Positions 1 through 64,000 of a DNA stretch of 64,000 nt are shown in pieces. The notes below the pieces were generated by a model that did not search any database, was not told the DNA's origin, and saw only the letters and a list, made by a program, of their open reading frames with translations. The stretch's first letter is position 1, and each line of letters starts with the position of its first letter. Both the position numbers and the translations under genes were made by a program. Origin of the DNA: Gemmatimonadota bacterium (lineage in GTDB: Bacteria; Gemmatimonadota; Gemmatimonadetes; Gemmatimonadales; GWC2-71-9); contig JAZDCZ010000419.1 in assembly GCA_036679605.1 (NCBI GenBank), positions 202,038 to 266,037 of the forward strand, in the 5' to 3' direction.

Positions 1-2
1 AC

Positions 3-1100
3 ATCTGCGGCGCCGGCCTACCGATCTACTGGAATAACATGTCGCAGTCCGGTGTACAGCTTAAACTCGACCGGAGTGGCGGAGTCACCGTGTTTTGTGG
101 TTCCACAGATATCGGCCAGGGTTCCGATTCTGTCCTCGCATACATTGTCGCCGAAGTGTTGGGACTCGATCCCCAAGAACTTCAGATCGTAACAGCCGAC
201 ACAGACCTCACACCGGTGGACCTCGGTAGTTACTCCAGTCGCGTCACATTGATGAGCGGCAACGCGGCACTCCAGGCGGCCGAGCGAGCGCGGGATATCT
301 TGGCCGAACATGCAGCAGCAAAGCTGAATGTGCCCGTGTCCCGTTTGGTATTCGCGGACGGCCGCGTATTTGACGCACAGAACACCGAAACTGGTATGAG
401 CTTCGCAGAATCGGTACAGTTCGCCGAAACCGCACAGGGCATTGTCGGTACGGTGGGATCATACAAACCTCCCAGGAGCACCGGTCGTTATCGTGGGGCG
501 GGGGTAGGGCCATCACCGGCATATTCGTACAGTGCAGCCGTTGCAAGTGTAGAGGTAGATCCTACCAGCGGAATCTTCACGGTTCCTAAGATCTGGATCG
601 CCCACGATATCGGACGCTGTATCAATCCGGCCGCGGTGATCGGACAAGTAGAGGGCGGTGTCTACATGGGATTGGGCGAAGCCTTGATGGAGGAGATGGC
701 GTATCGCGGCAAACGCAAGGTCGTCCACAAGATCCCCAGCATGTTGGAATACAAGAGTCCTACTACGCTCGAGATGTGCGACGTCGAGACCTACTTGATC
801 GAAGATCCCGATCCCAACGGACCGTTCGGTGCCAAGGAAGTGGGCCAGGGCCCCTTGTTACCGATTATGCCCGCCGTGGCAAACGCCGTATACGATGCAG
901 TGGGCGTTCGCATAGACGAGGTGCCCATCACTCCCGAGAAAGTATTGCGCGCACTAGGACTCAAGGCAAAGGGTGAGGAAGCGCGCGTCGGTCCGAGAGC
1001 GTTTCCCGAGATCGCATGGCCTAGGCCCACGCGCGTCGTGCCGCCGTGGGAGGGTGGCGACGGCAAGGCAACAGAGGCGGCCGAGGAGCGGCAGAACTGA
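3..1100 (+). CDS. hcrA: Xanthine-dehydrogenase-family Mo-cofactor subunit, likely 4-hydroxybenzoyl-CoA reductase alpha (5'-truncated by the window edge)
   Basis: Frame open from position 3; motifs DIGQG, GSYSSRVT, GQVEGG, GAKEVGQG; directly upstream of an HcrB-type FAD subunit. Confidence 0.8.
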   Translation: MCGAGLPIYWNNMSQSGVQLKLDRSGGVTVFCGSTDIGQGSDSVLAYIVAEVLGLDPQELQIVTADTDLTPVDLGSYSSRVTLMSGNAALQAAERARDILAEHAAAKLNVPVSRLVFADGRVFDAQNTETGMSFAESVQFAETAQGIVGTVGSYKPPRSTGRYRGAGVGPSPAYSYSAAVASVEVDPTSGIFTVPKIWIAHDIGRCINPAAVIGQVEGGVYMGLGEALMEEMAYRGKRKVVHKIPSMLEYKSPTTLEMCDVETYLIEDPDPNGPFGAKEVGQGPLLPIMPAVANAVYDAVGVRIDEVPITPEKVLRALGLKAKGEEARVGPRAFPEIAWPRPTRVVPPWEGGDGKATEAAEERQN

Positions 1101-1103
1101 TTC

Positions 1104-2114
1104 ATGTTACGGTTACCTGAATTCACCTACTTCGAGCCCGAGACGATCGAGCAGGCATTACAAATGAAATCGGATGCGGGACCGAGCGGCATGTACGTAG
1201 CCGGCGGGACCGATCTATATCCGAACATGAAAAGAAGGCATCAGGAGCCCCGAACGGTCATCTCTTTGGGACGGATAGAGGGGTTGCGTCATGTTCGAGA
1301 ATGGGGAGTAGGGAGTTCGGGAAACGGAAAGCAAAAAACGAAAAGCGCCGTCGGAGCGATGGTTACGCTCACCGAGCTTGCCTCCAATGCAGTCATCCGA
1401 AATAACTACCCAGTAGTAGCCCGGGCGGCGAAGCTGATAAGTACTCCGTTGCTTCGCAACATGGGAACATTGGGTGGGAACCTGTGTCTCGATACGCGTT
1501 GCAACTATTACAATCAGAGTTACGAGTGGCGCAAGGCGATCGACTTCTGTATGAAGAAAGACGGTGACATCTGTTGGGTGGCGCCCAAGAGCCCGCGATG
1601 TTGGGCCGTGCAATCGTCCGACATAGCTCCAATTGCCGTGGCACTCGGCGCGGAATTGTCGCTCGTCGGACCGAGTGGTGAGCGCGTGGTTTCAGCAGCC
1701 AAGTTTTACAAAGACGACGGCATCGAATATCTCACTAAGCGTTCCGACGAGATCTTGACCGAGATGCGCCTTCCAACCCCCAATGGCTGGAACGCCACCT
1801 ATTGGAAATTGAGACGCAGAGGGTCATTTGACTTTCCGGTTTTGGGTGTGGCAGTTTGGATTGAGTGGCACGGCGACGTGGTGGCGGACGCCCGCATAGT
1901 GCTGGGTGCCGTGGCCAGCCATCCGCACGATTTGGCTGCTGCTGCACAACTCATTATTGGCACGCGGCTGGAGGATGGTGCCATTGCTGCCGCAGCGGCC
2001 GCCGCATTCAAGCCGTCAAAGCCGATGGACAACACCGACTTCGGGTTGGCGTGGCGCAAGGCAATGACGCGAAACTATGTAAACGGGGCGTTGAGGGAGT
2101 TAAGAGAAAAATAG
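1104..2114 (+). CDS. hcrB: FAD subunit of XDH family with [4Fe-4S] insertion (4-hydroxybenzoyl-CoA reductase beta-like)
   Basis: AGGTDL and RNMGTLGGNL FAD motifs; Cys insertion RCNYYNQSYEWRKAIDFCMKKDGDICWVAPKSPRC typical of HcrB. Confidence 0.8.
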   Translation: MLRLPEFTYFEPETIEQALQMKSDAGPSGMYVAGGTDLYPNMKRRHQEPRTVISLGRIEGLRHVREWGVGSSGNGKQKTKSAVGAMVTLTELASNAVIRNNYPVVARAAKLISTPLLRNMGTLGGNLCLDTRCNYYNQSYEWRKAIDFCMKKDGDICWVAPKSPRCWAVQSSDIAPIAVALGAELSLVGPSGERVVSAAKFYKDDGIEYLTKRSDEILTEMRLPTPNGWNATYWKLRRRGSFDFPVLGVAVWIEWHGDVVADARIVLGAVASHPHDLAAAAQLIIGTRLEDGAIAAAAAAAFKPSKPMDNTDFGLAWRKAMTRNYVNGALRELREK

Positions 2115-2123
2115 GAAACCGCC

Positions 2124-2510
2124 GTGTCACAGATCCATCAAGAAATGACCTTTGAGGCCACACCCGGTCGAGTTTATCGGGCTCTGACAGACTCCCGTGA
2201 GTTCGCAACATTTACGGGGGTCGATGCCGAAATTAGCGCTGAAGAAGGCGGTGAGTTTTTGTGTTTTGGCACATTCGTGCTTGGACGCAACGTGCAGCTC
2301 GTCACTGACACACTGATCGTTCAGGCCTGGCGTGTTTTCAACTGGCCAGAGGGAGTTTACTCGATCGTTCGCATTGGACTAAGCGCCGAAGGCGGGCAAA
2401 CGAAACTCGTTCTGGACCAAGATGGGGTTCCTGATGATGCCGTGAAACACGTTGACGGTGGTTGGGAGCACAAATACTGGGCACCGCTTCGTAAGTACCT
2501 CGAGTCCTGA
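2124..2510 (+). CDS. SRPBCC/AHSA1-like protein
   Basis: ATPGRVYRALTD, IVQAWR and GWEHKYW pattern; 128 aa. Confidence 0.8.
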   Translation: MSQIHQEMTFEATPGRVYRALTDSREFATFTGVDAEISAEEGGEFLCFGTFVLGRNVQLVTDTLIVQAWRVFNWPEGVYSIVRIGLSAEGGQTKLVLDQDGVPDDAVKHVDGGWEHKYWAPLRKYLES

Positions 2511-3034
2511 TGGCCAAACTTACGATAGAACTGAAAAAGAAAACGGACGGCGCAACCTCATTGAGCTGCAGGCGCTCCGATGGTTCTGTCACGTGGCAAA
2601 ATTACAAGGGTCAACAAGGCCGGTTTTTTCCACTGCACGACCTCACTCACTATGCCGTGGAGACGGTCCTCGACCACCGCCAGGGGTTTTTTGGTCTGGT
2701 GGCCGACGGGTGGAACGTCACTGACTTCGGGGAGCCCTCGCCGAGAGGGCCGCTCCCGCCGGAAGCAATGACTACCGAACTGATCGTCGGCTTCCTGGAC
2801 ACCGAGCGCGCCTCTCGAGAACGATCGGCGGCGGCTGACTTCAACACATATATGGCCACATCCCATTCCCGGCACCAAATAGATGCTGTGTGCGAACTCA
2901 GCGACGATGACCTTGACAAGATTCGGGATGTTCGAAGCAAGTTGTTTGCTCGGTGGGCGGCCCTCGCCGACGGAGACACGATGAGTCTCGAGTTCTCGCG
3001 CGATGATGCACCAGGTTCGAGTGAGAAAGCTTGA
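2510..3034 (+). CDS. Hypothetical protein
   Basis: TGATG overlap with the upstream gene; HDLTHYAVE putative metal motif. Confidence 0.7.
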   Translation: MAKLTIELKKKTDGATSLSCRRSDGSVTWQNYKGQQGRFFPLHDLTHYAVETVLDHRQGFFGLVADGWNVTDFGEPSPRGPLPPEAMTTELIVGFLDTERASRERSAAADFNTYMATSHSRHQIDAVCELSDDDLDKIRDVRSKLFARWAALADGDTMSLEFSRDDAPGSSEKA

Positions 3035-3055
3035 TATCAAGTTTGAAGTGCAACA

Positions 3056-3109
3056 ATGAGGATTACGGTTCATAGCATACACAACGAGTACCGTCGCTAC
3101 AAGCAACTT
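3056..3109 (+). pseudogene. Possible N-terminal remnant of a DUF1572/DinB-like gene
   Basis: MRITVHSIHNEYRRYKQL resembles DUF1572 N-termini, then the similarity is lost. Confidence 0.35.
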
Positions 3110-3207
3110 TGTTGCGGCCTTTTTCGCCGGGCAGTTTATTGGTGGAAGGCTGCGTACCATAAAAAAATAACACGGCGTTCACAGGGTCACGCTGAGGTGT
3201 TGCAAAC

Positions 3208-4131
3208 ATGCGCGTTCTCAAGAACCTTCGAGTTGCAGTCCTAATGGCTGGTGCATCTATGCCAGCCGGTGCTGCCGACGCACAAACGACCTACGATCTT
3301 TATTTCCTAGGCGGTCAGTCGAACATGGACGGCTACGGCTATGTGGCTGACCTGCCCAAGAATCTCCGCACAGAAAAAATCGGCGTGATGATCTTCCAAG
3401 GCAACCCCGCCCCCGACGACGGTCAGCCGGACGGCAGAGGAATCTGGGCCGCACTGAGGCCAGGACACGGCGTCGGGTTTTCTTCCGACGGATCGGCCAA
3501 TACTTACTCGGATCGGTTCGGCGTAGAACTCACTTTTGCACAGCACCTGCGCCAATCGAGGCCTGGCACCAAGATTGCCCTCATCAAGTACTCTCGAGGC
3601 GGAACGTCGATCGATACCGCTGCTGCTGGGGAATATGGTTCATGGGAACCCGACTACAGAGACTTCCAAGGAATCAACCAATACGATCACTTCCTGGCGA
3701 CAGTCAGATATGCCATGGCGGTCAAGGACATCAATGGGGACGGGACACCGGATCGACTCGTTCCCAAGGGGATCGTGTGGATGCAAGGGGAAAGCGACGC
3801 GGCCGTTACGGAGGACGTTGCTAGGCGATACCAGCACAACCTCACGCGATTGATTGACCTGATCCGGTCCACTCTCCGAGTGGAGGACCTTCCAGTTGTT
3901 ATCGGTCGGATTTCCGACTCGGGCCGCGACTCAGATGGCAAGATGTGGGACCACGCTGACCTCGTTCGCGCCGCCCAAGCTAGCTTCGTCGAGCGCGACG
4001 GTGCTGCGGCTCTAGTGACCGCAACCGATAACTACGAGTATTCAGATCCTTGGCATTACGACAGCAAAGGCTACATAGATCTTGGTCGGCGGTTTGCGGA
4101 TGCGATGATCCGGCTGACCCGAGGGCGTTGA
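3208..4131 (+). CDS. Secreted sialate O-acetylesterase / SASA (CE6-like) SGNH esterase
   Basis: Signal peptide; GQSNM, WMQGESDA and DPWHY motifs. Confidence 0.9.
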   Translation: MRVLKNLRVAVLMAGASMPAGAADAQTTYDLYFLGGQSNMDGYGYVADLPKNLRTEKIGVMIFQGNPAPDDGQPDGRGIWAALRPGHGVGFSSDGSANTYSDRFGVELTFAQHLRQSRPGTKIALIKYSRGGTSIDTAAAGEYGSWEPDYRDFQGINQYDHFLATVRYAMAVKDINGDGTPDRLVPKGIVWMQGESDAAVTEDVARRYQHNLTRLIDLIRSTLRVEDLPVVIGRISDSGRDSDGKMWDHADLVRAAQASFVERDGAAALVTATDNYEYSDPWHYDSKGYIDLGRRFADAMIRLTRGR

Positions 4132-4162
4132 TAGCCGGCTGACAGGAACGTTACTTATTCCA

Positions 4163-5380
4163 ATGGAAACAATCGGTGTCCGAGAGGCTCGCCGCCTTGC
4201 CCTGGCACTTGCAGGTCTGCTGAAACCCGAGTGGACCGGGCTTCCTACGAGTGCGAGGGGCTCGGAACTCAACAAACGCAAAGCAGCTCACCAGGTCATT
4301 CGGCACTTTGGGTATCTGCAGCTCGACACTGTTTCGATCGCTGGAGCGCGGAGCCACGCCATAGTCCTCCTTTCGCGTCTCAAGGGCATTGATCCGTCAC
4401 TCGTAGAGGATCTGCTCCAGCCGGCTGAGCCATTGTTCGAGTACTGGGCGCACGAGGCGAGTTGGCTACCGATCGAACTGTATCCGGTATTCGACTTTCG
4501 GCGCAAGGCTTTCAAGCATCACCCTTGGTGGGGCGATGTAATCGGTAAGCATCCCAAGGTTGCTAAGAATCTTCGTCGACGCATTCGTGAAGAGGGACCA
4601 CTGCGCTCAGTAGACATGGAGGGGCGTGGCAGCCGCGGGTGGTGGGATCTAAAAGCGGCGAAGCGGGTCGCGAGTGCACTTTGGTGCTCGGGAGAGCTTG
4701 CCATTCGAGAACGGCGCAACTTTCAGCGCACGTACGATCTCGCCGAGCGTGTGATTCCAGAACACTGGCTGCGTGGTCGTGTCTCGAAACTGGAGGCACT
4801 CGAACGGCTCCTTCTCTTGTCGCTGCAGGGACACGGGTGGGCCACCTCCAGCACTCTTCTCCAAACTTGGAGACTTCTCAAGAGAGACAAGATCAACACC
4901 GCGTTCAACAACCTCATCGATAGAGGGGAGATATTACCCTGTACGCTCATACTCGACGACCGCAGCAATAAAGCGGGCTGGATACGACCTCAGGATTTGG
5001 AATTCGCTGCCCGGTTGCAGCGCGTGCGGCCTCGCTCCGATACAGGAGTTCTTCTCTCTCCCTTCGACCCGATCCTCTGGGACCGCCGTCGCGTTCAGCA
5101 GCTCTTCGACTTTCATCAAGTTTTGGAGATTTTCAAACCGGCCGCGAAGCGTCTTTACGGTTACTATTGTCTGCCGGTGCTCGCTGGAGAGCGACTAATC
5201 TCTCGCTTTGACCTCAAGGCCGATCGAAAAAGCAAGAAATTGCACGTGCTCTCGCACCGATTCGAAGAAAAGAACGGTGTGCGTACAGCAACGTCCGAAG
5301 ATCGCGAAGCAGCGCGAGCCGCCCTCGATCGCTACAGTTCCTCTGTTGGCTTGAAGCCCGTGGGTTGGAGAGTGAGGTAG
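4163..5380 (+). CDS. ycaQ: YcaQ/AlkZ-family (HTH_42) interstrand-crosslink DNA glycosylase
   Basis: LQLD (QxD), LFEYWAHEA, RRNFQRTYDL, LLSPFDP, R.YGYY.LP motifs. Confidence 0.85.
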   Translation: METIGVREARRLALALAGLLKPEWTGLPTSARGSELNKRKAAHQVIRHFGYLQLDTVSIAGARSHAIVLLSRLKGIDPSLVEDLLQPAEPLFEYWAHEASWLPIELYPVFDFRRKAFKHHPWWGDVIGKHPKVAKNLRRRIREEGPLRSVDMEGRGSRGWWDLKAAKRVASALWCSGELAIRERRNFQRTYDLAERVIPEHWLRGRVSKLEALERLLLLSLQGHGWATSSTLLQTWRLLKRDKINTAFNNLIDRGEILPCTLILDDRSNKAGWIRPQDLEFAARLQRVRPRSDTGVLLSPFDPILWDRRRVQQLFDFHQVLEIFKPAAKRLYGYYCLPVLAGERLISRFDLKADRKSKKLHVLSHRFEEKNGVRTATSEDREAARAALDRYSSSVGLKPVGWRVR

Positions 5381-5387
5381 CGACCAT

Positions 5388-5876
5388 ATGGTTGAACGCT
5401 TTAAACGTTGGCTCGAATATGAGAAGGATTCACACGAGAAGGTCCTGCGATCCCTTCAAACCGTGCCCGACCACAAACAATCGGAAATACCGTTCCAAAA
5501 GGCCGTCGATTTGTTTGCTCATCTGGTGGCTGCCCGACGGCTTTGGTTGTTCCGGCTAGACGTGTTCGATACGGCCCCCGACGATCTCTTCCCCGCAAAC
5601 GTGCGACTCGAGTCGCTCGAATCGGCAGTTTCCGGCACACACATGGCCTGGAGTGATTATCTCGACAGCTTGAGCGAAGCCGAATTGGAACGCGACTTTG
5701 AGTACACGAGCTATGAGGGTGATCGATGCCGCAATACCATTGTCGATATCCTAACACAACTATTCGGTCACTCGTGGTATCACCGTGGCCAAATTGCATC
5801 GCTCTTGAGATCGATGGACTGTGAGCCGGCGATCACCGATTTTGTGTTCTGGAGCCGGCAGACTGTGACTGGGTGA
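5388..5876 (+). CDS. DinB family protein
   Basis: HLVAA and HSWYHRGQIASLLR motifs. Confidence 0.85.
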   Translation: MVERFKRWLEYEKDSHEKVLRSLQTVPDHKQSEIPFQKAVDLFAHLVAARRLWLFRLDVFDTAPDDLFPANVRLESLESAVSGTHMAWSDYLDSLSEAELERDFEYTSYEGDRCRNTIVDILTQLFGHSWYHRGQIASLLRSMDCEPAITDFVFWSRQTVTG

Positions 5877-6685
5877 TGACGACTGTTCGAAGGAAATCGA
5901 GACGGCACATCCGGTTGATCCACTGCAACACCGCCGAGGCCGAAGATCGTGCTAGAAAACTGCGCGGCGCCGGCTACGACGTCACCTATGATGCACTCGA
6001 GGCGGGCTTCCTACGCGAACTTCGAGCGTGCCTGCCAAGCGCTGTGATCGTAGACCTCTCGAGACTGCCGTCACAAGGACGAGACGTAGCAATTGCAATA
6101 AGACACGCTAAGGCCTTGCGACATGTACCTCTTGTATTTGTGGGGGGGCATCCAGACAAGCTACCTGCGATAAAGAAACACTTGCCCGACGCAGTCTACA
6201 CCAATTGGAGCAGCATTCGAACCGCACTCAAGAAAGCCATCGCGAGTCCAATCAGCGATCCCGTCGTGCCCAAGTCGGGCCTAGCGGGGTATTCAGGTAC
6301 ACCGCTGCCCAAGAAACTGGGTTTCAAGGCCAACTCGGTTGTTGTAATCCTTGGTGCTCCACCCAACTTCGAAAAAACTCTAGGCGAGCTGCCCTCAGGG
6401 GTGACACTGCGCAAACGAGCGAGTAGCAAGCGCGATCTCACGATCTGGTTTGTGAAATCGGGCACTCAACTCAGAAAGCGGATCGACCGCCTGGCCGGAG
6501 AGGTCCGAGACGGAGGACTTTGGATAGCATGGCCGAAGAAGGCTTCGGGAGTCTCAACTGATCTATCCGGTAATTCAGTTCGCAAGATAGGACTGGAATC
6601 AGGTCTGGTTGATTACAAGATCTGCGCTATCGACGACACCTGGTCGGGTCTCAAGTTTGCGCGTCGCAAGGCCGACCGTGGCTGA
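5873..6685 (+). CDS. Receiver-like domain fused to DUF3052-like domain
   Basis: N-terminal CheY-like strand pattern (PSAVIVDLS); C-terminal GYSGTPLPKKLG, LWIAWPKK, GLVDYKICAID. Confidence 0.7.
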   Translation: MMTTVRRKSRRHIRLIHCNTAEAEDRARKLRGAGYDVTYDALEAGFLRELRACLPSAVIVDLSRLPSQGRDVAIAIRHAKALRHVPLVFVGGHPDKLPAIKKHLPDAVYTNWSSIRTALKKAIASPISDPVVPKSGLAGYSGTPLPKKLGFKANSVVVILGAPPNFEKTLGELPSGVTLRKRASSKRDLTIWFVKSGTQLRKRIDRLAGEVRDGGLWIAWPKKASGVSTDLSGNSVRKIGLESGLVDYKICAIDDTWSGLKFARRKADRG

Positions 6686-6763
6686 GCGGCAACGCCCATG
6701 TCACTTCGGGCGTCTTAGAATACCGGCGCCCCCAAGATCAAAGAGATCTACATCGGAGGAATC

Positions 6764-7288
6764 GTGGAGTATAGCCTAGATGATGCTCTTGCCGTCCTGG
6801 AGCGAACGCCAACTGTGATCTCTGCGATGCTCCATGAACTACCTGAGGGCTGGACATCCGGAAATGAGGGCGGGGAAAGTTGGAACCCCGTAGAGGTACT
6901 CGGTCACCTCATTCATGGCGAACGCGGAGACTGGGTGACTCGGGCGAGGACGATACTCGATAGCGGTGAGACTGAAACGTTTCATCCTTTCGACCGCTCC
7001 GCCCACCTGGAAGAATCGCGAACGACACCTCTGCAAGAACTTCTCGACAAGTTCACCCAACTGAGGTGCGAGAACATCGAAGAGGTGAAAGGCTGGAGCT
7101 TGACGGACGATGATCTCGATCGCCGGGGCAGACATCCGGATTTTGGTCCTGTCACGCTACGGGAGCTTTTCGCTACGTGGGTCGTACACGACTTGGGACA
7201 CGTTGCACAAATCGCACGAGTTATGGCGAAGCAATACACGACAGAGGTTGGATCCTGGGCTGCCTACCTCCCTGTACTCGGCCGGTGA
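6764..7288 (+). CDS. DinB family protein
   Basis: GGAGG RBS before GTG; WNPVEVLGHL, HPDFGPVT, WVVHDLGH. Confidence 0.85.
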   Translation: MEYSLDDALAVLERTPTVISAMLHELPEGWTSGNEGGESWNPVEVLGHLIHGERGDWVTRARTILDSGETETFHPFDRSAHLEESRTTPLQELLDKFTQLRCENIEEVKGWSLTDDDLDRRGRHPDFGPVTLRELFATWVVHDLGHVAQIARVMAKQYTTEVGSWAAYLPVLGR

Positions 7289-8529
7289 TGTCAATCTGCC
7301 ACACCGCTAGAGTCTTAGTCGTCGAACTGCTCAGTGTTGCTCTGATGGCATGCAGCGGCGATCGCCGCCCGGGAGTGATCGTGACCGACAGTGCAGGCGT
7401 GATGATCATCGAAAACCAAGAACCCATGTGGCAAGGCGAAGATTGGCGCATAGGAAACGACCCCGTACTCGAGATCGGTACCAGAGACAGCCCTTCTCAT
7501 TATCAGTTTGACCGGATTGAACACGTTCTGCGGCTCGATGACGGCGTCATCGTGGTTGCAGATGGTGGCTCCGCGGAACTACGCTTCTTTGACTCGTCCG
7601 GACACTTCGTCACCTCCTCGGGTGGACGAGGAAACGCTCCGGGCGAGTACCAGATGATCGAATCGATCGGCGCAGGACCGGGTGACTCCATCTGGGTCTA
7701 CGACTTTGGTGCTCGTCGCTTCACCGTGCTCACCTCCAACGGAATAGTCTCGAGAACGATGACCCTCGATGGTACTCTGTCCAACGTCGGAGCGGTCGGA
7801 CGACTCGACGATGGCAGTTTCGTGGTACGGGAGTATTGGTCAAGTCGCAGACGCGACATGGAACTCGTGACCGGCCTTCGTCGCGACCCCGCAGCCATCG
7901 CGCGTTACTCTCCCGACGGCCTCACAATCGATACTATCGGACTCTTTCCCGGACGAGAGGTCTTCATCGGGAGCGAGAATGGCCGTGCAGTGATGAGCGC
8001 CCCCTTGTTTGCTCACAGCACCAGCGCGGCGGTAGCCAACAACACAGTGATTATTGGAGATCAGAACACTTTCCAGATCGGGCTCTACAGCTCCGATGGA
8101 GTCCTGACACGCCTAGTTCGCTTGCTCGATATCGATCTGCGCTTGACTGAACAAGACATAGCACAGCTGAAGCAACAACGTTTGGCCGCACAGCCACCCG
8201 CTACTCGTCCAAGCTTGAGCAACCACATGGACAGAATGGACGTTCCAGCAAACAGACCTGCATACCGGGAGATCGTCGTAGACGAACTAGGCAACCTTTG
8301 GGTCGAAGATTACCAACCCGAGCCACGCAAGTCTTCTCGTTGGACAATTGTCGCAAGTGACGGGCGCTTGCTAGGTACCATCGGAACACCGCCAACATTC
8401 AAACTTCTGGAGGTTGGAGACACGTGGGTTCTGGGAGTGGGCTTGGATGAGGTGGATGTCGAGTACGTTAGACTGTACAAGCTAGACAAGAGCACACTCG
8501 ACTCCGAGGATCAAGACCAGCTTAGATGA
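7288..8529 (+). CDS. 6-bladed beta-propeller lipoprotein
   Basis: TGATG-coupled start at 7288; lipobox LMAC; GGRGNAPGEY; C-terminal VLGV..DE.DVEYVRLY. Confidence 0.8.
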   Translation: MSICHTARVLVVELLSVALMACSGDRRPGVIVTDSAGVMIIENQEPMWQGEDWRIGNDPVLEIGTRDSPSHYQFDRIEHVLRLDDGVIVVADGGSAELRFFDSSGHFVTSSGGRGNAPGEYQMIESIGAGPGDSIWVYDFGARRFTVLTSNGIVSRTMTLDGTLSNVGAVGRLDDGSFVVREYWSSRRRDMELVTGLRRDPAAIARYSPDGLTIDTIGLFPGREVFIGSENGRAVMSAPLFAHSTSAAVANNTVIIGDQNTFQIGLYSSDGVLTRLVRLLDIDLRLTEQDIAQLKQQRLAAQPPATRPSLSNHMDRMDVPANRPAYREIVVDELGNLWVEDYQPEPRKSSRWTIVASDGRLLGTIGTPPTFKLLEVGDTWVLGVGLDEVDVEYVRLYKLDKSTLDSEDQDQLR

Positions 8530-8596
8530 CACAAGCCGAGCAATTCTGCTGGAAAGACTGGACTCCCGATCGCTGACATGGACGGAACCTGACAAA

Positions 8597-9874
8597 TTGA
8601 ACCCCCAGGAAAGTGAGATCAGATCGCAGCAGGTTGGCAAGTTCGCGGCAATGATGAAAGTCGTTCTTGAACAGAATCAATTCTATCAGAACAAAATGAG
8701 CGCGGCGGGGTTCAGCAGCGGACAGATTCCGACCCTGGACTGCATCAGCGACATCCCGTACACGACGAAGCAAGACCTTGTTACGGATCAGGCGATCACG
8801 CCGCCGTTCGGCACGAACTTCACGTTCCCCATAGGTCAATACACGAGGATACATCAGACCTCCGGAACAACCGGTCGACCTATCTACTGGCTGGACACGC
8901 CCGACAGCTGGGACTGGTGGCTCAGATGTTGGATGGAGGTCTATGACGCCGCCGGTGTCACACCCGAAGATAGAATCTTCCTTGCGTTCTCGTTCGGCCC
9001 CTTCATTGGATTCTGGAGCGCCTTTGGCGCGGGTCAGAAAATCGGGGCTCTAATGATCTCGGGAGGTGGCCTGAGTTCCAAACAGCGCTTGGAAACCATG
9101 CATGAACTACAGGCGACCGTGTTGGTATGCACTCCCACTTACGCACTAAGACTCGCTGAGATCGCGCGCGACGACGGACTGTCGCTCGAAGACATTCCAA
9201 TCCGGATTTCCATCCATGCTGGTGAGCCCGGCGCCAGCATTCCCAACGTCAAGGCTCGGATCGAATCCGCTTGGAGTGCTCCTTGCTTGGATCATGCCGG
9301 ATCCACCGAGGTGGGTGCTTGGGGATACGGCTGTGGAATTGATAATCGCATGCACATCAACGAGCATGAGTTTTTTGTTGAAGTCATCGATCCTGAGACC
9401 CTCGGCTCGGCAACGGTGACCGACGGCGGAATCCAACGTGGTGAACTAGTTCTCACCAATCTCGGTAGAATCGGTAGCCCGCTCATCCGCTATCGCACCG
9501 GAGACTTGGTGGAAATGGTAAGGGATTCGTGCGAATGCGATCGCCATACTGCTTACTTGTTGGGAGCAGTACTTGGACGCGTCGACTCAATGATAATAGT
9601 CCGCGGTATCAACATTTTTCCAAGTGCGCTCGAGAACATCATTCGCGAATTCGAGGAAATTGTCGAGTTCGAGGTAGCGATTCAAGAGAAACTACAGATG
9701 GCCGACCTCTTGATTAAGGTTGAAATTTCTGCGCACGATCCACAGCAAATTGTCACAGCGCTTGCCGGCCGAGTCCACCAGAGACTAAATCTAAAGCCGA
9801 ACGTCAAACTTGTGGACCCAATGAGTCTGCCGCGATACGAACTCAAGTCGCGGCGGTTCAGAATCGATTACTAG
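8597..9874 (+). CDS. Phenylacetate-CoA ligase family (ANL) protein
   Basis: TSGTTGRP, HAGSTE, RYRTGD, GRVD.MIIVRGINIFP. Confidence 0.9.
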   Translation: MNPQESEIRSQQVGKFAAMMKVVLEQNQFYQNKMSAAGFSSGQIPTLDCISDIPYTTKQDLVTDQAITPPFGTNFTFPIGQYTRIHQTSGTTGRPIYWLDTPDSWDWWLRCWMEVYDAAGVTPEDRIFLAFSFGPFIGFWSAFGAGQKIGALMISGGGLSSKQRLETMHELQATVLVCTPTYALRLAEIARDDGLSLEDIPIRISIHAGEPGASIPNVKARIESAWSAPCLDHAGSTEVGAWGYGCGIDNRMHINEHEFFVEVIDPETLGSATVTDGGIQRGELVLTNLGRIGSPLIRYRTGDLVEMVRDSCECDRHTAYLLGAVLGRVDSMIIVRGINIFPSALENIIREFEEIVEFEVAIQEKLQMADLLIKVEISAHDPQQIVTALAGRVHQRLNLKPNVKLVDPMSLPRYELKSRRFRIDY

Positions 9875-9884
9875 GAGCACCCAG

Positions 9885-10433
9885 ATGCCCTTTCTCAAAT
9901 CGCTCCCGGAAGACGGAGTTCTGCTCGACGTCTTCAAGAGTTTTCCAACTACAGCCTTGCCGCTAATACAATTCCACGAAGCATTGATGCGCGGACCATC
10001 GCAATTCTCCGTCGCTGAGCGGGAGTTGATAGCAGCGTATGTTTCAGGCCTGAATGCCTGCGACTACTGTCACGGAGTTCATACAGCTACAGCCGAAGCA
10101 TTTGGAATCACAGAGGGTATCTTGTCAGATCTATTGAGTGATCTCGAATCCGCAGACATTGACCAGAAGCTCAAACCGGTGCTCCGATACGCAGAGAAGC
10201 TTACAAAGACTCCGAGCCGCGTTACACAGGATGATGCCGATGCTGTGGTCGCCGCCGGTTGGAGCGATCAAGCTCTGTACGAAGCAGTGTCGGTATGCGC
10301 ATTATTCAATTTCATGAATCGACTGGTCGACGGACTCGGCATCAAGGCCGAGTCTGACTATTTCAAATTCGCTGCACAGCGACTTTCGGAGGGTGGATAC
10401 GCAGCACTGGAGAAGCTCATCGAGAGTCAGTGA
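9885..10433 (+). CDS. AhpD/CMD-family peroxidase-related enzyme
   Basis: ERELIAAYVS..NACDYCHGVH motif; FNFMNRLVDG. Confidence 0.9.
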   Translation: MPFLKSLPEDGVLLDVFKSFPTTALPLIQFHEALMRGPSQFSVAERELIAAYVSGLNACDYCHGVHTATAEAFGITEGILSDLLSDLESADIDQKLKPVLRYAEKLTKTPSRVTQDDADAVVAAGWSDQALYEAVSVCALFNFMNRLVDGLGIKAESDYFKFAAQRLSEGGYAALEKLIESQ

Positions 10434-10478
10434 CGGAGTGAGTAGCACCAAACCATACGGGAATCTGGGAGACAGACC

Positions 10479-12542
10479 ATGAAGGTGAAACGAAATATCC
10501 TGATAGGAGTTTGCACCACACTAGCCCTCCAGTTCTCGGCGGGTAATGTATTGGCCCAAGACGACGGCGCATCTCGCTTCCAACTCGCCGACGTGTTCGA
10601 ACTCGAATACGCCTCTGACCCACAGATCTCTCCCGATGGAAGCAAGGTAGTGTTCGTCCGCAATTTCATGGATATCATGACCGATCGAGGGCGATCAAAC
10701 CTGTGGATCATCGATTCGGATGGTACCGGAGAGCGCCCCCTAACAACAGGTAACAAGAACTACTCATCACCCAGGTGGTCGCCCAACGGAACGCGCTTGC
10801 TATACGTCTCCAATGTAGATGGGGCGAGCCAGCTTTACGCCCGATGGATGGACGACGGGCAAACGGCGAAGCTCACCAACTTGACTGAGTCGCCTGCTGG
10901 ACTCGCTTGGTCTCCGGACGGCAAGTGGATCGCCTTCTCCATGATGGTAACGCAACCGCAGCAGCCGTTCATCAACATGCCTCCCAAACCGGCCGGTGCG
11001 GAGTGGGCCGCCCCTGCAAAGGTCATTCAAAAACTGCAGTATCGGGCTGATGGTGCCGGGTATCTGGAAGATGGATTCAGACAGCTCTTCGTGTTACCCG
11101 CGGAAGGCGGCACACCACGTCAAATCACCGACGGCGAATTCAATCACGGCGGCAGACTCTCATGGACCCCAGACAGCAAGTCCTTGGTCTTCTCGGCAAA
11201 TCGGCACGCCGATTGGCAGTATGATCCGATGAACTCGGAGATCTACGCTATCTCGGTGAATGACGCGGCCATCACCGAACTGACCAGCCGTCAGGGACCC
11301 GATGCTTCACCGACGGTTTCACCTGACGGCAGGCGAATCGCATATCTGGGATTCGATGACCGCCTCCAGGGCTATCAAGTAACTCATCTTTACGTGATGA
11401 ACAGGGACGGCTCCGGAAGAATTGCCGTCGCCGAAGATTTTGACCGCGATGTGCAACAACCGAGATGGGACAGATCGGGCAGAGGTGTCTATTTCCAGTA
11501 CGATGACGCGGGCGACACCAAGATTGGCTACATGACGTTGGATGGAAAAGTGACGACTCTGGTAGGCGACGTCGGAGGCCTCTCTCTCGGGCGGCCCTAC
11601 TCGGGGGGTTCATTCTCCGTGACACGAGACGGCCGGTTCGCGTTCACCCACTCCCGCCCGGATCGTCCAGCAGATGTAGCCGTAGGACGCAGAGGAACGT
11701 CCGACATCAAGCGCATCACTGCGCTCAACGACGATCTCTTCGGCCATAAGGAATTGGGAAGAGTGGAAGAGATATGGTATGAATCGTCGTACGACAAGCG
11801 AAAGATCCAAGGCTGGATCGTAACACCTCCGGGATTCAGCTCGTCCCGCAAGTACCCCTTGCTACTGGAAATCCATGGCGGCCCGTTCGCCAACTACGGA
11901 GCCCGCTTCTCTACCGAGATACAACTCTATGCAGCCGCCGGCTACGTGGTGCTGTACACGAATCCACGCGGCAGTACCAGTTACGGTGAAGAGTTCGGCA
12001 ACCTGATTCACCATGCGTATCCCGGTTACGACTACGACGACCTCATGTCAGGTGTAGATGCCGTTCTCGAGCGAGGCTACATCGACGAAGAAAACATGTT
12101 CGTTACAGGTGGAAGCGGTGGAGGAGTCTTGACCAGTTGGATAGTGGGAAAGACTGGCCGATTCAAGGCAGCGGTCGCAGCAAAGCCCGTCATCAATTGG
12201 TACAGTTGGGCATTGACCGCTGACTCATACAATTTCTTCTACAAGTATTGGTTTCCCGGCTTGCCTTGGGACGAGCCCGAGAACTACATGAAGCGCTCTC
12301 CGCTGACCTACGTGGGCAACGTCACGACACCGACAATGCTGCTGACTGGCGAAGTCGACTACCGAACACCCATCTCGGAGTCGGAACAGTTTTATCAAGC
12401 ACTCAAGTTACGTAAGGTGGACGCGGCCCTGGTCCGGATCCCAGGAGCGTCACATGGCATCGCTTCCCGCCCTAGTAATCTGATTGCAAAGGTGGCCCAC
12501 ATACTGAAGTGGTTTGCGAAGTACCGGACCTCTACAACGTAG
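10479..12542 (+). CDS. Secreted S9 family peptidase (acylaminoacyl/dipeptidyl peptidase) with PD40 propeller
   Basis: Signal peptide; repeated WSPDG; IHGGP, GGSGG nucleophile, GEVDYR, ASHG. Confidence 0.95.
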   Translation: MKVKRNILIGVCTTLALQFSAGNVLAQDDGASRFQLADVFELEYASDPQISPDGSKVVFVRNFMDIMTDRGRSNLWIIDSDGTGERPLTTGNKNYSSPRWSPNGTRLLYVSNVDGASQLYARWMDDGQTAKLTNLTESPAGLAWSPDGKWIAFSMMVTQPQQPFINMPPKPAGAEWAAPAKVIQKLQYRADGAGYLEDGFRQLFVLPAEGGTPRQITDGEFNHGGRLSWTPDSKSLVFSANRHADWQYDPMNSEIYAISVNDAAITELTSRQGPDASPTVSPDGRRIAYLGFDDRLQGYQVTHLYVMNRDGSGRIAVAEDFDRDVQQPRWDRSGRGVYFQYDDAGDTKIGYMTLDGKVTTLVGDVGGLSLGRPYSGGSFSVTRDGRFAFTHSRPDRPADVAVGRRGTSDIKRITALNDDLFGHKELGRVEEIWYESSYDKRKIQGWIVTPPGFSSSRKYPLLLEIHGGPFANYGARFSTEIQLYAAAGYVVLYTNPRGSTSYGEEFGNLIHHAYPGYDYDDLMSGVDAVLERGYIDEENMFVTGGSGGGVLTSWIVGKTGRFKAAVAAKPVINWYSWALTADSYNFFYKYWFPGLPWDEPENYMKRSPLTYVGNVTTPTMLLTGEVDYRTPISESEQFYQALKLRKVDAALVRIPGASHGIASRPSNLIAKVAHILKWFAKYRTSTT

Positions 12543-12591
12543 CTAGGGAACTCGTATCAGCCACGGACTGTTTGTACTGCATAGCCATCAT

Positions 12592-13680
12592 ATGCCGCAA
12601 ACGGGGTTGATAGAGATGAACAGTCGGCTGGAACATGGAAGGTTGGTAACACTGAGAGGACAGACCCGCAAAGGTGCTGTCCTCTCAGTAATCGCACTGA
12701 CGTTTGCACTGGCGTCGGAGGCGGCAGGTCAGGTAAATCCGACAACACCACCCCCAATAAGCGGTCACTCTCTCACGTTCGAAGATATATCTTCTGCCGA
12801 CGTTCTTGCACGTGCGCACCTGATCCGTGATGAGATAGAACTCATTCGATTCGAGATGGGGAGACCGACCGCGGGACCATCTGAGTTCGACGTGCGTAAT
12901 GCATCGCCCCGTGAAGTCATGTTTCAGGCTTTCACTCTGTTCTTGAAAGCGAGTGAACTTCAGTTCGAGCTGGCGGGTACCTCGCCAGTGCCGCTGCAGT
13001 TGGAGTTGCCGCAAGAGGTGAGGCAGTTACATGTGTGGAGGGTGCTGGAAGTCGCTTACCAGCGAATCCTCACCGTGCGGAGGGAACTCGACATATCCGA
13101 CCCCGTTGTCGAGCGGAGGCAGCCGCCATCTGCTGCTCCGACTGATGTCTTTCTAGCTATTGCCCAGGCAAACCGCCAATTGGACCAGTTGCTCAGCGAG
13201 CGCCTGGCGCCACGGGATGTGTTCTATCAGGTAAAGCTGGCTTCAAATTATGCCGTCCGCCTCCTTCAGCAATTTCCGGGAGCCCGAGTGATCCCTCCAG
13301 CACCCATGTTCGAACGTGGCAAACGACCTGTCGACGTGTTCAACCTACTACTCGCTAACTACGAGAAACTTCAGGGGGTCGCCATGTACTCCAGGATCGA
13401 GACTTTGAGCCTGGAGGTGACTAATCACGATACAGAGTGGGCAGGTCAAAACGAGGTCTCGCCGAGCGAGGTATACAACATTGCCATATTACTCGTCTCG
13501 GAGCTTGCCTACCTACACGCGCAGCTCGACTATTCCGATGCTCCGACCCCTGCCCGTGATTCCGGGGTGAAGGTGCCTGCGCACGTATATCAGCAGGCCC
13601 GGATTCTCCAACTTCAGCTGCAGGAACTCGAAAAGTTGGTGCACAAGAACCCCGATTGGCTCGCCGGAAGACTGAACTAG
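12592..13680 (+). CDS. Exported hypothetical alpha-helical repeat protein
   Basis: Hydrophobic signal segment; about 8 P-x-[DEH]-V-[FYM]-like initiated helices; start codon uncertain. Confidence 0.7.
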   Translation: MPQTGLIEMNSRLEHGRLVTLRGQTRKGAVLSVIALTFALASEAAGQVNPTTPPPISGHSLTFEDISSADVLARAHLIRDEIELIRFEMGRPTAGPSEFDVRNASPREVMFQAFTLFLKASELQFELAGTSPVPLQLELPQEVRQLHVWRVLEVAYQRILTVRRELDISDPVVERRQPPSAAPTDVFLAIAQANRQLDQLLSERLAPRDVFYQVKLASNYAVRLLQQFPGARVIPPAPMFERGKRPVDVFNLLLANYEKLQGVAMYSRIETLSLEVTNHDTEWAGQNEVSPSEVYNIAILLVSELAYLHAQLDYSDAPTPARDSGVKVPAHVYQQARILQLQLQELEKLVHKNPDWLAGRLN

Positions 13681-13689
13681 GCGTGTAGC

Positions 13690-14238
13690 CTAACCGGAGA
13701 GCGCCTCCAGCTCATTCCGGGCGTCATCTAGTATCTGAACTACCCGCTCTCTCTTCTCAGGGTCTTCTCTGAGCCTCCAGGACATCTTGTAGGCCAGGGT
13801 GACGAGCTTGCCCACTCGCTTGGTCAACTCCGGCACAGGGTCGTTTAGAAGACCGTCGATCATCTCGTCGAGGCGATCGAAGATCTCGTCCACCGTGCTC
13901 TTGTGCTCGCTGAGAAACGCCCGGCCATCGTCGGTAATCGAATAGATCTTCTTTCCCTCCACCTTTTCACAGCTGACCAGGCCTTCGTCCTCAAGCCACT
14001 GGAGCGTGGGGTAGACCGACCCGGGTGACGGTTTGTAACAGCCGCGCGTGTGCTGTTCCAAGTCCTTCATCACCTCGTAGCCGTGCATCGGCTTGTCCCG
14101 GAGCAGCTTGAGGATGACATATTTCATGTCACCCGACTCGAACCAATGGCGCCGACTTCGGCGACGTGCACCCTGTCTCGCCCAAAAGAACCAGGGCTCG
14201 AACCCAAGATTCCATGGCTTATCTCTCATGATTCCCAC
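13690..14238 (-). CDS. PadR-family transcriptional regulator (YqjI-like)
   Basis: PMHGYEVMK, YKPSPGSVYPTLQWLEDEG, KKIYSIT..G. Confidence 0.9.
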   Translation of the reverse strand: MGIMRDKPWNLGFEPWFFWARQGARRRSRRHWFESGDMKYVILKLLRDKPMHGYEVMKDLEQHTRGCYKPSPGSVYPTLQWLEDEGLVSCEKVEGKKIYSITDDGRAFLSEHKSTVDEIFDRLDEMIDGLLNDPVPELTKRVGKLVTLAYKMSWRLREDPEKRERVVQILDDARNELEALSG

Positions 14239-14255
14239 CTCCTACTGACAATATT

Positions 14256-14301
14256 CGATATTACGCGTCGATATTACGTACGATATATCGTACGTAATAT
14301 C
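14256..14301. promoter_or_regulatory. PadR operator candidate: perfect 32-bp palindrome plus an extra half-site
   Basis: GATATTACGTACGATATATCGTACGTAATATC at 14270-14301; CGATATTACG repeated at 14256 and 14269. Confidence 0.75.
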
Positions 14302-14342
14302 TTACAAAAAGTCAACGGCTGGTAAGTGGTGGGTACAGCTAG

Positions 14343-14744
14343 TTAGTTAGCGAGGCTATGCGGCCACGGTCCTGCGGCATAGTAGGCAAATAGAAGGGCG
14401 GCACCCGCTAAGCCCAAAGTTTTCATGAAATGCGCCATCTCGTTCATCCGCTTGGCCGGATCGGTCTCGGTCCAGAAAGAATGGAGCGCCCAGGCCCCGG
14501 GAAAAAGCACCAGGAACAGCAGGCCGGCCCCTACGAAGCGTCGCCAGCCAAGCAGCACGAACACACCGCCGACGAGCAGCATGAGCCCTGTAACCAACGC
14601 AACGGGCTTGGGCCCGGGTACGGCCTTGCTCTCGAAGAATGCTGCTGTGACCCGCATCCCCAGCAGATGGCGCAGCCCAAAGAAAATGGCGAATGACGCA
14701 AATAGGATGCGCCCGGTCAGGTGCATCCAGACATACTCAGGCAT
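14343..14744 (-). CDS. DoxX family membrane protein (paralog 2)
   Basis: GRILF, H.FW and HFMKTLGLAG motifs; 4 hydrophobic segments. Confidence 0.9.
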   Translation of the reverse strand: MPEYVWMHLTGRILFASFAIFFGLRHLLGMRVTAAFFESKAVPGPKPVALVTGLMLLVGGVFVLLGWRRFVGAGLLFLVLFPGAWALHSFWTETDPAKRMNEMAHFMKTLGLAGAALLFAYYAAGPWPHSLAN

Positions 14745-14754
14745 CAGGATTCCC

Positions 14755-15162
14755 TCAGTTACCCAGACTCATGGGCCAGTAGAAGCCCGCGTGATAAACG
14801 ATGAAAAGCGCGGCGCCAGCGAGCCCGAGAGTTTTCATGAAGTGAGCCATCTCGTTCTGCTTCGCCATTGGATCGGTCTCCTTCCAGAACGGATGCATCA
14901 TGAAGGCGGTCGGTATGAGGAAAATCACCAGCAGCCCCGCACCGATGAAACGATGCCATCCCAACAGCACCGACAGTCCGCCGAGCACGATCATGAGGCC
15001 GGTCACCGGAACAGCAACCTTTGCTGCGGGTACTCCCCTGCTCTCGGCGAAGCCCGCCATCTCCTTCATGTTCATGAAGTGGCCCATGCCGCCCCCAATA
15101 AACATCATGCTGAATAGGATTCTGCCCATGAGGTGGATCCAGGGGTAAGCTTCTTCTGGCAT
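14755..15162 (-). CDS. DoxX family membrane protein (paralog 1)
   Basis: GRILF, MHPFW, HFMKTLGLAG. Confidence 0.9.
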   Translation of the reverse strand: MPEEAYPWIHLMGRILFSMMFIGGGMGHFMNMKEMAGFAESRGVPAAKVAVPVTGLMIVLGGLSVLLGWHRFIGAGLLVIFLIPTAFMMHPFWKETDPMAKQNEMAHFMKTLGLAGAALFIVYHAGFYWPMSLGN

Positions 15163-15291
15163 TTTTTGCTCCCGTTTGCAAGAATCGCTGCATGATGCCG
15201 TAGCTTGAGCTAAATAGCAAGCGCCCTTGCGGTCAGACGCGGGAGAGAATACCGGATGGTCTTGGAAACTCGAGATGCTGCGGAGTACTGC

Positions 15292-15320
15292 TTGCGGCGC
15301 GCCCTTCTGGCGCGCCGCAA
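15292..15320. terminator. 12-bp perfect GC-rich hairpin downstream of the PDZ gene
   Basis: TTGCGGCGCGCC-cttct-GGCGCGCCGCAA; no clear U-tract on the minus strand. Confidence 0.55.
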
Positions 15321-15328
15321 TATGTTCC

Positions 15329-16396
15329 CTACTGTCGCCTCTCTCTGAAGAACGAGCCCCCTGACCTATTCCTGCGGCGGAAGGAACTGTCGCTCTCCGG
15401 CAGCTCGGCTGTGACCGTCATGCGGCTCTTCTTCCGCATGATAGTAAACGCGATCGTCTCACCAGCGTCGTAGGACCGGATCATTCGAAGCGCGTGAGCC
15501 GCGCTAGTCGGCTTTCGATCGCCGATGTTCAGAATGACGTCGCCGGTCTTCAGGTTGAGGGACGATTCCCTTGGAGCCCGGACGATCAGCAACCCCTCAT
15601 CGGTTCCGAAATAGTCACCCAACTCTTCGTCCAGACTAACCAGTTCGATGTCGAGCCATTGCAGTGGCACGGACCCGAAAGGAAGTCCCCGCACGGAATA
15701 TGGTTGCGGGCCTACTCGCACGCGCGGAGCTAATTCTTCGAGAAGTCGAAGACTCGGATCGCCTGAGAAGCTGAAAGAATAGGACTCGGATTCCAGTTTC
15801 CGCAGAATGACGTCGGCGTCGTGGTTCTCCGCGCCGCGGCGGTATTCCACGTGTAGAGTGTCACCTTCCTCGAGTTCGTTCTTGATCCGGACGAGCTTGT
15901 TTCCCGGCGATATGCTCCATCGATCGGCTCGCCCAAGAGTCTCTCCGTTCGCCTTGGTAATAACGTCTCCTGCCTCGAGGCCTGCTTCGTCGGCTGGCCC
16001 ACCTTCGACCACGCTCTCCAAGCCTGCACCGACGGAGTCGTTGTCGTCATCGCTACTAGTACTCAAGTAGACACCCATCTGGATCCGGTTGCCGCCGACG
16101 AACGACAACGTGCGAAAGGCATCACCTGTTGAGACGAACAAGCGATTCCTATTCAGTTCATTGATTGCGGAGCGCAAACCGGATACGAGTCGCTCCATTT
16201 CCCGCCGCGCCTCCCTGCTGTCATCTTCACGCAGCAGTCGCAGAGCCTCTTCTAACTGTCCTCGGGCTTTATCGAGCTGCTGCTCCGCTCGCTCGCGTCT
16301 GGCCTCTTCACTGCTCTGCTGAGCGTAGGCCACACCACTACCTCCTACGGCCAACAGAAACAGGGAAGCAAGAACTGCTCTTGTCTTCACTTTCAT
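15329..16396 (-). CDS. Secreted coiled-coil plus two-PDZ-domain protein
   Basis: AAGGAG RBS before ATG 16396; signal peptide AYA-Q; GPADEAGLEAGDVI and LKTGDVIL PDZ motifs; no protease domain. Confidence 0.85.
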   Translation of the reverse strand: MKVKTRAVLASLFLLAVGGSGVAYAQQSSEEARRERAEQQLDKARGQLEEALRLLREDDSREARREMERLVSGLRSAINELNRNRLFVSTGDAFRTLSFVGGNRIQMGVYLSTSSDDDNDSVGAGLESVVEGGPADEAGLEAGDVITKANGETLGRADRWSISPGNKLVRIKNELEEGDTLHVEYRRGAENHDADVILRKLESESYSFSFSGDPSLRLLEELAPRVRVGPQPYSVRGLPFGSVPLQWLDIELVSLDEELGDYFGTDEGLLIVRAPRESSLNLKTGDVILNIGDRKPTSAAHALRMIRSYDAGETIAFTIMRKKSRMTVTAELPESDSSFRRRNRSGGSFFRERRQ

Positions 16397-16441
16397 TGTA
16401 CACTCACTCCTTACTTGATCCGGCATTCCAGCCCGGACCTA

Positions 16442-17029
16442 CTAGAATCCGACGTATGCTGCCCGTCGGACCTGTGTATTAATCAACGCATCCATCAACA
16501 ACAGACGTTGACGGAACAAACCTGTGAGTTGTTCTCGGGATACAACCACCTGTCGAGCTGCCGAGAGGTGTGTATCAATCATGGTTATGCGATCTTCGAG
16601 ATCGGCGATCGCAAGTGCCGTCATTCCATTCACGACTCGCCCATCCATTCGAACGTCATGAAGCACACTATCCAATTGTCGTGATTGGCTGGCCAGCATC
16701 TGCAACTCGGTAACCGAATTGGGAACCGCTGCCGTTCTATGCACAAAACCATTCACGCCAACCAGCAACGCAAATGACGCCGCAGCAGCCCAGCCGGCTC
16801 TGAGCCAACCAGCTCTGCGTCGCTCTTTTTGAATGGCACGACCAACCTCCGACCAACGATCCCGCGGTGCACTGATACTCGGTAGCGCCTTGAGCGCCGC
16901 AACCCGCTGGTGGATCCGGTCTAGCTCATCTCGGCATTCAGCGCATTCGTCCACATGAGTTCGAGCGCCCAACAAGCCGTCCCCATTTCGTACATCGAGT
17001 AGCTCTTGAATTGTACAATGTCTCAACAT
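16442..17029 (-). CDS. Zinc-binding membrane anti-sigma factor
   Basis: TGATG overlap with the sigma stop; HVDECAEC (HxxxCxxC); one TM helix. Confidence 0.8.
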   Translation of the reverse strand: MLRHCTIQELLDVRNGDGLLGARTHVDECAECRDELDRIHQRVAALKALPSISAPRDRWSEVGRAIQKERRRAGWLRAGWAAAASFALLVGVNGFVHRTAAVPNSVTELQMLASQSRQLDSVLHDVRMDGRVVNGMTALAIADLEDRITMIDTHLSAARQVVVSREQLTGLFRQRLLLMDALINTQVRRAAYVGF

Positions 17030-17574
17030 CACGCCTCCTCGCCGAGCATCGTTCTCAACCGCGCATGAGCACGCGAAAGTTGCGATTTCGAGAAACTCAC
17101 TGTTTTCCCCATTAGCTCGGCTATCTCCTCGTGTGTGTAGCCCTCTACGTCGTGCAACCACACCACCGCCCTGCTCGTGTCCGACAGACACTTCAATGCG
17201 TCCTCCAGATCGAGCCGGAGGCCGGATTGTCCCTCCAGCGACCATCTCCCAGCAAACTCCTCGTGCAGTTCCTCAGTATTCCGGTACTTCTCATACCTCA
17301 CACGCATCAGTGCTTTGCTGGCAGCTATGCGCTTGATCCATGATGTCATGCTCCCGGCCTGGTCACCACGGAATTTTTTTATGCTGCGGCAGACCTCCAG
17401 GAAAGTTTCCTGAAGCACATCTTCCGCATCTTCCGCGGTGCGGCATATTCTCCGAGCCATTGTGTAGACCAGACCCTGATAGCTCCGATACAAGCCTTCG
17501 AGAGCTGCAAGGTCGCCGGTCTTGGCCCGGCGAATCGCCATGTCGTCGACTGCAACCAAGGACATTTGCGTCAT
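17029..17574 (-). CDS. ECF RNA polymerase sigma factor
   Basis: DAEDVLQETF (region 2); EGYTHEEIAELMGKTVSFSKSQLSRA (region 4.2). Confidence 0.95.
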   Translation of the reverse strand: MTQMSLVAVDDMAIRRAKTGDLAALEGLYRSYQGLVYTMARRICRTAEDAEDVLQETFLEVCRSIKKFRGDQAGSMTSWIKRIAASKALMRVRYEKYRNTEELHEEFAGRWSLEGQSGLRLDLEDALKCLSDTSRAVVWLHDVEGYTHEEIAELMGKTVSFSKSQLSRAHARLRTMLGEEA

Positions 17575-17585
17575 GCTCGTTAAGA

Positions 17586-17614
17586 TAGATGCCTCGACCG
17601 AAAGAATAGTCGCA
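17586..17614 (-). promoter_or_regulatory. Putative autoregulatory ECF promoter TGCGAC-N17-CATCTA
   Basis: ECF-like -35/-10 pair ending 11 nt upstream of the sigma ATG. Confidence 0.5.
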
Positions 17615-17688
17615 GTTATCGCGCTACTCTGACCGGCCGTTCGAAAGCTACATAACTATATGATAGACATACAGTTACGGTCGAATAT

Positions 17689-18831
17689 TTGCAAGCATAC
17701 GCGGGAAGTAGGCTCAATTTGAAGAGAACGGACGCAAGCGACCTTTGGCGTCACCACCTCCAGGATGAGGCCGACGCCGCGTTCCTATACCGAATTCTGG
17801 CTGACGCGGAACCCACCGACAAGAGGAGTGATCTGTACCGTCGTCTGGCCGATGTCGAGGACCGGCATTCAAAGCTCTGGTGCGAGGTTCTGGAACAACA
17901 TGGCCATGAGGCGCCCGTGCCAGGTCCCTCGTTCAGAGCGAGGCTGCTCGCCAAGATAGCAACAATGTTCGGTCCCACTCTGCTGCTACCACTGCTGCTG
18001 AGAGAAGAAGGTCTCGAGGTTAAGGGATACCTCGACATGTACCGACAAAGTGAACCCGGCACTGCGCGCGACACCGCTCTCACCTTGGCAAAGGAATCAG
18101 CCGAACATGCGACGGCGCTGGGCCAGCTTTCAGATGCGGTGGGTGAGCCGTGGCACAGCACTGGGTCGGGTGGTTTTCTCCGCAACGTCATCTATGGGTT
18201 CAATGACGGGTTGACGGCTAACTTCGGCTTGGTTGCGGGTGTTATCGGAGCGGCGTTCGAGTCTCACATCGTGCTCGTGTCGGGCTTGGCAGGAATGATT
18301 GCGGATGCTCTATCGATGGGTTCCTCGGGATACTTGGCTGCGAAAACCGAACGCGAGGTTTATGCAAACGAGATCGCGATGGAGCGCGAAGAGATTCGGC
18401 TCATGCCCGAACTCGAGGAAGAGGAACTTGCACTGCTGTACGAGGCCAAGGGTGTCGAGACCCAGCGCGCCCACGAGATGGCACACGACATTATGCGAGA
18501 CCCTGAGCGCGCGCTAGCCGAAAAGGTGCGCGAAGAACTCAAAATAGGTGATGCACACACTACACCTGTCAACGAAGGTCTCATTACCGGTATCGCTACT
18601 GCGGTTGGAGCGTTCATACCCTTCGCTCCGTTTCTCTTCATGGAGGGTCAGGCCGCAGCGCTCACTGCTTTCTTGCTTGCGATGACCTCGCACTTTGCCG
18701 TGGGTGCGGCAAGGAGTTTCTTCACCGGGCGCGGACTATTCAAGAGCGGCTTAGATATGTTTGTGGTCGGACTCGGCGTTGCCGTGGTGGGCTACCTGGT
18801 TGGTGACCTTGTCGCCAAGGCGTTGACCTGA
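17689..18831 (+). CDS. Ferritin/rubrerythrin-like domain fused to VIT1/CCC1 metal transporter
   Basis: N-terminal E..EDRH..E..EH diiron-like residues; LRNVIYGFNDGL and ALSMGSSGYL VIT1 motifs; alternative start TTG 17719. Confidence 0.9.
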   Translation: MQAYAGSRLNLKRTDASDLWRHHLQDEADAAFLYRILADAEPTDKRSDLYRRLADVEDRHSKLWCEVLEQHGHEAPVPGPSFRARLLAKIATMFGPTLLLPLLLREEGLEVKGYLDMYRQSEPGTARDTALTLAKESAEHATALGQLSDAVGEPWHSTGSGGFLRNVIYGFNDGLTANFGLVAGVIGAAFESHIVLVSGLAGMIADALSMGSSGYLAAKTEREVYANEIAMEREEIRLMPELEEEELALLYEAKGVETQRAHEMAHDIMRDPERALAEKVREELKIGDAHTTPVNEGLITGIATAVGAFIPFAPFLFMEGQAAALTAFLLAMTSHFAVGAARSFFTGRGLFKSGLDMFVVGLGVAVVGYLVGDLVAKALT

Positions 18832-18915
18832 CTAGACCACGAGATTAACCAACCGGTCCTGAACGTAAATCGATTTTTTCACGTCGCGACCATCCAAGGA
18901 CCGGCGCACCGCATC
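18831..18915 (-). repeat. Orphan duplicate of the leuS 3' end (att-like direct repeat, copy 1)
   Basis: 73/85 nt identical to 28210-28294; encodes DAVRRSLDGRDVKKSIYVQDRLVNLVV*. Confidence 0.95.
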
Positions 18916-18952
18916 GTGCAGTCGATCCGAAGATTGGGTTCGCTTGGTACGG

Positions 18953-19060
18953 TCACTGGAAGCAGAAGCCGAACTCAGTAACAGTATATGTGTATTGGTC
19001 ACTTGCCGTACTTTCACCATCGTTTACTTCAACCTTTATCTCGGGCACCGCGGCCATCAT
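18953..19060 (-). pseudogene. Orphan C-terminal fragment resembling the tail of the island subtilase
   Basis: EIKVEVNDGESTASDQYTYTVTEFGFCFQ* aligns with TLRLNVLDSGGADGFDQLSATVNSQAPPCLN*. Confidence 0.5.
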
Positions 19061-19100
19061 GGTCCTGTCGCTGTGCAGAACGGCGGGTAGTGCGACGGCG

Positions 19101-20357
19101 TTAACCAGTGGGATCCACCACTTTCCCGATAAAGAGAATGGTCCCCGAAATCCGCTCGCGCAGCACGAAGAGGAACGGCTGGTCGATGACGAACGGCGGC
19201 GGCTCACTGATCATGCCGAAGCTGACGGACGTCACCGCCGCCGCTTCCGTGCCCACCTCGTCCACCTTGACAAACGTCTTGTGTTGGACCGTACGGATGA
19301 AGAGCCCAGCGCCGGGAGTGATGTTGCTGAAGTCTGCCAGCGCTGCGTCGAATGCAATCCCCATCCCCAGCGCCGAGAGCACGTCGTTCATTGTGATCTT
19401 GTACTCGAACTGGAACTTGGGCATCACCACGATCTTGTTTGCGCTGTCGACCTCGAGCCCGGCGGTCCACGCCTGCCAGCGATCGCGATCGAACGCGGCG
19501 ATCACTTCGTCTAGCGTGACACCCGCTGCTGGCACCGCCGCCACCATCGTGAACGCCCCACCGCCGTACGGCATCTCGATCACGTTCGCCAGTTGGTCGC
19601 CGCTGATCCGAACGGGTACCGGGTCCGCATGCGACATGGTGGGGACCGACCTCTCCGTGCCATCTCTTAACGTGAACGGCCGGTCGCTGGTGAGCGACTT
19701 GTCGAACTGGTTGGTCCAGTCACCCTTGAAGAACACGGCGTTGATCACGAACAGCATGGTTGAGCGATCGATGGGCCTCGGCGCGATCGAATCGATCCGT
19801 CCGTTGGTGTGATCCCTTACCCATCCATCGATAATGTCGGGCGCGTTGGGGGCGCCGAAATCCAGGGCCTCCACCTGAGCATCGAAAAAGGTGGTGGCCG
19901 CGTCCAAGAAGGTGGGGAGCACGGGGGCCTCGGGCCGATGCCATATGGAGTTGGCGAGATTGAACGTCACCCGGCGATCCAGATTGACCAACAGGTCGAT
20001 CAAGCCGCGGTAGCCGTCATTGACCTGGTCGATGGCAAGCCCCTCGAATCCCAAGGTCTTGGCCATCGAGTCTCTCGTCGCTCCGGCGGCGCCATTGTAC
20101 GTCATGCCGAGCGCCATGCTCACGCTCAACGGCGAGATAAAGAGGTTTTCGTCGGGATTGGCCTGGGCATCCACCGCGCGGAACAGACGCATGGCGAAGG
20201 AATTGTCGGACTCCACCAACGCCAGCTCCGCCGCGGTCAGCTCCCGGGGCAACACTTCGATGGGTCCCATGGGTCCTAAGGAGTTGCCACCACCACCGCA
20301 GGCAACGGCGAAACCGATGACGGGCACGAACGCGATACGTTTACAGACACGCTTCAT
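19101..20357 (-). CDS. Serpin (serine protease inhibitor), lipoprotein
   Basis: Lipobox AVAC; NLFISPLS, NAVFFKGDW, hinge DEVGTEAAAVT, FVIDQPFLF. Confidence 0.95.
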   Translation of the reverse strand: MKRVCKRIAFVPVIGFAVACGGGGNSLGPMGPIEVLPRELTAAELALVESDNSFAMRLFRAVDAQANPDENLFISPLSVSMALGMTYNGAAGATRDSMAKTLGFEGLAIDQVNDGYRGLIDLLVNLDRRVTFNLANSIWHRPEAPVLPTFLDAATTFFDAQVEALDFGAPNAPDIIDGWVRDHTNGRIDSIAPRPIDRSTMLFVINAVFFKGDWTNQFDKSLTSDRPFTLRDGTERSVPTMSHADPVPVRISGDQLANVIEMPYGGGAFTMVAAVPAAGVTLDEVIAAFDRDRWQAWTAGLEVDSANKIVVMPKFQFEYKITMNDVLSALGMGIAFDAALADFSNITPGAGLFIRTVQHKTFVKVDEVGTEAAAVTSVSFGMISEPPPFVIDQPFLFVLRERISGTILFIGKVVDPTG

Positions 20358-20420
20358 GATTGGGTACCTCCGTTATCAAGACAATACACACAGTCACGTA
20401 GACCTGTCGCGGTTGGCCGG

Positions 20421-21581
20421 CTATGGTGGCGTCACGGCCCACAGCCCCGCGCGGGTCCCGACGAGCAGCCGACCGTGGGCCGCATCGACCGCCGTCGCCG
20501 TCCCCGTCGCGCCCAAGGCCCCCCGGGGCACGGCGAGCGAGTCCCAACTCGCGCCGCCATTCGTCGTCCGGTACCACCCCAGGTCCGTCAGTTCCCGGAA
20601 GGTGCCGTCGGGATTCTTTTCGAATTCAAGGAACACGGTGGCCGCATAGAGCACATCGTTGAGCTCGGCGAAACCCGCCACCGCACCACGCGGACCCGCG
20701 GCACAGTCCCACGAGCCCCTTGCACCCGCCTCGTCAGATTGCATCAGCCCTAACTCGGCCCCGAGGAACAGTCGGTCTGGCACGTTGGGGGCCAGGGCGA
20801 GTGCGTTGGTCGGCGTCTCGACGACCACGCTGTTGCATGTGGGAACTCCTGCGTCCCAGGTCTCGCCCCAGTCTGTGCTAAAAACGACAAACGGAACGAA
20901 GATGTTGCCCTGCCCCGCCACCCAGAGCAGGCCTGTGCGCGCCGGATCGATCAGGATGTCCACGTGCCACGCGCAAATGTTGAAGCTTCCGAACACGAAC
21001 TGCCACGTCTCTCCGGCATCGAGCGAGCGCAGCACGCCGTGGCAGTTGCTCATGAACACCCGCTGCGCGTTGCCGGGGTCGACCTCCAGGTCGTCAACGA
21101 AGACGCGGTACGGGTTGCGGGACTCCGTCGCCAGCCCCCCGTCAAACGGCACCCACGACTCCCCCCGGTCGAAGCTGGCGAAGACCGCGGCGCTCGTTGT
21201 GTCTTCCTTGGAGCCGTTGCGAAACGTCACGCCCGCGAGGAGGCGCGGCGGGTCGGCCGGAACATAGAGCAGCGCCTTCGGGATGAGGTGGTTGTGCCAG
21301 GCTTGCGGACCCAGCGCCGTCCACCCGCCGTCCGACTCGAGCCGGAAGATCCCGTGGTCGTTCGTGCCCGCGAACAGTCCCCAGGGCGTTACGGCGACCT
21401 CGGCTATCCACTCCGACTCGAGCCCCAGCAACGTCCAGCAGCCGCTGTCGAGTTCCAGCGGGCATACCTGCGAAGAAGATAGGCTATCCGAGCAGGCGGC
21501 GAACATGCCCGCCACAGAAACGACGACGACGGAGCGAACCAGCCAATCCGCCACACGGCCGGAAATGTGTTGCCGTGCCAT
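20421..21581 (-). CDS. BNR/Asp-box repeat beta-propeller lipoprotein
   Basis: AAAGGAG RBS before ATG 21581; lipobox FAAC; Asp-boxes SFDRGESW, SLDAGETW, STDWGETW, TTNGGASW. Confidence 0.8.
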   Translation of the reverse strand: MARQHISGRVADWLVRSVVVVSVAGMFAACSDSLSSSQVCPLELDSGCWTLLGLESEWIAEVAVTPWGLFAGTNDHGIFRLESDGGWTALGPQAWHNHLIPKALLYVPADPPRLLAGVTFRNGSKEDTTSAAVFASFDRGESWVPFDGGLATESRNPYRVFVDDLEVDPGNAQRVFMSNCHGVLRSLDAGETWQFVFGSFNICAWHVDILIDPARTGLLWVAGQGNIFVPFVVFSTDWGETWDAGVPTCNSVVVETPTNALALAPNVPDRLFLGAELGLMQSDEAGARGSWDCAAGPRGAVAGFAELNDVLYAATVFLEFEKNPDGTFRELTDLGWYRTTNGGASWDSLAVPRGALGATGTATAVDAAHGRLLVGTRAGLWAVTPP

Positions 21582-21744
21582 ATGAGCGCTCCTTTGATGT
21601 TTAAGGATTACCGAAGCCTCACCCGCGACGGCCCGCCACCGTGCCGCCGGGGTCAACCGCCCGCACACGAACGCACCTCCTCTGTTTGAACTAACCCCAT
21701 GCCCGATGGAAAGTTGCAGGGGTCCGGCGGCACCGCGGGCCGGT

Positions 21745-23452
21745 TCAGTTCAGACACGGCGGGGCCTGAGAGTTGACGGTAGCAGACAACTGATCGAACC
21801 CGTCGGCACCACCGCTATCCAACACGTTGAGCCTCAAGGTGTAACGCGACAGATCTCCCGTCCAGACGGTGACGTAACTGTCGCTCCCTATCGGAACGCC
21901 ATTCCTGCCACTGATATGAGTACATTCCCGTGCCACCAGATACCGCCGAGTCATAGAAGCAGTATTCATCCGGTGGGACCATCGTGGAACCAAAGATCGT
22001 AACATTCAGGGAAGGGGGTGGCGGGGGGTCCGGGACGCCAACGGCGCGCGCCGCGTCGAGCACACCGTGGCCGAGGTAATCGTCCCGCCCGCCCGCGCCC
22101 AGACCATCCGCGGTGTTGAACAGCCGATCCACGATCTGCTGATTCGTCCAGGTTGGATTCTGCTCTCGAAGCAGGGCGGCCGCGCCCGAAACGTGCGGTG
22201 TCGCCATCGAGGTGCCGCACCAACCCGAGGTTTCGTCCTCGTAGCTGTTATTGCCGACCGTGCTCAGGGCCCAAAACGGCGCCGCAAGGTCCACGTAAAC
22301 GCCCTTGTTCGAAGCGACCGTTTGGGATGGATCGTTTGGATATGTGCAGGGACTGCTGCCGGCGAAGCTGCCGTCGGTTTTCACTCCCGAGACGCCGATG
22401 ACATTCGTGTACTCGGCAGGGTAAAAGTTGGTGGGAGATGACTGGGCGCTGCCCCTGTTTCCGGCTGCCGCCACGAGCACGACCCCGTCGCTCCACGCCT
22501 GGGCGACAGCATTCGCCATCCCGGCGTCGAAAACAGTACCCCCCAGGCTCATGCTCAGCACATCGAAAAAAACGCTCGCCTGGATACCAGAGATAATGTC
22601 AGTGGTGGGGCACCCGAACTGAATCGGTCCAGAAAAACAGGCGCCGTAAACGAAGACGTCGGAGGGCGCAACCCCGGGCGCGGCGCCTACCGCTCCGATG
22701 CTGTTGTTGCGCGCGGTGAAGATGCCTAGAACGTGGGAGCCGTGCCAGAACGGACCGTCATCGCAGCCGCCCTCGTTTCCCGCGCAATTGGCGAGTGGCA
22801 CAAGCGGAAGGTCCTGGTGGCCCCGGTCGTGCCCGGTGTCGATGATCTGAATCTTGGCGGTGGCACCGGTCGCGCTGTCCCACGCCTCTGGGGCGCGCAC
22901 GAGATCCATGCCCCATGGTATCGTCTGACCGTTCAGCGATGCCCTCCCGAACGCCTTGATAGGCGCCTCCACGCCCTGCACAGACAACCGCTGGAGCGGT
23001 TCGATATAGTCCACCAGCGGATGGTCGCGCAGAAGCGTAGCCGTCCCAGCCGGCAACAGAACGTGCGCAGCCCCCATGAACCAGTAGAACTCAATGACCG
23101 TGACGCCCCGCTGGGCCAGGACCGCAAGGGCAGCGTCGATCGTGCCCCGGGGAATCGCCTCGCGCCGCCCGGTCTCGAGCGCACGCGGTGAGGCCGGGGT
23201 TTTGAACGCGATCACGGCATGGCCGTCTTCCTCGGCGATCGCCTGCTCCAGTGCGACCGCACTGGTGTCCCAGGGGCGGGGCTCGGGTGGCAGGTCGATC
23301 GTGACGGCCGGGACATCCTGTACCTGAGCTGCTGGCATGCCGGAGAGTCGTGCCGCTACGTCGCTGTCCGCAATAGGCGGATTCGGCAGATCGGAACATG
23401 CCGTCAGTACACTGAGCGCCATGAGCGTGGCGCAGGCGGAACTCCTTACCAT
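21745..23452 (-). CDS. S8 subtilisin-like serine protease, lipoprotein; frameshift near 21907 in the C-terminal beta-rich domain
   Basis: AAGGAGGT RBS; lipobox LTAC; triad IIDTG / HGSHVLG / GTSMATPHVSG; AAAGN; natural-looking tail continues in another frame to the stop at 21745 (as-read frame stops at 21815). Confidence 0.9.
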
Positions 23453-23533
23453 AGTACACCTCCTTGTGATGAAAGGCACCCGAATCGCCATAATGCTCGG
23501 TCAGATGGGCGACGACGATTCTCATGCCTAGCA

Positions 23534-23564
23534 TACAGGGGTCCTGAACACGCCAAAGGTTACA
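23534..23564 (-). promoter_or_regulatory. Island ECF promoter copy A (subtilase unit)
   Basis: TGTAACCTTT-ggcgtgttcagga-CCCCTGTA on the minus strand. Confidence 0.85.
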
Positions 23565-23755
23565 CGCCAAATACGATCACTTTTGCACACACGACTCAAG
23601 TTGTTGCTTTGCAGCAAGTTACGTGTCATGTTCGCGAACTCGAATAGCTCCTCGGCCACGGAACGGTCAGCTGAACGCCCGCTCGAGATCGAAGAGACCA
23701 GGAACCTGGCCGGCGGCTCACAATCGCACCGCGCACCATCAACTGGATCTTCGCA

Positions 23756-23786
23756 TGTAACCTTTGCCGTGTTGAACGCCCCTGTA
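23756..23786 (+). promoter_or_regulatory. Island ECF promoter copy B (peptide unit)
   Basis: TGTAACCTTT-gccgtgttgaacg-CCCCTGTA. Confidence 0.85.
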
Positions 23787-23833
23787 CTGAAGACAGGTGG
23801 TTGACGAGAGGCACTCAACACGGAGGATTCCTC

Positions 23834-24052
23834 ATGCAAGTTCCACTACGTAGACTGATACTTGTCGCTGGTGCCGCGGTCGCTCTGACGGCCATACCCT
23901 TGGCGGTCACAGAGTCTGAAAACCGGGTCTCGCTCGGTGTCAGTGACGCATGCGCTCAGGGTGGTTTCTGCTGTCGCCACGAACAGGGTTCGCTGTGCCC
24001 CAGTAGCATACCGGACGGGCAGCCCAAGGGTGACTACACGCCTTGTGGCTAG
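23834..24052 (+). CDS. Small secreted Cys-rich peptide precursor (72 aa)
   Basis: GGAGG RBS at 23822; RR plus hydrophobic signal; ...VSDACA-QGGFCCRHEQGSLCPSSIPDGQPKGDYTPCG*. Confidence 0.8.
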   Translation: MQVPLRRLILVAGAAVALTAIPLAVTESENRVSLGVSDACAQGGFCCRHEQGSLCPSSIPDGQPKGDYTPCG

Positions 24053-24112
24053 TTAGCTACACTGATCCGACGTTGAGTTCGGGTACGATAAAAGCTGAGT
24101 ATCACCAATCGC

Positions 24113-25228
24113 ATGGGGGCAGTTTTCATGCAATGTAGGTGCACTCTCCGCCGGGTCGGTCTCGCGTGGAGCCTTTCATTGTTAGCGCTGCTCACCCATG
24201 CGTGCGGCAGCGAGTCAACCAGCGGGCTACGGTACGGACCGGCTGAACTCGATCACGCGGCCGTTGGGGTCATTGATGTGAAGAGTAGGACCCTCTTCGA
24301 GTCGGACACCCTCGCGCTTCCCTCTGACATAGCGCTCGTAGGCGACAACGTGGTCGTCATAGACAATGCCAACGAACCCGCCCTATTCGTTGTAGACAGA
24401 ACGAGTGGAGAACTGCTGCGTGCGATCGGGAGGCGTGGAGACGGCCCTGGCGAGTTCCGGCAGCCCTGGACTCTCGACGCTGTTTCGGGTAGCACATCGG
24501 AGGTGTGGGTCTACGACTTGGGATTGGGTAGGCTCACAAAGTTGGATGTAACCACCTCTGAGGACGCCGCAAGCAGCCGGATCGTTAACCTTGGGAGCAA
24601 CGGCGCTACAACGGGTCCGATATGGACCGATGCCAACACGATCGTGAGCCTGGGACTCTTTGCGACCGGACGCCTGGCCGTGTTCAACGTGGACGGCGAG
24701 CGGACGGGCACCTTTGGAGTCGTCCCGCTCGGCCCGTCGACGGTCCCGGCAACGGTGAAGCAGCACGCCTATCAGGCAACACTGGTTCCACATCCCGAGC
24801 GACACCTAATGGCAGCGGTCACGAGACACGCCGGCCGCATCGAGTTATATCGGTCCGACGGCTCGACCGTCGCCATGCTCGACGGCCCGCTGCCCTTCGA
24901 GCCCCGCTACACCGTTGGTTCGAATGCGCGCGCAGCGGTGCTGCGAACCGGAGACGACCTGCGATTTGGTTATATCGACGGAGCGGGCTCTAACAAATAC
25001 ATCTTCGCACTGTTCTCCGGCAGGACACGGGAGGGATTCCCCGGGCGTGCAAACTTCGCTAGGTTCGTACACGTATTCGATTGGAAAGGAACCTTCCAGA
25101 AAGCGCTGCGCCTGGACCACGACGTGCTGAGCATCGCCATAGACAGGGGGTCAACGACTCTGTACGCCGTTACGCACGATCCGACACCGGCAATACTGAG
25201 CTACTCGTTATCCATGTTCGTACCGTAG
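24113..25228 (+). CDS. 6-bladed beta-propeller lipoprotein (BF3164/TolB-like)
   Basis: Lipobox THAC; IGRRGDGPGEF; KYIFALFSG..VHVFDWKG; start may be ATG 24128. Confidence 0.85.
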   Translation: MGAVFMQCRCTLRRVGLAWSLSLLALLTHACGSESTSGLRYGPAELDHAAVGVIDVKSRTLFESDTLALPSDIALVGDNVVVIDNANEPALFVVDRTSGELLRAIGRRGDGPGEFRQPWTLDAVSGSTSEVWVYDLGLGRLTKLDVTTSEDAASSRIVNLGSNGATTGPIWTDANTIVSLGLFATGRLAVFNVDGERTGTFGVVPLGPSTVPATVKQHAYQATLVPHPERHLMAAVTRHAGRIELYRSDGSTVAMLDGPLPFEPRYTVGSNARAAVLRTGDDLRFGYIDGAGSNKYIFALFSGRTREGFPGRANFARFVHVFDWKGTFQKALRLDHDVLSIAIDRGSTTLYAVTHDPTPAILSYSLSMFVP

Positions 25229-25253
25229 GGTTTTCTGGGTACATGCAGCTCGT

Positions 25254-27416
25254 TTAGGAACCGTCGTCTGCCACATTCACAGCGGTAGGCGCGGTTAGAG
25301 CCTCGAGCACGCGCACGATTTCGTCCAAAGAGTTCTCGGACAGCCGTATGCGACTCGACTTGTCCAGCACCAGGTAAAGCGGTGTCTCCCACAGACCGAG
25401 CGCGTCGCGTGCCTTCCCATCCACATGAAAGACTCTCGGTGCGGACGGGTGCTCCTGAACGAAACGGTTGAGAGCTAGGGACTGTGACTCCGCCGTTAAT
25501 ATCAACACGCGAACGCCGCGCGGTTCATAACGGGCAGTGACTTGCTGTAAGCGCGGCAGTTCACTCAGACACGGGGCGCACAACCAGGACCAGAACGCCA
25601 CGAGCGTAACTTGGCCACCCGTGAGTTCGTCAAGTCGATGACTGGCACCCGCCGAGTCGGTCAACTCCACACCACCACGCACAAAGGTGTTACTCGTGCC
25701 GCCGAGAACGCGCTCGTACATCTCGTCTCGTGCGACCCTTGTCAGCTCTGTCCATCGAGCGCCGTTCACGAGGCCGGTCGCCAGCGCCGCAAGCGAATCC
25801 CGGGCAGTAGTCGTGGTATTCGGGTCGACCGCCAGTCTGGCCAACATGCCAACCGCACCGGCCGTATCGGCAATGCCGAGCCTTACCTCGGCCGATACTC
25901 CAAAGACCTCCGTATCCCATCCGGTCGCCGCCGCCTGGTCCAGAGCGTCGAGACCGGCCTCGGTATCGCCCAACTGCACGAGCGCCCTACCTAGCGGTGC
26001 GAGGACTCGGCCACCCTCCGCCTCGTCGTAGCGCCGCTGCTCGCCGATGGTGCGAGTCAGAGGCCGTCTCCAACCGGCATCGGTGTCAGTGCGTGCCAGC
26101 TCATCACGCAGCCGCTCTACAGCGACCCTTCTCAATTCCGGCAGCTCGGCCAGTTGCTTCGCTACGGCAAGTGCCGCCCACGGTTTCAGCGCCACGCGGC
26201 GGTCGGCCCATCGCAGTATCGCGTCTGGGTCTCCCGCCCGCAGTGCCACAGAAAGTCCCATCCGAGGCAGTTGAAAGGAGACTGCGCCAACTTCTTGCCA
26301 CAGACCCTCCAGTTCCCGCAGCGCTCCATCGCGATCGCTCCCATGCGCCGCGATGATCCGAAAGACACGTTGTTGCACTGCCTGAGGATGGCCCGGTGCT
26401 TCAGTTAGCAGCCGATCGCGCCAATAATCGACCCTCCCCGGATCTTGCTCTGCGATGAATCCCAGCCAGTATAGTCCCGCCAACGTGTCGCCGCTAAGCG
26501 AAATGTCATTGGCAAACCGGCTATGCAACTCCTCATAGCGCGCGCTCCAACGTCCGGAGAAATCGGTCATGCCGCGCGATCGGGATAAACTTTTCTCAAA
26601 CCCCGCTAGTCGCGACCAGGCATCGGGATCGTCGGGATATACCTCGGTGGCCCGCCTCGCAGCTTCCAGACCTCCTTGCCAGTTTCGTCCGCTCAAATCG
26701 TTTTGTTGCTGCACCAACGCCCGATAATCCGGCTCGTCGCCATTGAAGACCAGAAGCTCCCACAACGCACCACGGTTGCTGTCAACGCGCGCACCCAGCG
26801 TATCCTCCACCGCGAATACCGCGTACACCACCGAGTCGGGAAGCTGAACGCTGCCCTCGAATCTCCTGCGTCCGACTTTCTCCAGTTGAGCCACCACAAT
26901 CTGTCGGGCGCCGGGATCGTACTCCCGATCGGCAGCCGTCCTGTAGCGAGCGCGGAGTACCAGGCGAGCTTCGCCCGCGAGCATCGAGGTACTGCGGTAC
27001 TCCACAGCAATCAGATCGCCGCGCTCGGGCTTCTCGGGTGTCAAGATCAACTCTCCCGACACCCGCTCGGCCCCCAAGTCCGGAAGCGAGCGAACCAGGA
27101 GAGCGCCTGCGCCCACCAGGGCAACCAGCGCGGCGGCTATCATGCCCAGTCGTTTGGGCAGCGCCGGAAACGGGTCGGACAGCGGCAAAATCACCCGCTC
27201 CCCGGCCGCGCGTCTCGCCAGCACGCGTTGCAGGATTGCGGCAGGCGGTTTCTGTGTTGGAATTGATCGGGCCTGCTCATCCAGAGCCTGAATCGATGCC
27301 ACCGTGTTGCGGCACGGCAGGCAAGCGGCCAAATGCTCGGCTACCCGACTACGTCTCTTGGTGGATAATTCGCCGTCGACGAAACCATGCAGTTCTGAAC
27401 GAGAGAGGTGTCTCAT
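25254..27416 (-). CDS. zf-HC2 anti-sigma / TM / TPR-like helical region / TlpA-like thioredoxin fusion
   Basis: HLSRSELHGFVDGEL..HLAACLPC; TM LGMIAAALVALVGAGALLV; C-terminal TLVAFWSWLCAPCLSELP..ETPLYLVLD; start immediately follows the sigma stop. Confidence 0.85.
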   Translation of the reverse strand: MRHLSRSELHGFVDGELSTKRRSRVAEHLAACLPCRNTVASIQALDEQARSIPTQKPPAAILQRVLARRAAGERVILPLSDPFPALPKRLGMIAAALVALVGAGALLVRSLPDLGAERVSGELILTPEKPERGDLIAVEYRSTSMLAGEARLVLRARYRTAADREYDPGARQIVVAQLEKVGRRRFEGSVQLPDSVVYAVFAVEDTLGARVDSNRGALWELLVFNGDEPDYRALVQQQNDLSGRNWQGGLEAARRATEVYPDDPDAWSRLAGFEKSLSRSRGMTDFSGRWSARYEELHSRFANDISLSGDTLAGLYWLGFIAEQDPGRVDYWRDRLLTEAPGHPQAVQQRVFRIIAAHGSDRDGALRELEGLWQEVGAVSFQLPRMGLSVALRAGDPDAILRWADRRVALKPWAALAVAKQLAELPELRRVAVERLRDELARTDTDAGWRRPLTRTIGEQRRYDEAEGGRVLAPLGRALVQLGDTEAGLDALDQAAATGWDTEVFGVSAEVRLGIADTAGAVGMLARLAVDPNTTTTARDSLAALATGLVNGARWTELTRVARDEMYERVLGGTSNTFVRGGVELTDSAGASHRLDELTGGQVTLVAFWSWLCAPCLSELPRLQQVTARYEPRGVRVLILTAESQSLALNRFVQEHPSAPRVFHVDGKARDALGLWETPLYLVLDKSSRIRLSENSLDEIVRVLEALTAPTAVNVADDGS

Positions 27417-27421
27417 CACCA

Positions 27422-27976
27422 CTAGTCTCCTATGATCCTTCGGAGCATGTCTTTGGCGCGGTACAGCCTGACCTTGGACGTTCCGGTGGTTATACCAACC
27501 ATTCTTGCGATCTCCGAATGTGCATAGCCTCCGATCACCCTCATCACAAAGACAATACGCAGGGATTCCGGAAGATTCGCGATTGCTTCCTCGATCATCA
27601 TGCGGTCCACGTGCCCCGGAGGCTCCTCTGCGGTTTCGCTCGGCGAGAGAACTTCCAGAGGAACCTCGGCTCGCCGCTTTGACGAGCGATTTCTCCGATA
27701 CGCGGTTCTGAATGCCACCGTCTTGATCCACCCTTCCAGACTGCCATGTCCTTTGTATCCGTGCAAAGCCTCCGCCAGGTCCATGAACACATCTTGAACG
27801 ACATCCATGGCGTCTTCGTGCGATTTCGTCAGTCGCACCGCTATACCAAAAACCATTGCTCCAAACCGCTCAAACAGCTCCGCGATGGCCTCCGGCTCGC
27901 CCGACCGCGCCCGGCTCAGGAAAGCGGGTGATTCGAACCGGTCGTTCGCGTCGGTCACCGACAGCGACGCCCCCAT
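27422..27976 (-). CDS. ECF RNA polymerase sigma factor (island)
   Basis: DAMDVVQDVF; GYAHSEIARMVGITTGTSKVRLYRA. Confidence 0.95.
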   Translation of the reverse strand: MGASLSVTDANDRFESPAFLSRARSGEPEAIAELFERFGAMVFGIAVRLTKSHEDAMDVVQDVFMDLAEALHGYKGHGSLEGWIKTVAFRTAYRRNRSSKRRAEVPLEVLSPSETAEEPPGHVDRMMIEEAIANLPESLRIVFVMRVIGGYAHSEIARMVGITTGTSKVRLYRAKDMLRRIIGD

Positions 27977-27998
27977 GGAGGCAACGCGGGCCCTATAC

Positions 27999-28029
27999 TA
28001 CAGGGGCCACGAAGGAGCAAAAGGTTACA
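27999..28029 (-). promoter_or_regulatory. Island ECF promoter copy C (sigma/anti-sigma unit, autoregulatory)
   Basis: TGTAACCTTT-tgctccttcgtgg-CCCCTGTA ending 22 nt upstream of the sigma ATG. Confidence 0.85.
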
Positions 28030-28209
28030 TGACGTCAATTTCATCGACCGGCTAGAATACGCATAAGTCCCCTGTCTTCAAGTCTTTAGCCGCATTGTAC
28101 CGGCGATCGGCGATCGACAGAACCAACGCCATTTCGTATGCGACTATCAGATTGGGACAGGTTGAGATTTCCGGCTCCCTCTGGCGAGAAAACCGCTGGC
28201 TACTCTAGT

Positions 28210-28294
28210 ACTAGACTACGAGATTAACCAACCGATCTTGCACGTAGATCGATTTTCTTACTTCCCGACCATCCAATGCCCGGAGCACCGCATC
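28210..28294 (-). repeat. leuS 3' end (att-like direct repeat, copy 2)
   Basis: Matches 18831-18915 with 12 substitutions and no indels. Confidence 0.95.
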
Positions 28295-30655
28295 ATCTTC
28301 CAAAGCGAACTCGAGCACCTGGTTCTCGGGTAGTCCACGTGTTACGTGAAGTCGAGACCTAACCTTACCGTTAACCTGAACCACCACCACCACATCCTCC
28401 GCATCGGCAAGCGCGGCGTCAGATACAGGCCATTTTGCGTCGAACACGCTGTCGTCATGCCCCAAGCGCTCCCAGGATTCCTCAGAGAAATGTGGAGCAA
28501 ACGGTGCCAACATCACGATCAGCGGTTCCACCATATCGCGATCTACAGAAGCATCGGAATTGTCTTTCGCACCGCTAACGTCACGCAGCAAATTCAGGTA
28601 TTCCATGAGGCCGGCGATCGCGGTGTTGTAGCGCAACTCCTCTGTTGCATCCGTCACCTTGCGGATCGTTTGATGCAATTTCTGTAGCGCTCGACCACTC
28701 TTCGCCTCGGGACGTGGCGAGGCCTGCGACACCAAGCCCCATACTTTGTCCAGAAAGCGACGCATTCCCGAAATTCCGTCGTCTCTGAAATCGCCGCCTT
28801 CCAAGTAGGGTCCGAGGAACATCAGGTACATCCGGAACGTGTCCGCTCCCCATTTCGACAGATAATCATCAGGGATGACGGTGTTGCCGCGGGATTTCGA
28901 CATCTTGGCCCCATCCTTAACGATGGTTCCGTGGGCCCGAAATTTAGGGAATGGTTCTTCGAACGTTATGTGTCCGAGATCGTGCAGCGCCATCGTTATG
29001 AATCGCGAGTACATGAGATGGAGCACCGCGTGTTCGTTACCACCTATATACGATTGTACGGGCAGCCATTTTTTCGTCAACTCCGTGTCGAATGGCCGAT
29101 CCCGAAATTCCGTCGACGGATACCGCAAGAAATACCAAGAGCTATCGAGAAACGTGTCCGAAACGTCGGTTTCGCGCGTGGCTTCTTCTCCACAACTAGG
29201 ACACGGTACCTTGTACCACTCTTCGTGCCGCGCAAGTGGTGATTCGCCCGTCTCGTCGGGTTTGAAATCTTCGATCAACGGTAGCAGCACTGGAAGTTCT
29301 GAGTCGGGAACCGGTACCGTACCACATTCCTTGCAATAGATTACCGGAATGGGCGGTCCCCAGTAACGCTGCCGTGAGATGCACCAGTCGTGTAGCCTAT
29401 ACTGAATCTTAGCCTTGCCAAGTTGCTTTTCCTCCAGCCACTCGCTGACTGATTTCACGGCCTCGCTACATGCCATTCCATCGAACCGTCCACTATTCAC
29501 GATCGTGCCGTCCCAGCCACTGAAGGGAAGGTCCGTGGGTTCCTTAGGCTCTACAACCTGCCTTATCTCCAGGCCAAAGCCCTTGGCAAATTCGTAGTCG
29601 CGTTCGTCATGTGCCGGCACTGCCATGATGGCGCCCGTTCCGTACTCCATTAGCACATAGTCCGCGATCCATATCGGAACGGATTCACCTGTCGCCGGAT
29701 TCCTGGCGTACGTGCCCGTAAAAACCCCGGTCTTGATCTTGTCCCCAACCCTTCGCGACACCAGGTCTTTCTGTATTGCGCTTCGGCGGTATTCGTTGAC
29801 TTCTCTCTGCTGCTCTGCCGCCGTCACCACGTCCACCATCGAATGCTCCGGTGCAAGAACTAGGTATGTAGCACCAAACACCGTATCCGGCCGAGTCGTA
29901 TAGACCCGGATCGGCGTTCCGGATGGAGTCTCGAACACAAGTTCAGCACCTTCGGAGCGTCCAATCCAGTTCTGTTGCATCCTCCGGGTCGACTCGGACC
30001 AATCGAGCCTGCTGAGACTGTCTAGCAGGCGCTGCGCGTACTTGGTAATGGTGAAGAACCATTGATCGAGCATGCGCTGATGTACACGCGTTTCCAAATG
30101 ACGCTCACAATATCCGTCAATCACCTGTTCGTTGGCCAGCACGGTTTTGCACTCCGGACACCAGTTGACCGGCGCTTTTTTCTTCACCGCCAAGCCGGCT
30201 TTGAAAAGCTGCAGAAAGATCCACTGTGTCCAGCAATAGTACTCGGGATCAGTGGTGGTCAGCTCATGGTCCCAGTCGAACATGAGACCCATTCGCTTCA
30301 ACTGCTGCCGGAACCGTGAGATGTTGTCCGGTATCAGTTTGTTGGGGTGAGTGTTCACCTTCAGGGCGAAATTCTCCGAGTGAATCCCGAAGGCATCGAA
30401 TCCTATCGGCTCGAACACATCCCACCCTTGAAGCCGCTTGAACCGGCCGTGGATGTCCACACCTACAAACGCAAAGACATTGCCAACGTGAAGTCCCTCC
30501 GCCGATGGGTAGGGAAACATCATGAGGTTGTAGTATGGCCGCTCGGCTTTACGTAGGTCTACCGAATGCGTGCGGTGCTCCTCCCACCGACCGCGCCATT
30601 TCTCCTCAACGGCCTGGGGGTCGTAGTCAGCTGTCAATTCTTCCCTATCGGACAT
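28211..30655 (-). CDS. leuS: Leucine--tRNA ligase
   Basis: MFPYPS.EGLHVGN (HIGH), TTRPDT and GTGAIMAVPAHD editing domain, DWCISRQRYWG, KMSKS. Confidence 0.98.
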   Translation of the reverse strand: MSDREELTADYDPQAVEEKWRGRWEEHRTHSVDLRKAERPYYNLMMFPYPSAEGLHVGNVFAFVGVDIHGRFKRLQGWDVFEPIGFDAFGIHSENFALKVNTHPNKLIPDNISRFRQQLKRMGLMFDWDHELTTTDPEYYCWTQWIFLQLFKAGLAVKKKAPVNWCPECKTVLANEQVIDGYCERHLETRVHQRMLDQWFFTITKYAQRLLDSLSRLDWSESTRRMQQNWIGRSEGAELVFETPSGTPIRVYTTRPDTVFGATYLVLAPEHSMVDVVTAAEQQREVNEYRRSAIQKDLVSRRVGDKIKTGVFTGTYARNPATGESVPIWIADYVLMEYGTGAIMAVPAHDERDYEFAKGFGLEIRQVVEPKEPTDLPFSGWDGTIVNSGRFDGMACSEAVKSVSEWLEEKQLGKAKIQYRLHDWCISRQRYWGPPIPVIYCKECGTVPVPDSELPVLLPLIEDFKPDETGESPLARHEEWYKVPCPSCGEEATRETDVSDTFLDSSWYFLRYPSTEFRDRPFDTELTKKWLPVQSYIGGNEHAVLHLMYSRFITMALHDLGHITFEEPFPKFRAHGTIVKDGAKMSKSRGNTVIPDDYLSKWGADTFRMYLMFLGPYLEGGDFRDDGISGMRRFLDKVWGLVSQASPRPEAKSGRALQKLHQTIRKVTDATEELRYNTAIAGLMEYLNLLRDVSGAKDNSDASVDRDMVEPLIVMLAPFAPHFSEESWERLGHDDSVFDAKWPVSDAALADAEDVVVVVQVNGKVRSRLHVTRGLPENQVLEFALEDDAVLRALDGREVRKSIYVQDRLVNLVV

Positions 30656-30715
30656 AGTGCGCGAAATCTAGCACGGCTTGCTCCTCCAGGAAGGCTCACC
30701 TACTTTGCCCTACGA

Positions 30716-32782
30716 ATGTCTGGCGGATCGATAGAACTCCGGAAGCGGGTCATTGTTGTTGGTGTCCCGATCGCCATCGTTGCAACCGTCCTCGGTGCAT
30801 ACATGACGAGCCGGGCTGTTGCGCGCGAGTTCGACAGGACTATTGAGACCAACTTGCTGGAGACCGCCGACCGGGCGGCGCGGACTGTAGAGGCATATAT
30901 GACCGAGCGGCTCTCTGACATGAGAGACCTCGCAACATTGCCTGCAGTTATCGCAGCCACAGGGACAGGCGGGGACATGGCGGAACGACTCAGACTCGAT
31001 CGGCTCACGACCACTGCGTTAGAAGAGCGTTTCGCAGAAACTTCGGGTCTTGTCCCCGACCCACGACTCCAGAGTTACTTCACACAGTTTGCCGATTCCG
31101 GTGATTTTTCTGAGATCACAGTGACGGAGAAACGTGGCTTCACCGTACTGCGTACGAATCCGGGCTCGCAGTTTGTGCGTTCAGGTGAGCAGTGGTGGGA
31201 ACGGCTCATCGAAGCCGGCGACTACCAGAGTCCACCAACGTACGACCAATCATCGGGGCGCGTTCAACTCATCCTTGCCCGAGCCATCGCGGACCCCCAG
31301 TCGGGAGATCTGGTCGGGACCGTACAGTCGATACTCGATCTATCAGGGCTCACCAGGCTGCTTGGGGCAGATAGCAAGACGGTCGGCTCCAGTGTTCAGG
31401 TTGTTGACTCGTCGGGCAAGGTTGTGATCTCCACCGATGCGGCGGTAGCCTTTGGCTCAGTCATTCAGTCAACGGCGATCGTGAGCGACCAAATTCAAGT
31501 GGCTCGCACCGCTTCGGTAACTGGAATCGTCGTTTCCGCGCCAGTCGGCACGAATCCGTGGTCAGTCGTGGTAGAGAGACGTCGAGAGGTAGCACTGGCA
31601 GCGGCCAGATCAGTCCGTGATGCCATCTACCTGACAGCGGGTGCGGGTCTCATCGTCGCGATAATATTGATCGCCTGGCTCACAGACTGGCTATCCCGTC
31701 GAGTGACCAGGCCAATTCGCCTGGCGGGCATCGTGGCCGGGCGCGTGGCTGACGGAGATCTCTCGATTTCTCCCCAAGCAAGTGGCGCCGGCTCCGAAGA
31801 GGTGAACAAGCTACTAGAGTCCATCCACGAAATGGTCGGCGCTCTCCAGCGCTTGGTGGGAGAAATACGTTCATCGTCTCACGAGTCAGCCGCTATGGCT
31901 CAGCAGATTTCCGCTAGCACCGAGGAAATGTCTGCTTCGACTCAGCAAATGGCGGACACCTGCCAGGATTTGTCTGAGCAGGCCACTGTACAGGCAGACC
32001 TTGCGCGGCGCTCCGCCGACGACGCCAACCGAATCTTGAGCATCTCGAGTACTCTAGCGGATGGATCGAACGTCGCCGCCGAGCGTAGTACCGCGATCAA
32101 TCGCACGGCTGATGAGCACCGAGAGCACCTCATCGAAGGAAGTGCAAAACTGGCTCAGTTGGCCAGTGACCTCGAGCGTGGTGCAGCCGATGCGGAGAAG
32201 CTTGCGGAGCTGTCGGAACACGTTCAACGGTTCGTGACTCAGGCCAAGGCAACGGCAGCTCAAACCAATATGTTGGCGTTGAATGCGGCCATCGAGGCTT
32301 CACGTGCATCGCACGGGGAGGAGCGGGGATTCGCGGTCGTGGCCGACGAGGTACGCAAGCTCGCCTCTCAGGCGGCACAAGCGGCGACTGACACATCCCA
32401 GATCGTTCACAAGGTACAAGGGACCGTTCAGGATATCCGCGAGCGACTGACGCGTCTCGCCGAGGCAAGCTCCGCTGTACGAGAAGTAGCCGAGGCTGCT
32501 GCTAGAGCCCTCGAGGAGGTGGCTGGAGCCACCGCGGAATCGAGTGCCTGGAGCGATGAGATCTCGCACGCGGCAGGCGACGTCAAGAAACTAGTGGAGG
32601 AGATTACTGGACGGCTCGAGTCGATCGCCTTGGGAACGGAATCCATCGTGGCGGCATCACAGCAAATCGCCGCATCGGCAGAAGAGCAAAGCGCATCCAC
32701 TGAGGAAATCGCCGGCTCTGCAGCACAACTCGCCAGTGTTTCCGATCACCTCACACTAACCGTGAACTCGTTTCGCCTGTAG
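30716..32782 (+). CDS. Methyl-accepting chemotaxis protein (Cache-like, HAMP, MCP signal)
   Basis: Two TM helices; QTNMLALNAAIEASRA..RGFAVVADEVRKLA; ATG 30716. Confidence 0.92.
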   Translation: MSGGSIELRKRVIVVGVPIAIVATVLGAYMTSRAVAREFDRTIETNLLETADRAARTVEAYMTERLSDMRDLATLPAVIAATGTGGDMAERLRLDRLTTTALEERFAETSGLVPDPRLQSYFTQFADSGDFSEITVTEKRGFTVLRTNPGSQFVRSGEQWWERLIEAGDYQSPPTYDQSSGRVQLILARAIADPQSGDLVGTVQSILDLSGLTRLLGADSKTVGSSVQVVDSSGKVVISTDAAVAFGSVIQSTAIVSDQIQVARTASVTGIVVSAPVGTNPWSVVVERRREVALAAARSVRDAIYLTAGAGLIVAIILIAWLTDWLSRRVTRPIRLAGIVAGRVADGDLSISPQASGAGSEEVNKLLESIHEMVGALQRLVGEIRSSSHESAAMAQQISASTEEMSASTQQMADTCQDLSEQATVQADLARRSADDANRILSISSTLADGSNVAAERSTAINRTADEHREHLIEGSAKLAQLASDLERGAADAEKLAELSEHVQRFVTQAKATAAQTNMLALNAAIEASRASHGEERGFAVVADEVRKLASQAAQAATDTSQIVHKVQGTVQDIRERLTRLAEASSAVREVAEAAARALEEVAGATAESSAWSDEISHAAGDVKKLVEEITGRLESIALGTESIVAASQQIAASAEEQSASTEEIAGSAAQLASVSDHLTLTVNSFRL

Positions 32783-32843
32783 GACCAACATGGGGATCCC
32801 TCCCGCAGGACCTTACTGACCTCACCCAGACTGGTTGGCCGAA

Positions 32844-34433
32844 CTAACTCAGATCCACCAGGCTCACGTCCAAGACATCGGCGTGCGCTTTCAGTTTCTC
32901 CATCACAGTTTGAGACGGTGCTCGATCTATCAAAATGGTCGCTAGCGCCTCGCCCTTCCCAACTTCGCTGCGCGACTTGTGATAGGTGGCAATATTGATC
33001 TTAGCTTCGCCCAACACTGTCCCTACACGCCCGATGACACCGGGAACGTCGCGATTCCACAACAATAAAATGAGTCCTTCCGGCACTATATCTACGGGGA
33101 ACACACCGATACGAGTGATTCGGCTAGTTTGCTCGGAGAGCTGGGCCCCCCTTACCGTAACCTGCCCGTCCGTGGTCCCGAGTTCTACCCCTACAGCGGC
33201 TAACAGTCCCGGTTCCGGTGCGAAAACCCGACGTGTCATCGAGATGTTGTTCTGCTCCGCCAGCACCGCTGCGTTCACGATACTGACCGGACCGATTCCC
33301 AGTGCAATGAGCACACCTTCCATCGCCGCCAGCATTACGGCCTTGGGCGCACCATCTTCTTCACCACCGTATTGCACCTCGACAGATCGTATCGAACCAG
33401 CCGAGATCGATGCGGCTAGCCGCCCAAGCGCGCGCGCAAGCTCTAGTGTGGGCCGGGATCGTGACAGTGTCTCGCTCGAGATGCCTGGGACGTTGACCGC
33501 ACCTCCGATCTCACCGGCTCGAAGCGCTTGGCGCACCGATTGGCAAATTTCTAGCGCCACTCGCTCTTGAGCCTCAGCCGTTGATGCGGCCAGATGGGGC
33601 GTAAGCAGCAGTTTGGACGACGACCGAAGGGGAGAATCCTCGGGTAGTGGCTCAGGATCGAAGACGTCGATCGCCGCGCCTGCCAGTTGATCCTTCTCCA
33701 ATGCTTCCAGTAGTGCGGTGCCGTCCACTAGCCCACCCCGTGCCGTATTGACTATGACGGCAGTGGGCTTCATGAGGGCCAGACGCTCGGCATTAATGAT
33801 GTGCCTGGTCTCGTCGGTCATTGGAAGATGGAGGGTCACTACGTCGGCCTCGCCCAGTGTCTCCTCCACCGAACCAGGCTCAATTTTGAGTTCGCGCATC
33901 AGTTCGTCCGATACGAACAGATCGTGTGCGATCACCTTCATCCCAAAGGCCTGCGCGATCTTCGCCACATGTTGGCCTATTCGCCCCATTCCGATGCACC
34001 CCAGCGTCTTGCCGCGAAGTTCGGTACCACCAAATCGCTTGCGCTCCCACTTCCCCTGCCACATGCTCTCAACCGCCCAGGGGATCCTCCGCAGCAATGC
34101 CAGCAACATGGCTATCGTATGCTCTGCCGCGCTTACCGTGTTCGCGCCCGGTGCATTTAGCACGGCTACTCCACGCCTGGTCGCCGCGGCGAGATCTATG
34201 TTATCGACACCAATGCCGGCACGCGCAATCACCATGAGAGCTGGGGCGGCTACCATCAGGTCCTCGGTTACCTGTGTATCCGATCTGACTATTAGTGCGT
34301 GGGCCCGCGTCATGGCATCCTTGAGTTGTTCGGGCCGCCCCACGGTCGAGATGACTTCGAATCCCGGCGTATCCCTCAGCAACTCCAGACCGCACTCGCT
34401 CAGTTTGTCTGCGACAACAACCACGCAACTCAT
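32844..34433 (-). CDS. serA: D-3-phosphoglycerate dehydrogenase
   Basis: RAGIGVDNID, GMGRIG, NTARG, TPHLAAST; C-terminal ACT domain NRDVPGVIG. Confidence 0.95.
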   Translation of the reverse strand: MSCVVVVADKLSECGLELLRDTPGFEVISTVGRPEQLKDAMTRAHALIVRSDTQVTEDLMVAAPALMVIARAGIGVDNIDLAAATRRGVAVLNAPGANTVSAAEHTIAMLLALLRRIPWAVESMWQGKWERKRFGGTELRGKTLGCIGMGRIGQHVAKIAQAFGMKVIAHDLFVSDELMRELKIEPGSVEETLGEADVVTLHLPMTDETRHIINAERLALMKPTAVIVNTARGGLVDGTALLEALEKDQLAGAAIDVFDPEPLPEDSPLRSSSKLLLTPHLAASTAEAQERVALEICQSVRQALRAGEIGGAVNVPGISSETLSRSRPTLELARALGRLAASISAGSIRSVEVQYGGEEDGAPKAVMLAAMEGVLIALGIGPVSIVNAAVLAEQNNISMTRRVFAPEPGLLAAVGVELGTTDGQVTVRGAQLSEQTSRITRIGVFPVDIVPEGLILLLWNRDVPGVIGRVGTVLGEAKINIATYHKSRSEVGKGEALATILIDRAPSQTVMEKLKAHADVLDVSLVDLS

Positions 34434-35521
34434 GCTGCCACCTGTTCAATGTTGCCCAGCAATTCGACCACGCTCTCCACCGAGTGATCTCCCATATGAC
34501 CGATGCGGATCGTCTGTTCCTTCAGTTCACCATAACCTGAGCCGACTACCCAACCCTTGCGCGCAAGCATTCTTGCCAAGTCGCGGCCGCTATGGCCTTC
34601 TGGGACGTTCAGGCACGATACCGTCCATGACCTTCTATCGACACGCGGCAGGTATGAGAACCCCAATTCCCCGCCCTGTCCGTCCACCCAGGTTTCTACC
34701 GCCCGGCGCATCGCGTCGTGGCGAGACCATCGTTCCTCCACACCGCCGGCGGCCTCGATGCGCTCCAGCTGTCGAGACAGGGCATAGAGAAGTGAGATAG
34801 CAGGGGTGTTCGTGGGTTGAAACTTCTCCGCTGCATCGGCATAGGCCACTAGGTCCAGATAAGCACCGCGGTCAGGCAGCGTTTTGGCCCGTTCGATCAT
34901 CTTTTCGGATGCGGCGGCTAACGCAAGTCCCGGCGGTAGTGCTAACGCTTTCTGTGCTCCAGTGAGGACAAAATCGAGGGACCATTGGTCCGTCTCGACT
35001 GGGGATCCCGCCATCGAAGTTACCGCGTCGACGAGGAACACGACGTCATCAAACCCGCGCATCACCTCCGCAAGTTCCTCGAGCGGCGCCAAGGCACCAG
35101 TTGAGGTCTCGGAATGCACCAGCGTTACCGCATCGACGTCTGAGCGCTCGACTGCATCTTCGAGCATATCCGCTTCGAACGTGCATCCAAGGGGGACGTT
35201 CAGCCTAACCACCTCCTTGCCCGTGGCGGCTACAATTCCAGCAAACCGCTCGCCGAATGCACCTCCTACCAAGCTGAGAGCCCGGTGCCGCACACCCGAT
35301 CGGACAGCCATTTCCATGAAACCAGTCGCCGCGCAGGTTCCAATCATGACAGGCCTCCGTGTGCGGAACAGCTTGCGGAGATGTGTGTCTGCTCGCTCCA
35401 ACAGATCGACCATCTCCAAGCCACGGTGGGGAATCATGGGTCGCACCATTGATTCCAGCACCTCCGGATGGACTTCCGTAGGCCCAGGAAGAAAAAAACG
35501 CCCAAATTGAGGCGTGCTCAA
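34430..35521 (-). CDS. Class V PLP aminotransferase (Ser-pyruvate/Ala-glyoxylate type; may act as SerC)
   Basis: PGPT, VHSETSTG, DAVTS, GAQKALALPPG, RIGHMG; coupled to serA. Confidence 0.9.
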   Translation of the reverse strand: MSTPQFGRFFLPGPTEVHPEVLESMVRPMIPHRGLEMVDLLERADTHLRKLFRTRRPVMIGTCAATGFMEMAVRSGVRHRALSLVGGAFGERFAGIVAATGKEVVRLNVPLGCTFEADMLEDAVERSDVDAVTLVHSETSTGALAPLEELAEVMRGFDDVVFLVDAVTSMAGSPVETDQWSLDFVLTGAQKALALPPGLALAAASEKMIERAKTLPDRGAYLDLVAYADAAEKFQPTNTPAISLLYALSRQLERIEAAGGVEERWSRHDAMRRAVETWVDGQGGELGFSYLPRVDRRSWTVSCLNVPEGHSGRDLARMLARKGWVVGSGYGELKEQTIRIGHMGDHSVESVVELLGNIEQVAA

Positions 35522-36183
35522 CTCACAGCAACTTTCTCTCTCGGTTCACCATTCATTTTGAGAGCGTCATCCGTTGTGATCACCTCTACTCCCAGCTTCA
35601 TCCATTTGTCTAGCAGAGAGGCTGCCTTCTCCGCAACGATCGGCTTCGTGGCATCTCTGACCAGGTAAATCTGAGTTTCAGGATATCTGGTGAGCAGTCC
35701 TTCAATTACATACCTATTGCACACATCGAGCGCAACTCCGTAGACAACCACTGCCTCGGGGGCCAGCTCGTCCAACACATGATCGACGTTGGCGTTGCTG
35801 AACACATCCACAGAGTGCTTGTGGAAAACAATGTCTCCCTTGTGCGCCCGGATCGTCTCTCGTAGCGATACCGCGTCCAAAGGTTCTGGTTCGATGAGGA
35901 GAGATCCTGCGAGTTCTGTCTCGGGAATCTTTCTCTGGCCCGATGTACCGCGCATGCAGTGGGGCGGAAACGTCTCGCAGAAATCGGGCTCGGCTGATAT
36001 CTCCGGATGCTGGGACAAGTGGTCGTCCGCACTCGCAATGATCCTTATGTCCCTAGCACGGGCGTGCTGGGTCAAGCGCGACAGATTCGGAATCAACTCC
36101 TGCGCTCCGGGGACATAGAGTTTGCCCTCGGCATGCATGAAGTCGACCTGCGTGTCCACATCCCAGAAAATCAAGCGAGCCAT
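35518..36183 (-). CDS. pncA: Nicotinamidase / isochorismatase family cysteine hydrolase
   Basis: DVDTQVDFM..GKLYVPGA, FPPHC, GVALDVC; next to a nicotinate phosphoribosyltransferase. Confidence 0.85.
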   Translation of the reverse strand: MARLIFWDVDTQVDFMHAEGKLYVPGAQELIPNLSRLTQHARARDIRIIASADDHLSQHPEISAEPDFCETFPPHCMRGTSGQRKIPETELAGSLLIEPEPLDAVSLRETIRAHKGDIVFHKHSVDVFSNANVDHVLDELAPEAVVVYGVALDVCNRYVIEGLLTRYPETQIYLVRDATKPIVAEKAASLLDKWMKLGVEVITTDDALKMNGEPREKVAVS

Positions 36184-37247
36184 CAGTCCACGGACTCGAG
36201 TCTCTGATTGTCGGCGTATTGACGACCCACCTTCGCGCAGGGTTTCCCATCCACCATCACCACATCAGCCGTAAAGTCGAATTCCCCTCTGCCTCGAAAC
36301 AGAGATGATCCAACGCCATAGGTATCTACGGGCACAGCTGCTTCCTCGAAGGTACGAATCTTCTCGACCGAGAATCCACCCGACACGATGATCTTAACTT
36401 GGCCAAACCCTTCTCTGTCGAGCGCATTGCGCACGTTCCAAACTAACTGGGGATTGACGCCGGTCGGATTGAAATTTCCCATGTCTGCGACTACTGACGA
36501 ATCAACTACGGTGCTTGCTGTATCGAGGCGTACACCGTACAGTTTTGGCCCGAGTGCCTTCGCTATAGCCAAAGAAGTGCCAACAGAGTCGTTTTCGAAA
36601 TCAACCAGGCACACCAGTCTCACGTGATCCGGCATGTGTTCGGCGAACCTCACAGACGCCAGCACACTGTCACCGCCATAAGCGGCAATGAGCCCGTGCG
36701 GAACCGTACCGACGCCCTCGCTGCCCCACCATGACGCCTGCGCATCGGTGGAAACACCGATGGCGCCCGCTATGTGCGCAGCGTAGCCGTCTCCCGTCTG
36801 AACCAACCAGTGATCATGCCGGGCCGGAAAAAACATGACGTCTTTCGGCCGCGCTGCGTCCACCACCCGGCGCGTGTTCGTGCCAACCCGAGTGCGGCGG
36901 GCGAGCACGCCGAGAAAGAGGGTCTCTAGGTGAGCAAAGACGTCGTACGGACCTTCGATCGTCATCACTGTCTCGTACGGTTCGATGTGTTCTCCGTCGT
37001 ACAGGGCCCTGACTTCGAGATCGTCCCACTCGACCGAACAGAGCCTGAGTATTGCCACTGCCTCGTCGATCCCGCCCAGATAGGCGTCCGATCGCCCAAA
37101 GACCTGCATCAAGACGTGGGGGTGGTGATCGTCCGAGATCAGCACCTCTCTCGCGCGCACGAAGTATTTGTCGCTATAGTAACCTGATCGCATGCGATCG
37201 ACGGGTAGATTGAAGATCGATGGGTCGAGCCGCTCTCTTCGCGGCAT
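36183..37247 (-). CDS. pncB: Nicotinate phosphoribosyltransferase (QAPRTase-like short type)
   Basis: SDKYF, GTVPHGL, GVRLDT, KIIVSGG, YGVGS, AKVGR; ATG 37247. Confidence 0.75.
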   Translation of the reverse strand: MPRRERLDPSIFNLPVDRMRSGYYSDKYFVRAREVLISDDHHPHVLMQVFGRSDAYLGGIDEAVAILRLCSVEWDDLEVRALYDGEHIEPYETVMTIEGPYDVFAHLETLFLGVLARRTRVGTNTRRVVDAARPKDVMFFPARHDHWLVQTGDGYAAHIAGAIGVSTDAQASWWGSEGVGTVPHGLIAAYGGDSVLASVRFAEHMPDHVRLVCLVDFENDSVGTSLAIAKALGPKLYGVRLDTASTVVDSSVVADMGNFNPTGVNPQLVWNVRNALDREGFGQVKIIVSGGFSVEKIRTFEEAAVPVDTYGVGSSLFRGRGEFDFTADVVMVDGKPCAKVGRQYADNQRLESVD

Positions 37248-37248
37248 C

Positions 37249-37965
37249 TTAGTTGACCTCTTTACGGATTCTGTACCGTAAAGCACGCCGACTGAGCCAC
37301 CGGACTCCCATCGCATCGTATAGGCCCACAAACAACCGATCCCACATGCCGTATTTGGTCTTGCCGCTTATGCGCGGGCGATGCACGACAGGCACTTCCA
37401 ACACGCGGCCGCCCTGCAACCTGATCAGCGTAGGATAAAAGCGATGCATTCCGTTGAACCGGGGAATGGTTTTGAGGATGTCTCTCCGCATGGCCTTGAG
37501 CGAGCATCCCGTGTCTCGCACATTGTCGCGCGTAAGCCAGTTCCGGACCGAGTTGGCCACAGCACTCTGGACTCTCTTCCATCTCGAATCCGTGCGGCGG
37601 CTCCTAAACCCGACGACTGCTGCTAAGTTGGGATCTCGCCGTAACATGTCCACCATGCCCGGAATGTCGCAAGGGCTATTTTGACCGTCGGCATCCATCG
37701 TGACCATCAAGTCGCCGCTAGCCATCTGGAATCCCGCCGCGAAGGCCGCACTCTGGCCGGCATGGGTTTCCAGCGTTACGATGCGGAGAAAACAATATTG
37801 GGTTTCGAGCCGCTTCAACTCCTGGAGAGAGCCATCAGTTGACCCATCGTCCACTGCAACGACCTCATACTCACCGGGCTCCATCACCCCACTTAGCTCG
37901 CTCAAGAGGGGTGCTAGGCTATCCCTTTCGTTGAAGACCGGCAGTACTACAGAGACCATTGGCAT
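37249..37965 (-). CDS. GT2 glycosyltransferase (polyprenol-phosphate sugar transferase-like)
   Basis: VVLPVFNE, VDDGSTD, MDADGQN, DTGCSLK, HRF. Confidence 0.9.
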   Translation of the reverse strand: MPMVSVVLPVFNERDSLAPLLSELSGVMEPGEYEVVAVDDGSTDGSLQELKRLETQYCFLRIVTLETHAGQSAAFAAGFQMASGDLMVTMDADGQNSPCDIPGMVDMLRRDPNLAAVVGFRSRRTDSRWKRVQSAVANSVRNWLTRDNVRDTGCSLKAMRRDILKTIPRFNGMHRFYPTLIRLQGGRVLEVPVVHRPRISGKTKYGMWDRLFVGLYDAMGVRWLSRRALRYRIRKEVN

Positions 37966-38196
37966 GCGTCCCGGGTATCTGACGCGGGAACGTACGTAGT
38001 CCTCGTGGACGAATCAAGTTGACATTCGTGGGCATATTCTGGTTAATTCGCCGTGCTTTGCAGTTTGCTGACTATCTCGAGGAGGCGCTACAGTGACCGA
38101 TTTCCTCTCGCGCGGCGAAATCGTGGAGTCGGCTTTTGGCTTCCATGTTAATGCCGGAGCTAGTTTGGGTTCGATAATCATACGGCAATCGGATGA

Positions 38197-39393
38197 GTGC
38201 TCCGGGTGAGAATAGCGCTCGGAATCGCCTGCGCCATTCTAATCTCCGTCGAATCGGCGGCGGCACAGTTCCCGAATTTGCCGAAGCTAGGCGAAAACTG
38301 GGTAGACGTGGCTTACCCTATCGTCTTCTACGAGCCTCGCAACGGGCTTGTGGCCGGGTTTTACTACGCCCAGATCCGGCCCCCGGGTTTCGACGACTTC
38401 GACGAACCATCACCACACCGCGCTTCGGTTTCTCTGCAGGGGAAAATAGCGACGTCGGGATCCAAGTCTATCAAGCTGAATGCGCAATTTCCGAATTTCT
38501 TCCGAGGGTGGAAGTTGGGCTTCACCCTTTCGGCTCTTCGGGACGCTCGGCGAAACTATTTTGGGATTGGAAATGGCACAAAATTCGACGGAGATCTAAT
38601 AACCGATTCACAGCCTCGTTTCTTTCAATCCGACAACCGCCGTCTCTTCCTGCGCACCGAGGTCCAAAAACGCATACTTCCCTGGTTGCGGATTGTGAGC
38701 GGGTTCCACGCAGAGCGCTGGAGAATTGACACGCTCAAGGGGCCTAGCGTCCTTGGATCGGATGCGGCAGCCGGTATCGATCCCACGATCGGCCGCACCC
38801 AGGACGATGTCAGTGCCAGAATCGGAATCGTGATCGACCGCCGCGACGACGAACGCTCCCCGACACGTGGCTTCCTCATCGAAGGTATTGTCGGGGCGGC
38901 TGATTCAGGCGTGGCGGGTGATCTCAGCTACACCCGTGCCACCGTGTCTGTCTCAGGATATCGCATGGTCAGCGAACGAGTGTTGCTTGCAGCCAGGATA
39001 GTAGGACAGGGGATGAGTGGATCTGCTCCTATTGGCACCTACTACTTCGTCGAGGCCTCCGACAGGCCGCTGCAAGCACTAGGAGGCGGACAGTCCCACC
39101 GTGCTCTGTCCACTAACCGCTTCCTTGGAGAAGACAAGCTGTTCGCAAATATGGATATCCGCTATCTATGGATGGGAGAGCGCCACGTACTAACCGTAAG
39201 CCTTCTCGGATTCTTAGACGTAGGTCGTGTGTTCCACGACCCGGACGGCTTCCGTTTGACCATGAACGGGCTTCACGTTGGCGGTGGCGCAGGGCCCATC
39301 ATTACGATCGGAAGAGCCGGCGTGATTGGATTCACTGTCGGCCAGGGCGCCGACGGGACCAAGATCGTGGTCCATTCGCAGTGGACTTTCTAA
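38197..39393 (+). CDS. Omp85/BamA-TamA family outer-membrane beta-barrel protein
   Basis: Signal peptide AAA-Q; DRRDDERSPTRG, LGG..SHRA, FLDVGRV; ends WTF. Confidence 0.8.
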   Translation: MLRVRIALGIACAILISVESAAAQFPNLPKLGENWVDVAYPIVFYEPRNGLVAGFYYAQIRPPGFDDFDEPSPHRASVSLQGKIATSGSKSIKLNAQFPNFFRGWKLGFTLSALRDARRNYFGIGNGTKFDGDLITDSQPRFFQSDNRRLFLRTEVQKRILPWLRIVSGFHAERWRIDTLKGPSVLGSDAAAGIDPTIGRTQDDVSARIGIVIDRRDDERSPTRGFLIEGIVGAADSGVAGDLSYTRATVSVSGYRMVSERVLLAARIVGQGMSGSAPIGTYYFVEASDRPLQALGGGQSHRALSTNRFLGEDKLFANMDIRYLWMGERHVLTVSLLGFLDVGRVFHDPDGFRLTMNGLHVGGGAGPIITIGRAGVIGFTVGQGADGTKIVVHSQWTF

Positions 39394-39417
39394 ACAGTTC
39401 GACGAGCATGCACTCTT

Positions 39418-39945
39418 CTAAAGAATAACCAACACTTCCTTGAGAGTCGTGTTGCCCTTGTCCTTCGCATACCACCGACGCACGTACTTATATCGTTCAT
39501 CCTTCGGCATGGTGTCCTTGTGGGCCATCACCCATTCCTGCAACTCGGTCGGCCGTGGACCCCAATGACCCAGTTCCTTAAAATCGCAATCGAGCACGAT
39601 CACAATCGGAATCGACCTAGATCCATTCGTAAGGTATCGGTCCATTATTTCCGGGCGGTCATCTCGCTTTAGCAGCCGGACGTTCAGACAATGGGCCTCA
39701 TCGCCCAACTTGGCCAAGATTGGTACGGTGTTGCTCGCGTCGCCACACCAGTCCTCGGCTATAACAAGGAATCGCCTGCCTATTCCTTTCTCGCACGCCT
39801 CGTCTAACGCCCACTGGGGTATCTGCGCCAGACGATACACTCCTTCCCAAAGGGATCGGTTTTCCTTTGCTTCCTCCAAGAACTGCGTATACGGAATGGC
39901 CTCACCCCACAGGTTCTCAAAGTCGAGTTCATTCTCAATCGCCAT
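39418..39945 (-). CDS. Thioredoxin-family protein (WCGD type)
   Basis: AEDWCGDA; YLTNGSRSIP; WGPRP. Confidence 0.85.
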   Translation of the reverse strand: MAIENELDFENLWGEAIPYTQFLEEAKENRSLWEGVYRLAQIPQWALDEACEKGIGRRFLVIAEDWCGDASNTVPILAKLGDEAHCLNVRLLKRDDRPEIMDRYLTNGSRSIPIVIVLDCDFKELGHWGPRPTELQEWVMAHKDTMPKDERYKYVRRWYAKDKGNTTLKEVLVIL

Positions 39946-41092
39946 AGTTCTCCACTGGGCGCTCTTCAATCTCGATGCCCCGTTTCCCTAGTTCCGCCAC
40001 ATAGTCACGATACGGGGTCGCTTCGTACCCAGTTCGAACACCGTGTGCCGAGATCCGTCCATCCACCTGCATCTGCCCAGTAATGGACAGCGAGAACCCC
40101 GTGGTCCGCATCATTGCACTCATTTCGGTTTCCGCGTCGGCAAAGTCCAATAGCTCGAAGATTGCGGTAACCGGCACGGAGTCGGTCGTTCCTGTGACTA
40201 CCACCTTGAGCGCGACTACATCCTCGGAGTCTGGATTTCTGAGCTTGGGGTCGGCGACAGCGATGAACACGTCTCGCGGCGACACTTCCAGGTCGTTGAC
40301 GGTTACCGGTTCCACATCCAACAGACCTAGCTCACGGATCGCCCTCATTATCGTGGCGTGACCCGGATAGCGCAGTGTCTTGTACTCCATCGACTGCACT
40401 CCGCCCCAATCGTTCCAGGGCATAGTCGAGATGCCACCACCGGTATGAAACGCTTCAAGGGTGCCAAGTTCTTGAAACTCGACCGACTCTAAATCGGATA
40501 GGGCATCGACCTGAACCGGCTTCCCGTTCCTAACTACCCAGGACGGCGTCGTGTAGTAGTCCAGAGCACCTTCCAGCGAATACACGACCTTATAGTTGAG
40601 TGGTGGTTCCGGATGCCGCGGGAGACCTCCTACGAACATTTTCACCGAATCGACGTTTTCTACCCGCCGTATCCCCTCCGCTGCCAAGATGTTCACCATG
40701 CCCGGAGCGAGCCCACAATCCGGAACGATCGATAGGCCCTTAGCCCTGGCAGCCGCATCCAGGGTCTGTTGTTCTCGGACGATTTCCGTGTTGCCACCGA
40801 GATCACAGAAGTGGACCCCTGCCTCTACGGCCAGCCGAGCCAGTGGGTGGTTGAAATAATAGGGGATGGCGCTCATGACGGCATCATGTTCTCGCATGAC
40901 TCTTGAGACAGCTGGTTCCTCTCGCACATCGAGGGTGATAAGACTGAGACGCTGATTGAGAAAAGGCAGCAGGGTCCGAGGCAGATCTATCGACTGCGCA
41001 TCCGCAATCGTGACGCTGGCGTCGGTACACCTAAGTAGATCAAAGGCACAGGCCGTCCCTTGGAGCCCTGCACCTAACACTAGCATTCGCAT
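39935..41092 (-). CDS. Saccharopine dehydrogenase / lysine 6-dehydrogenase family
   Basis: LVLGAGLQG, DLGG, CGLAPG, VGGLP, YKTLRYPGH. Confidence 0.9.
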   Translation of the reverse strand: MRMLVLGAGLQGTACAFDLLRCTDASVTIADAQSIDLPRTLLPFLNQRLSLITLDVREEPAVSRVMREHDAVMSAIPYYFNHPLARLAVEAGVHFCDLGGNTEIVREQQTLDAAARAKGLSIVPDCGLAPGMVNILAAEGIRRVENVDSVKMFVGGLPRHPEPPLNYKVVYSLEGALDYYTTPSWVVRNGKPVQVDALSDLESVEFQELGTLEAFHTGGGISTMPWNDWGGVQSMEYKTLRYPGHATIMRAIRELGLLDVEPVTVNDLEVSPRDVFIAVADPKLRNPDSEDVVALKVVVTGTTDSVPVTAIFELLDFADAETEMSAMMRTTGFSLSITGQMQVDGRISAHGVRTGYEATPYRDYVAELGKRGIEIEERPVENYGD

Positions 41093-41196
41093 TGAGTTAC
41101 TCCATGTCTGCTATAACGTGCGGACGCGAAAGATAGACTGGCCCACGCCACGTTGGAATGGGGCAGTTGGCAAACCTGTCCAAACCGTATACCGTT

Positions 41197-41212
41197 GTGA
41201 GTGATGACTCAC
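41197..41212. promoter_or_regulatory. TetR operator candidate GTGAGT-N4-ACTCAC
   Basis: Inverted repeat overlapping the tetR start. Confidence 0.55.
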
Positions 41213-41812
41213 GTTGACGGTACCAGGAGATCAGGCCGGACGAAACGGGATCCCAAGGGGACCAGGGATCGACTGGTCCGCGCAGCGCTCGAACTCTTTA
41301 CCTCCAAGGGATACCACGCCAGCACCACCCCACAGATCGCGGCCATGGCAGGAATTGCCGAAGGGACGATCTACCGTCATTTCCAAAGCAAAGAGCATTT
41401 GCTGAACGAGATCTACCGGGCAGCGGTTCGACTACTTGCCAAACCTCTCCAAGATGCTCCAGGAGAAGCAACCTGCGCGGAACGCCTAGCGAGAATTGCC
41501 CACGAGTGGTGCAGCCTGGCCAGCACTACGCCGGCTTTGGTGACCATTGTCTTCGGAGACGACGCGGCTCTTCATCTCGACTCAAAGAGTCGCGAGAGCT
41601 ATTCGGAGCTGCGTAACGCGCTCGAAAAAATCGTGGCAGTAGGGAAGGGCTCTGGGGATGTGAGAGCCGGCTCTGTAGACGTATTGACTGATGTTTGGCT
41701 CGCGCTGGTGGTGCTTGGCCTCAAGCGTTCCGCGACACAAGACGACAGTTTTCATAGTGGTGCCGTGGAGCAGGTGCTCGATTGTGCCTGGTGGGCAATT
41801 CGGGAACGGTAG
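41201..41812 (+). CDS. TetR/AcrR family regulator
   Basis: AALELFTSKGYHASTTPQIAAMAGIAEGTIYRHFQSKEHL. Confidence 0.92.
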   Translation: MMTHVDGTRRSGRTKRDPKGTRDRLVRAALELFTSKGYHASTTPQIAAMAGIAEGTIYRHFQSKEHLLNEIYRAAVRLLAKPLQDAPGEATCAERLARIAHEWCSLASTTPALVTIVFGDDAALHLDSKSRESYSELRNALEKIVAVGKGSGDVRAGSVDVLTDVWLALVVLGLKRSATQDDSFHSGAVEQVLDCAWWAIRER

Positions 41813-41972
41813 CGCTAGCGACCCTCGGAGATTCGTCCTACCTCAACGAGCCACGACCCCTCGGGATCGGCCACTACAGACCTAGGCCGCATAGCAACAT
41901 TCAAGAAGGGTAGCTTCTAGACAAGTTTCGTTAATTGCTTAACGTACTGGCACCTTTGCCCGGAGATCGTAC

Positions 41973-43340
41973 ATGGCTGCACCCACAACTTCACCCCAGC
42001 GCGGTTCGTGGGGGAGTCACCTCGGATTCTTGATGGCTGCGGTTGGATCTGCCGTGGGCCTCGGCAACATGTGGCGCTTTTCATACGTGGCTGCCGAGGG
42101 CGGCGGAGCGACGTTTGTACTCCTGTATCTGGTGTTCGTGGCCGCCATCGGCATTCCTCTCATGACCTGCGAGCTGGTCGTGGGCCGGATGACTCAAGTA
42201 TCCCCGGTCGAGGCCCTGAAGCGACTCGGCGGATCGGCGTGGACGCCTGTCGCATGGTTGTTCGTCTTCTGCGGCTTCGGGATCCTGTCTTACTACTCGG
42301 TCATCGCGGGCTGGACCATGCGTTTCGCCTTTGACGGAATCCGGGGTGCAATTCCCCAGGACACGGCGGCGTATTTCGGGGCGGTCGGAACCGGTGTACC
42401 CGCCGTTGTAGGGCTTGTCCTGTTCATGGCGATAACGATCGTAATCGTGCTCGGGGGTGTTAAGAAAGGCCTGGAACGGGCGGCTATCGTCCTCATGCCG
42501 ATGCTATTCGTGCTGCTCGTAGGGCTCGCTATCTGGGCATCCACTCTTTCTGGTGGCGGAGCCGGCTACGCTTACTACTTGAAGCCACAGTTGAACGAAC
42601 TTCTCGACCCGACGATAATCACGAGTGCCGCGGGCCAGGCCTTCTTTTCCTTGAGCCTCGGCATGGGCGCCCTCATGACATACGCGTCTTACATGCGCAA
42701 CCAGCGGAATCTTGCCAAGGAGGCAGCGACGATCGCCATCGCCGATTTTGGGGTGGCGTTTGTGGCTGGTCTGATAGTCTTCCCCATCATCTTCCACTTC
42801 GACTTGGGTAACGCTGTAGGTCTGGGTGGGGCACTGCAGGACAACACGGTCGGTACCCTGTTCATCACGATTCCGCCCGCCCTACAAACTCTGGGTGACA
42901 AGGGCAACCTGATAGTAGGCGCATTTTTCGTGATGCTTTTCTTTGCCGCGTTAACCTCTTCCATCTCGCTCCTGGAGGTCGTAGTTGCCGCAATAATCGA
43001 TGGATGGGGATGGACTCGCAGGAAGGCCACGCTCACTTTCGGAATCCTCATCACGTTAATGGGAATCCCGTCTGCCCTCAGTCTCAACTTCCTTGGAGCG
43101 ACGGACAAGTTCGTCGGAACATTCCTCCTAATGTTCGGCGGGCTGCTGACGAGCTTGCTGGTCGGCTACAAGATTCTGCCCCAGGCGCAAGCAGAACTGA
43201 AAATAGGACTGGAAAACCCATTTGCACTGCGGGCCTTTACTGTTTTCGTGCGGTACGTTGCACCGCCAGTTCTGTTCGTTGTGCTGTTATTTGCGATTCC
43301 ATCTGTGCTCGCCGCATTCGGGACGCTGTTCGGTGGATAA
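41973..43340 (+). CDS. Sodium-dependent transporter (NSS/SNF family)
   Basis: GSAVGLGNMWRF; GQAFFSLSLG; AALTSSISLLE. Confidence 0.95.
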   Translation: MAAPTTSPQRGSWGSHLGFLMAAVGSAVGLGNMWRFSYVAAEGGGATFVLLYLVFVAAIGIPLMTCELVVGRMTQVSPVEALKRLGGSAWTPVAWLFVFCGFGILSYYSVIAGWTMRFAFDGIRGAIPQDTAAYFGAVGTGVPAVVGLVLFMAITIVIVLGGVKKGLERAAIVLMPMLFVLLVGLAIWASTLSGGGAGYAYYLKPQLNELLDPTIITSAAGQAFFSLSLGMGALMTYASYMRNQRNLAKEAATIAIADFGVAFVAGLIVFPIIFHFDLGNAVGLGGALQDNTVGTLFITIPPALQTLGDKGNLIVGAFFVMLFFAALTSSISLLEVVVAAIIDGWGWTRRKATLTFGILITLMGIPSALSLNFLGATDKFVGTFLLMFGGLLTSLLVGYKILPQAQAELKIGLENPFALRAFTVFVRYVAPPVLFVVLLFAIPSVLAAFGTLFGG

Positions 43341-43362
43341 TCGGCAATATCGGGGAGCTTGA

Positions 43363-44457
43363 TTACGTAGCGGTCGCGTAGACCCCGTCCAAGGCGCTCT
43401 CTCCCGGCGGAAGATTTGTCGTGCGGCTGGCCAGTGCCTCTTCGGCTGCTCGATCGACCTGCGCAGCAATCTCGTCTTCGACTCTCTCTAGTTCCTCGGC
43501 CGGTATGCCGTCACCTTTCAGGTACTCCTCGTAGAGGCCGATCGGATCGCGGGCACCCCAATGTTTGAACTCCTCCGCAGGGATCACGTTCCGCGCTTCC
43601 TGTTCATCGTGTGTGGCGTGTCCGCCCATCCGGAAGGTCTCTGCGGTTAGAAACACAGGTCCCTCGCCACCCCTACATTTGTCGGCTGCCAGGGTTGTCG
43701 CCGCGTACGCATCCAATACGTTATTGCCGTCGAACTGCCACCCCGCAGCTCCATATGCTTCGTGCAGCGCCTCAAAGGTCTCGTCGAGGTGACTCACAGA
43801 TACTCTAGTGCCCAAGGCGATCTGATTGTTCTGTATGATGAAGATGACAGGCAAGCGCTGGACCGCCGCAAAGTTGAACGCTTCATGGGTACCGCCGTGT
43901 TTCACCGATCCGTCGCCCACCCATGTAAGCGCTACACCTCTCTCGCCGCGCAACTTGAATGACAGCGCTATGCCTGAAGCGACCGGCGGCATGTTACCAA
44001 TATTAGATATCGGCTGAAGAACTCGGTGGGAGATGTCGCCCACGTGTCCGTCCCGCCCCTTTGACGGCGAGTCAAATGTACCCAAGTAGCCGCGCAGCAT
44101 ATCTGCGATCGACATCCCCATTTCGCAACACGCACCTGCGTTGCGGATCATTGGCGCTACGACGTCTGTGCCGCGATCCAGCGCATGGACCGGCCCGATT
44201 GTCGTGGCTTCCTCGCCCGTACCAAGCCAGGCTTTGGAGATGACTCCCTGTCTGACCCACCTCTTGAGCGTAATGTCGTGCAGACGAGTGCGTAGCATAC
44301 CGCTGTAGAGTTCCAGCTTGGCGTTACGGCTGAGCGACTCAACGATTGCAAACCGTTCGGGCTGGCTCGACAATGTTTCCTTGAAGTCGGTTACTAAAGT
44401 CGGGTCTGGTTCCCAACTCACATACTCCGCCGGATCTAAAACCGCTAGCCGTTTCAT
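43363..44457 (-). CDS. TPP-dependent 2-oxoacid dehydrogenase E1 alpha-like subunit
   Basis: GEEA, GDG..NN TPP motif, RMGGHATHD, RDPI; ATG 44457. Confidence 0.9.
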   Translation of the reverse strand: MKRLAVLDPAEYVSWEPDPTLVTDFKETLSSQPERFAIVESLSRNAKLELYSGMLRTRLHDITLKRWVRQGVISKAWLGTGEEATTIGPVHALDRGTDVVAPMIRNAGACCEMGMSIADMLRGYLGTFDSPSKGRDGHVGDISHRVLQPISNIGNMPPVASGIALSFKLRGERGVALTWVGDGSVKHGGTHEAFNFAAVQRLPVIFIIQNNQIALGTRVSVSHLDETFEALHEAYGAAGWQFDGNNVLDAYAATTLAADKCRGGEGPVFLTAETFRMGGHATHDEQEARNVIPAEEFKHWGARDPIGLYEEYLKGDGIPAEELERVEDEIAAQVDRAAEEALASRTTNLPPGESALDGVYATAT

Positions 44458-44526
44458 CGCTTTACAGGGTTCCTCTTGAGTGGTTCTCTGTCTAATATCC
44501 GACAATCGACACATGGGGAGCAAGTG

Positions 44527-45394
44527 CATGCTTCAGATTCATCCATCGCGTCACAAAAACCCGGCATGGTACACCGCTCTGGCAGCTGTGATTTGGTTTG
44601 GCCTGCAACCGAAAGTGGACCAATCATATCACATTCAAAGCGCAAACGACGCTGTTGCCGATTCGCTCATTTCGGTCTGGATTGACTCGGTTGGCGGAAT
44701 GCAGACGTACGAGAATTTCATTTCCGCATCGTACACCGTGACCACCGTACTCTACGATACGGTTTCCGGACGGGAAAAGCGCAGTCGGCCGCGTTATGTG
44801 TGGATCAAGAAAGGCCCCTACGGCGAACAGAGCCGAGTGGAGCGGTGGGAATCGGGTGGCCTCATACAACAGGGGTTCAACGGTCGCGATCCCGCTTGGG
44901 CGGCAGAAGCGGGCACCATCCTTCCGGACACCGCAAAGGATTCGCGTGAGTCACTCTATGTAGCACGCGATCTGTTTTATTGGATTGGCCTGCCGTACAA
45001 ATTGAGAGATCCCGGAGTTTTTCTCAATTACCTCGGCCTCAAGCGGCGTCCAGGCGCCGAGTTACGTGGCGGCGGTGTTCCAGCCGAACCTCACGACGGG
45101 CTCTACCATGCCGTCGGCGTCAGCTTCGGCGAAGGCGTTGGCGAGCATTCCGATGTGTTCGTCTACTACTTTGTGCCGGGACGTGGATTCCCCACTGAGG
45201 TTACATACGTCGAAGAGGGAAAAACCAGCTTGAATCGTGTACTTTGGGGTGAGACCAAGACGGTGGGCGATCTCAGCTATCCGTACGTGGTCGCTCGCAC
45301 GACGATCACTGAGTCAGGTAAGCGCTCCAAAATACTCGTCATTTCCGACTTGGTGATCAATCCCACGATCTCTCAGGCGTCCAGCAACGCCTGA
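44527..45394 (+). CDS. Exported hypothetical protein
   Basis: N-terminal hydrophobic segment; FYWIGLPYKLRDPG; start uncertain; 3' end overlaps the kinase gene by 22 nt. Confidence 0.65.
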
Positions 45395-46395
45395 CCCAAC
45401 TCCAGTGCCGTAGAGTACCTATCCTTCGGCTCGGTTTCGAGTGACTTCATCAGCACCGCTTCGAGCTTCTCTGGGAAGTCAGGCCGGTACTTCCGGAGCT
45501 TTGTTGGTTTACCTCGGAGCCGCATGATCATCATCTCCTGCGGCGAGCGTCCTTCAAAAGGTAACCGAGTCGTAAACATCTCAAAGGCAACGATCCCCAA
45601 AGCGTACACGTCACTCCGCGCATCGATATCTTTGCCCCTGATCTGCTCGGGGCTCATGAACTCCGGTGTTCCAAGAATGATCCCGGTGGCCGTCAGCTTC
45701 GCAACGCCAGGTTCTGGTCTGTTCTGCTTGGCCAAGCCAAAATCCATGACGACAGGGATATCGTTACCGCCTTCAGTCGAAAACATGATGTTTTCCGGCT
45801 TGAGGTCGCGATGAATAATGTTGTGCTGATGAGCGTAGTGGAGGCCTGAGCATATTTGGACGAGGTACTCAATCCCAATATCAACGTCCATGGGGCCGAC
45901 CTTCGCTTCACGATCCGAAAGGAGTTCGCCCCTTAGATACGGCATGACCAAGTAGATCAGACCATCTTCAGTCTCACCCAGCTGCAGGATGCGACAGATA
46001 TTTGGGTGCTCGAGTCGCATCGCCAAACCGGCTTCTCGGCGTAATCGCTGCACTGAATTGGCGTCGCGGCTCAGCTTTGGACTCAGGACCTTCACGGCCA
46101 GCGATGCGCCGGTATGCATGTCCTTTGCTTCGTAGACGAATGACATTCCGCCCTCGCCCAACCGTCGCACCACCTTATAGCGGTGATCCAAAACCTCGTC
46201 CGTCAGTGATGCCGCCCGATCGAGTGTGGCACCGCCTCTAGGTACGATCTTACGAGCTATGGTCGCCGATTCGTTGGGTACCACCGATGGTTGCCCGCCG
46301 CTGCCGGCAACATCCACCAGCGGACTTCCGTCCTTGGGACAGAAACGGGCCTCACCCTCATACACGTTCTTGCATCTCGGACAACGCCGACTCAT
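45373..46395 (-). CDS. Hanks-type Ser/Thr protein kinase with N-terminal Zn ribbon
   Basis: CPRC..CPKDG; LGEGGMS, AVK, HRDLKPEN, DFG, GTPEFMSPE. Confidence 0.95.
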   Translation of the reverse strand: MSRRCPRCKNVYEGEARFCPKDGSPLVDVAGSGGQPSVVPNESATIARKIVPRGGATLDRAASLTDEVLDHRYKVVRRLGEGGMSFVYEAKDMHTGASLAVKVLSPKLSRDANSVQRLRREAGLAMRLEHPNICRILQLGETEDGLIYLVMPYLRGELLSDREAKVGPMDVDIGIEYLVQICSGLHYAHQHNIIHRDLKPENIMFSTEGGNDIPVVMDFGLAKQNRPEPGVAKLTATGIILGTPEFMSPEQIRGKDIDARSDVYALGIVAFEMFTTRLPFEGRSPQEMMIMRLRGKPTKLRKYRPDFPEKLEAVLMKSLETEPKDRYSTALELGQALLDA

Positions 46396-47870
46396 GGTCT
46401 TACCCTATTGCGCCCATCGTGCTTCGCACGATAGAGCGCCTCATCCGCAAGGGCGATCAATGTTTCGGGCGTGGACTCACTCTCACGATCTACACTGGCT
46501 ACCCCGATAGAAACGGTCACTGTGAGTTCATCTCCGGTATCTGTGAACTCCGTGGTCGCCACGGCCTGTCGGACGCGCTCGGCAAAAATCAGCGCGCCCT
46601 CGGGTTCCGTATCCGGAAGCACGATCACGAATTCTTCTCCACCGTAACGAGCCGCCAAGTCAACAGAACGCGCCTCCGTGCGCAGTAGATCTCCAAGCTG
46701 TCGCAGAACACTGTCTCCGGCAAGGTGTCCCATCGTGTCATTGAATCTCTTGAAGCGATCTACATCGATCATTAGGATGCTCAGTTCGACATTGTACCTT
46801 CCAACGCGCTCGAGTTCCCGCTCGAGCTTCTCCATAAAAGCGCGGCGATTAAGACATCCCGTTAGTGCATCGATATTGGCGAGCCAACGGTATCGCTCGC
46901 GATCCGATTGGACCGTCTCCAACTGATACGCCTTCTCGATAGCGTTAACTGCTGTCTTGATGACCTCACCTGCAAACGATACGTCTGACCGTGTCAGGAT
47001 CGGCCCTTCACCCAGGGTTCGCAGAAAGAAAATTCCCGACCTGGTACCCTGGAGAGAGAATGGAATCGCAATTGCAGACTTGGTCGGCACCTTGATACCC
47101 TCTCTACGCCACTTTTCGCGAACCTCGGCGTAAAGAGGATCGGTTTGTATGTCTGGGACCAACACCGGTTGATTTGTATCGAGCGCCTTCCTAATCTCCG
47201 GATAACCATCCAGATGTATCTCTAAGTTTCTGAGAGCGGGGTTATCGGACGCAACCACAATGAGTCCGACCTCATTCCCCGGCTGCGGGATCACCAACGA
47301 ACACTTTGCGATCTTCAGGACATGCGCAACGCGGCGAGCTAAGATGTGATAGATCTCGTCAGGCTTGAGAGCGTCGGTGACCTCATGGAGGATATCGACC
47401 ATCTCTCCCCGAATCGTCGCCTCTTCTCCTCTCGCCTTCGCCTCTGCAGCGCGCTCGCGCGCCTCCTGTCGGGCTTGTCTTAGCGCCTTGCCCGTTCTCA
47501 GGTGCGCATCTACACGCGCCAACAATTCTTTGACTCGGAAAGGCTTCGAAATAAAGTCGCACGCGCCCATCCCCAAGGACTTTACGGTCCCTTCCTCCGG
47601 GGCCATGGACGAAATCATGAGGACCGGCAAATCCTGCCACCGTGCGTCTCGCTTCACCTGCTCCAGCAGCTGCAAGCCGTCTACTCGGGGCATCATGATG
47701 TCCAGCATCAGGAGATCTGGGGAGATTTCCTCGAGCTGGCACAGCAATTCGCCACCTTCAGACACTGTGCTCACCTCGTAGCCCCGGTCTTTCAGAATCC
47801 ACATGAGGGTGCTAAGAAGCGCCTCGTCGTCATCGGCGACTAGGATCTTGGCCTGTTCGACCTCGGTCAT
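46392..47870 (-). CDS. Diguanylate cyclase (REC-GAF-GGDEF)
   Basis: LVADD..LDIMMP..KPF receiver; GAF; RSVD I-site and RYGGEEF. Confidence 0.95.
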   Translation of the reverse strand: MTEVEQAKILVADDDEALLSTLMWILKDRGYEVSTVSEGGELLCQLEEISPDLLMLDIMMPRVDGLQLLEQVKRDARWQDLPVLMISSMAPEEGTVKSLGMGACDFISKPFRVKELLARVDAHLRTGKALRQARQEARERAAEAKARGEEATIRGEMVDILHEVTDALKPDEIYHILARRVAHVLKIAKCSLVIPQPGNEVGLIVVASDNPALRNLEIHLDGYPEIRKALDTNQPVLVPDIQTDPLYAEVREKWRREGIKVPTKSAIAIPFSLQGTRSGIFFLRTLGEGPILTRSDVSFAGEVIKTAVNAIEKAYQLETVQSDRERYRWLANIDALTGCLNRRAFMEKLERELERVGRYNVELSILMIDVDRFKRFNDTMGHLAGDSVLRQLGDLLRTEARSVDLAARYGGEEFVIVLPDTEPEGALIFAERVRQAVATTEFTDTGDELTVTVSIGVASVDRESESTPETLIALADEALYRAKHDGRNRVRP

Positions 47871-47877
47871 TGGCTGA

Positions 47878-48843
47878 TCAGCGATCGAATCCCTCCAGTG
47901 CGGCGATTATCTCCGGGTCCGCATTGCCTCCGCTAACCACCAGCACAATCGGCCCCGTGGGCCGCAGAGCACTGGACCGAACGGCAGCCGTTGTGACGGC
48001 GCCTGAGGGCTCCGCCATCACCGCCTGTTCGGATCGCAACCATAAGGTCGCCTCGGCTATCGCCGCATCCGAGACGACAACGGAATCCACTCGTCCTCTG
48101 AGATGGTTGAAGGTAACTGTGCCAACAGAAAGAGGAAGTAAACCGTCGGCTATGCTCTCGCAAGTACTTAGACGCACTGGGCGCCCGGCCTCGACTGCAG
48201 CCTTGAACGCGGCGGCCGATTCGGGTTCAACCCCGGTTATTCGGACCTCGGGACGTAACGCGCTCACTGCCGTTGTGACTCCTGCCGCCAACCCGCCGCC
48301 GCCCACCGGCACCGCCACATGGGCCACTTCCGGAAGCTGCTCGACAATCTCGAGACCAACCGTAGCCTGGCCGGCTATCACATCCGGATGGTCGAACGGC
48401 GGCACGATGGCGAGCCCCTCCCGCTCAGCAATTTCCTTGCCCTTGAGCAATCGATCTTCCGACGTGGTTCCGGCGTACACCACCTCGCCTCCCCACCGCA
48501 ACACGCCCTCAACTTTCAGAGCAGGAGCCGTCTCGGGCATGACAATGACGGCCCGAATACCCACCCGTTGTGCTGCATAGGCTACTGCCTGTCCGTGATT
48601 TCCGCTCGAATAGGTCAGCACGCCGTGAGCCCGACGCTCAGGTGACAAGCGGCTGACTGCCGTCCAGGCCCCACGTAGCTTAAACGCTCCGGTTGGATGC
48701 GTATTTTCTAGTTTGAGATATACGGGAAACCCGGTCAAATGCTCGAGACCGTCCGCCCGAACCAGTGGAGTGCGCTCGACCACTCCCCTCATACCGCGCG
48801 CGGCTTCGCGCACATCCTCGATGGAGACCCGTTCGTCCTCCAT
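47878..48843 (-). CDS. Threonine/serine dehydratase (PLP fold II)
   Basis: GAFKLRG, SSGNHGQA, PVGGGGL, EPSGA, SGGN; ATG 48843. Confidence 0.9.
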   Translation of the reverse strand: MEDERVSIEDVREAARGMRGVVERTPLVRADGLEHLTGFPVYLKLENTHPTGAFKLRGAWTAVSRLSPERRAHGVLTYSSGNHGQAVAYAAQRVGIRAVIVMPETAPALKVEGVLRWGGEVVYAGTTSEDRLLKGKEIAEREGLAIVPPFDHPDVIAGQATVGLEIVEQLPEVAHVAVPVGGGGLAAGVTTAVSALRPEVRITGVEPESAAAFKAAVEAGRPVRLSTCESIADGLLPLSVGTVTFNHLRGRVDSVVVSDAAIAEATLWLRSEQAVMAEPSGAVTTAAVRSSALRPTGPIVLVVSGGNADPEIIAALEGFDR

Positions 48844-48865
48844 CAGTGGTAGAATGCTCTCGTCG

Positions 48866-51364
48866 TTACTGCTGACTCTCGGCCACTGGTTCAGCGCTGC
48901 TTTCTTCGTCCGACGGTGGCACCTCCGGTGCGTCTTCCTCAACCACGCGGGCCACGTCTACAACAGTGTCACCAGAATCGAGGTTCATTACCCTAACGCC
49001 TTGAGTGTTGCGTCCAATTATCCCGATACCCCGGACCGGAACACGGATGATTACGCCGTTGCGCGTTATCATCATCAATTCATCGTTGGGAACGACTTCC
49101 TTTAGCGCCACTATCCGTCCGGTCTTTTCTGTGCGCTTGAGGGTAATAATGCCCTTACCACCCCTCTTCTGTACCCGGTAGTCCGAAACCTGCGACCGCT
49201 TTCCCATACCCCTTTCACTTACTACCAGCAGTGTTGCTTCGCGCTTGACAACTACCATCTCGATCACCCAGTCGTCGCCAGCCAATTGAATGCCTCGCAC
49301 ACCGGCGGTCGTACGCCCCATCTCCCTGGCATCCTTCTCACTAAACCGGATGCTCATGCCTTCGCTCGTAGCCAACACTACGTCGTTCGTGCCGTCGGTA
49401 AGCTGGACGTCTATGAGGCGGTCACCCTCATCGATATTGATAGCGTTGATCCCGGTAGCACGCGGATGTCCATATGCAGACAGAACCGTCTTCTTGACCG
49501 TGCCGTTCGATGTGGCAAACATCAAATAGTGCAAGTCGCTGAACTCGCGCACCGCCACAAACGCAGCGATCCTTTCGTCCGGACGGATTCCCAATAGGTT
49601 GATTATCGGCTTCCCGCGGGCTGCCCTACCTCCTTGGGGAATGTCGTACACCTTGAGCCAATAGACCCGGCCGGATTCGGTAAACGTCAGCACGTAGTCG
49701 TGCGTCGAAGCAACGAAGAGGTGCTCTACCCAGTCGTCTTCCTTCGTGCCCATGCCGTTTAGACCTCGACCGCCGCGACGCTGGCGCCGGTAGGTCGTCA
49801 CGGGAATTCGTTTGATGTATCCGGTATGTGAGATCGTGATCACCATATCCTCTTCGGCGATCAAGTCCTCGATTGCAAAATCACCCTCGTCTGCTATTAT
49901 CTCGGTCTGCCTCTTGTCCCCGAACCGCTTTAGAATTTCGTCCAACTCGGATTTCAGAATCGCTAGACGCTTAGGCTTAGAAGCGAGTATCCCCTTGAGT
50001 TCCTTGATGAGGTTACGAAGCTCGGCCAACTCGGTCTCGATTTTGTCGGTTTCGAGAGCAGTGAGCCGCGCGAGCCTCATGTTGAGGATCGCTTCGCTCT
50101 GCAGTTCGCTGAGTTCAAACTCTTTCCTGAGGGCAGCATCCGCGGCAGGGACGTCCTTGGCCTTGCGAATGATTTCGATTACACGGTCGATGTTGTCGAC
50201 CGCTATCTTGAGTCCCTCGAGAATGTGCTCTCGCGCCCGGGCATGGTCGAGATCGAACTGCGTACGTCGAGTGATCACTTCGAGCCTGTGGTCGACGAAG
50301 GGCTGCAACATCTCCTTGAGGTTCAGCACCTTCGGGACGCCATCGACCAAAGCGAGCATGATTGCCCCGAAGGTGGTTTGCATCTGCGTGCGCTTATAGA
50401 GTTGATTCAGCACCACGTTCGGATTGGCATCACGCTTCAACTCGATAACGACACGCATCCCGTCACGATCCGATTCGTCACGGAGATCCGAGATCATGGT
50501 GATCTTCTTGCTTCGCACAGTGTCGGCTATCTGCTCGAGCAGACGTGACTTATTGACTTGAAACGGGATTTCGGTCACCACTATCTGGAACCTGCCGGAC
50601 GATTCCTTCTCTTCCACCTGGGCACGCGCTCGCATGATGATCCGACCGCGGCCGCTCTCGTAACACTCAGCTATGCCATCCCGGCCATAGATGAAACCAC
50701 CGGTAGGAAAATCCGGACCCTTGATATGCTGATGGAGATCGCGCGTGCTGCACCCCGGTTCGTCGATCAGGTGCTTCAGAGCGGCCACAACTTCGCCCAG
50801 GTTGTGAGGCGGAATGTTTGTCGCCATTCCGACCGCAATGCCAGTAGATCCGTTGACCAGCAGATTGGGAAGTTTGCTCGGCAAAACAGTAGGTTCTTCG
50901 AGCCGGTCGTCGAAGTTCGGCGTGAACTCGACGGTGTTCTTATCGATGTCGTCCAGCATCGATACAGCGGTATGAGTGAGACGCACCTCAGTGTAGCGAT
51001 ACGCCGCAGCCCTATCTCCGTCTACGGAACCGAAGTTCCCCTGACCATCTACCAGCGGATATCGTAGTGAGAAAGTTTGGACCATCCGCACCATTGAGTC
51101 ATACACTGCCATATCGCCGTGTGGGTGGTACTTGCCGAGTACGTCGCCAACAACGGTGGCGCTCTTCTTGTACGGCCTGCCGGGCTGGAGACCCAGCTCG
51201 TTCATGGCGTAGAGAATCCGGCGATGGACCGGCTTGAGACCGTCCCGCACGTCGGGGAGCGCGCGTTGGACGATCACACTCATCGAGTAATCGATGAAAG
51301 ATTCTTTCAGCTCGTCTTCGATCAGCCGGCTGAGGATACGTTCGCGTTGATTGGGGCCTGTCAT
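48866..51364 (-). CDS. gyrA: DNA gyrase subunit A
   Basis: [30 protein letters not shown], GyrA box QRRGGRG. Confidence 0.98.
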
Positions 51365-51386
51365 TTTATCCTGATCGGTATACAGA

Positions 51387-51410
51387 AAAGGGGCCGCTAG
51401 CGACCCCTTT
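51387..51410 (-). promoter_or_regulatory. Hairpin in the predicted gyrA 5' leader
   Basis: Minus strand AAAGGGGTCGCTAGCGGCCCCTTTT. Confidence 0.55.
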
Positions 51411-51422
51411 GAAGGTCCTCAA

Positions 51423-51451
51423 AGTATACCGATTTCGGGACCGAAAATCAA
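51423..51451 (-). promoter_or_regulatory. sigma70-type gyrA promoter TTGATT-N17-TATACT
   Basis: Near-consensus hexamers with an exact 17-nt spacer. Confidence 0.7.
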
Positions 51452-51560
51452 TCGGTGAAACTCGGGATAAACCATTCATTTACAGGCAGTTAGGATAGTG
51501 CCTCAAAGCGGCCAGTCAACGTCCCGGAACCGGGGCCAACAGGGTAGGCGAACCCCGTGG

Positions 51561-52775
51561 CTAGAAGGGTACCACCTTAAGCTTCTTGGCGCTCGTGCCC
51601 GGTTTACGAGTCGTGATGCTAACGACGCCGTCCGCAGCGCGCTCACCGTAGAGTTTGCGGGCCGCTTCACCTTTGATCACCTCGATGTGGTCGATGTCAA
51701 GCGCGTCGATGTCGATGGTGCCGGCACTCACGATCACGCCATCCACTACGTAGAGTGGCTGCTTTCTTCCCGTCCGATCATTCCTCAACACGATCGTGGT
51801 AGGCTGAAAATAGACCAGTGCGGTGTCTTGGACCAACCGCGCGTTTAACTCTGCCACATCACTTGTAGTCGGCGGTGTCGGCGCCTCGCACGCGAGGAAT
51901 CCGGACGCGGCGGCAATTGCGAGCGCCCCTGCCACCCGTGACACGCGGCGACGTGGTTCTGAAATCATGATGTTTATTCTCCGTGAGAGGGACGATTGAC
52001 GTTCCGTTAGCGCAAGAGCCGGCAGAGACCGGCGCCGCACACGGCGATGCATTTCTAGCAGCAGCAAACCATATTCGCGCGCGCCCACACCGCCCCGGAT
52101 CATGCGCAGGTCGCAGTCGGCTTCCATGGCCAGTCTCAGGCGGGCCATTTGCCACCAGAGCGCCACGTTCCAGGGCATTAGCACCAGAGCCACTAATCCG
52201 AGCAACAGCAGCCACGGATCGCCCCCTCGAATGTGCTCGCGCTCATGGAGGGCAATGATACGCTGTACTCTCTTTTCCAATCCGAGTACCCAGTTCGGCA
52301 GAACCACGGTCGCCCTCGCGACACCGAAGACCGCGGGCCCGACATCGTCGGACACCAAGACAGACGTCCCCCCGACAGTACCGTGTTTCCACTCGTGGCG
52401 CTCCCGATTGAGTCGCCAAAATGACCAGAGCAACGAGAGCAGAAGAAGTGTCGAAGACAGAATCCAAACGAGGACCAGTGAACCATCCAAAGCCGCAAGT
52501 TTCGGCTGCGTCGACACGAGTGTCTCGAACGGGTTGGGCCAGGCAGGAAGAACGGAGAGTGATTGTGGATCAACTGGATCGGCAGGGACTTCAAGTGAAC
52601 CCGCCCCAAGGGAGAACCAGCGCACGGCAGGCAAGCTCAGCGTTCCCAAGAGCGCGAATAACCAGACCAGCCGGGCCGGGTGCCCGAACGCGCGGAACAA
52701 TTTCTCCACAAAGGTCGCAGTGATCGTCAGAAGGGCACCTATGGCAAGACCGTAAACCATCCAAACAGCGATCAT
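51561..52775 (-). CDS. M56 (BlaR1/MecR1-like) metallopeptidase with C-terminal TonB-plug-like domain
   Basis: HEREH, PWN..LW, EADCD; C-terminal PLYVVDG..IEVIKG..YG..AADGVVSITT. Confidence 0.9.
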   Translation of the reverse strand: MIAVWMVYGLAIGALLTITATFVEKLFRAFGHPARLVWLFALLGTLSLPAVRWFSLGAGSLEVPADPVDPQSLSVLPAWPNPFETLVSTQPKLAALDGSLVLVWILSSTLLLLSLLWSFWRLNRERHEWKHGTVGGTSVLVSDDVGPAVFGVARATVVLPNWVLGLEKRVQRIIALHEREHIRGGDPWLLLLGLVALVLMPWNVALWWQMARLRLAMEADCDLRMIRGGVGAREYGLLLLEMHRRVRRRSLPALALTERQSSLSRRINIMISEPRRRVSRVAGALAIAAASGFLACEAPTPPTTSDVAELNARLVQDTALVYFQPTTIVLRNDRTGRKQPLYVVDGVIVSAGTIDIDALDIDHIEVIKGEAARKLYGERAADGVVSITTRKPGTSAKKLKVVPF

Positions 52776-53146
52776 CGGTCCACCTCACTTATCCGTTTGT
52801 CGAGCAATTCCCTAATCCGCACCAGTTCCTGCTCTGAAATGTTCTCGTCGGCCACGAGCCGCGAGATAAGCATCTCGCGCGATCCGCTGTAGATCTTGTC
52901 CAGCAACCGGTCGAGCGCACCTTCACCCACCTCGGAGGCCGCGATCAGGGGGTGGTAGCGAAACGCCTTGCCATGAGTCTCGTGTCTTACATGGCCCTTC
53001 GCTTCCAAGCCCCGGAGCACCGTCAGCACCGTGGTGTAAGCGAGGTCCTCACGCAATCCGCTGCGCACCTCGGCGACAGTGGCCGAGCCCAGTTGCCATA
53101 CCACCGACATGACATCCAGCTCGCGGTTCGTCAGATGCACTGCCAT
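52772..53146 (-). CDS. BlaI/MecI/CopY family repressor
   Basis: LTNRELDVMSVVW..ATV..LAYTTVLTVL..LEAKG. Confidence 0.93.
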   Translation of the reverse strand: MAVHLTNRELDVMSVVWQLGSATVAEVRSGLREDLAYTTVLTVLRGLEAKGHVRHETHGKAFRYHPLIAASEVGEGALDRLLDKIYSGSREMLISRLVADENISEQELVRIRELLDKRISEVDR

Positions 53147-53231
53147 GGCATACCACCTAAGGTATTGATTTGATGTCAGTTACGATACGCGGCGTGCGCC
53201 GCGCAACCCGCAACGCAGCTCACCAGCGATA

Positions 53232-53247
53232 TACTAAGTACTTAGTA
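53232..53247. promoter_or_regulatory. BlaI operator candidate (perfect 16-bp palindrome)
   Basis: TACTAAGTACTTAGTA about 85 nt upstream of the repressor start. Confidence 0.65.
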
Positions 53248-53270
53248 CATCGTAGAAAGTTCCATCGATG

Positions 53271-54392
53271 TCAAGACTGAGGGATGGTCCGTCGCAAACG
53301 GTACATGACCAGGTACGGTTCGCCTCCGTCGTCATCGTAGGCTCCGAGGATGTGGTCCTGACCGATCTCATACACGCTCATGTATCGTGGCAAGGAAACA
53401 TCCCCGACAACCTGACCGTCCGAGCGAATGGCGCGCAGCCGAGTCTCGGCGTCGCCCGCTAGCGAAAGCTGCACCCACAACAACCCCGAAGGATCGGCCA
53501 GCAATGACGCGTAGGGTGGCAAATACTCCGGCATCGGACGTTGCAGCATGATTTGCTTCAGAGCTTCGCGATCGGCTACGAGGCCCAGGCCCACCACTAT
53601 TGCATCAACCGATCGCTCGAAGTGCTCCATAGTCGGCGGCCGCAACGCCACATCCACAGACAACACTGCCACATCATTTCCATCAATACTGTACGCATCG
53701 ATGAACGCCGAGTCCTTGGTGCCGACATACAGGATGTCGTCGGTGACGGCAATACTGGTGACCTTGCCGAGCGGCCCGCCTTCGTAAGCCGGTACCTCTG
53801 CGAACTCTCGCGTGACCACGCCGCCTGCATCAGCCAGGAACATCCGGGCGCCATAGCGATCCCAGGCACTGCTCGTGTGCTGCGGTGTCTCGATGAACAC
53901 GAGCGTACCTTGTCGCGAGCAACTGACAAGCCATGCAGGAGCAGATGACGGATCGACCGGCAGTCGATAGGTCCGCTGCACATCCCCTGTGGCTCCAACC
54001 ACTGTCATCCGGGCCAGACGTGAGTCCCACACGTACACGGAATCCACCCCACACTGCCCCAACCACTCGATGTGCTCGAATTCTCCTGGTCCTCCGCCTT
54101 CCCTGCCGACGCTGTTGACCAGCCGGCCTTCATTGTCGACGAACCGAACAGCTTGGCCGAGGCCATCACCGATGACGACTGTCCCGTCAGACAAACGTGT
54201 TGCCCCTGACGCAGTCTCAAACACAATGTCCCCGTCAGAAGCCGTTCCGGCTATCACAAGGACCGGAATGGAATCGACCGTCAGGGTAGCTGCCTGCGTT
54301 GAGTCTTTTCCGGGTTGATCCGATCGACATGAGACACAGAGGAACAGAGTGAGGAAAAGTACAGCACGAACCATCGCTTCCTGCAGCGTCAT
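53271..54392 (-). CDS. 6-bladed beta-propeller lipoprotein
   Basis: Lipobox CVSC; VGREGGGPGEF. Confidence 0.8.
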   Translation of the reverse strand: MTLQEAMVRAVLFLTLFLCVSCRSDQPGKDSTQAATLTVDSIPVLVIAGTASDGDIVFETASGATRLSDGTVVIGDGLGQAVRFVDNEGRLVNSVGREGGGPGEFEHIEWLGQCGVDSVYVWDSRLARMTVVGATGDVQRTYRLPVDPSSAPAWLVSCSRQGTLVFIETPQHTSSAWDRYGARMFLADAGGVVTREFAEVPAYEGGPLGKVTSIAVTDDILYVGTKDSAFIDAYSIDGNDVAVLSVDVALRPPTMEHFERSVDAIVVGLGLVADREALKQIMLQRPMPEYLPPYASLLADPSGLLWVQLSLAGDAETRLRAIRSDGQVVGDVSLPRYMSVYEIGQDHILGAYDDDGGEPYLVMYRLRRTIPQS

Positions 54393-54444
54393 CTCTCTAT
54401 TCTCATCCGCACCACATACGATGGTCGCTGGCCAAGTGGCGCAC

Positions 54445-55668
54445 TCAATTTCTGAACAGCCGATACATCTTCACCTGTGCGACGTCCAGGTCGGTGCGCC
54501 ACGATCCTATCAGGTAGTCTTCCCCGATGTCAGTTATCCGCCCGCCCCTGGGCACCTCGACAACGCCGAGCATGCGGCCATCGGTGTCGAATACAGTCCA
54601 GTTTCCGCTCCTGTCCCCGCGGCCCAAGCTGTACTCGGCGACCCAGACGTTACCGAGCGCATCCACCTTTACGCTTCCGTAGGCTGGCATCGTCTCGGGA
54701 AACTCGAGATCATCCACATGACGCCTCGCCCATGCGGCGAACCTCGGATCATCCTCATCTATGAAATATTCCTTGAAGGCCTCGATGTCCCCTGCCGTGA
54801 CAGGGCGATTCGGAACCGGCCGACGTATTATGCGCTCCAGAGCACCAGCCGAGTCGAAGATTTGGATCTCGTAGGTCTCACTTGATGCGTAGTACACGCG
54901 TTGCCCAAAGATGTTGGTCGATGCATCCCGACCAAACGCAGCGTCGCCCGACACGGATCGGCCCACGCCGGTACCATCGTCAGGAGACCGATCGATGCTC
55001 ACATCGTCAGCGAAGAACACGCCGAGGGAATCCAGCACCTCGCCATCCGGCGAGAATCGCCGGTACACCTTGTCTATTCTCGCCAAGCTGAATCCTTCGG
55101 GCGCCAGTTGGAAGACGAACTGCATTCCGAGCATAGACCCGTCCGGGAACACACCCTCGGCGGTCGAACGGGACAAGGCAGACTCTCGCTCCAGCATCAA
55201 GGTCCTGCCGTACTCACCCGAAGCGGAGAAGACCAACACCCGATCCTGTCCCCAATCGTCAATCACCAGCGAATCCTTCACTGGCCAGACCCCACCGATG
55301 TTCTTGAACTCTCCTGGTCCGAATCCGTCGCGACCTACCGAGTAGAGATGTGTGCCTGAGGAGTCGAAGTACCTGAGTTCGTCGCTGCCACCATTCGCGA
55401 TGAGCAAACGGCGATCCGGCAGGAGCAGGGCTGCTCGCACGCTATACAGCGAATACTCCTCCGGACCGTCCGCCGTGCCAATCGTTACGAGTGGTTCCTC
55501 GGACAGGTACCATCCTTCACCCTCGGCCCAGCTTGCCTGGTAACTCTCTACTATCGTTACGCCGGCGCTGTCACGAACCACCGACGACTTCGAAGTCTTG
55601 GTGGAACTAGAGCAAGCCACACTTGCCAAGAGAAAGAACAGTGTCGGTATGTACGCTCGGAATTTCAT
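54445..55668 (-). CDS. 6-bladed beta-propeller lipoprotein
   Basis: ATG 55668; lipobox SVAC; VRDSAGVTIVES; VGRDGFGPGEF. Confidence 0.8.
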   Translation of the reverse strand: MKFRAYIPTLFFLLASVACSSSTKTSKSSVVRDSAGVTIVESYQASWAEGEGWYLSEEPLVTIGTADGPEEYSLYSVRAALLLPDRRLLIANGGSDELRYFDSSGTHLYSVGRDGFGPGEFKNIGGVWPVKDSLVIDDWGQDRVLVFSASGEYGRTLMLERESALSRSTAEGVFPDGSMLGMQFVFQLAPEGFSLARIDKVYRRFSPDGEVLDSLGVFFADDVSIDRSPDDGTGVGRSVSGDAAFGRDASTNIFGQRVYYASSETYEIQIFDSAGALERIIRRPVPNRPVTAGDIEAFKEYFIDEDDPRFAAWARRHVDDLEFPETMPAYGSVKVDALGNVWVAEYSLGRGDRSGNWTVFDTDGRMLGVVEVPRGGRITDIGEDYLIGSWRTDLDVAQVKMYRLFRN

Positions 55669-55817
55669 TAGGTCTCTTTCCCCCAATTCCCGAGAGCGAC
55701 CACTTCCGAAAGGCCTAACCAATGGGTTGCGCGCGCCGGCAGCGTGGGGCGTCGAGAGCTTGAAGGAGAGTAACAATTTGTACCGCATGCATTACTGCGG
55801 CTCAATTACCACAACCT

Positions 55818-56672
55818 CTAAGAACCCGAACCTTTCTTCTTTTTCTTCTCGGGCCGCGGCGCTCGCCTGGTCCAAATCGCGACCGCCCCACACCCTAAGT
55901 CGTTGGTATTCAGGAACTCTCCGGGAGTTTCAGAGGGACCCCGGTACACCTCTATTGCCTCGATGTCGGACGGGAGTGCTAGCTCGTTTATTCCCCGCTC
56001 GGTAGGTACAAACTTAATGCCGTCGAGATAATAGGAAACGGGACAGTTAGCCTCCTTTCTCCCCCCACCGCCCATCCCCGATAAAGAGGTAATACGCATA
56101 CGCTTCGGGGTCCTAGCCATTTCTACGGCATAACCCCCGTTAGCGACATGAATAATGCGAACGCCGGGTAGACCCCGCAGAATGTCAGTGATGCGGGTGG
56201 GAGTCCTTTCCTTCCACTCCTCCCTCGTCAAGAATAGTCCTAATCCAAGGCGCTTCCGCTCGTAGAATCCGCGCATCGGACCCGGCGCAAACCGTTCGGC
56301 TTCACCCTCTACGGAAAGCGTATCAAGCACGAGTGCGTCCTGAGGTAGTAGCACTGTCAATTCAACTTCGGTGCCCGCGGCAGGAACTTCGAACTCAGGT
56401 GTAACTGTCGGCGAGTACCCAACTCGGCGCACATGGAGCAGGAAACGCCCGGGCTCGGCGTGCAGCAGGAACCGTCCGTCGCTACCGGAAACCGCGCTCG
56501 CAACAGCACTCCCGTCAGCACCCATCAGCATAACGAACGCTCCATGGATCGCCGTCATTGTCGAATCGGCGCGAACCGTACCGCGAATTAGGGTCTGGGC
56601 CTGAAGGGTCGAATTTGTCGCAGGCAGGCTCAGGATAGAGAATGAGCACAGCATCGGGATCACAGGACGCAT
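55818..56672 (-). CDS. Carboxypeptidase-regulatory-like domain plus TonB-plug-like domain protein (no barrel)
   Basis: Signal peptide; IRGTV..DGRF..RRVGY; CPVSYYLDG..IEAIEVYRG..CGAVAIWTR. Confidence 0.8.
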   Translation of the reverse strand: MRPVIPMLCSFSILSLPATNSTLQAQTLIRGTVRADSTMTAIHGAFVMLMGADGSAVASAVSGSDGRFLLHAEPGRFLLHVRRVGYSPTVTPEFEVPAAGTEVELTVLLPQDALVLDTLSVEGEAERFAPGPMRGFYERKRLGLGLFLTREEWKERTPTRITDILRGLPGVRIIHVANGGYAVEMARTPKRMRITSLSGMGGGGRKEANCPVSYYLDGIKFVPTERGINELALPSDIEAIEVYRGPSETPGEFLNTNDLGCGAVAIWTRRAPRPEKKKKKGSGS

Positions 56673-56802
56673 TATGCCTCCTTAGAGGGAAATGCTCGGT
56701 TACAGTATATCGCCGCAGATGGACAGTCTGGTTGCCTGTGTATTACAGAACTCTATCAATATCGTGACAGTCGCAAGCCCACGTGGTCGATGGCGCCGAG
56801 AA

Positions 56803-59800
56803 TCAGGTGGCGGGGGCCAGCTCCGCCGTGGCCGGGGCCGCCACTCGACGACGCTCTGACTTGAGTTCGAAGATGAGATAAAGTGCCGGCGTCACGGTCA
56901 GCACAAAGAGCGTGGAACTCGCCATGCCGCCTATCAGCGCATAGCCCAGGGCATTCCAGATATTGGCATCGGCAAACTCGCTGAACATCACGAGCGGCAA
57001 GAGACCGAATATGGTGGTGCTGCTGGTCATGAGGATCGGTCTCACCCGCTCGAGCGTGCCACGTATCGTGGCTTCCGTGAGCGGCAACCCGTCGACTCGA
57101 CGTAGTTGGTTCACGTGATCGATCAGCAAGATCGAATTGTTGACCACGATGCCGCCCATCATTATGACACCGATATACGCTTCTCTGGTGAAGCTGGCGT
57201 CGGTATAGAAGAAGATCAGAAACACACCCACCAATGCCATCGGGACGGTAAGCAGCACGCACAAGGGTTGTCGGTAGGATTCGAAGAGTGCGGCGGTTAC
57301 CATGAACACGAGAAACAATGACACCGACAATACAGCCCAGATCTGTTGCTGTTCGGCACTCGACCAACGCCACTCGTCCTTGCCTTCGATCTTGTATCCG
57401 TCCGGAACTTGTGTAGCCGCAATCACGCTCGAGTGCACGCGATCGCCCAGCTTCTGGGGGCCACGAAACTCGTAGGCAACATTTCTCTGATATTGCTGAT
57501 CCTCTCGCACGATACGATTGAGGACCTGTCGTTCCTCGATTCGGGCCACGTCACCCAACCGCACGCCCTCGCCGTCAGGAACTTGGAGTAACAGGTCTTC
57601 AAGGTCGCGAACATCCAAGTCTTCGTGACCGGCCAGCTTGATGTCGAATCGCATCTCCTCTCCGCCGACTCGTATCGGAGCGCCGGTCTGTTGACCGCTC
57701 ACCGCGACCTGTACCTGACGGATAACATCCACTGCAGTCAGAGCGTAGAGACCCAGCCGTTGCCTGTCTATGAAGAGTGCAAACTCGGTTGCCTTATCGC
57801 GCTGATACCATCGGCCGGACGAATTGACGTCGACGTCACGCACTCTCGAAAACCGCTTGAGTTGCCGGCCAAGGTCTTCGGCTATCTCCCGCACTTTCTC
57901 ATAGTTGTAGCCCAGTACCTTGATCGAGTAGTTCGGCGCCCCTCCACCACCGCCGTAAAACGACGGGCCGTAACCGTACACGCGGACTTCAGCACCTCCA
58001 AAGAGATAGCTATAGGCCACCAACTGTTCTTTGATTGCCACCGGCACCAATGTGTTCTCCAGCGAGTCGGGAAACGTGACTCGTATGCTCGCATACTGCG
58101 CAACCGCCTGGGTCACGAATCGTTCGGGCTCGGGCATGGTCTTGAGTTTCTCTTCGAAAAACTCCGTGAGTTCGTTGGTGCGGTCCAGCTCCGCGCCGCG
58201 CGGCAGCCTGATCTGTATCGCGATGTAGGTGTCGTTGCCCCCCCAGCGTCCCCACACGACACCACGGTTGACATACTTATTGAACAGGAAGAAGGTGGAC
58301 CCGAAGATCAGTGCCGCTACGGCGACGGTCGCCCATGGTAGAACCGGCCAGCGCCGGCGGGACGTTAACCGCATGGTGAACCCGAGTATCGCAGCGTAGA
58401 ACCTGACGTAGATGGGCGCCTGGCCTCCCTCCTCGGTGCCTGTGCCGCCGGCTGGCCGCTTCGCCTTCCCGAAAACCAGAGCCCGGCTCGCCAGTGCAGG
58501 AATGAACGTGAAGGCCACAAACAGGCTTGCCAGCAGACTCAAGCCAACGACAATCGCAAGCGGAATGTAAAAGACCCTCAGTTCACCCTGAAGATAGACA
58601 AACGGTATGAAGACGATGAGCGTGGTAAGTGTGGCGGCAAGAATCGGTAAGACGACCTGGCGGGCTCCCGCCTCTGCCGCTGCAACCTCAGTCTCTCCCT
58701 GCTGCCTCTTGCGGTAGATGTTCTCCAACACCACGATCGCATTATCTACGATCAGACCAAACCCCATTGCCAGACCCATCAGTGTCAGAACGTTGAGCGT
58801 CAGCCCGCCAAAGTAGATCAGATTGAGAGAAATCAACACGGAAAACGCGATAGTCGCAAAGACTATGGCCGCCGAACGGAGCGACCGAAGGAAGAGCAAC
58901 AGTACTACGAAAATGACCGCCGCCGAGATGAGTGCACGGAGCCGGAGATCCTGCAGCTGAGCCTTGATATCCTTACTCTGGTCGTCATCCAAGATCAGCT
59001 GCACACCCGGTAAACGGGTGTTCTGCAATGTCGCCAGGTGTTCCTTCACTCTGTCGGCGACTCGCACCGTATTCACGCGGGCTTCCTTGAAGACCTCGAA
59101 CGACACCGCGGGTTGGCCATCTATCCGGTAATACTGACGAGCTTCCTCAAACGTGTCGTGCACGGTGGCCACGTCTTCCACGCGTACCAGCCGACCTCTG
59201 TCAGTCAAGAGCGGCGTTCTCCGGATCTCGTCGGCCGATTCCGTGCGTTCGCGGATAGCGACAGTGCGAAGCGTGCCGCCGACTTCAACTACGCCGGCTT
59301 CGGCCACGAATTCCAGCTCCGTGATGCGCTGCCTCACCACGTAGGAACTGAGCCCTAGGGCGTTGATCTTGTTCTCATCGAGATCTATTGCAAGAACGCG
59401 GTCTCGTCCTCCGTACACCTCGACTCCCGACACTCCCTCGACTTGTGTAACCTCCGGCACCATGCGGTCGTCCACGTACTCGCGGAGAGCCTCCAGTGTA
59501 TACGGTCCGGTCATGGTGTAACTGAGAAACGGCTTGGTTTGATCGCGAAATTCTCGAGGTGTGTACGGCTGGACTTGAGGTGCCCTCACTCCTGCCGGCA
59601 GTTCCTCCTCCAGTACCGCCAGGCGTTCCGACAGTTCGAGTCGCACAAAATCCATATCGGCATCACGCGCGAACTCTATTCTGATGGTCGATCGGGCCGA
59701 CCCGGCATTGGGGTCTTCTTCACTGTACGATGTTATTTTTTCGACTCCCCGCACCTGTTGCACGGCGGCCTCGATGGGCGCGGTGACGAACGCCTCCAAC

Positions 59801-59967
59801 GCCTCCGGCGAAGCACTGGCCCATTGTGTCGTAACCGTGAGTTGGGGCAGCTCGGTATCGGGCAGCAGCTCGATCGGAATGTTGCGCCACGCGGCAACGC
59901 CCAACAGCGCAACTGTCAGGTAGGCCATTGTTACGGCGACCGGACGTCGTATGGAGAGTCGAATCAC
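56803..59967 (-). CDS. RND efflux permease (AcrB/SwrC-like)
   Basis: 1054 aa; RRPVAV, GLIVDNAIVVLENI, RVRPILMT. Confidence 0.95.
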   Translation of the reverse strand: MIRLSIRRPVAVTMAYLTVALLGVAAWRNIPIELLPDTELPQLTVTTQWASASPEALEAFVTAPIEAAVQQVRGVEKITSYSEEDPNAGSARSTIRIEFARDADMDFVRLELSERLAVLEEELPAGVRAPQVQPYTPREFRDQTKPFLSYTMTGPYTLEALREYVDDRMVPEVTQVEGVSGVEVYGGRDRVLAIDLDENKINALGLSSYVVRQRITELEFVAEAGVVEVGGTLRTVAIRERTESADEIRRTPLLTDRGRLVRVEDVATVHDTFEEARQYYRIDGQPAVSFEVFKEARVNTVRVADRVKEHLATLQNTRLPGVQLILDDDQSKDIKAQLQDLRLRALISAAVIFVVLLLFLRSLRSAAIVFATIAFSVLISLNLIYFGGLTLNVLTLMGLAMGFGLIVDNAIVVLENIYRKRQQGETEVAAAEAGARQVVLPILAATLTTLIVFIPFVYLQGELRVFYIPLAIVVGLSLLASLFVAFTFIPALASRALVFGKAKRPAGGTGTEEGGQAPIYVRFYAAILGFTMRLTSRRRWPVLPWATVAVAALIFGSTFFLFNKYVNRGVVWGRWGGNDTYIAIQIRLPRGAELDRTNELTEFFEEKLKTMPEPERFVTQAVAQYASIRVTFPDSLENTLVPVAIKEQLVAYSYLFGGAEVRVYGYGPSFYGGGGGAPNYSIKVLGYNYEKVREIAEDLGRQLKRFSRVRDVDVNSSGRWYQRDKATEFALFIDRQRLGLYALTAVDVIRQVQVAVSGQQTGAPIRVGGEEMRFDIKLAGHEDLDVRDLEDLLLQVPDGEGVRLGDVARIEERQVLNRIVREDQQYQRNVAYEFRGPQKLGDRVHSSVIAATQVPDGYKIEGKDEWRWSSAEQQQIWAVLSVSLFLVFMVTAALFESYRQPLCVLLTVPMALVGVFLIFFYTDASFTREAYIGVIMMGGIVVNNSILLIDHVNQLRRVDGLPLTEATIRGTLERVRPILMTSSTTIFGLLPLVMFSEFADANIWNALGYALIGGMASSTLFVLTVTPALYLIFELKSERRRVAAPATAELAPAT

Positions 59968-62900
59968 GCTTCGCCTCGTCGTTGACTCGAGTAGGGTACC
60001 GACGCCACCGTCGACGGAACAGACGGTGACTTGTCTATCGAGGATAACCCGAAGGTGTCCCTAAGTTTCCCGCGTGCCTCGTCCAGCAGATCGTAGGCCA
60101 CCGGAATAACTATGAGGGTCAAGGCCGTTGCACTCAGCAATCCACCGATCACAGCCACGGCTAGGGGCGCTCGCAAATCGGCGCCGCGCCCGATCCCCAT
60201 GGCCATCGGCAACAGTCCGAACACGGTTGTCACGGTCGTCATGATTATTGGTCTTAGACGAACCCTACCCGCCTCTAGAATAGCCTGCCGCAATTCGAGA
60301 CCCGACCTCCGCATCTGATTGATGAAATCGACCTTTACGATAGCATCGTTCACCACAATCCCTACCAAGATCACGAGTCCTATGAGGCTCATCGAATTGA
60401 GACCTTCGCCCGAGATCCACAACGCTACAGCCGCGCCTACAAGAGCGAGCGGTACGCTCAACAGTATCGTAAAGGGATGGACGAACGATTCGAACTGTGC
60501 CGCCAGGATCATGTATACGAGTATGAGAGCAAGCCCGAAAGCGAACGCCAGATCGCGGAAACTGCGGTCACGCTCTTCATTCTCCCCCCCGATATCAACT
60601 CGTACGTCGGCCGGCGGCGGAATCTGCACGAGTGTCGTACGGACGTCGGCTAGAGCTTCATCGAGATTCCCCGACGCTACGTCAGCAAACACAGTGACAG
60701 TACGATTCTGGTCGATCCGCCTGATCTCGGCGGGCCCGATCGCCTCTCGAGTCCTGACCAGTTGGCGCAGAGGAACTCCGCTCACATTGAGCAAATCGAG
60801 GGTCGCCAACGATCTCCTCTCACTCTCGGGCAACCGAATGATCACGGGAATTTTTTCGTCGAAATCGACGAAGTCATTCTCAGCTCTACTGCCACGCATA
60901 TAGTCCCCAACAGTCTCAGCTATCGTGCGTGGTTCGATGCCAAACGCGGCAGCCCGTTCCCGGTCAATCTCCACTATCACTTCCGGCTGACCTTTCTCAG
61001 CTCCTAGCCGTACGTTATTGAGTGACCGCAGTGGTTGCAGTTGCTTTTCAACCTCGCTGGCGTAACTCCAGACTTCTTCCAGGTCATCACCACGGATCTG
61101 CACTGACAGGTCAGCCTCCCCTCCACCCAACAACCGGCCGAGTGCCGTTGCCGTACCGGTCTCGATCGTTAGAACTCCGGGGGGTATCCCTGCTAGCAGT
61201 GGCCTCATTCTATCCAGGGCACGGTCAGTCGAAGCACCCTCACGCATTCGAACGTCCAAGATGGCCGTATGCAACCCACGCTCTTCGTCCTCCACACCTG
61301 CCACCGCCTGCTGTCGCCCAACTCTTGTAAAGACTGCGCTTACCGCCGAATCGCCGCGGAATACTCGGTCGAGCCGTGCCGCCATGGCAGCCGTTTCCTC
61401 GAGTGCAGTACCGCGTGGCAAGTTGAGACGAGCTTGGAAGGCTCCTTGATCTACATCGGGAAGCACTCCACGGTCCAAAGTCCAACCAAGGGCAATGCCG
61501 AGCACTAACATTAGTACCGCGAAACCTACGACTCTCCCACGGTGCTCCAACGCCCGACCCAGCAGATCGTGATACCACCTTGCAAACGATTCAAAGACAC
61601 GATCGAACAAATCGAGTAGCGGTCGAAAAAATGTGGCGACCGCGGAAGAAATCGCATGCCAGATGTAGCGTATCGTTCGCTTCAACATCGTCGATTTTCG
61701 CTCCGCCTCAAGACCCCAGCGCGCTGCCATCGTTGGGAGCAAGCTCAACGCGACTATGAGACTCGCAACAAGCGCAAAAGCGACCGCGAATGAAAGAGCG
61801 CCGAACAGTTGGCCGGCAACGCCCTGCACGTAGATGATCGGCCCAAACACGCTGATCGTCGTCAGCGTCGAAGCGGTAATGGCGCCCTGAACTTCCTCTG
61901 CACCACGGCTGGCAGCCTCGGTGCGTGATGCACCGAGTTCACCGTGCCGGAAAACGTTTTCCAATACTACAATTGAGTTGTCAACCAGCATTCCGACGCC
62001 AAGGGCCAGCCCACCCAGGCTCATGATGTTCAGTGAGACCCCTGCGACATCGAGCAACGCAAAACTCGCGATCACCGAGATCGGTATGGCAAGGGCAATG
62101 GCGACGGGATACCTCGCGTCTCGCAAGAACAGGAACAAGACCAGGAACGCAAGGAACCCACCGAAGACGAGCGCCTGCACCACATTGGAAATGGCATCGG
62201 TGATGAATCCCGCCTGACTCGTGGCGACGTCGACGTCTACCTCGGGATACTCCCGCCGGAGCTGCTCCAAGACATCTCCAACCCGTTCGGCCACACGTAC
62301 CGTATTAGCGCCCGACTCCTTGAAGAGCAGCAGGCCCACGGCCTCTGTACCGTTGTACTGAGCGATAGACTCTCTATCCTTGAACCCGTCTTCAACGGTG
62401 GCTACATCTCGGAGTAGAACCAGGCTGCCTGTTCCTGTCGTATCTTTGGGACTCCGCCCCAGAGGAACGGTGGCAATCTCATCAACACTCTGGAACTCGC
62501 CGAGAGTACGCAACGCATACCTGTACCGTCCTCGACGGATGGCGCCGCCCGGAGCACTTTGGTTGGCGGCATCCAGCACCTGCGTTATGTCGGCGATCGT
62601 GAAGCCAAAGCTCTCGAGCACCCGTACATCCACATCGACATGAATCTCTCTCTCCAATCCTCCGGCCAGCGCCGCTTCGGCGACTCCGTCGATCTGTTCC
62701 AGCCGCCGCTTGAAGACCGACTCCGCGAGATCCTTGAGCGCGGCGAGATCATTCCCCCCGGCAACACTCACCGTCATGATCGGTTCCGAGTTCGGATCCG
62801 TTCTGAGCACTACCGGTCGCGCGCTGCGTTCCGGCAAATTGTCACGAAGATTATCCAGTTGCTCGCGGACGTTGAGGACAGCGAAATCCATATCGGTGCC

Positions 62901-63191
62901 CCAGGCGAACCGCAGCGTCACGAGCGACACGCCCTCTCGTGAGACACTCTCCACGCGCTCTACACCCGGCACGCGCGCCACTTGTCGTTCGATCTGCTCC
63001 GTCACGAAGCGCTCGACCTCGGCGGGGCCTACCTCGGGATAGGTGGTGTAAACAACGAGCCTGGGATAGGCAACGTCCGGCAGCAGGTCGATCGGCAACC
63101 TGAAAAACGAGATCAACCCAAGCATCCCGATCGCGAGGAACAACATGGTTACGGCGACCGGACGCTTAATGCAGCTACGAGGAAAGGACAC
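59964..63191 (-). CDS. RND efflux permease (AcrB/SwrC-like)
   Basis: 1075 aa; KRPVAV, GMLVDNSIVVLENV, RLRPIIMT. Confidence 0.95.
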   Translation of the reverse strand: MSFPRSCIKRPVAVTMLFLAIGMLGLISFFRLPIDLLPDVAYPRLVVYTTYPEVGPAEVERFVTEQIERQVARVPGVERVESVSREGVSLVTLRFAWGTDMDFAVLNVREQLDNLRDNLPERSARPVVLRTDPNSEPIMTVSVAGGNDLAALKDLAESVFKRRLEQIDGVAEAALAGGLEREIHVDVDVRVLESFGFTIADITQVLDAANQSAPGGAIRRGRYRYALRTLGEFQSVDEIATVPLGRSPKDTTGTGSLVLLRDVATVEDGFKDRESIAQYNGTEAVGLLLFKESGANTVRVAERVGDVLEQLRREYPEVDVDVATSQAGFITDAISNVVQALVFGGFLAFLVLFLFLRDARYPVAIALAIPISVIASFALLDVAGVSLNIMSLGGLALGVGMLVDNSIVVLENVFRHGELGASRTEAASRGAEEVQGAITASTLTTISVFGPIIYVQGVAGQLFGALSFAVAFALVASLIVALSLLPTMAARWGLEAERKSTMLKRTIRYIWHAISSAVATFFRPLLDLFDRVFESFARWYHDLLGRALEHRGRVVGFAVLMLVLGIALGWTLDRGVLPDVDQGAFQARLNLPRGTALEETAAMAARLDRVFRGDSAVSAVFTRVGRQQAVAGVEDEERGLHTAILDVRMREGASTDRALDRMRPLLAGIPPGVLTIETGTATALGRLLGGGEADLSVQIRGDDLEEVWSYASEVEKQLQPLRSLNNVRLGAEKGQPEVIVEIDRERAAAFGIEPRTIAETVGDYMRGSRAENDFVDFDEKIPVIIRLPESERRSLATLDLLNVSGVPLRQLVRTREAIGPAEIRRIDQNRTVTVFADVASGNLDEALADVRTTLVQIPPPADVRVDIGGENEERDRSFRDLAFAFGLALILVYMILAAQFESFVHPFTILLSVPLALVGAAVALWISGEGLNSMSLIGLVILVGIVVNDAIVKVDFINQMRRSGLELRQAILEAGRVRLRPIIMTTVTTVFGLLPMAMGIGRGADLRAPLAVAVIGGLLSATALTLIVIPVAYDLLDEARGKLRDTFGLSSIDKSPSVPSTVASVPYSSQRRGEA

Positions 63192-63208
63192 GCTTCAGTC
63201 CACTCAGT

Positions 63209-64000
63209 TTACGGTCTGACGGACCGTTGCAGTAATTCCTCCAGCGCAGTCACGGCGTTCACCCAGTTCAGGCGCGTCGTTAGAGCATCGCGCTCGTCGC
63301 TGGCGGAGGTCGTAACGATCTGCTGAAGCTGAGTAAAGTCTATGGAGCCAAGCTGGTACTGCTGCTGCGCCATGCTGAGTCGCTGGCGTCCCAGTTCTGC
63401 TGAGCGGTCCGCCAGTTGCACCTGTCGATACGAGTTCTCTACATCTATGATGGCACTTCGCACCATGCGCTCTACCTGCAAGCGAAGAGCGCGCAGATCT
63501 TCATCAGCAGCTTGCTCGTTCGCGGATGCCTGCGCAATTGCCTGGGATGTCTGGAACCGCTGGAATATCGGAACGGAGACACTGAAGCCGAAGCTGAAGG
63601 CACGATCTCTCGGGTCCAATTCGAAAAGGCCACCGTAGCCGTTCTGCGAGAGCGATCGATTGAAGCTTGCGTTCGCACCGATGGTCGGCAATCTCTGACC
63701 GCGCGCAGCACCGGCGGCGTGGTCAGCTTGGCGGGCGCTTGCTATAGCTTGCCTGACCCCGGGGTTGTGCTGCAGCGCATAGGTCACCAATTCGTCGACA
63801 GCGAGTAGGCTGGGGTCGAACACCTCCGGCAGCTCGCCATCGGCCTCGAACGGCACTCCGCCCTCCAAACCAATCCCTTCCGCTAAGAGAAGGTGGTTCT
63901 TTCTTGCCGCTCCCCGGGCTGTTTCCAACGCGGCTTCCTGTCGCGATACACCCACCTGAGCCCCAAGCACATCCACCCGCGTCCGGCCGGCCACCCTGAA
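63209..64000 (-). CDS. TolC-family outer-membrane efflux protein (5'-truncated by the window edge)
   Basis: ALQHNP, RLPTI, SVSVPIFQ, QYQLG; adjacent to the RND permeases. Confidence 0.9.
   Translation of the reverse strand, partial: FRVAGRTRVDVLGAQVGVSRQEAALETARGAARKNHLLLAEGIGLEGGVPFEADGELPEVFDPSLLAVDELVTYALQHNPGVRQAIASARQADHAAGAARGQRLPTIGANASFNRSLSQNGYGGLFELDPRDRAFSFGFSVSVPIFQRFQTSQAIAQASANEQAADEDLRALRLQVERMVRSAIIDVENSYRQVQLADRSAELGRQRLSMAQQQYQLGSIDFTQLQQIVTTSASDERDALTTRLNWVNAVTALEELLQRSVRP

Follow-up and report, generated by a model that had tools for sequence, protein, structure and literature searches.

A mobile island in the window (the 64,000-nucleotide stretch of DNA analysed here) consists of a four-gene core switch and exchangeable cargo under the same promoter. 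The core encodes an ECF sigma factor, an anti-sigma factor, a secreted peptide and a beta-propeller lipoprotein. The switch represents a variant of class I ECF signalling that is undescribed in the literature searched; no description of the four genes together was found in those papers, among which the ECF classification supplement was covered in excerpts only.

The island is bounded by an 85-nt direct repeat of the leuS 3′ end (18831–18915 and 28210–28294, both on the minus strand, 86% identical). The copy at 28210–28294 completes the gene now, and that at 18831–18915 is the displaced original end, i.e. the other att copy. The leuS tail of a same-genus genome (G001) is closer to the copy at 18831–18915, and the copy at 28210–28294 is probably the att copy supplied by the island. 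An unoccupied leuS insertion site is present in a same-genus genome. The GC content is 0.617 in the island and 0.559 and 0.574 in the flanks. Two marks of an integrative genomic island are present, namely a target-site duplication that restores leuS and an empty site in a relative; the third, an integrase of its own, is not, as the open reading frame list and a domain scan revealed no integrase gene between the leuS repeats. No excision joint was found in contigs from sequencing runs. An earlier note on this DNA had described seven genes in three units, each unit preceded by one 31-bp motif and the whole block lying between duplicated leuS 3′ ends. This description is borne out: the open reading frame list and a profile scan of the window place all seven frames at the expected coordinates with the expected domains, and three motif copies and the direct repeat are present. 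Lipobox-like motifs, as the note had also proposed, are found in the four large exported proteins, where the putative lipoboxes are called by sequence pattern alone.

The sigma factor (184 amino acids; 27422–27976, minus strand) scores over the cut-offs for Pfam Sigma70_r2 and r4_2 and reaches 83.9 with TIGR02937 (cut-off 42.9). Having regions 2 and 4 only and a small size, it belongs to ECF group IV. It is preceded by an ECF-type promoter (27999–28029, minus strand) with TGTAAC at −35, 16 nt and GCCCC at −10. Motif matches precede the peptide-propeller unit (23756–23786, plus strand) and the cargo unit (23534–23564, minus strand). The motif TGTAACCTTT-N12-RCCCCTGT is present three times in the window, a count reached in 0 of 100 shuffles, and these are its only three copies in the 6.7-Mb genome. 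A bipartite promoter motif is found before 43 of 69 sigma genes of the family (0.9% of shuffles), which lends support to the earlier suggestion of a putative self-contained ECF regulon. About half of ECF sigma factors autoregulate, according to a passage in PMC7776599. A scan with a fixed-spacer model detected a second promoter copy before the peptide in five of seven separately transcribed cases (the window, C422, C294, L050 and L052); the second copy is absent at L025, L026 and L036, and L004 is negative too.

The anti-sigma factor (720 amino acids; 25254–27416, minus strand) matches zf-HC2, TPR_14 and AhpC-TSA/Redoxin. It is composed of a ZAS domain with the HxxxCxxC motif (residues 1–70), a transmembrane helix (about 90–108), a beta-sandwich (121–225), a TPR/alpha-solenoid region (231–572) and a TlpA/ResA-like domain with CAPC (584–710). 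The N-terminal zinc domain displays three helices in the predicted structure, and there is a single transmembrane segment with a hydropathy peak of 2.5 at residue 90. As in class I ZAS proteins, HxxxCxxC is kept, here in all 166 homologs that have the N terminus, and at 64 of 65 loci the anti-sigma gene comes right after a sigma gene. The terminal domain has a thioredoxin-like fold, with Foldseek matches to ResA, TlpA and DsbE chains (target TM 0.6–0.8). In the window it keeps CxxC (CAPC, residues 613–616) plus Pro679. Across the family, however, CxxC is not conserved: of 166 active sites, 9 are CxxC, 72 CxxA and 51 CxxS. CxxC is retained in the window and in C422, C294, L036 and L167. The first, attacking Cys is missing in 34 of 42 peptide-linked anti-sigma factors, and in 26 of 41 the ectodomain is without any Cys. 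Redox editing by the anti-sigma factor, which the earlier note had put forward, is contradicted by these counts as a general mechanism.

Two further ideas on these cysteines were dropped. Pairing of an odd Cys of the peptide with the single Cys of the anti-sigma factor was based on a first Cys in 36 of 39 members of a query-biased set, and was given up when loci with and without a peptide were counted separately. Loss of Cys as a consequence of peptide linkage was suggested by raw counts (Fisher p 1e-5), but with 3–4 independent pairs p = 1. A linked peptide and a lost redoxin Cys are thus not associated independently of phylogeny, as judged from a FastTree tree and a quick LG tree that carried long-branch warnings.

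The secreted peptide (72 amino acids; 23834–24052, plus strand) contains five Cys residues (C40, C46, C47, C55 and C71) and belongs to a family of at least 51 members. The Cys count is odd in all 51 aligned peptides, and in 39/39 when near-copies are removed; in a comparison set of other small Cys peptides near propellers it is even in eight of ten. The family displays a Sec-type leader with an invariant Pro, an invariant Cys in a D/E/A-A-C-A motif and otherwise very variable sequences (22% column identity). The ESM Atlas gave no usable match (best 0.82). Parity and spacing of the cysteines suggest that C40 probably stays unpaired, outside the predicted propeller interface. Lipidation at C40 is considered improbable, as this residue comes 14–22 positions past the Pro that ends the helix, with a polar linker in between. 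A propeller Cys is likewise an unlikely partner of the peptide because most mature propeller domains, including that of the window, are without Cys.

The peptide gene is followed by that of a six-bladed TolB-like/NHL-like beta-propeller, a membrane-tethered lipoprotein (24113–25228, plus strand; TolB_like, PF15869, 62.3 bits, cut-off 29.2). Its model has a pLDDT of 87.9 and NHL six-bladed propellers as closest solved structures; a PDB sequence search had an NHL domain as its sole match. Co-folding supports the earlier prediction that the propeller binds the peptide: the score is 0.63, vs 0.02 for the best of three controls, and of 157 solved complexes 116 pass the mark set for this score, as do 2 of 215 mismatched pairs. 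The runs share at least 44% of contacts, with partner pLDDT of at least 39. On the peptide, the predicted interface comprises residues 49–54 and 56; the peptide itself has a pLDDT of 40–44, and its own fold is uncertain in the model. Propeller residues predicted at the interface, such as H218, Q221, R238 and N314, do not exceed the average in conservation (0.45, against 0.52). The peptide is directly followed by a propeller in 54 of 56 cases, and the two genes stay linked whether they are co-directional (32 cases), convergent (6) or divergent (2).

Of 58 distinct loci, 33 have the peptide and propeller genes next to the anti-sigma gene, and 38 have them within the fetched locus. Homologous anti-sigma fusions thus do neighbour such genes, a check that the earlier note had proposed. 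In an even sample of 400 genomes the pair adjoins at 20 of 27 loci, mostly of one genus. For 24 of 66 anti-sigma rows no peptide is in the fetched locus, and genome-wide none was found in four of five genomes having a peptide-less anti-sigma factor. Over 30 loci, propeller distances correlate with those of the TPR region at a Spearman coefficient of 0.81 (0.54 once the large clade is left out), and sigma distances track the TPR region less well (0.30; −0.07 without that clade). Physical linkage alone can produce the observed co-inheritance.

The genome holds two paralogous islands in which the equivalent promoter precedes other cargo. DNA identity between the window and C422 is 81–98% over the mature peptide, propeller and ectodomain (one 100-nt bin, 73%) and 56–77% over the sigma factor, zinc domain and peptide leader, and it drops sharply inside genes, at domain borders. 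Between these two copies, dN is 0.029 and dS 0.26 for residues 27–72 of the peptide. The two copies differ in promoter, and every paralog has its own promoter variant.

The third unit encodes a serpin lipoprotein (19101–20357; Pfam Serpin, E 7e-103), a BNR/Asp-box lipoprotein (20421–21581; BNR 24.9 bits, below the cut-off of 27) and an S8 subtilase lipoprotein assigned by domain scan (21745–23491, open reading frame 21815–23491), all on the minus strand. Compared with a copy of its C-terminal domain on contig C311 (92% identical), the subtilase gene lacks 2 nt near 21906, a frameshift in that domain which the earlier note does not mention. One sequencing-run contig has two extra letters at 21906; these are not proof of an assembly error because the loose ends of that contig fit the C311 paralog. 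The earlier note had placed these three proteins in the signalling loop. They are absent from all 68 other loci searched by tblastn, and the paralogous islands hold other cargo; the three are exchangeable cargo outside the switch, as judged from sequence comparison.

A peptide-propeller complex may set the state of the anti-sigma factor, and the island would be a mobile ECF switch under its own control, equipped with two periplasmic accessories; this reading is favoured tentatively, at a little less than even confidence. By family knowledge, the cytoplasmic zinc-motif domain of the one-pass anti-sigma factor would hold the sigma factor. The latter would transcribe three units, each from one of the promoter copies: its own operon, the pair of peptide and propeller genes, and the variable cargo. 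The peptide would be exported and its signal cleaved off; a disulfide is predicted to shut its variable loop, which would dock onto a face of the tethered propeller. The loaded propeller could then touch the TPR/thioredoxin-fold ectodomain and decide the degradation of the anti-sigma factor, by analogy with RseB and PbpP. The thioredoxin fold would be mainly a binding module, and most peptide-linked members would not need its catalysis. As to the peptide, it may be a sentinel that is lost, cut or modified under stress, or an autoinducer, with the subtilase, Asp-box protein and serpin as outputs.

A different reading, to which roughly a one-in-four chance is given, is that the pair is an output only: a secreted peptide with a carrier or folding partner, one of several sigma-driven cassettes, while the anti-sigma factor senses something else, e.g. 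thiol-reactive compounds or misfolded exported proteins. It would account for peptide-propeller pairs in seven genomes (91–99% complete) in which no full-length anti-sigma factor was found, the pair being accompanied in some cases by an S26 signal peptidase, DsbA or AhpC/TSA protein of its own, for the additional, unrelated Cys-peptide and propeller cassettes in the C422 and C294 regulons, and for the one Cys kept in 18 of 24 peptide-less anti-sigma factors. Yet no cargo other than this peptide family and propeller subfamily keeps to the anti-sigma factor across families and rearrangements, and both move together with the ectodomain, not with the sigma factor. An ECF-controlled antimicrobial peptide with the propeller as immunity protein is improbable. 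A small, very variable exported Cys peptide on a mobile island, predicted to be bound by its cognate membrane-tethered protein, would suit such a role, as would a possible peptide of what we take to be the double-glycine leader type behind the same promoter variant on C294. Against this, the mature peptides are acidic in 44 of 51 members, none matches a Pfam or NCBIfam bacteriocin family, the leader is Sec-type, and neighbour clusters contain no exporter or modification enzyme conserved beside the core.

The full loop of the earlier note, in which the subtilase matures the peptide, the serpin damps the subtilase and the CAPC redoxin edits disulfides, is very improbable. The promoter is common to the three units, the catalytic motifs of the subtilase are intact (residues 216, 250 and 426) and the window and its close clade retain CxxC; but the cargo is missing at the other loci, CxxC is rare in the family, most peptide-linked members lack the first Cys, and C422 has an identical peptide core (36/36 residues) with DsbA-type cargo and no S8 gene on the contig. 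Methylamine dehydrogenase includes a propeller subunit, and the peptide and propeller might be compared to small and large subunits of such an enzyme, the thioredoxin fold helping in folding as MauD does. A disulfide-rich small subunit and, in passages on MauD, a CXXC thioredoxin are among its parts too, and the subtilase weakly matches NCBIfam QhpE (44.9 bits, cut-off 165). This is the least credible of the readings: Trp, which a quinone cofactor would call for, is present in 22 of 51 peptides and absent from that of the window, and neighbour clusters hold no conserved cofactor-making gene.

The favoured switch might be extended to peptide-based cell-to-cell or kin sensing on an ECF sigma factor in a diderm phylum, a joint reading that is speculative and put at about one chance in five. 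Here the propeller would read the variable disulfide loop as the specificity group. The free Cys of the peptide would be offered to the thioredoxin fold and make up in trans for the thiol that has disappeared from most peptide-linked receptors. Recombination at the zinc-domain/transmembrane border would join the same peptide input to new sigma-promoter outputs, giving several insulated channels. The natural swap of sigma factor and zinc domain, with a constant sensor and paralog-specific promoters, would give modular, possibly orthogonal switches. To our knowledge, little has been established about the ectodomains of most ECF anti-sigma factors or the signals they read. The present family supplies a candidate ligand (a synthesizable peptide of 46 residues), a predicted partner and a precise promoter, so that the switch can be rebuilt in the laboratory.

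Of known systems, DdvS-DdvA of Myxococcus xanthus, as described in the passages seen of PMC11506125, is similar in having an ECF sigma factor and a one-pass anti-sigma factor with a cytoplasmic zinc-binding domain, and in being island-borne; DdvA also has a large periplasmic TPR region followed by an enzyme-like, perhaps incomplete terminal domain. The present terminal domain differs in being TlpA/ResA-like, not caspase-like CHAT, and the zinc motif is HCC-type. The present regulon consists of exported peptides, propellers, proteases and redoxins, not CBASS/CRISPR, and a dedicated peptide-propeller pair is linked. No CBASS/CRISPR families were found among the neighbour representatives scanned. 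In RpoE-RseA-RseB and sigmaP-RsiP-PbpP a co-encoded extracytoplasmic accessory decides anti-sigma proteolysis (PMC10202637, in part), as it may here by analogy; the present accessory differs in combining a propeller with a secreted peptide of odd Cys count, and the switch locus has no conserved site-1 protease. ECF284 likewise has a putative anti-sigma factor at +1 with some AhpC/TSA homology; it is described from Actinobacteria only, with two transmembrane helices and no conserved context past the anti-sigma gene, and the passage on it (PMC7826278), compared by description, mentions no zinc/TPR architecture, peptide or propeller.

The predicted peptide-propeller complex provides a first handle on a widespread, unexplained pairing of small Cys peptides with six-bladed propellers. 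In Bacteroidota, NVEALA peptides (PF14055) occur with BF3164-type propellers. There too a small exported Cys peptide directly precedes a TolB-like propeller lipoprotein, with signal peptidase I and redoxins sometimes near. The likeness drawn in the earlier note does not extend to membership: 0 of 51 peptides match the PF14055 HMM, and the invariant Cys and the dedicated sigma and anti-sigma factors set the present family apart. A genome search for NVEALA gave 0/151, with controls silent too. Secreted TPR-TlpA proteins, which occur in Bacteroidota and Gemmatimonadota (ESM Atlas matches at 0.95–0.97; loci L172–L209), share their beta-sandwich/TPR/TlpA body with the anti-sigma ectodomain and often lie amid propeller arrays. 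Unlike the anti-sigma factor, these proteins have a signal peptide, are without zinc domain or cognate sigma factor, and mostly display CxxC or CxxS.

A four-gene core, consisting of the ECF sigma factor, the zinc/TM/TPR/thioredoxin-fold anti-sigma, the 72-amino-acid Cys peptide and the six-bladed propeller, is real and conserved, and apparently undescribed; searches of the openly available literature found no description of it. Loci were collapsed at 90% identity (91 rows), with matches below 250 bits or short of the C terminus dropped. The sigma lies directly upstream of the anti-sigma at 64 of 65 zinc-motif loci. As the earlier note had anticipated, anti-sigma fusions neighbor peptide and propeller genes; these adjoin at 33 of the 58 loci with enough DNA and occur anywhere in the fetched locus at 38. 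In an even sample of the phylum they adjoin the anti-sigma at 20 of 27 loci, with one genus dominating, and the linkage persists through three gene arrangements. That note had described a seven-gene system. The core stands, but the S8 protease, Asp-box protein and serpin, proposed as parts of a loop, are cargo with matches at 0 of 68 other loci (one compared locus carries a different BNR protein).

Elsewhere in the same genome, islands on contigs C422 and C294 share the four core genes and the divergent promoter layout but have different cargo: DsbA, propellers, a six-Cys peptide and efflux genes on C422, and an S41 protease, other Cys peptides and propellers on C294. Contig C13 carries a fourth sigma/anti-sigma pair, without a peptide. 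Contamination of the assembly stands at 6.3%, so that some paralogs carried by short contigs may belong to a second strain. A segment of contig C212 (129200-137200) holds a broken sigma copy, two C422-type promoters, and redoxin, small-peptide and propeller genes; it may be a fifth island in decay or an outlying piece of the C422 regulon. On contig C311, a different, chymotrypsin-like-looking protease (locus L024, 7903-10457, minus strand) has the C-terminal domain of the window S8 (DNA identity 92%). Next to it comes an Asp-box protein related to the window's, the two forming a separately shuffled cassette. Locus L199, in genome G133, has three tandem sigma/anti-sigma modules, two of them with their own peptide and propeller.

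The motif TGTAACCTTT-N12-RCCCCTGT, said earlier to precede each of three transcription units, is indeed found before all three, at 27999-28029 (minus strand), 23756-23786 (plus) and 23534-23564 (minus). Three copies appeared in 0 of 100 shuffles, and no further copy was found in the whole 6.7-Mb genome. Each sigma paralog of this genome has a distinct promoter variant restricted to its own loci (island, 3 of 3 sites; C422 type, 7, with 5 on C422 and 2 on C212; C294, 4 of 4; C13, 1); the patterns were derived from the sites themselves, and the result is one of confinement, not presence. Scanned with a fixed-spacer model, TGTAA(C/G)-N16-GCAT(C/T), 43 of 69 sigmas have a site above threshold ahead of them, versus 0.9% of shuffles; this count is somewhat generous because training used those very regions.

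An anti-sigma profile built from 39 rows matches 662 representatives at E ≤ 1e-30, the best 150 being mostly full length. In the even sample at least 41 of 401 genomes have a match, some without the zinc domain; scoring was limited to two candidates per genome, which makes this a floor. All 166 homologs having an N terminus retain an intact zinc motif. In the modeled structure (pLDDT 87), a helical zinc domain and a single TM helix are followed by a beta-sandwich, an extended TPR solenoid and, last, a TlpA/ResA-like domain. By every testable feature the locus belongs to the ECF/class I zinc anti-sigma kind. Class I anti-sigmas go with about 79% of Gemmatimonadetes ECFs (PMC7406223), and in the portion of an ECF classification that was searched, an AhpC/TSA-like anti-sigma comes up for actinobacterial ECF284 alone (PMC7826278). 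Secreted TPR-TlpA versions without the zinc domain, similar to Bacteroidota TPR-TlpA proteins, also occur, often amid propeller arrays; the receptor probably arose by fusion of a protein of this type to a zinc anti-sigma domain. Zinc-less secreted proteins, many with CxxC, are seen at L172, L174-L176, L180-L185, L208 and L209, inside arrays whose six-bladed propellers can number six or more, and some of these genes come after an ECF sigma/HEAT-repeat operon.

The window anti-sigma has a CAPC motif (residues 613-616); the family is mainly monothiol (CxxA 72, CxxS 51, CxxC 9; n = 166). The first redoxin Cys is absent in 34 of 42 peptide-linked rows and kept in 18 of 24 peptide-less ones, a contrast of few independent events that is not significant on the tree. 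Its absence from so many peptide-linked rows indicates that anti-sigma thiol chemistry is dispensable for the peptide link, and redox editing by the anti-sigma, as previously put forward, fails as a general mechanism.

The 51 aligned peptides have a Sec-type leader that closes on an invariant Pro, with a polar linker after it, and three of their cysteines are invariant; the peptide matches no Pfam or NCBIfam family. After the Pro there are 3, 5 or 7 cysteines in 51 of 51 peptides (39 of 39 without near-copies), the extra ones being gained or lost pairwise. The alignment omits two peptides truncated by contig ends, two frame-broken ones (L188, L203), three weak or spurious matches (one six-Cys, L057) and L192, L202 and L223 (five Cys each). 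At the same loci, 8 of 10 other small Cys peptides that are secreted and encoded close to propellers have an even Cys count. Because spacing from the first invariant Cys varies (4-11) and that from second to third is nearly fixed (7-8), C40 of the window copy is likely unpaired. Acidic peptides number 44 of 51.

A propeller directly follows 54 of 56 peptides. Co-folding of propeller residues 36-371 with peptide residues 26-72, which the earlier note had called for, supports binding, with a score of 0.63 versus 0.02 for the best control; the mark is one that 116 of 157 solved complexes reach, as do 2 of 215 mismatched pairs, rates that are approximate for the alignments used here. Runs share at least 44% of contacts, and at a peptide pLDDT of at least 39 the peptide fold is uncertain. 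Confident contacts involve peptide loop 49-54 and residue 56, with C40 outside. The propeller contact residues are variable, which fits matched diversification yet equally gives a conserved site no support. In three genomes an S26 signal peptidase gene directly follows the pair (L199:10352, L215:6108, L222:3807), a hint of dedicated processing of the peptide leader. One clade (L198, L201-L204) has a conserved 99-amino-acid gene after the propeller; the one scanned has no Pfam match. On C294, a 69-amino-acid six-Cys peptide (L022:13091-13300, plus strand) lies 170 nt behind a copy of the C294 promoter variant; it has no Pfam or NCBIfam match, and its leader is possibly of the double-glycine type.

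Compared with each other, the window copy and the C422 copy show a mosaic pattern. Identity per 100 nt is 81-98% between 23901 and 27200, apart from a single bin at 73%, and 56-77% outside; one break falls inside the peptide leader and the other near residue 72 of the anti-sigma. The mature peptide (whose 36-residue core is identical), propeller and ectodomain have dS of 0.04-0.30, versus 0.8-1.9 for most of the sigma, the zinc domain and the peptide leader. Across 30 loci the ectodomain is tracked more closely by the propeller than by the sigma. On these sequence comparisons the periplasmic trio behaves as one inherited unit and the sigma, zinc domain and promoter as another; physical linkage contributes to co-inheritance, though sigma and propeller lie equally close to the TPR region. 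Peptide-propeller pairs without a full-length anti-sigma are found in seven genomes, and searches in genomes of peptide-less anti-sigmas found no peptide in four of five. Peptide and propeller thus make up a module of their own, often recruited by the anti-sigma receptor or merely regulated by it.

The peptide-propeller complex may quite possibly be an input or modulator of the anti-sigma. Putative further elements of the mechanism are export of the peptide, its disulfide pattern, contact with the anti-sigma, proteolytic release and the sign of the feedback. A pure output cassette, which the autonomy of the pair would also suit, is less likely. That the two form a toxin and its immunity protein is improbable, there being no recognizable bacteriocin. 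The protease/redox loop first proposed is very improbable, given the absence of S8, Asp-box and serpin from the 68 other loci and the frequent loss of the first redoxin Cys beside peptides; an amine-dehydrogenase-like enzyme is scarcely to be expected. With the complex as input or modulator, the switch would work similarly to DdvS-DdvA (PMC11506125) and to RseB- or PbpP-assisted anti-sigmas (PMC10202637), and would represent an ECF signalling variant with a testable candidate ligand, the peptide. Identity with DdvA itself was rejected, as was membership of the peptide in NVEALA.

An ORF and domain scan recovered all seven genes with the domains and the grouping into three transcription units originally described, and the reported duplication of the leuS 3' end around the block consists of two 85-nt copies, 86% identical. 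In the same-genus genome G001, leuS directly adjoins the VIT1 gene with no island, and its tail is more like the distal copy than the copy now ending the window leuS; the island therefore entered at leuS, supplying a new gene end. G + C is 0.617 in the island versus 0.559 and 0.574 in the flanks, and no integrase was found among ORFs and domains between the leuS repeats. Relatives are from Gemmatimonadota in 36 of 37 records. Near 21906 the S8 gene is two bases short compared with the copy of its C-terminal domain on C311; its catalytic motifs lie upstream and are intact. A short open frame between the serpin and the distal leuS copy (18953-19101, minus strand), with no relatives found in the genome, is a possible remnant. 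Just left of the island (15329-17574, minus strand) are a second, host-borne ECF sigma, a putative anti-sigma and a PDZ protein, a trio that adjoins leuS in genome G036 as well. A perfect 16-nt inverted repeat at 14270-14301, likely an operator, lies between a putative PadR-like gene and a pair of paralogs that putatively encode membrane proteins.

Follow-up and report, generated by a model that had tools for sequence, protein, structure and literature searches.

Three putative promoters and the ECF sigma factor predicted to read them in a gene cluster of Gemmatimonadota

Introduction

ECF sigma factors that act locally and regulate their own expression belong to textbook bacteriology. The B. 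subtilis sigma-X promoter reads TGTAAC-N17-CGAC, and the anti-sigma factor RsrA is a soluble protein whose own cysteines sense thiol stress in the cytoplasm. To our knowledge, almost nothing has been established experimentally about regulation in Gemmatimonadota.

Promoter choice by ECF sigma factors has been mapped to individual residues: the positions of RpoE Arg171 and Asn84 set bases -31 and -13/-12 of the promoter, and the ECF sigma factors tested proved very sensitive to changes of single promoter bases, as described by Todor et al. 2020 (PMC7776599). For group ECF231, the promoter predicted by Casas-Pastor et al. 2021 (PMC7826278) consists of TGTAACCTT (-35) and GTTTCCAC (-10), and the same source gives TGTAAC or GTAACC as the -35 of ECF235 (the YlaC group), ECF120 and the Caulobacter SigF of ECF16. 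Here we analyse a stretch of Gemmatimonadota DNA of 64,000 nt (the window), in which a preliminary description had pointed out three identical ECF-type promoters within one gene cluster.

Results

The motif TGTAACCTTT-N13-CCCCTGTA spans 31 bases, 18 of them fixed, with a 13-nt spacer. An exact pattern search bore out the reported count, coordinates and strands: three copies, without a single mismatch, lie at 23534-23564 (-), 23756-23786 (+) and 27999-28029 (-), and their spacers are not alike. No fourth copy is present in the window even when up to three mismatches are allowed. Chance would account for 0.03 copies per shuffle, and three or more copies occurred in 0/100 shuffles. The motif is asymmetric and has no inverted repeat.

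Each copy faces a start codon, as the preliminary description had it. Between the sigma-side copy and the ATG of sigma (27976) lie 22 nt; the peptide-side copy is 47 nt from an ATG at 23834 preceded by GGAGG, and the S8-side copy 81 nt from the S8 protease ATG at 23452, which follows an AAGGAGG Shine-Dalgarno sequence, or 42 nt from an in-frame ATG further upstream at 23491. The TAGG said to follow two copies by three bases is indeed found past the copies facing sigma and S8; AAGA takes its place in the peptide copy. All three share the geometry TGTAAC-N17-CCCC, with an AAC-core -35, a short -10 and a fixed spacer of ECF type (~16-17 nt), CCCC starting at offset 23 counted from the start of TGTAAC; a consensus scan found no sigma-70-like promoter at any of the three sites. 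The -35 had been called typical of ECF promoters for its AAC, which agrees with the common occurrence of TGTAAC among ECF groups (PMC7826278). The -10 had been called unusual, and it is so in being CCCC rather than CGT or CGTC, but a C-rich -10 ending in CCAC has already been predicted for ECF231s1 in the same source, so that with respect to both boxes the motif is less odd than first thought.

The sigma-side copy (27999-28029, minus strand), in which the TGTAAC -35 and CCCC -10 core are followed by TGTA-gta-TAGG, is the predicted autoregulatory promoter of a sigma/anti-sigma operon. The sigma gene (27422-27976, minus strand) encodes an ECF (group 4) factor of 184 aa with Pfam domains Sigma70_r2 (PF04542) and r4_2 (PF08281); it scores 83.9 bits against TIGR02937 (cutoff 42.9), and its closest solved structures are ECF sigma factors. 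After a gap of 5 nt from the sigma stop follows, at +1, the gene of an anti-sigma factor of 720 aa (25254-27416, minus strand; zf-HC2, TPR and AhpC-TSA/Redoxin in Pfam). Besides an N-terminal zf-HC2 domain (PF13490, 29.9 bits at a cutoff of 22.2), this protein has a single hydrophobic span and an extensive periplasmic portion that includes TPR, and it ends in a thioredoxin-like domain carrying CAPC. Residues H28, C32 and C35 of its HxxxCxxC are invariant in the family alignment, and this motif, encoded immediately after sigma, places the protein in class I (zinc-finger) of the anti-sigma factors; the ResA-like, anti-sigma and RsrA/ChrR matches in NCBIfam fall below their cutoffs.

The plus-strand copy (23756-23786), an exact one, is the predicted promoter of a peptide-propeller operon. 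Its Cys-rich secreted peptide of 72 aa (23834-24052, plus strand) carries in translation a signal peptide and then DACAQGGFCC...GSLC, and has no match in Pfam or NCBIfam; homologues lie upstream of the propeller in sister modules of the same assembly (on contigs C422 and C294, described below) and at five loci of relatives (L015, L026, L027, L029, L038). The second gene (24113-25228, plus strand) encodes a TolB-like/DUF5128 six-bladed beta-propeller with a lipoprotein-like N-terminus (Pfam PF15869, PF17170). The intergenic gap is 60 nt, and the two genes are probably co-transcribed.

The third copy (23534-23564, minus strand), again exact, is the predicted promoter of a transcription unit led by a subtilase (Peptidase_S8, PF00082, E 4e-30) with a lipoprotein-like signal sequence (21815-23452, minus strand). 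On the S8 strand, with no motif of their own, lie genes assigned by Pfam to a BNR/Asp-box protein (20421-21668) and a serpin (19101-20357). The gaps along this run are 146 and 63 nt, and the sole minus-strand terminator-like site among these genes is inside the BNR gene. The BNR and serpin genes possibly belong to the S8 unit, which would make them putative members of the regulon.

Between the two divergent promoters lies a conserved non-coding block (23596-23632) with a GTTGC-TTT-GCAAC-like inverted repeat. Its columns are invariant in the window module (C357) and those on C294 and C422, 32/37 bases being identical on C294, and the remaining spacer does not align. The block was not found at the loci of relatives, and an Rfam scan of 18500-28500 (E up to 1) gave no match. 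A small minus-strand ORF through it was dropped, its C294 copy having no start codon. The block may be the site of a second regulator.

A search with the anti-sigma family returned 28 loci, all from Gemmatimonadota, with the sigma gene directly upstream of the anti-sigma gene in 24 of them. The operon promoter of these relatives reads TGTAA[C/G]-N17-C[A/G]T[C/T]. TGTAAC with at most one mismatch is present at 19 of the 22 first-set loci that have upstream DNA, and the remaining three have a weaker -35 and GCATC at the -10 position; a related motif is thus found at 22/22 loci of this set, and the copy on sigma's own operon, the mark of autoregulation, is conserved in orthologs. The -10 tetramer of the relatives begins at offset 23 in 18/19 loci and at offset 24 in the other, with the words CATC, CATT and CGTT, and the window CCCC occupies exactly this position (offset 23). 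The preliminary description had taken the whole of CCCCTGTA as the -10; its core CCCC aligns with C[A/G]T[C/T] of the relatives, but TGTA falls downstream of the -10 core.

With a weight matrix from the relatives, the window sites score 11.2-13.8 against 17.9-31.5 for the training sites. The low scores are due to the CCCC -10 and make the matrix a poor genome-wide detector of sites of the window module, for which pattern scans were therefore used. A second set of 16 further non-duplicate sigma loci comprised seven scoring at least 17, three weak ones, one (L074) seen by eye further upstream, and five (L068, L070, L072, L092, L093) without a recognisable motif. The same architecture was found again in distant genera; the peptide-propeller pair stands behind its own motif copy at L026 and L029 and within the sigma operon at L015 and L038. 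The sigma factor is patchy within its clade (5/40 relatives), and the sigma/anti-sigma family, as searched, is restricted to Gemmatimonadota, where it occurs in 43/400 other genomes and 20/147 genera.

Aligned to 1or7_A, the window sigma has K168 as the equivalent of RpoE Arg171 and R94 as that of Asn84. Among 42 sigma rows compared, K or R at the Arg171 position pairs with C as the sixth -35 base (15/15 rows) and E with G (14/15); at the Asn84 position, D pairs with G as the second -10 base (6/6), R with C (2/3), and M, V, A, G, I or S with A (27/27). Two exceptions are L094, with R at the Asn84 position yet CAAT, and L084, with A at the Arg171 position yet C. Promoter bases thus co-vary with sigma contact residues, the covariation stemming from few independent events: only ~3-6 independent changes lie behind it, the tree giving five for the -31 base and three for the -12 base, and an independent-pairs sign test found just one pair on well-supported branches and is hence underpowered.

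The assembly searched (6.72 Mb) is a bin of 434 contigs, 6.3% contaminated, so that C294 and C13 can be assigned to the genome of the window only provisionally. The exact motif occurs in it at the three window sites only. Allowing up to three mismatches gives 10 matches (reversed control pattern: 4), and the seven inexact ones all lie in sister modules on C422, C212 and C294. The preliminary description, which had seen no motif outside the cluster, is correct for the exact form and overlooked a family of variants; the pattern-based genome-wide scan confines the former to the cluster and the latter, at this mismatch limit, to the sister modules. A relaxed scan placed 15 of 19 matches inside the C357, C422, C212, C294 and C13 loci (reversed control: 6 matches).

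The modules differ in their tetramers: CCCC three times in the window, CCAC five times on C422 and twice on C212, CACC four times on C294 and CATC once on C13. Every site keeps the tetramer of its own module, without mixing. The -35 boxes on C294 include both TGTAAC and TGTGAC. The C422 and C294 modules carry their own variant at the peptide-propeller promoter position, and sister modules also have theirs at the S8-promoter position, but with different genes behind it. Over ~46 nt, the window's sigma promoter is the same as the C422 and C212 copies save for three bases. A distance of ~44 kb separates the window module from its nearest sister, which is on the same replicon and is 87-98% identical in DNA everywhere but in sigma, the sigma-binding domain and the promoters; C212 holds decayed module copies. 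Between near-identical modules, dN/dS is 0.22 for sigma, 0.37 for the sigma-binding domain and 0.23-0.32 for the remaining genes, whereas dS of sigma and the sigma-binding domain is 3-10 times that of the remaining genes. Positive selection on sigma was rejected, since its dN/dS resembles that of other genes and it is dS that is raised, a combination better explained by gene conversion or mosaic ancestry. Exact motif matches in 13 stretches of metagenome contigs were taken as chance, tblastn (E<=1e-3) with seven proteins of the cluster hitting 0/13.

Discussion

What was observed directly, from the oriented motif and the sigma/anti-sigma pair to the conservation upstream of orthologs and the match between residues and bases, makes it probable that the three copies are the -35 (TGTAAC) and -10 (CCCC) elements of promoters read by the sigma factor at 27422-27976 and driving three units. 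The earlier attribution of the motif to the cluster's own ECF sigma factor gains support from ortholog conservation and the residue-base match in particular. This sigma would drive its own sigma/anti-sigma operon, the operon of the Cys-rich peptide and propeller, and the S8 protease unit. At rest, sigma would be held by the zf-HC2 domain of the membrane anti-sigma factor, and a periplasmic signal would set it free; in view of the thioredoxin-like domain with its CxxC and of the Cys-rich peptide, this signal is likely thiol- or disulfide-related. Transcription is predicted to start a few bases past TGTA, around TAGG, with leaders of ~18, 43 and 77 nt, and autoregulation would amplify the response. 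The regulon would be local, with three units, and the sister modules of the same genome, having CCAC, CACC or CATC at -10, would be partly insulated from the window sigma. To judge from the sequence, the cluster is likely an ordinary local stress switch, notable only for its unusually C-rich -10 box, in which one or two bases are not those of the sister modules in this genome.

Other origins of the motif fit the data poorly. Module duplication is evident and decayed copies exist on C212, but it is barely credible that the window copies are inert repeat debris of local DNA duplication: the 18 fixed bases have been retained while the spacers differ, the flanks of the divergent copies align neither with each other nor with C422, and the architecture recurs in distant genera. 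An operator bound by a non-sigma regulator, repressor or activator, would find some support in the separate conserved inverted-repeat block between the divergent copies, where other regulators probably act. For the motif itself such a role is highly improbable, as it is asymmetric, gene-facing and built with the -35/-10 geometry TGTAAC-N17-tetramer, stands in front of the sigma gene throughout the relatives' loci that have it, and follows sigma residues at positions known to touch DNA. Promoters for another ECF sigma factor encoded elsewhere are very unlikely, given that the modules containing 15/19 relaxed matches carry the family of the window sigma and that the motif co-varies with residues of this family, even though a first look finds 35 candidate sigma places in the assembly and tblastn a further ECF-like gene, of 32% identity, on the window's contig.

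The relation to the sister modules is less clear-cut. The sigma factor of the C422 sister, and perhaps that of C294, might also read the window sites, which would make one cross-wired regulon. The promoters of C357 and C422 differ at no more than two bases, their sigma promoters at three over ~46 nt, and in both of their sigma factors K and R occupy the two mapped specificity positions; moreover, the A/G difference in the C294 -35 may not discriminate, since TGTAAC and TGTGAC are both used there. We nevertheless regard such sharing as doubtful, because all 3+7+4 sites retain the tetramer of their own module, the otherwise near-identical modules diverge precisely in sigma and the sigma-binding domain, and the ECF sigma factors tested are reported to be highly sensitive to one-base promoter changes (PMC7776599).

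Tentatively, and at rather less than even odds, the modules could instead be orthogonal ECF switches on one chromosome. They would be told apart by a -10 code of one to two bases (CCCC/CCAC/CACC/CATC), with Arg at the Asn84 position re-aiming recognition to a C at about -12, while gene conversion homogenised the sensor and output genes of two modules 44 kb apart but spared the specificity cassette, kept distinct by selection. The dS values are 0.13-0.30 for sensor and output genes and 0.83-1.34 for the cassette (sigma, sigma-binding domain and promoters). If it is true, near-identical sensors feed separate outputs, S8 protease and serpin from one module, and from the other a DsbA-like protein, a propeller and the products of efflux genes.

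Returning to the preferred assignment of the three promoters to the cluster's own sigma, a testable regulon can now be proposed for an uncharacterised sigma/anti-sigma family of Gemmatimonadota. With this assignment, the secreted Cys-rich peptide, the beta-propeller and the envelope proteases would all be linked with sigma, which points to a periplasmic circuit of thiol or peptide signalling. Since they pair Arg at the Asn84 position with C at -12, the sister modules allow the published ECF specificity code to be tested on natural variants, and they may supply new orthogonal parts for synthetic circuits.

Comparison with described systems places the cluster among familiar types. ECF25s4, a Gemmatimonadetes subgroup in Casas-Pastor 2021, matches by taxon alone. 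ECF235, ECF120 and ECF16, as described there, share a TGTAAC or GTAACC -35 set 17 nt from a four-base -10; they differ in a CGT-like -10 (TCGTCAT, CGTA) and in their anti-sigma factors (YlaD or DUF1109 NrsF). The SigR-RsrA pair, as far as described, has in common with the window an HxxxCxxC zf-HC2 sigma-binding domain at +1 and a thiol theme; unlike RsrA, the window anti-sigma factor spans the membrane, with its candidate redox module (CAPC) in the periplasm.

ECF231, as presented in PMC7826278, agrees in all nine -35 bases (TGTAACCTT), in a C-rich, non-CGT -10 ending in CCAC as in the C422 module, and in a single-pass zinc-finger anti-sigma factor at +1. It is described from Bacteroidetes and Solibacterales, where the anti-sigma factor has periplasmic HEAT repeats and the neighbours are adhesins, whereas the window belongs to Gemmatimonadota, with TPR and a thioredoxin-like domain in the anti-sigma factor and peptide, propeller and protease genes as neighbours; Pfam calls no HEAT repeat in this anti-sigma factor, and no adhesin genes were noted in the window. 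The likeness to ECF231 lies in the promoter words alone, compared by description, and the main text of PMC7826278 makes no mention of thioredoxin, TPR, Gemmatimonad or TGTAAC.

The autoregulated local ECF regulons described by Todor et al. 2020 (PMC7776599) differ from the window in their -10 and at the Asn84 position, where the window has CCCC and Arg, its sigma factor being known from sequence. They resemble it in a bipartite near-consensus promoter on sigma's own operon and a few linked genes, in specificity residues at the Arg171 and Asn84 equivalents and in a patchy distribution within the clade. The window sigma is, in these respects, a locally acting, self-regulated ECF sigma factor of a kind already known, and the promoter finding itself is ordinary.

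Predicted promoters and gene content of the module

A pattern scan of the window for TGTAACCTTT-N13-CCCCTGTA recovers the three exact copies of the preliminary description, each ahead of a start codon: 27999-28029 (-), 22 nt from the ATG of the ECF sigma gene; 23756-23786 (+), 47 nt from the ATG of a 72-codon ORF; and 23534-23564 (-), 81 nt from the subtilase ATG, which is preceded by a Shine-Dalgarno sequence. The spacers of the three copies are not alike, and TAGG stands three bases past the motif at the sigma and subtilase copies, both as first described. The same scan at up to three mismatches found no other match in the window, and shuffling gave a mean of 0.03 matches, with 0 of 100 shuffles reaching three.

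The sigma gene (27422-27976, -) encodes Sigma70_r2 and r4_2 domains and exceeds the TIGR02937 cutoff. Five bases past its stop begins the gene of a 720-aa anti-sigma factor: a zf-HC2 domain (H28, C32, C35), a single hydrophobic stretch, a large TPR-bearing periplasmic part and, at the C-terminus, a thioredoxin-like domain with CAPC. Convergent with the anti-sigma gene is that of a TolB-like/DUF5128 six-bladed propeller (24113-25228), preceded by the gene of a secreted 72-aa Cys-rich peptide (23834-24052) without a family match. A lipoprotein-like S8 subtilase (21815-23452) is encoded divergently from the peptide, with a BNR protein and then a serpin downstream on the same strand, and leuS (28211-30655) lies past the sigma promoter. 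Positions 21724-22027, which take in the end of the S8 gene and the DNA 3' of it, are 91.6% identical to positions 49169-49478 of contig C311, which also encodes a BNR-like protein (31% identical); the protease unit is evidently present there as a second, partial copy.

The predicted sigma leader (27977-27998) is only ~18 nt long and carries CCTCC, the Shine-Dalgarno complement, immediately 5' of the ATG. Several relatives have the -10 element 15 nt or less from the sigma start codon. The short leader and close -10 suggest leaderless or near-leaderless translation in this sigma family.

Sister modules in the assembly

The motif had not been noticed outside the island, which holds for its exact form, confined to the three window sites in the 6.72-Mb, 434-contig assembly, but not for its variants. 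At up to three mismatches ten matches were found versus four for a reversed control, the seven outside the window all lying on contigs C422, C212 and C294. The relaxed pattern TGT[AG]A[CG][CT]TT-N14-C[ACG][ACT]C gives 19 matches versus 6 for its reverse and 2-13 for eight other spacer lengths, and 15 of the 19 fall within five loci, on C357 (the window's contig, of which it is positions 202038-266037), C422, C212, C294 and C13. The module on C422 is the closest (peptide 86%, propeller 89%, anti-sigma 86% and sigma 64% identical); C294 has the same four genes as the window at 39-56% identity, C13 a sigma (41%) and anti-sigma (35%), and C212 two decayed copies of the promoter and sigma 5' end. 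The -10 tetramer is constant at every site within a module: CCCC at three sites on C357, CCAC at five on C422 and two on C212, CACC at four on C294 and CATC at one on C13. The chance of such perfect sorting of 15 tetramers is ~6e-7, in a calculation that treats the sites as unrelated.

The two C212 copies (129263-129293 and 133310-133340; 5264 and 9311 in the extracted stretch L014) are orphan sigma promoters of the C422 type with decayed sigma 5' ends, one fronting a sigma remnant with ATA for a start codon and a frame break. They sit 5' of uncharacterised ORFs and a DUF5128 propeller, with DsbA-like and CarboxypepD_reg genes also nearby. On C294 a fourth motif copy (12917-12943, +), divergent from the sigma promoter, faces an uncharacterised short ORF; the window has no counterpart because leuS abuts. 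The ~115 nt 5' of the window's sigma promoter (28030-28145), reading …GGTTCTGTCGAT.CGCCGATCGCCGGTACA.TGC…GAAGACAG.GGA, are also kept in C422 and one C212 copy; they either mark where the duplication stops or form an additional control region.

The first 114 nt of C422 are the last 114 nt of C357 (window 63887-64000), a stretch absent from every other contig of the assembly, and a single TolC-like open reading frame, 485 codons long, spans the junction (window 63887-64000 and C422 1-666). C422 continues the window's end on the same replicon: its module begins ~7.4 kb past that end and therefore lies ~44 kb from the window's module. The shared replicon covers C357 and C422, C294 and C13 being placed with the window by the bin only. 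The bin has 6.3% contamination and 6.72 Mb, versus ~3.7 Mb for a same-genus genome and 2-4.6 Mb for family members; possible explanations are a mixture of genomes in the bin or an organism unusually large for its family.

Conservation across the phylum

An alignment of the four modules' anti-sigmas, searched against one genome per species, found 28 loci, all in Gemmatimonadota (Gemmatimonadaceae and Longimicrobiaceae), with a sigma gene immediately 5' in 24 and the remaining four beginning inside the anti-sigma gene. TGTAAC with at most one mismatch lies within 90 nt of the sigma start in 19 of the 22 loci with upstream DNA; the other three (L019, L023 and L034) have a weaker -35 but share GCATC where the -10 lies. 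Counted from the first T, the tetramer C[A/G]T[C/T] stands at offset 23 in 18 of the 19 loci with TGTAAC and at offset 24 in one. The window's CCCC is likewise at offset 23, and CCCCTGTA therefore divides into a four-base core followed by TGTA: the -10 element first proposed contains the predicted core but overextends it. The TGTA extension is confined to the nearest relatives, a clade made up of C357, C422, part of C294, L019 and a second site in L027.

A wider search of 400 other Gemmatimonadota genomes, from 147 genera, recovered the anti-sigma family in 43 genomes and 20 genera. Among 16 new non-duplicate sigma loci, seven have a site scoring at least 17, three a weak site, one a site further upstream recognised by eye, and five no site, the sigma gene adjoining the preceding gene with zero gap in two of these five. 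At E up to 1e-30 the sigma is present in 5 of 40 close relatives and absent from the same-genus genome.

The peptide-propeller pair accompanies the sigma: at L015 and L038 it is part of the sigma operon, and at L026 and L029 it follows a motif copy of its own. Cys-rich peptides of the form (D/N)AC..G.C(C)...GS.C are encoded 5' of the propeller at these four loci, C422, C294 and L027. Genes behind the third promoter differ from module to module: in the window the S8 subtilase, with the BNR protein and serpin as possible further members; a DsbA-like protein in C422, with a further site at a DUF5128 propeller and another at efflux genes; and an S41 Ctp-type protease with a 125-aa Cys-rich protein in C294. 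Between the divergent promoters of the three modules lies a ~37-nt block (window 23596-23632, C294 8171-8207, C422 ~7566-7600), TCAAGTTG.TGC.TTGCA.CAAGTT.CGTGTCA, with a GTTGC-TTT-GCAAC-like inverted repeat, outside which the spacer does not align across the three. C357 and C294 share 96 nt at 85% here, though their proteins are just 39-56% identical; the block may be the site of a second regulator.

Candidate specificity residues and mosaic sister modules

By phmmer the window sigma aligns with E. coli RpoE (1or7_A) ungapped in both relevant segments, placing K168 at RpoE Arg171 and R94 at Asn84 (chain offset of three residues). Promoter bases are numbered -31 and -12 by alignment of AAC and the tetramer with the RpoE promoter. 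In a table of 42 sigma rows, K or R at the Arg171 position goes with C as sixth -35 base (15/15) and E with G (14/15, L023 being ambiguous). G accompanies A, Q or M at L035, L040, L069 and L082, but at the weak site of L084 A is paired with C. At the Asn84 position the second -10 base is G in rows with D (6/6) and A in rows with M, V, A, G, I or S (27/27); R is matched by C in the window and in C422, but by A in L094. The sigma tree shows five changes of the -31 base and six of its residue class, and three of the -12 base against four of its residue class, events too few for an independent-pairs test to reach significance; the telling sister pairs are L031 (K, C) versus L067 (E, G) and L016 (G, A) versus L017 (D, G). 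Todor et al. (PMC7776599) identified Arg171/-31 and Asn84/-13,-12 as specificity pairs, and single changes re-aimed a sigma in their saturation mutagenesis.

Over 23970-27209 the DNA of C357 and C422 is 74-99% identical, mostly 87-98%; identity falls to 57-82% over 27210-28019 (the first ~70 anti-sigma codons, the sigma gene and its promoter) and to 56-61% at the peptide promoter and leader. In the sigma dS is 1.27, 0.83 in the sigma-binding domain and 1.34 in the peptide signal sequence, versus 0.13-0.30 elsewhere. This suggests that the interior was recombined or gene-converted while the specificity parts kept their older divergence; positive selection is rejected for the sigma, dN/dS being 0.16-0.37 throughout and the pattern residing in dS. 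Despite diverged surroundings, the sigma promoter is the same over ~46 nt in C357, C422 and both C212 copies, save A/G in the -35, C/A in the tetramer and one base in TAG[G/A].

The placement and orientation of the motif copies, the conservation of the motif across the phylum and its agreement with the published specificity code support the prediction that these copies are promoters read by the window's ECF sigma. Judging from domain content, the sigma would be set free from a periplasm-sensing, thioredoxin-bearing anti-sigma, autoregulation would provide feedback, and the circuit would be insulated from its sister modules. The -10 code of the sister modules and the spared specificity cassette are the parts that merit testing.

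Comparison with known ECF systems

The preliminary description held the -10 to be unusual. Among the groups described by Casas-Pastor et al. 2021 (PMC7826278), the predicted ECF231s1 promoter is TGTAACCTT / GTTTCCAC, the ECF235 promoter has TGTAAC, that of ECF120 is TGTAACAAA / TCGTCAT and that of Caulobacter SigF GTAACC-CGTA, so that both the -35 and a C-rich -10 have precedent, the latter in ECF231s1. That subgroup occurs in Bacteroidetes and Solibacterales, where its zinc-finger anti-sigma carries HEAT repeats; ECF25s4 is a Gemmatimonadetes subgroup in the same source. In its small linked regulon and patchy distribution, the window sigma resembles the "local" ECF sigmas that Todor et al. 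(PMC7776599) characterise by these two features.
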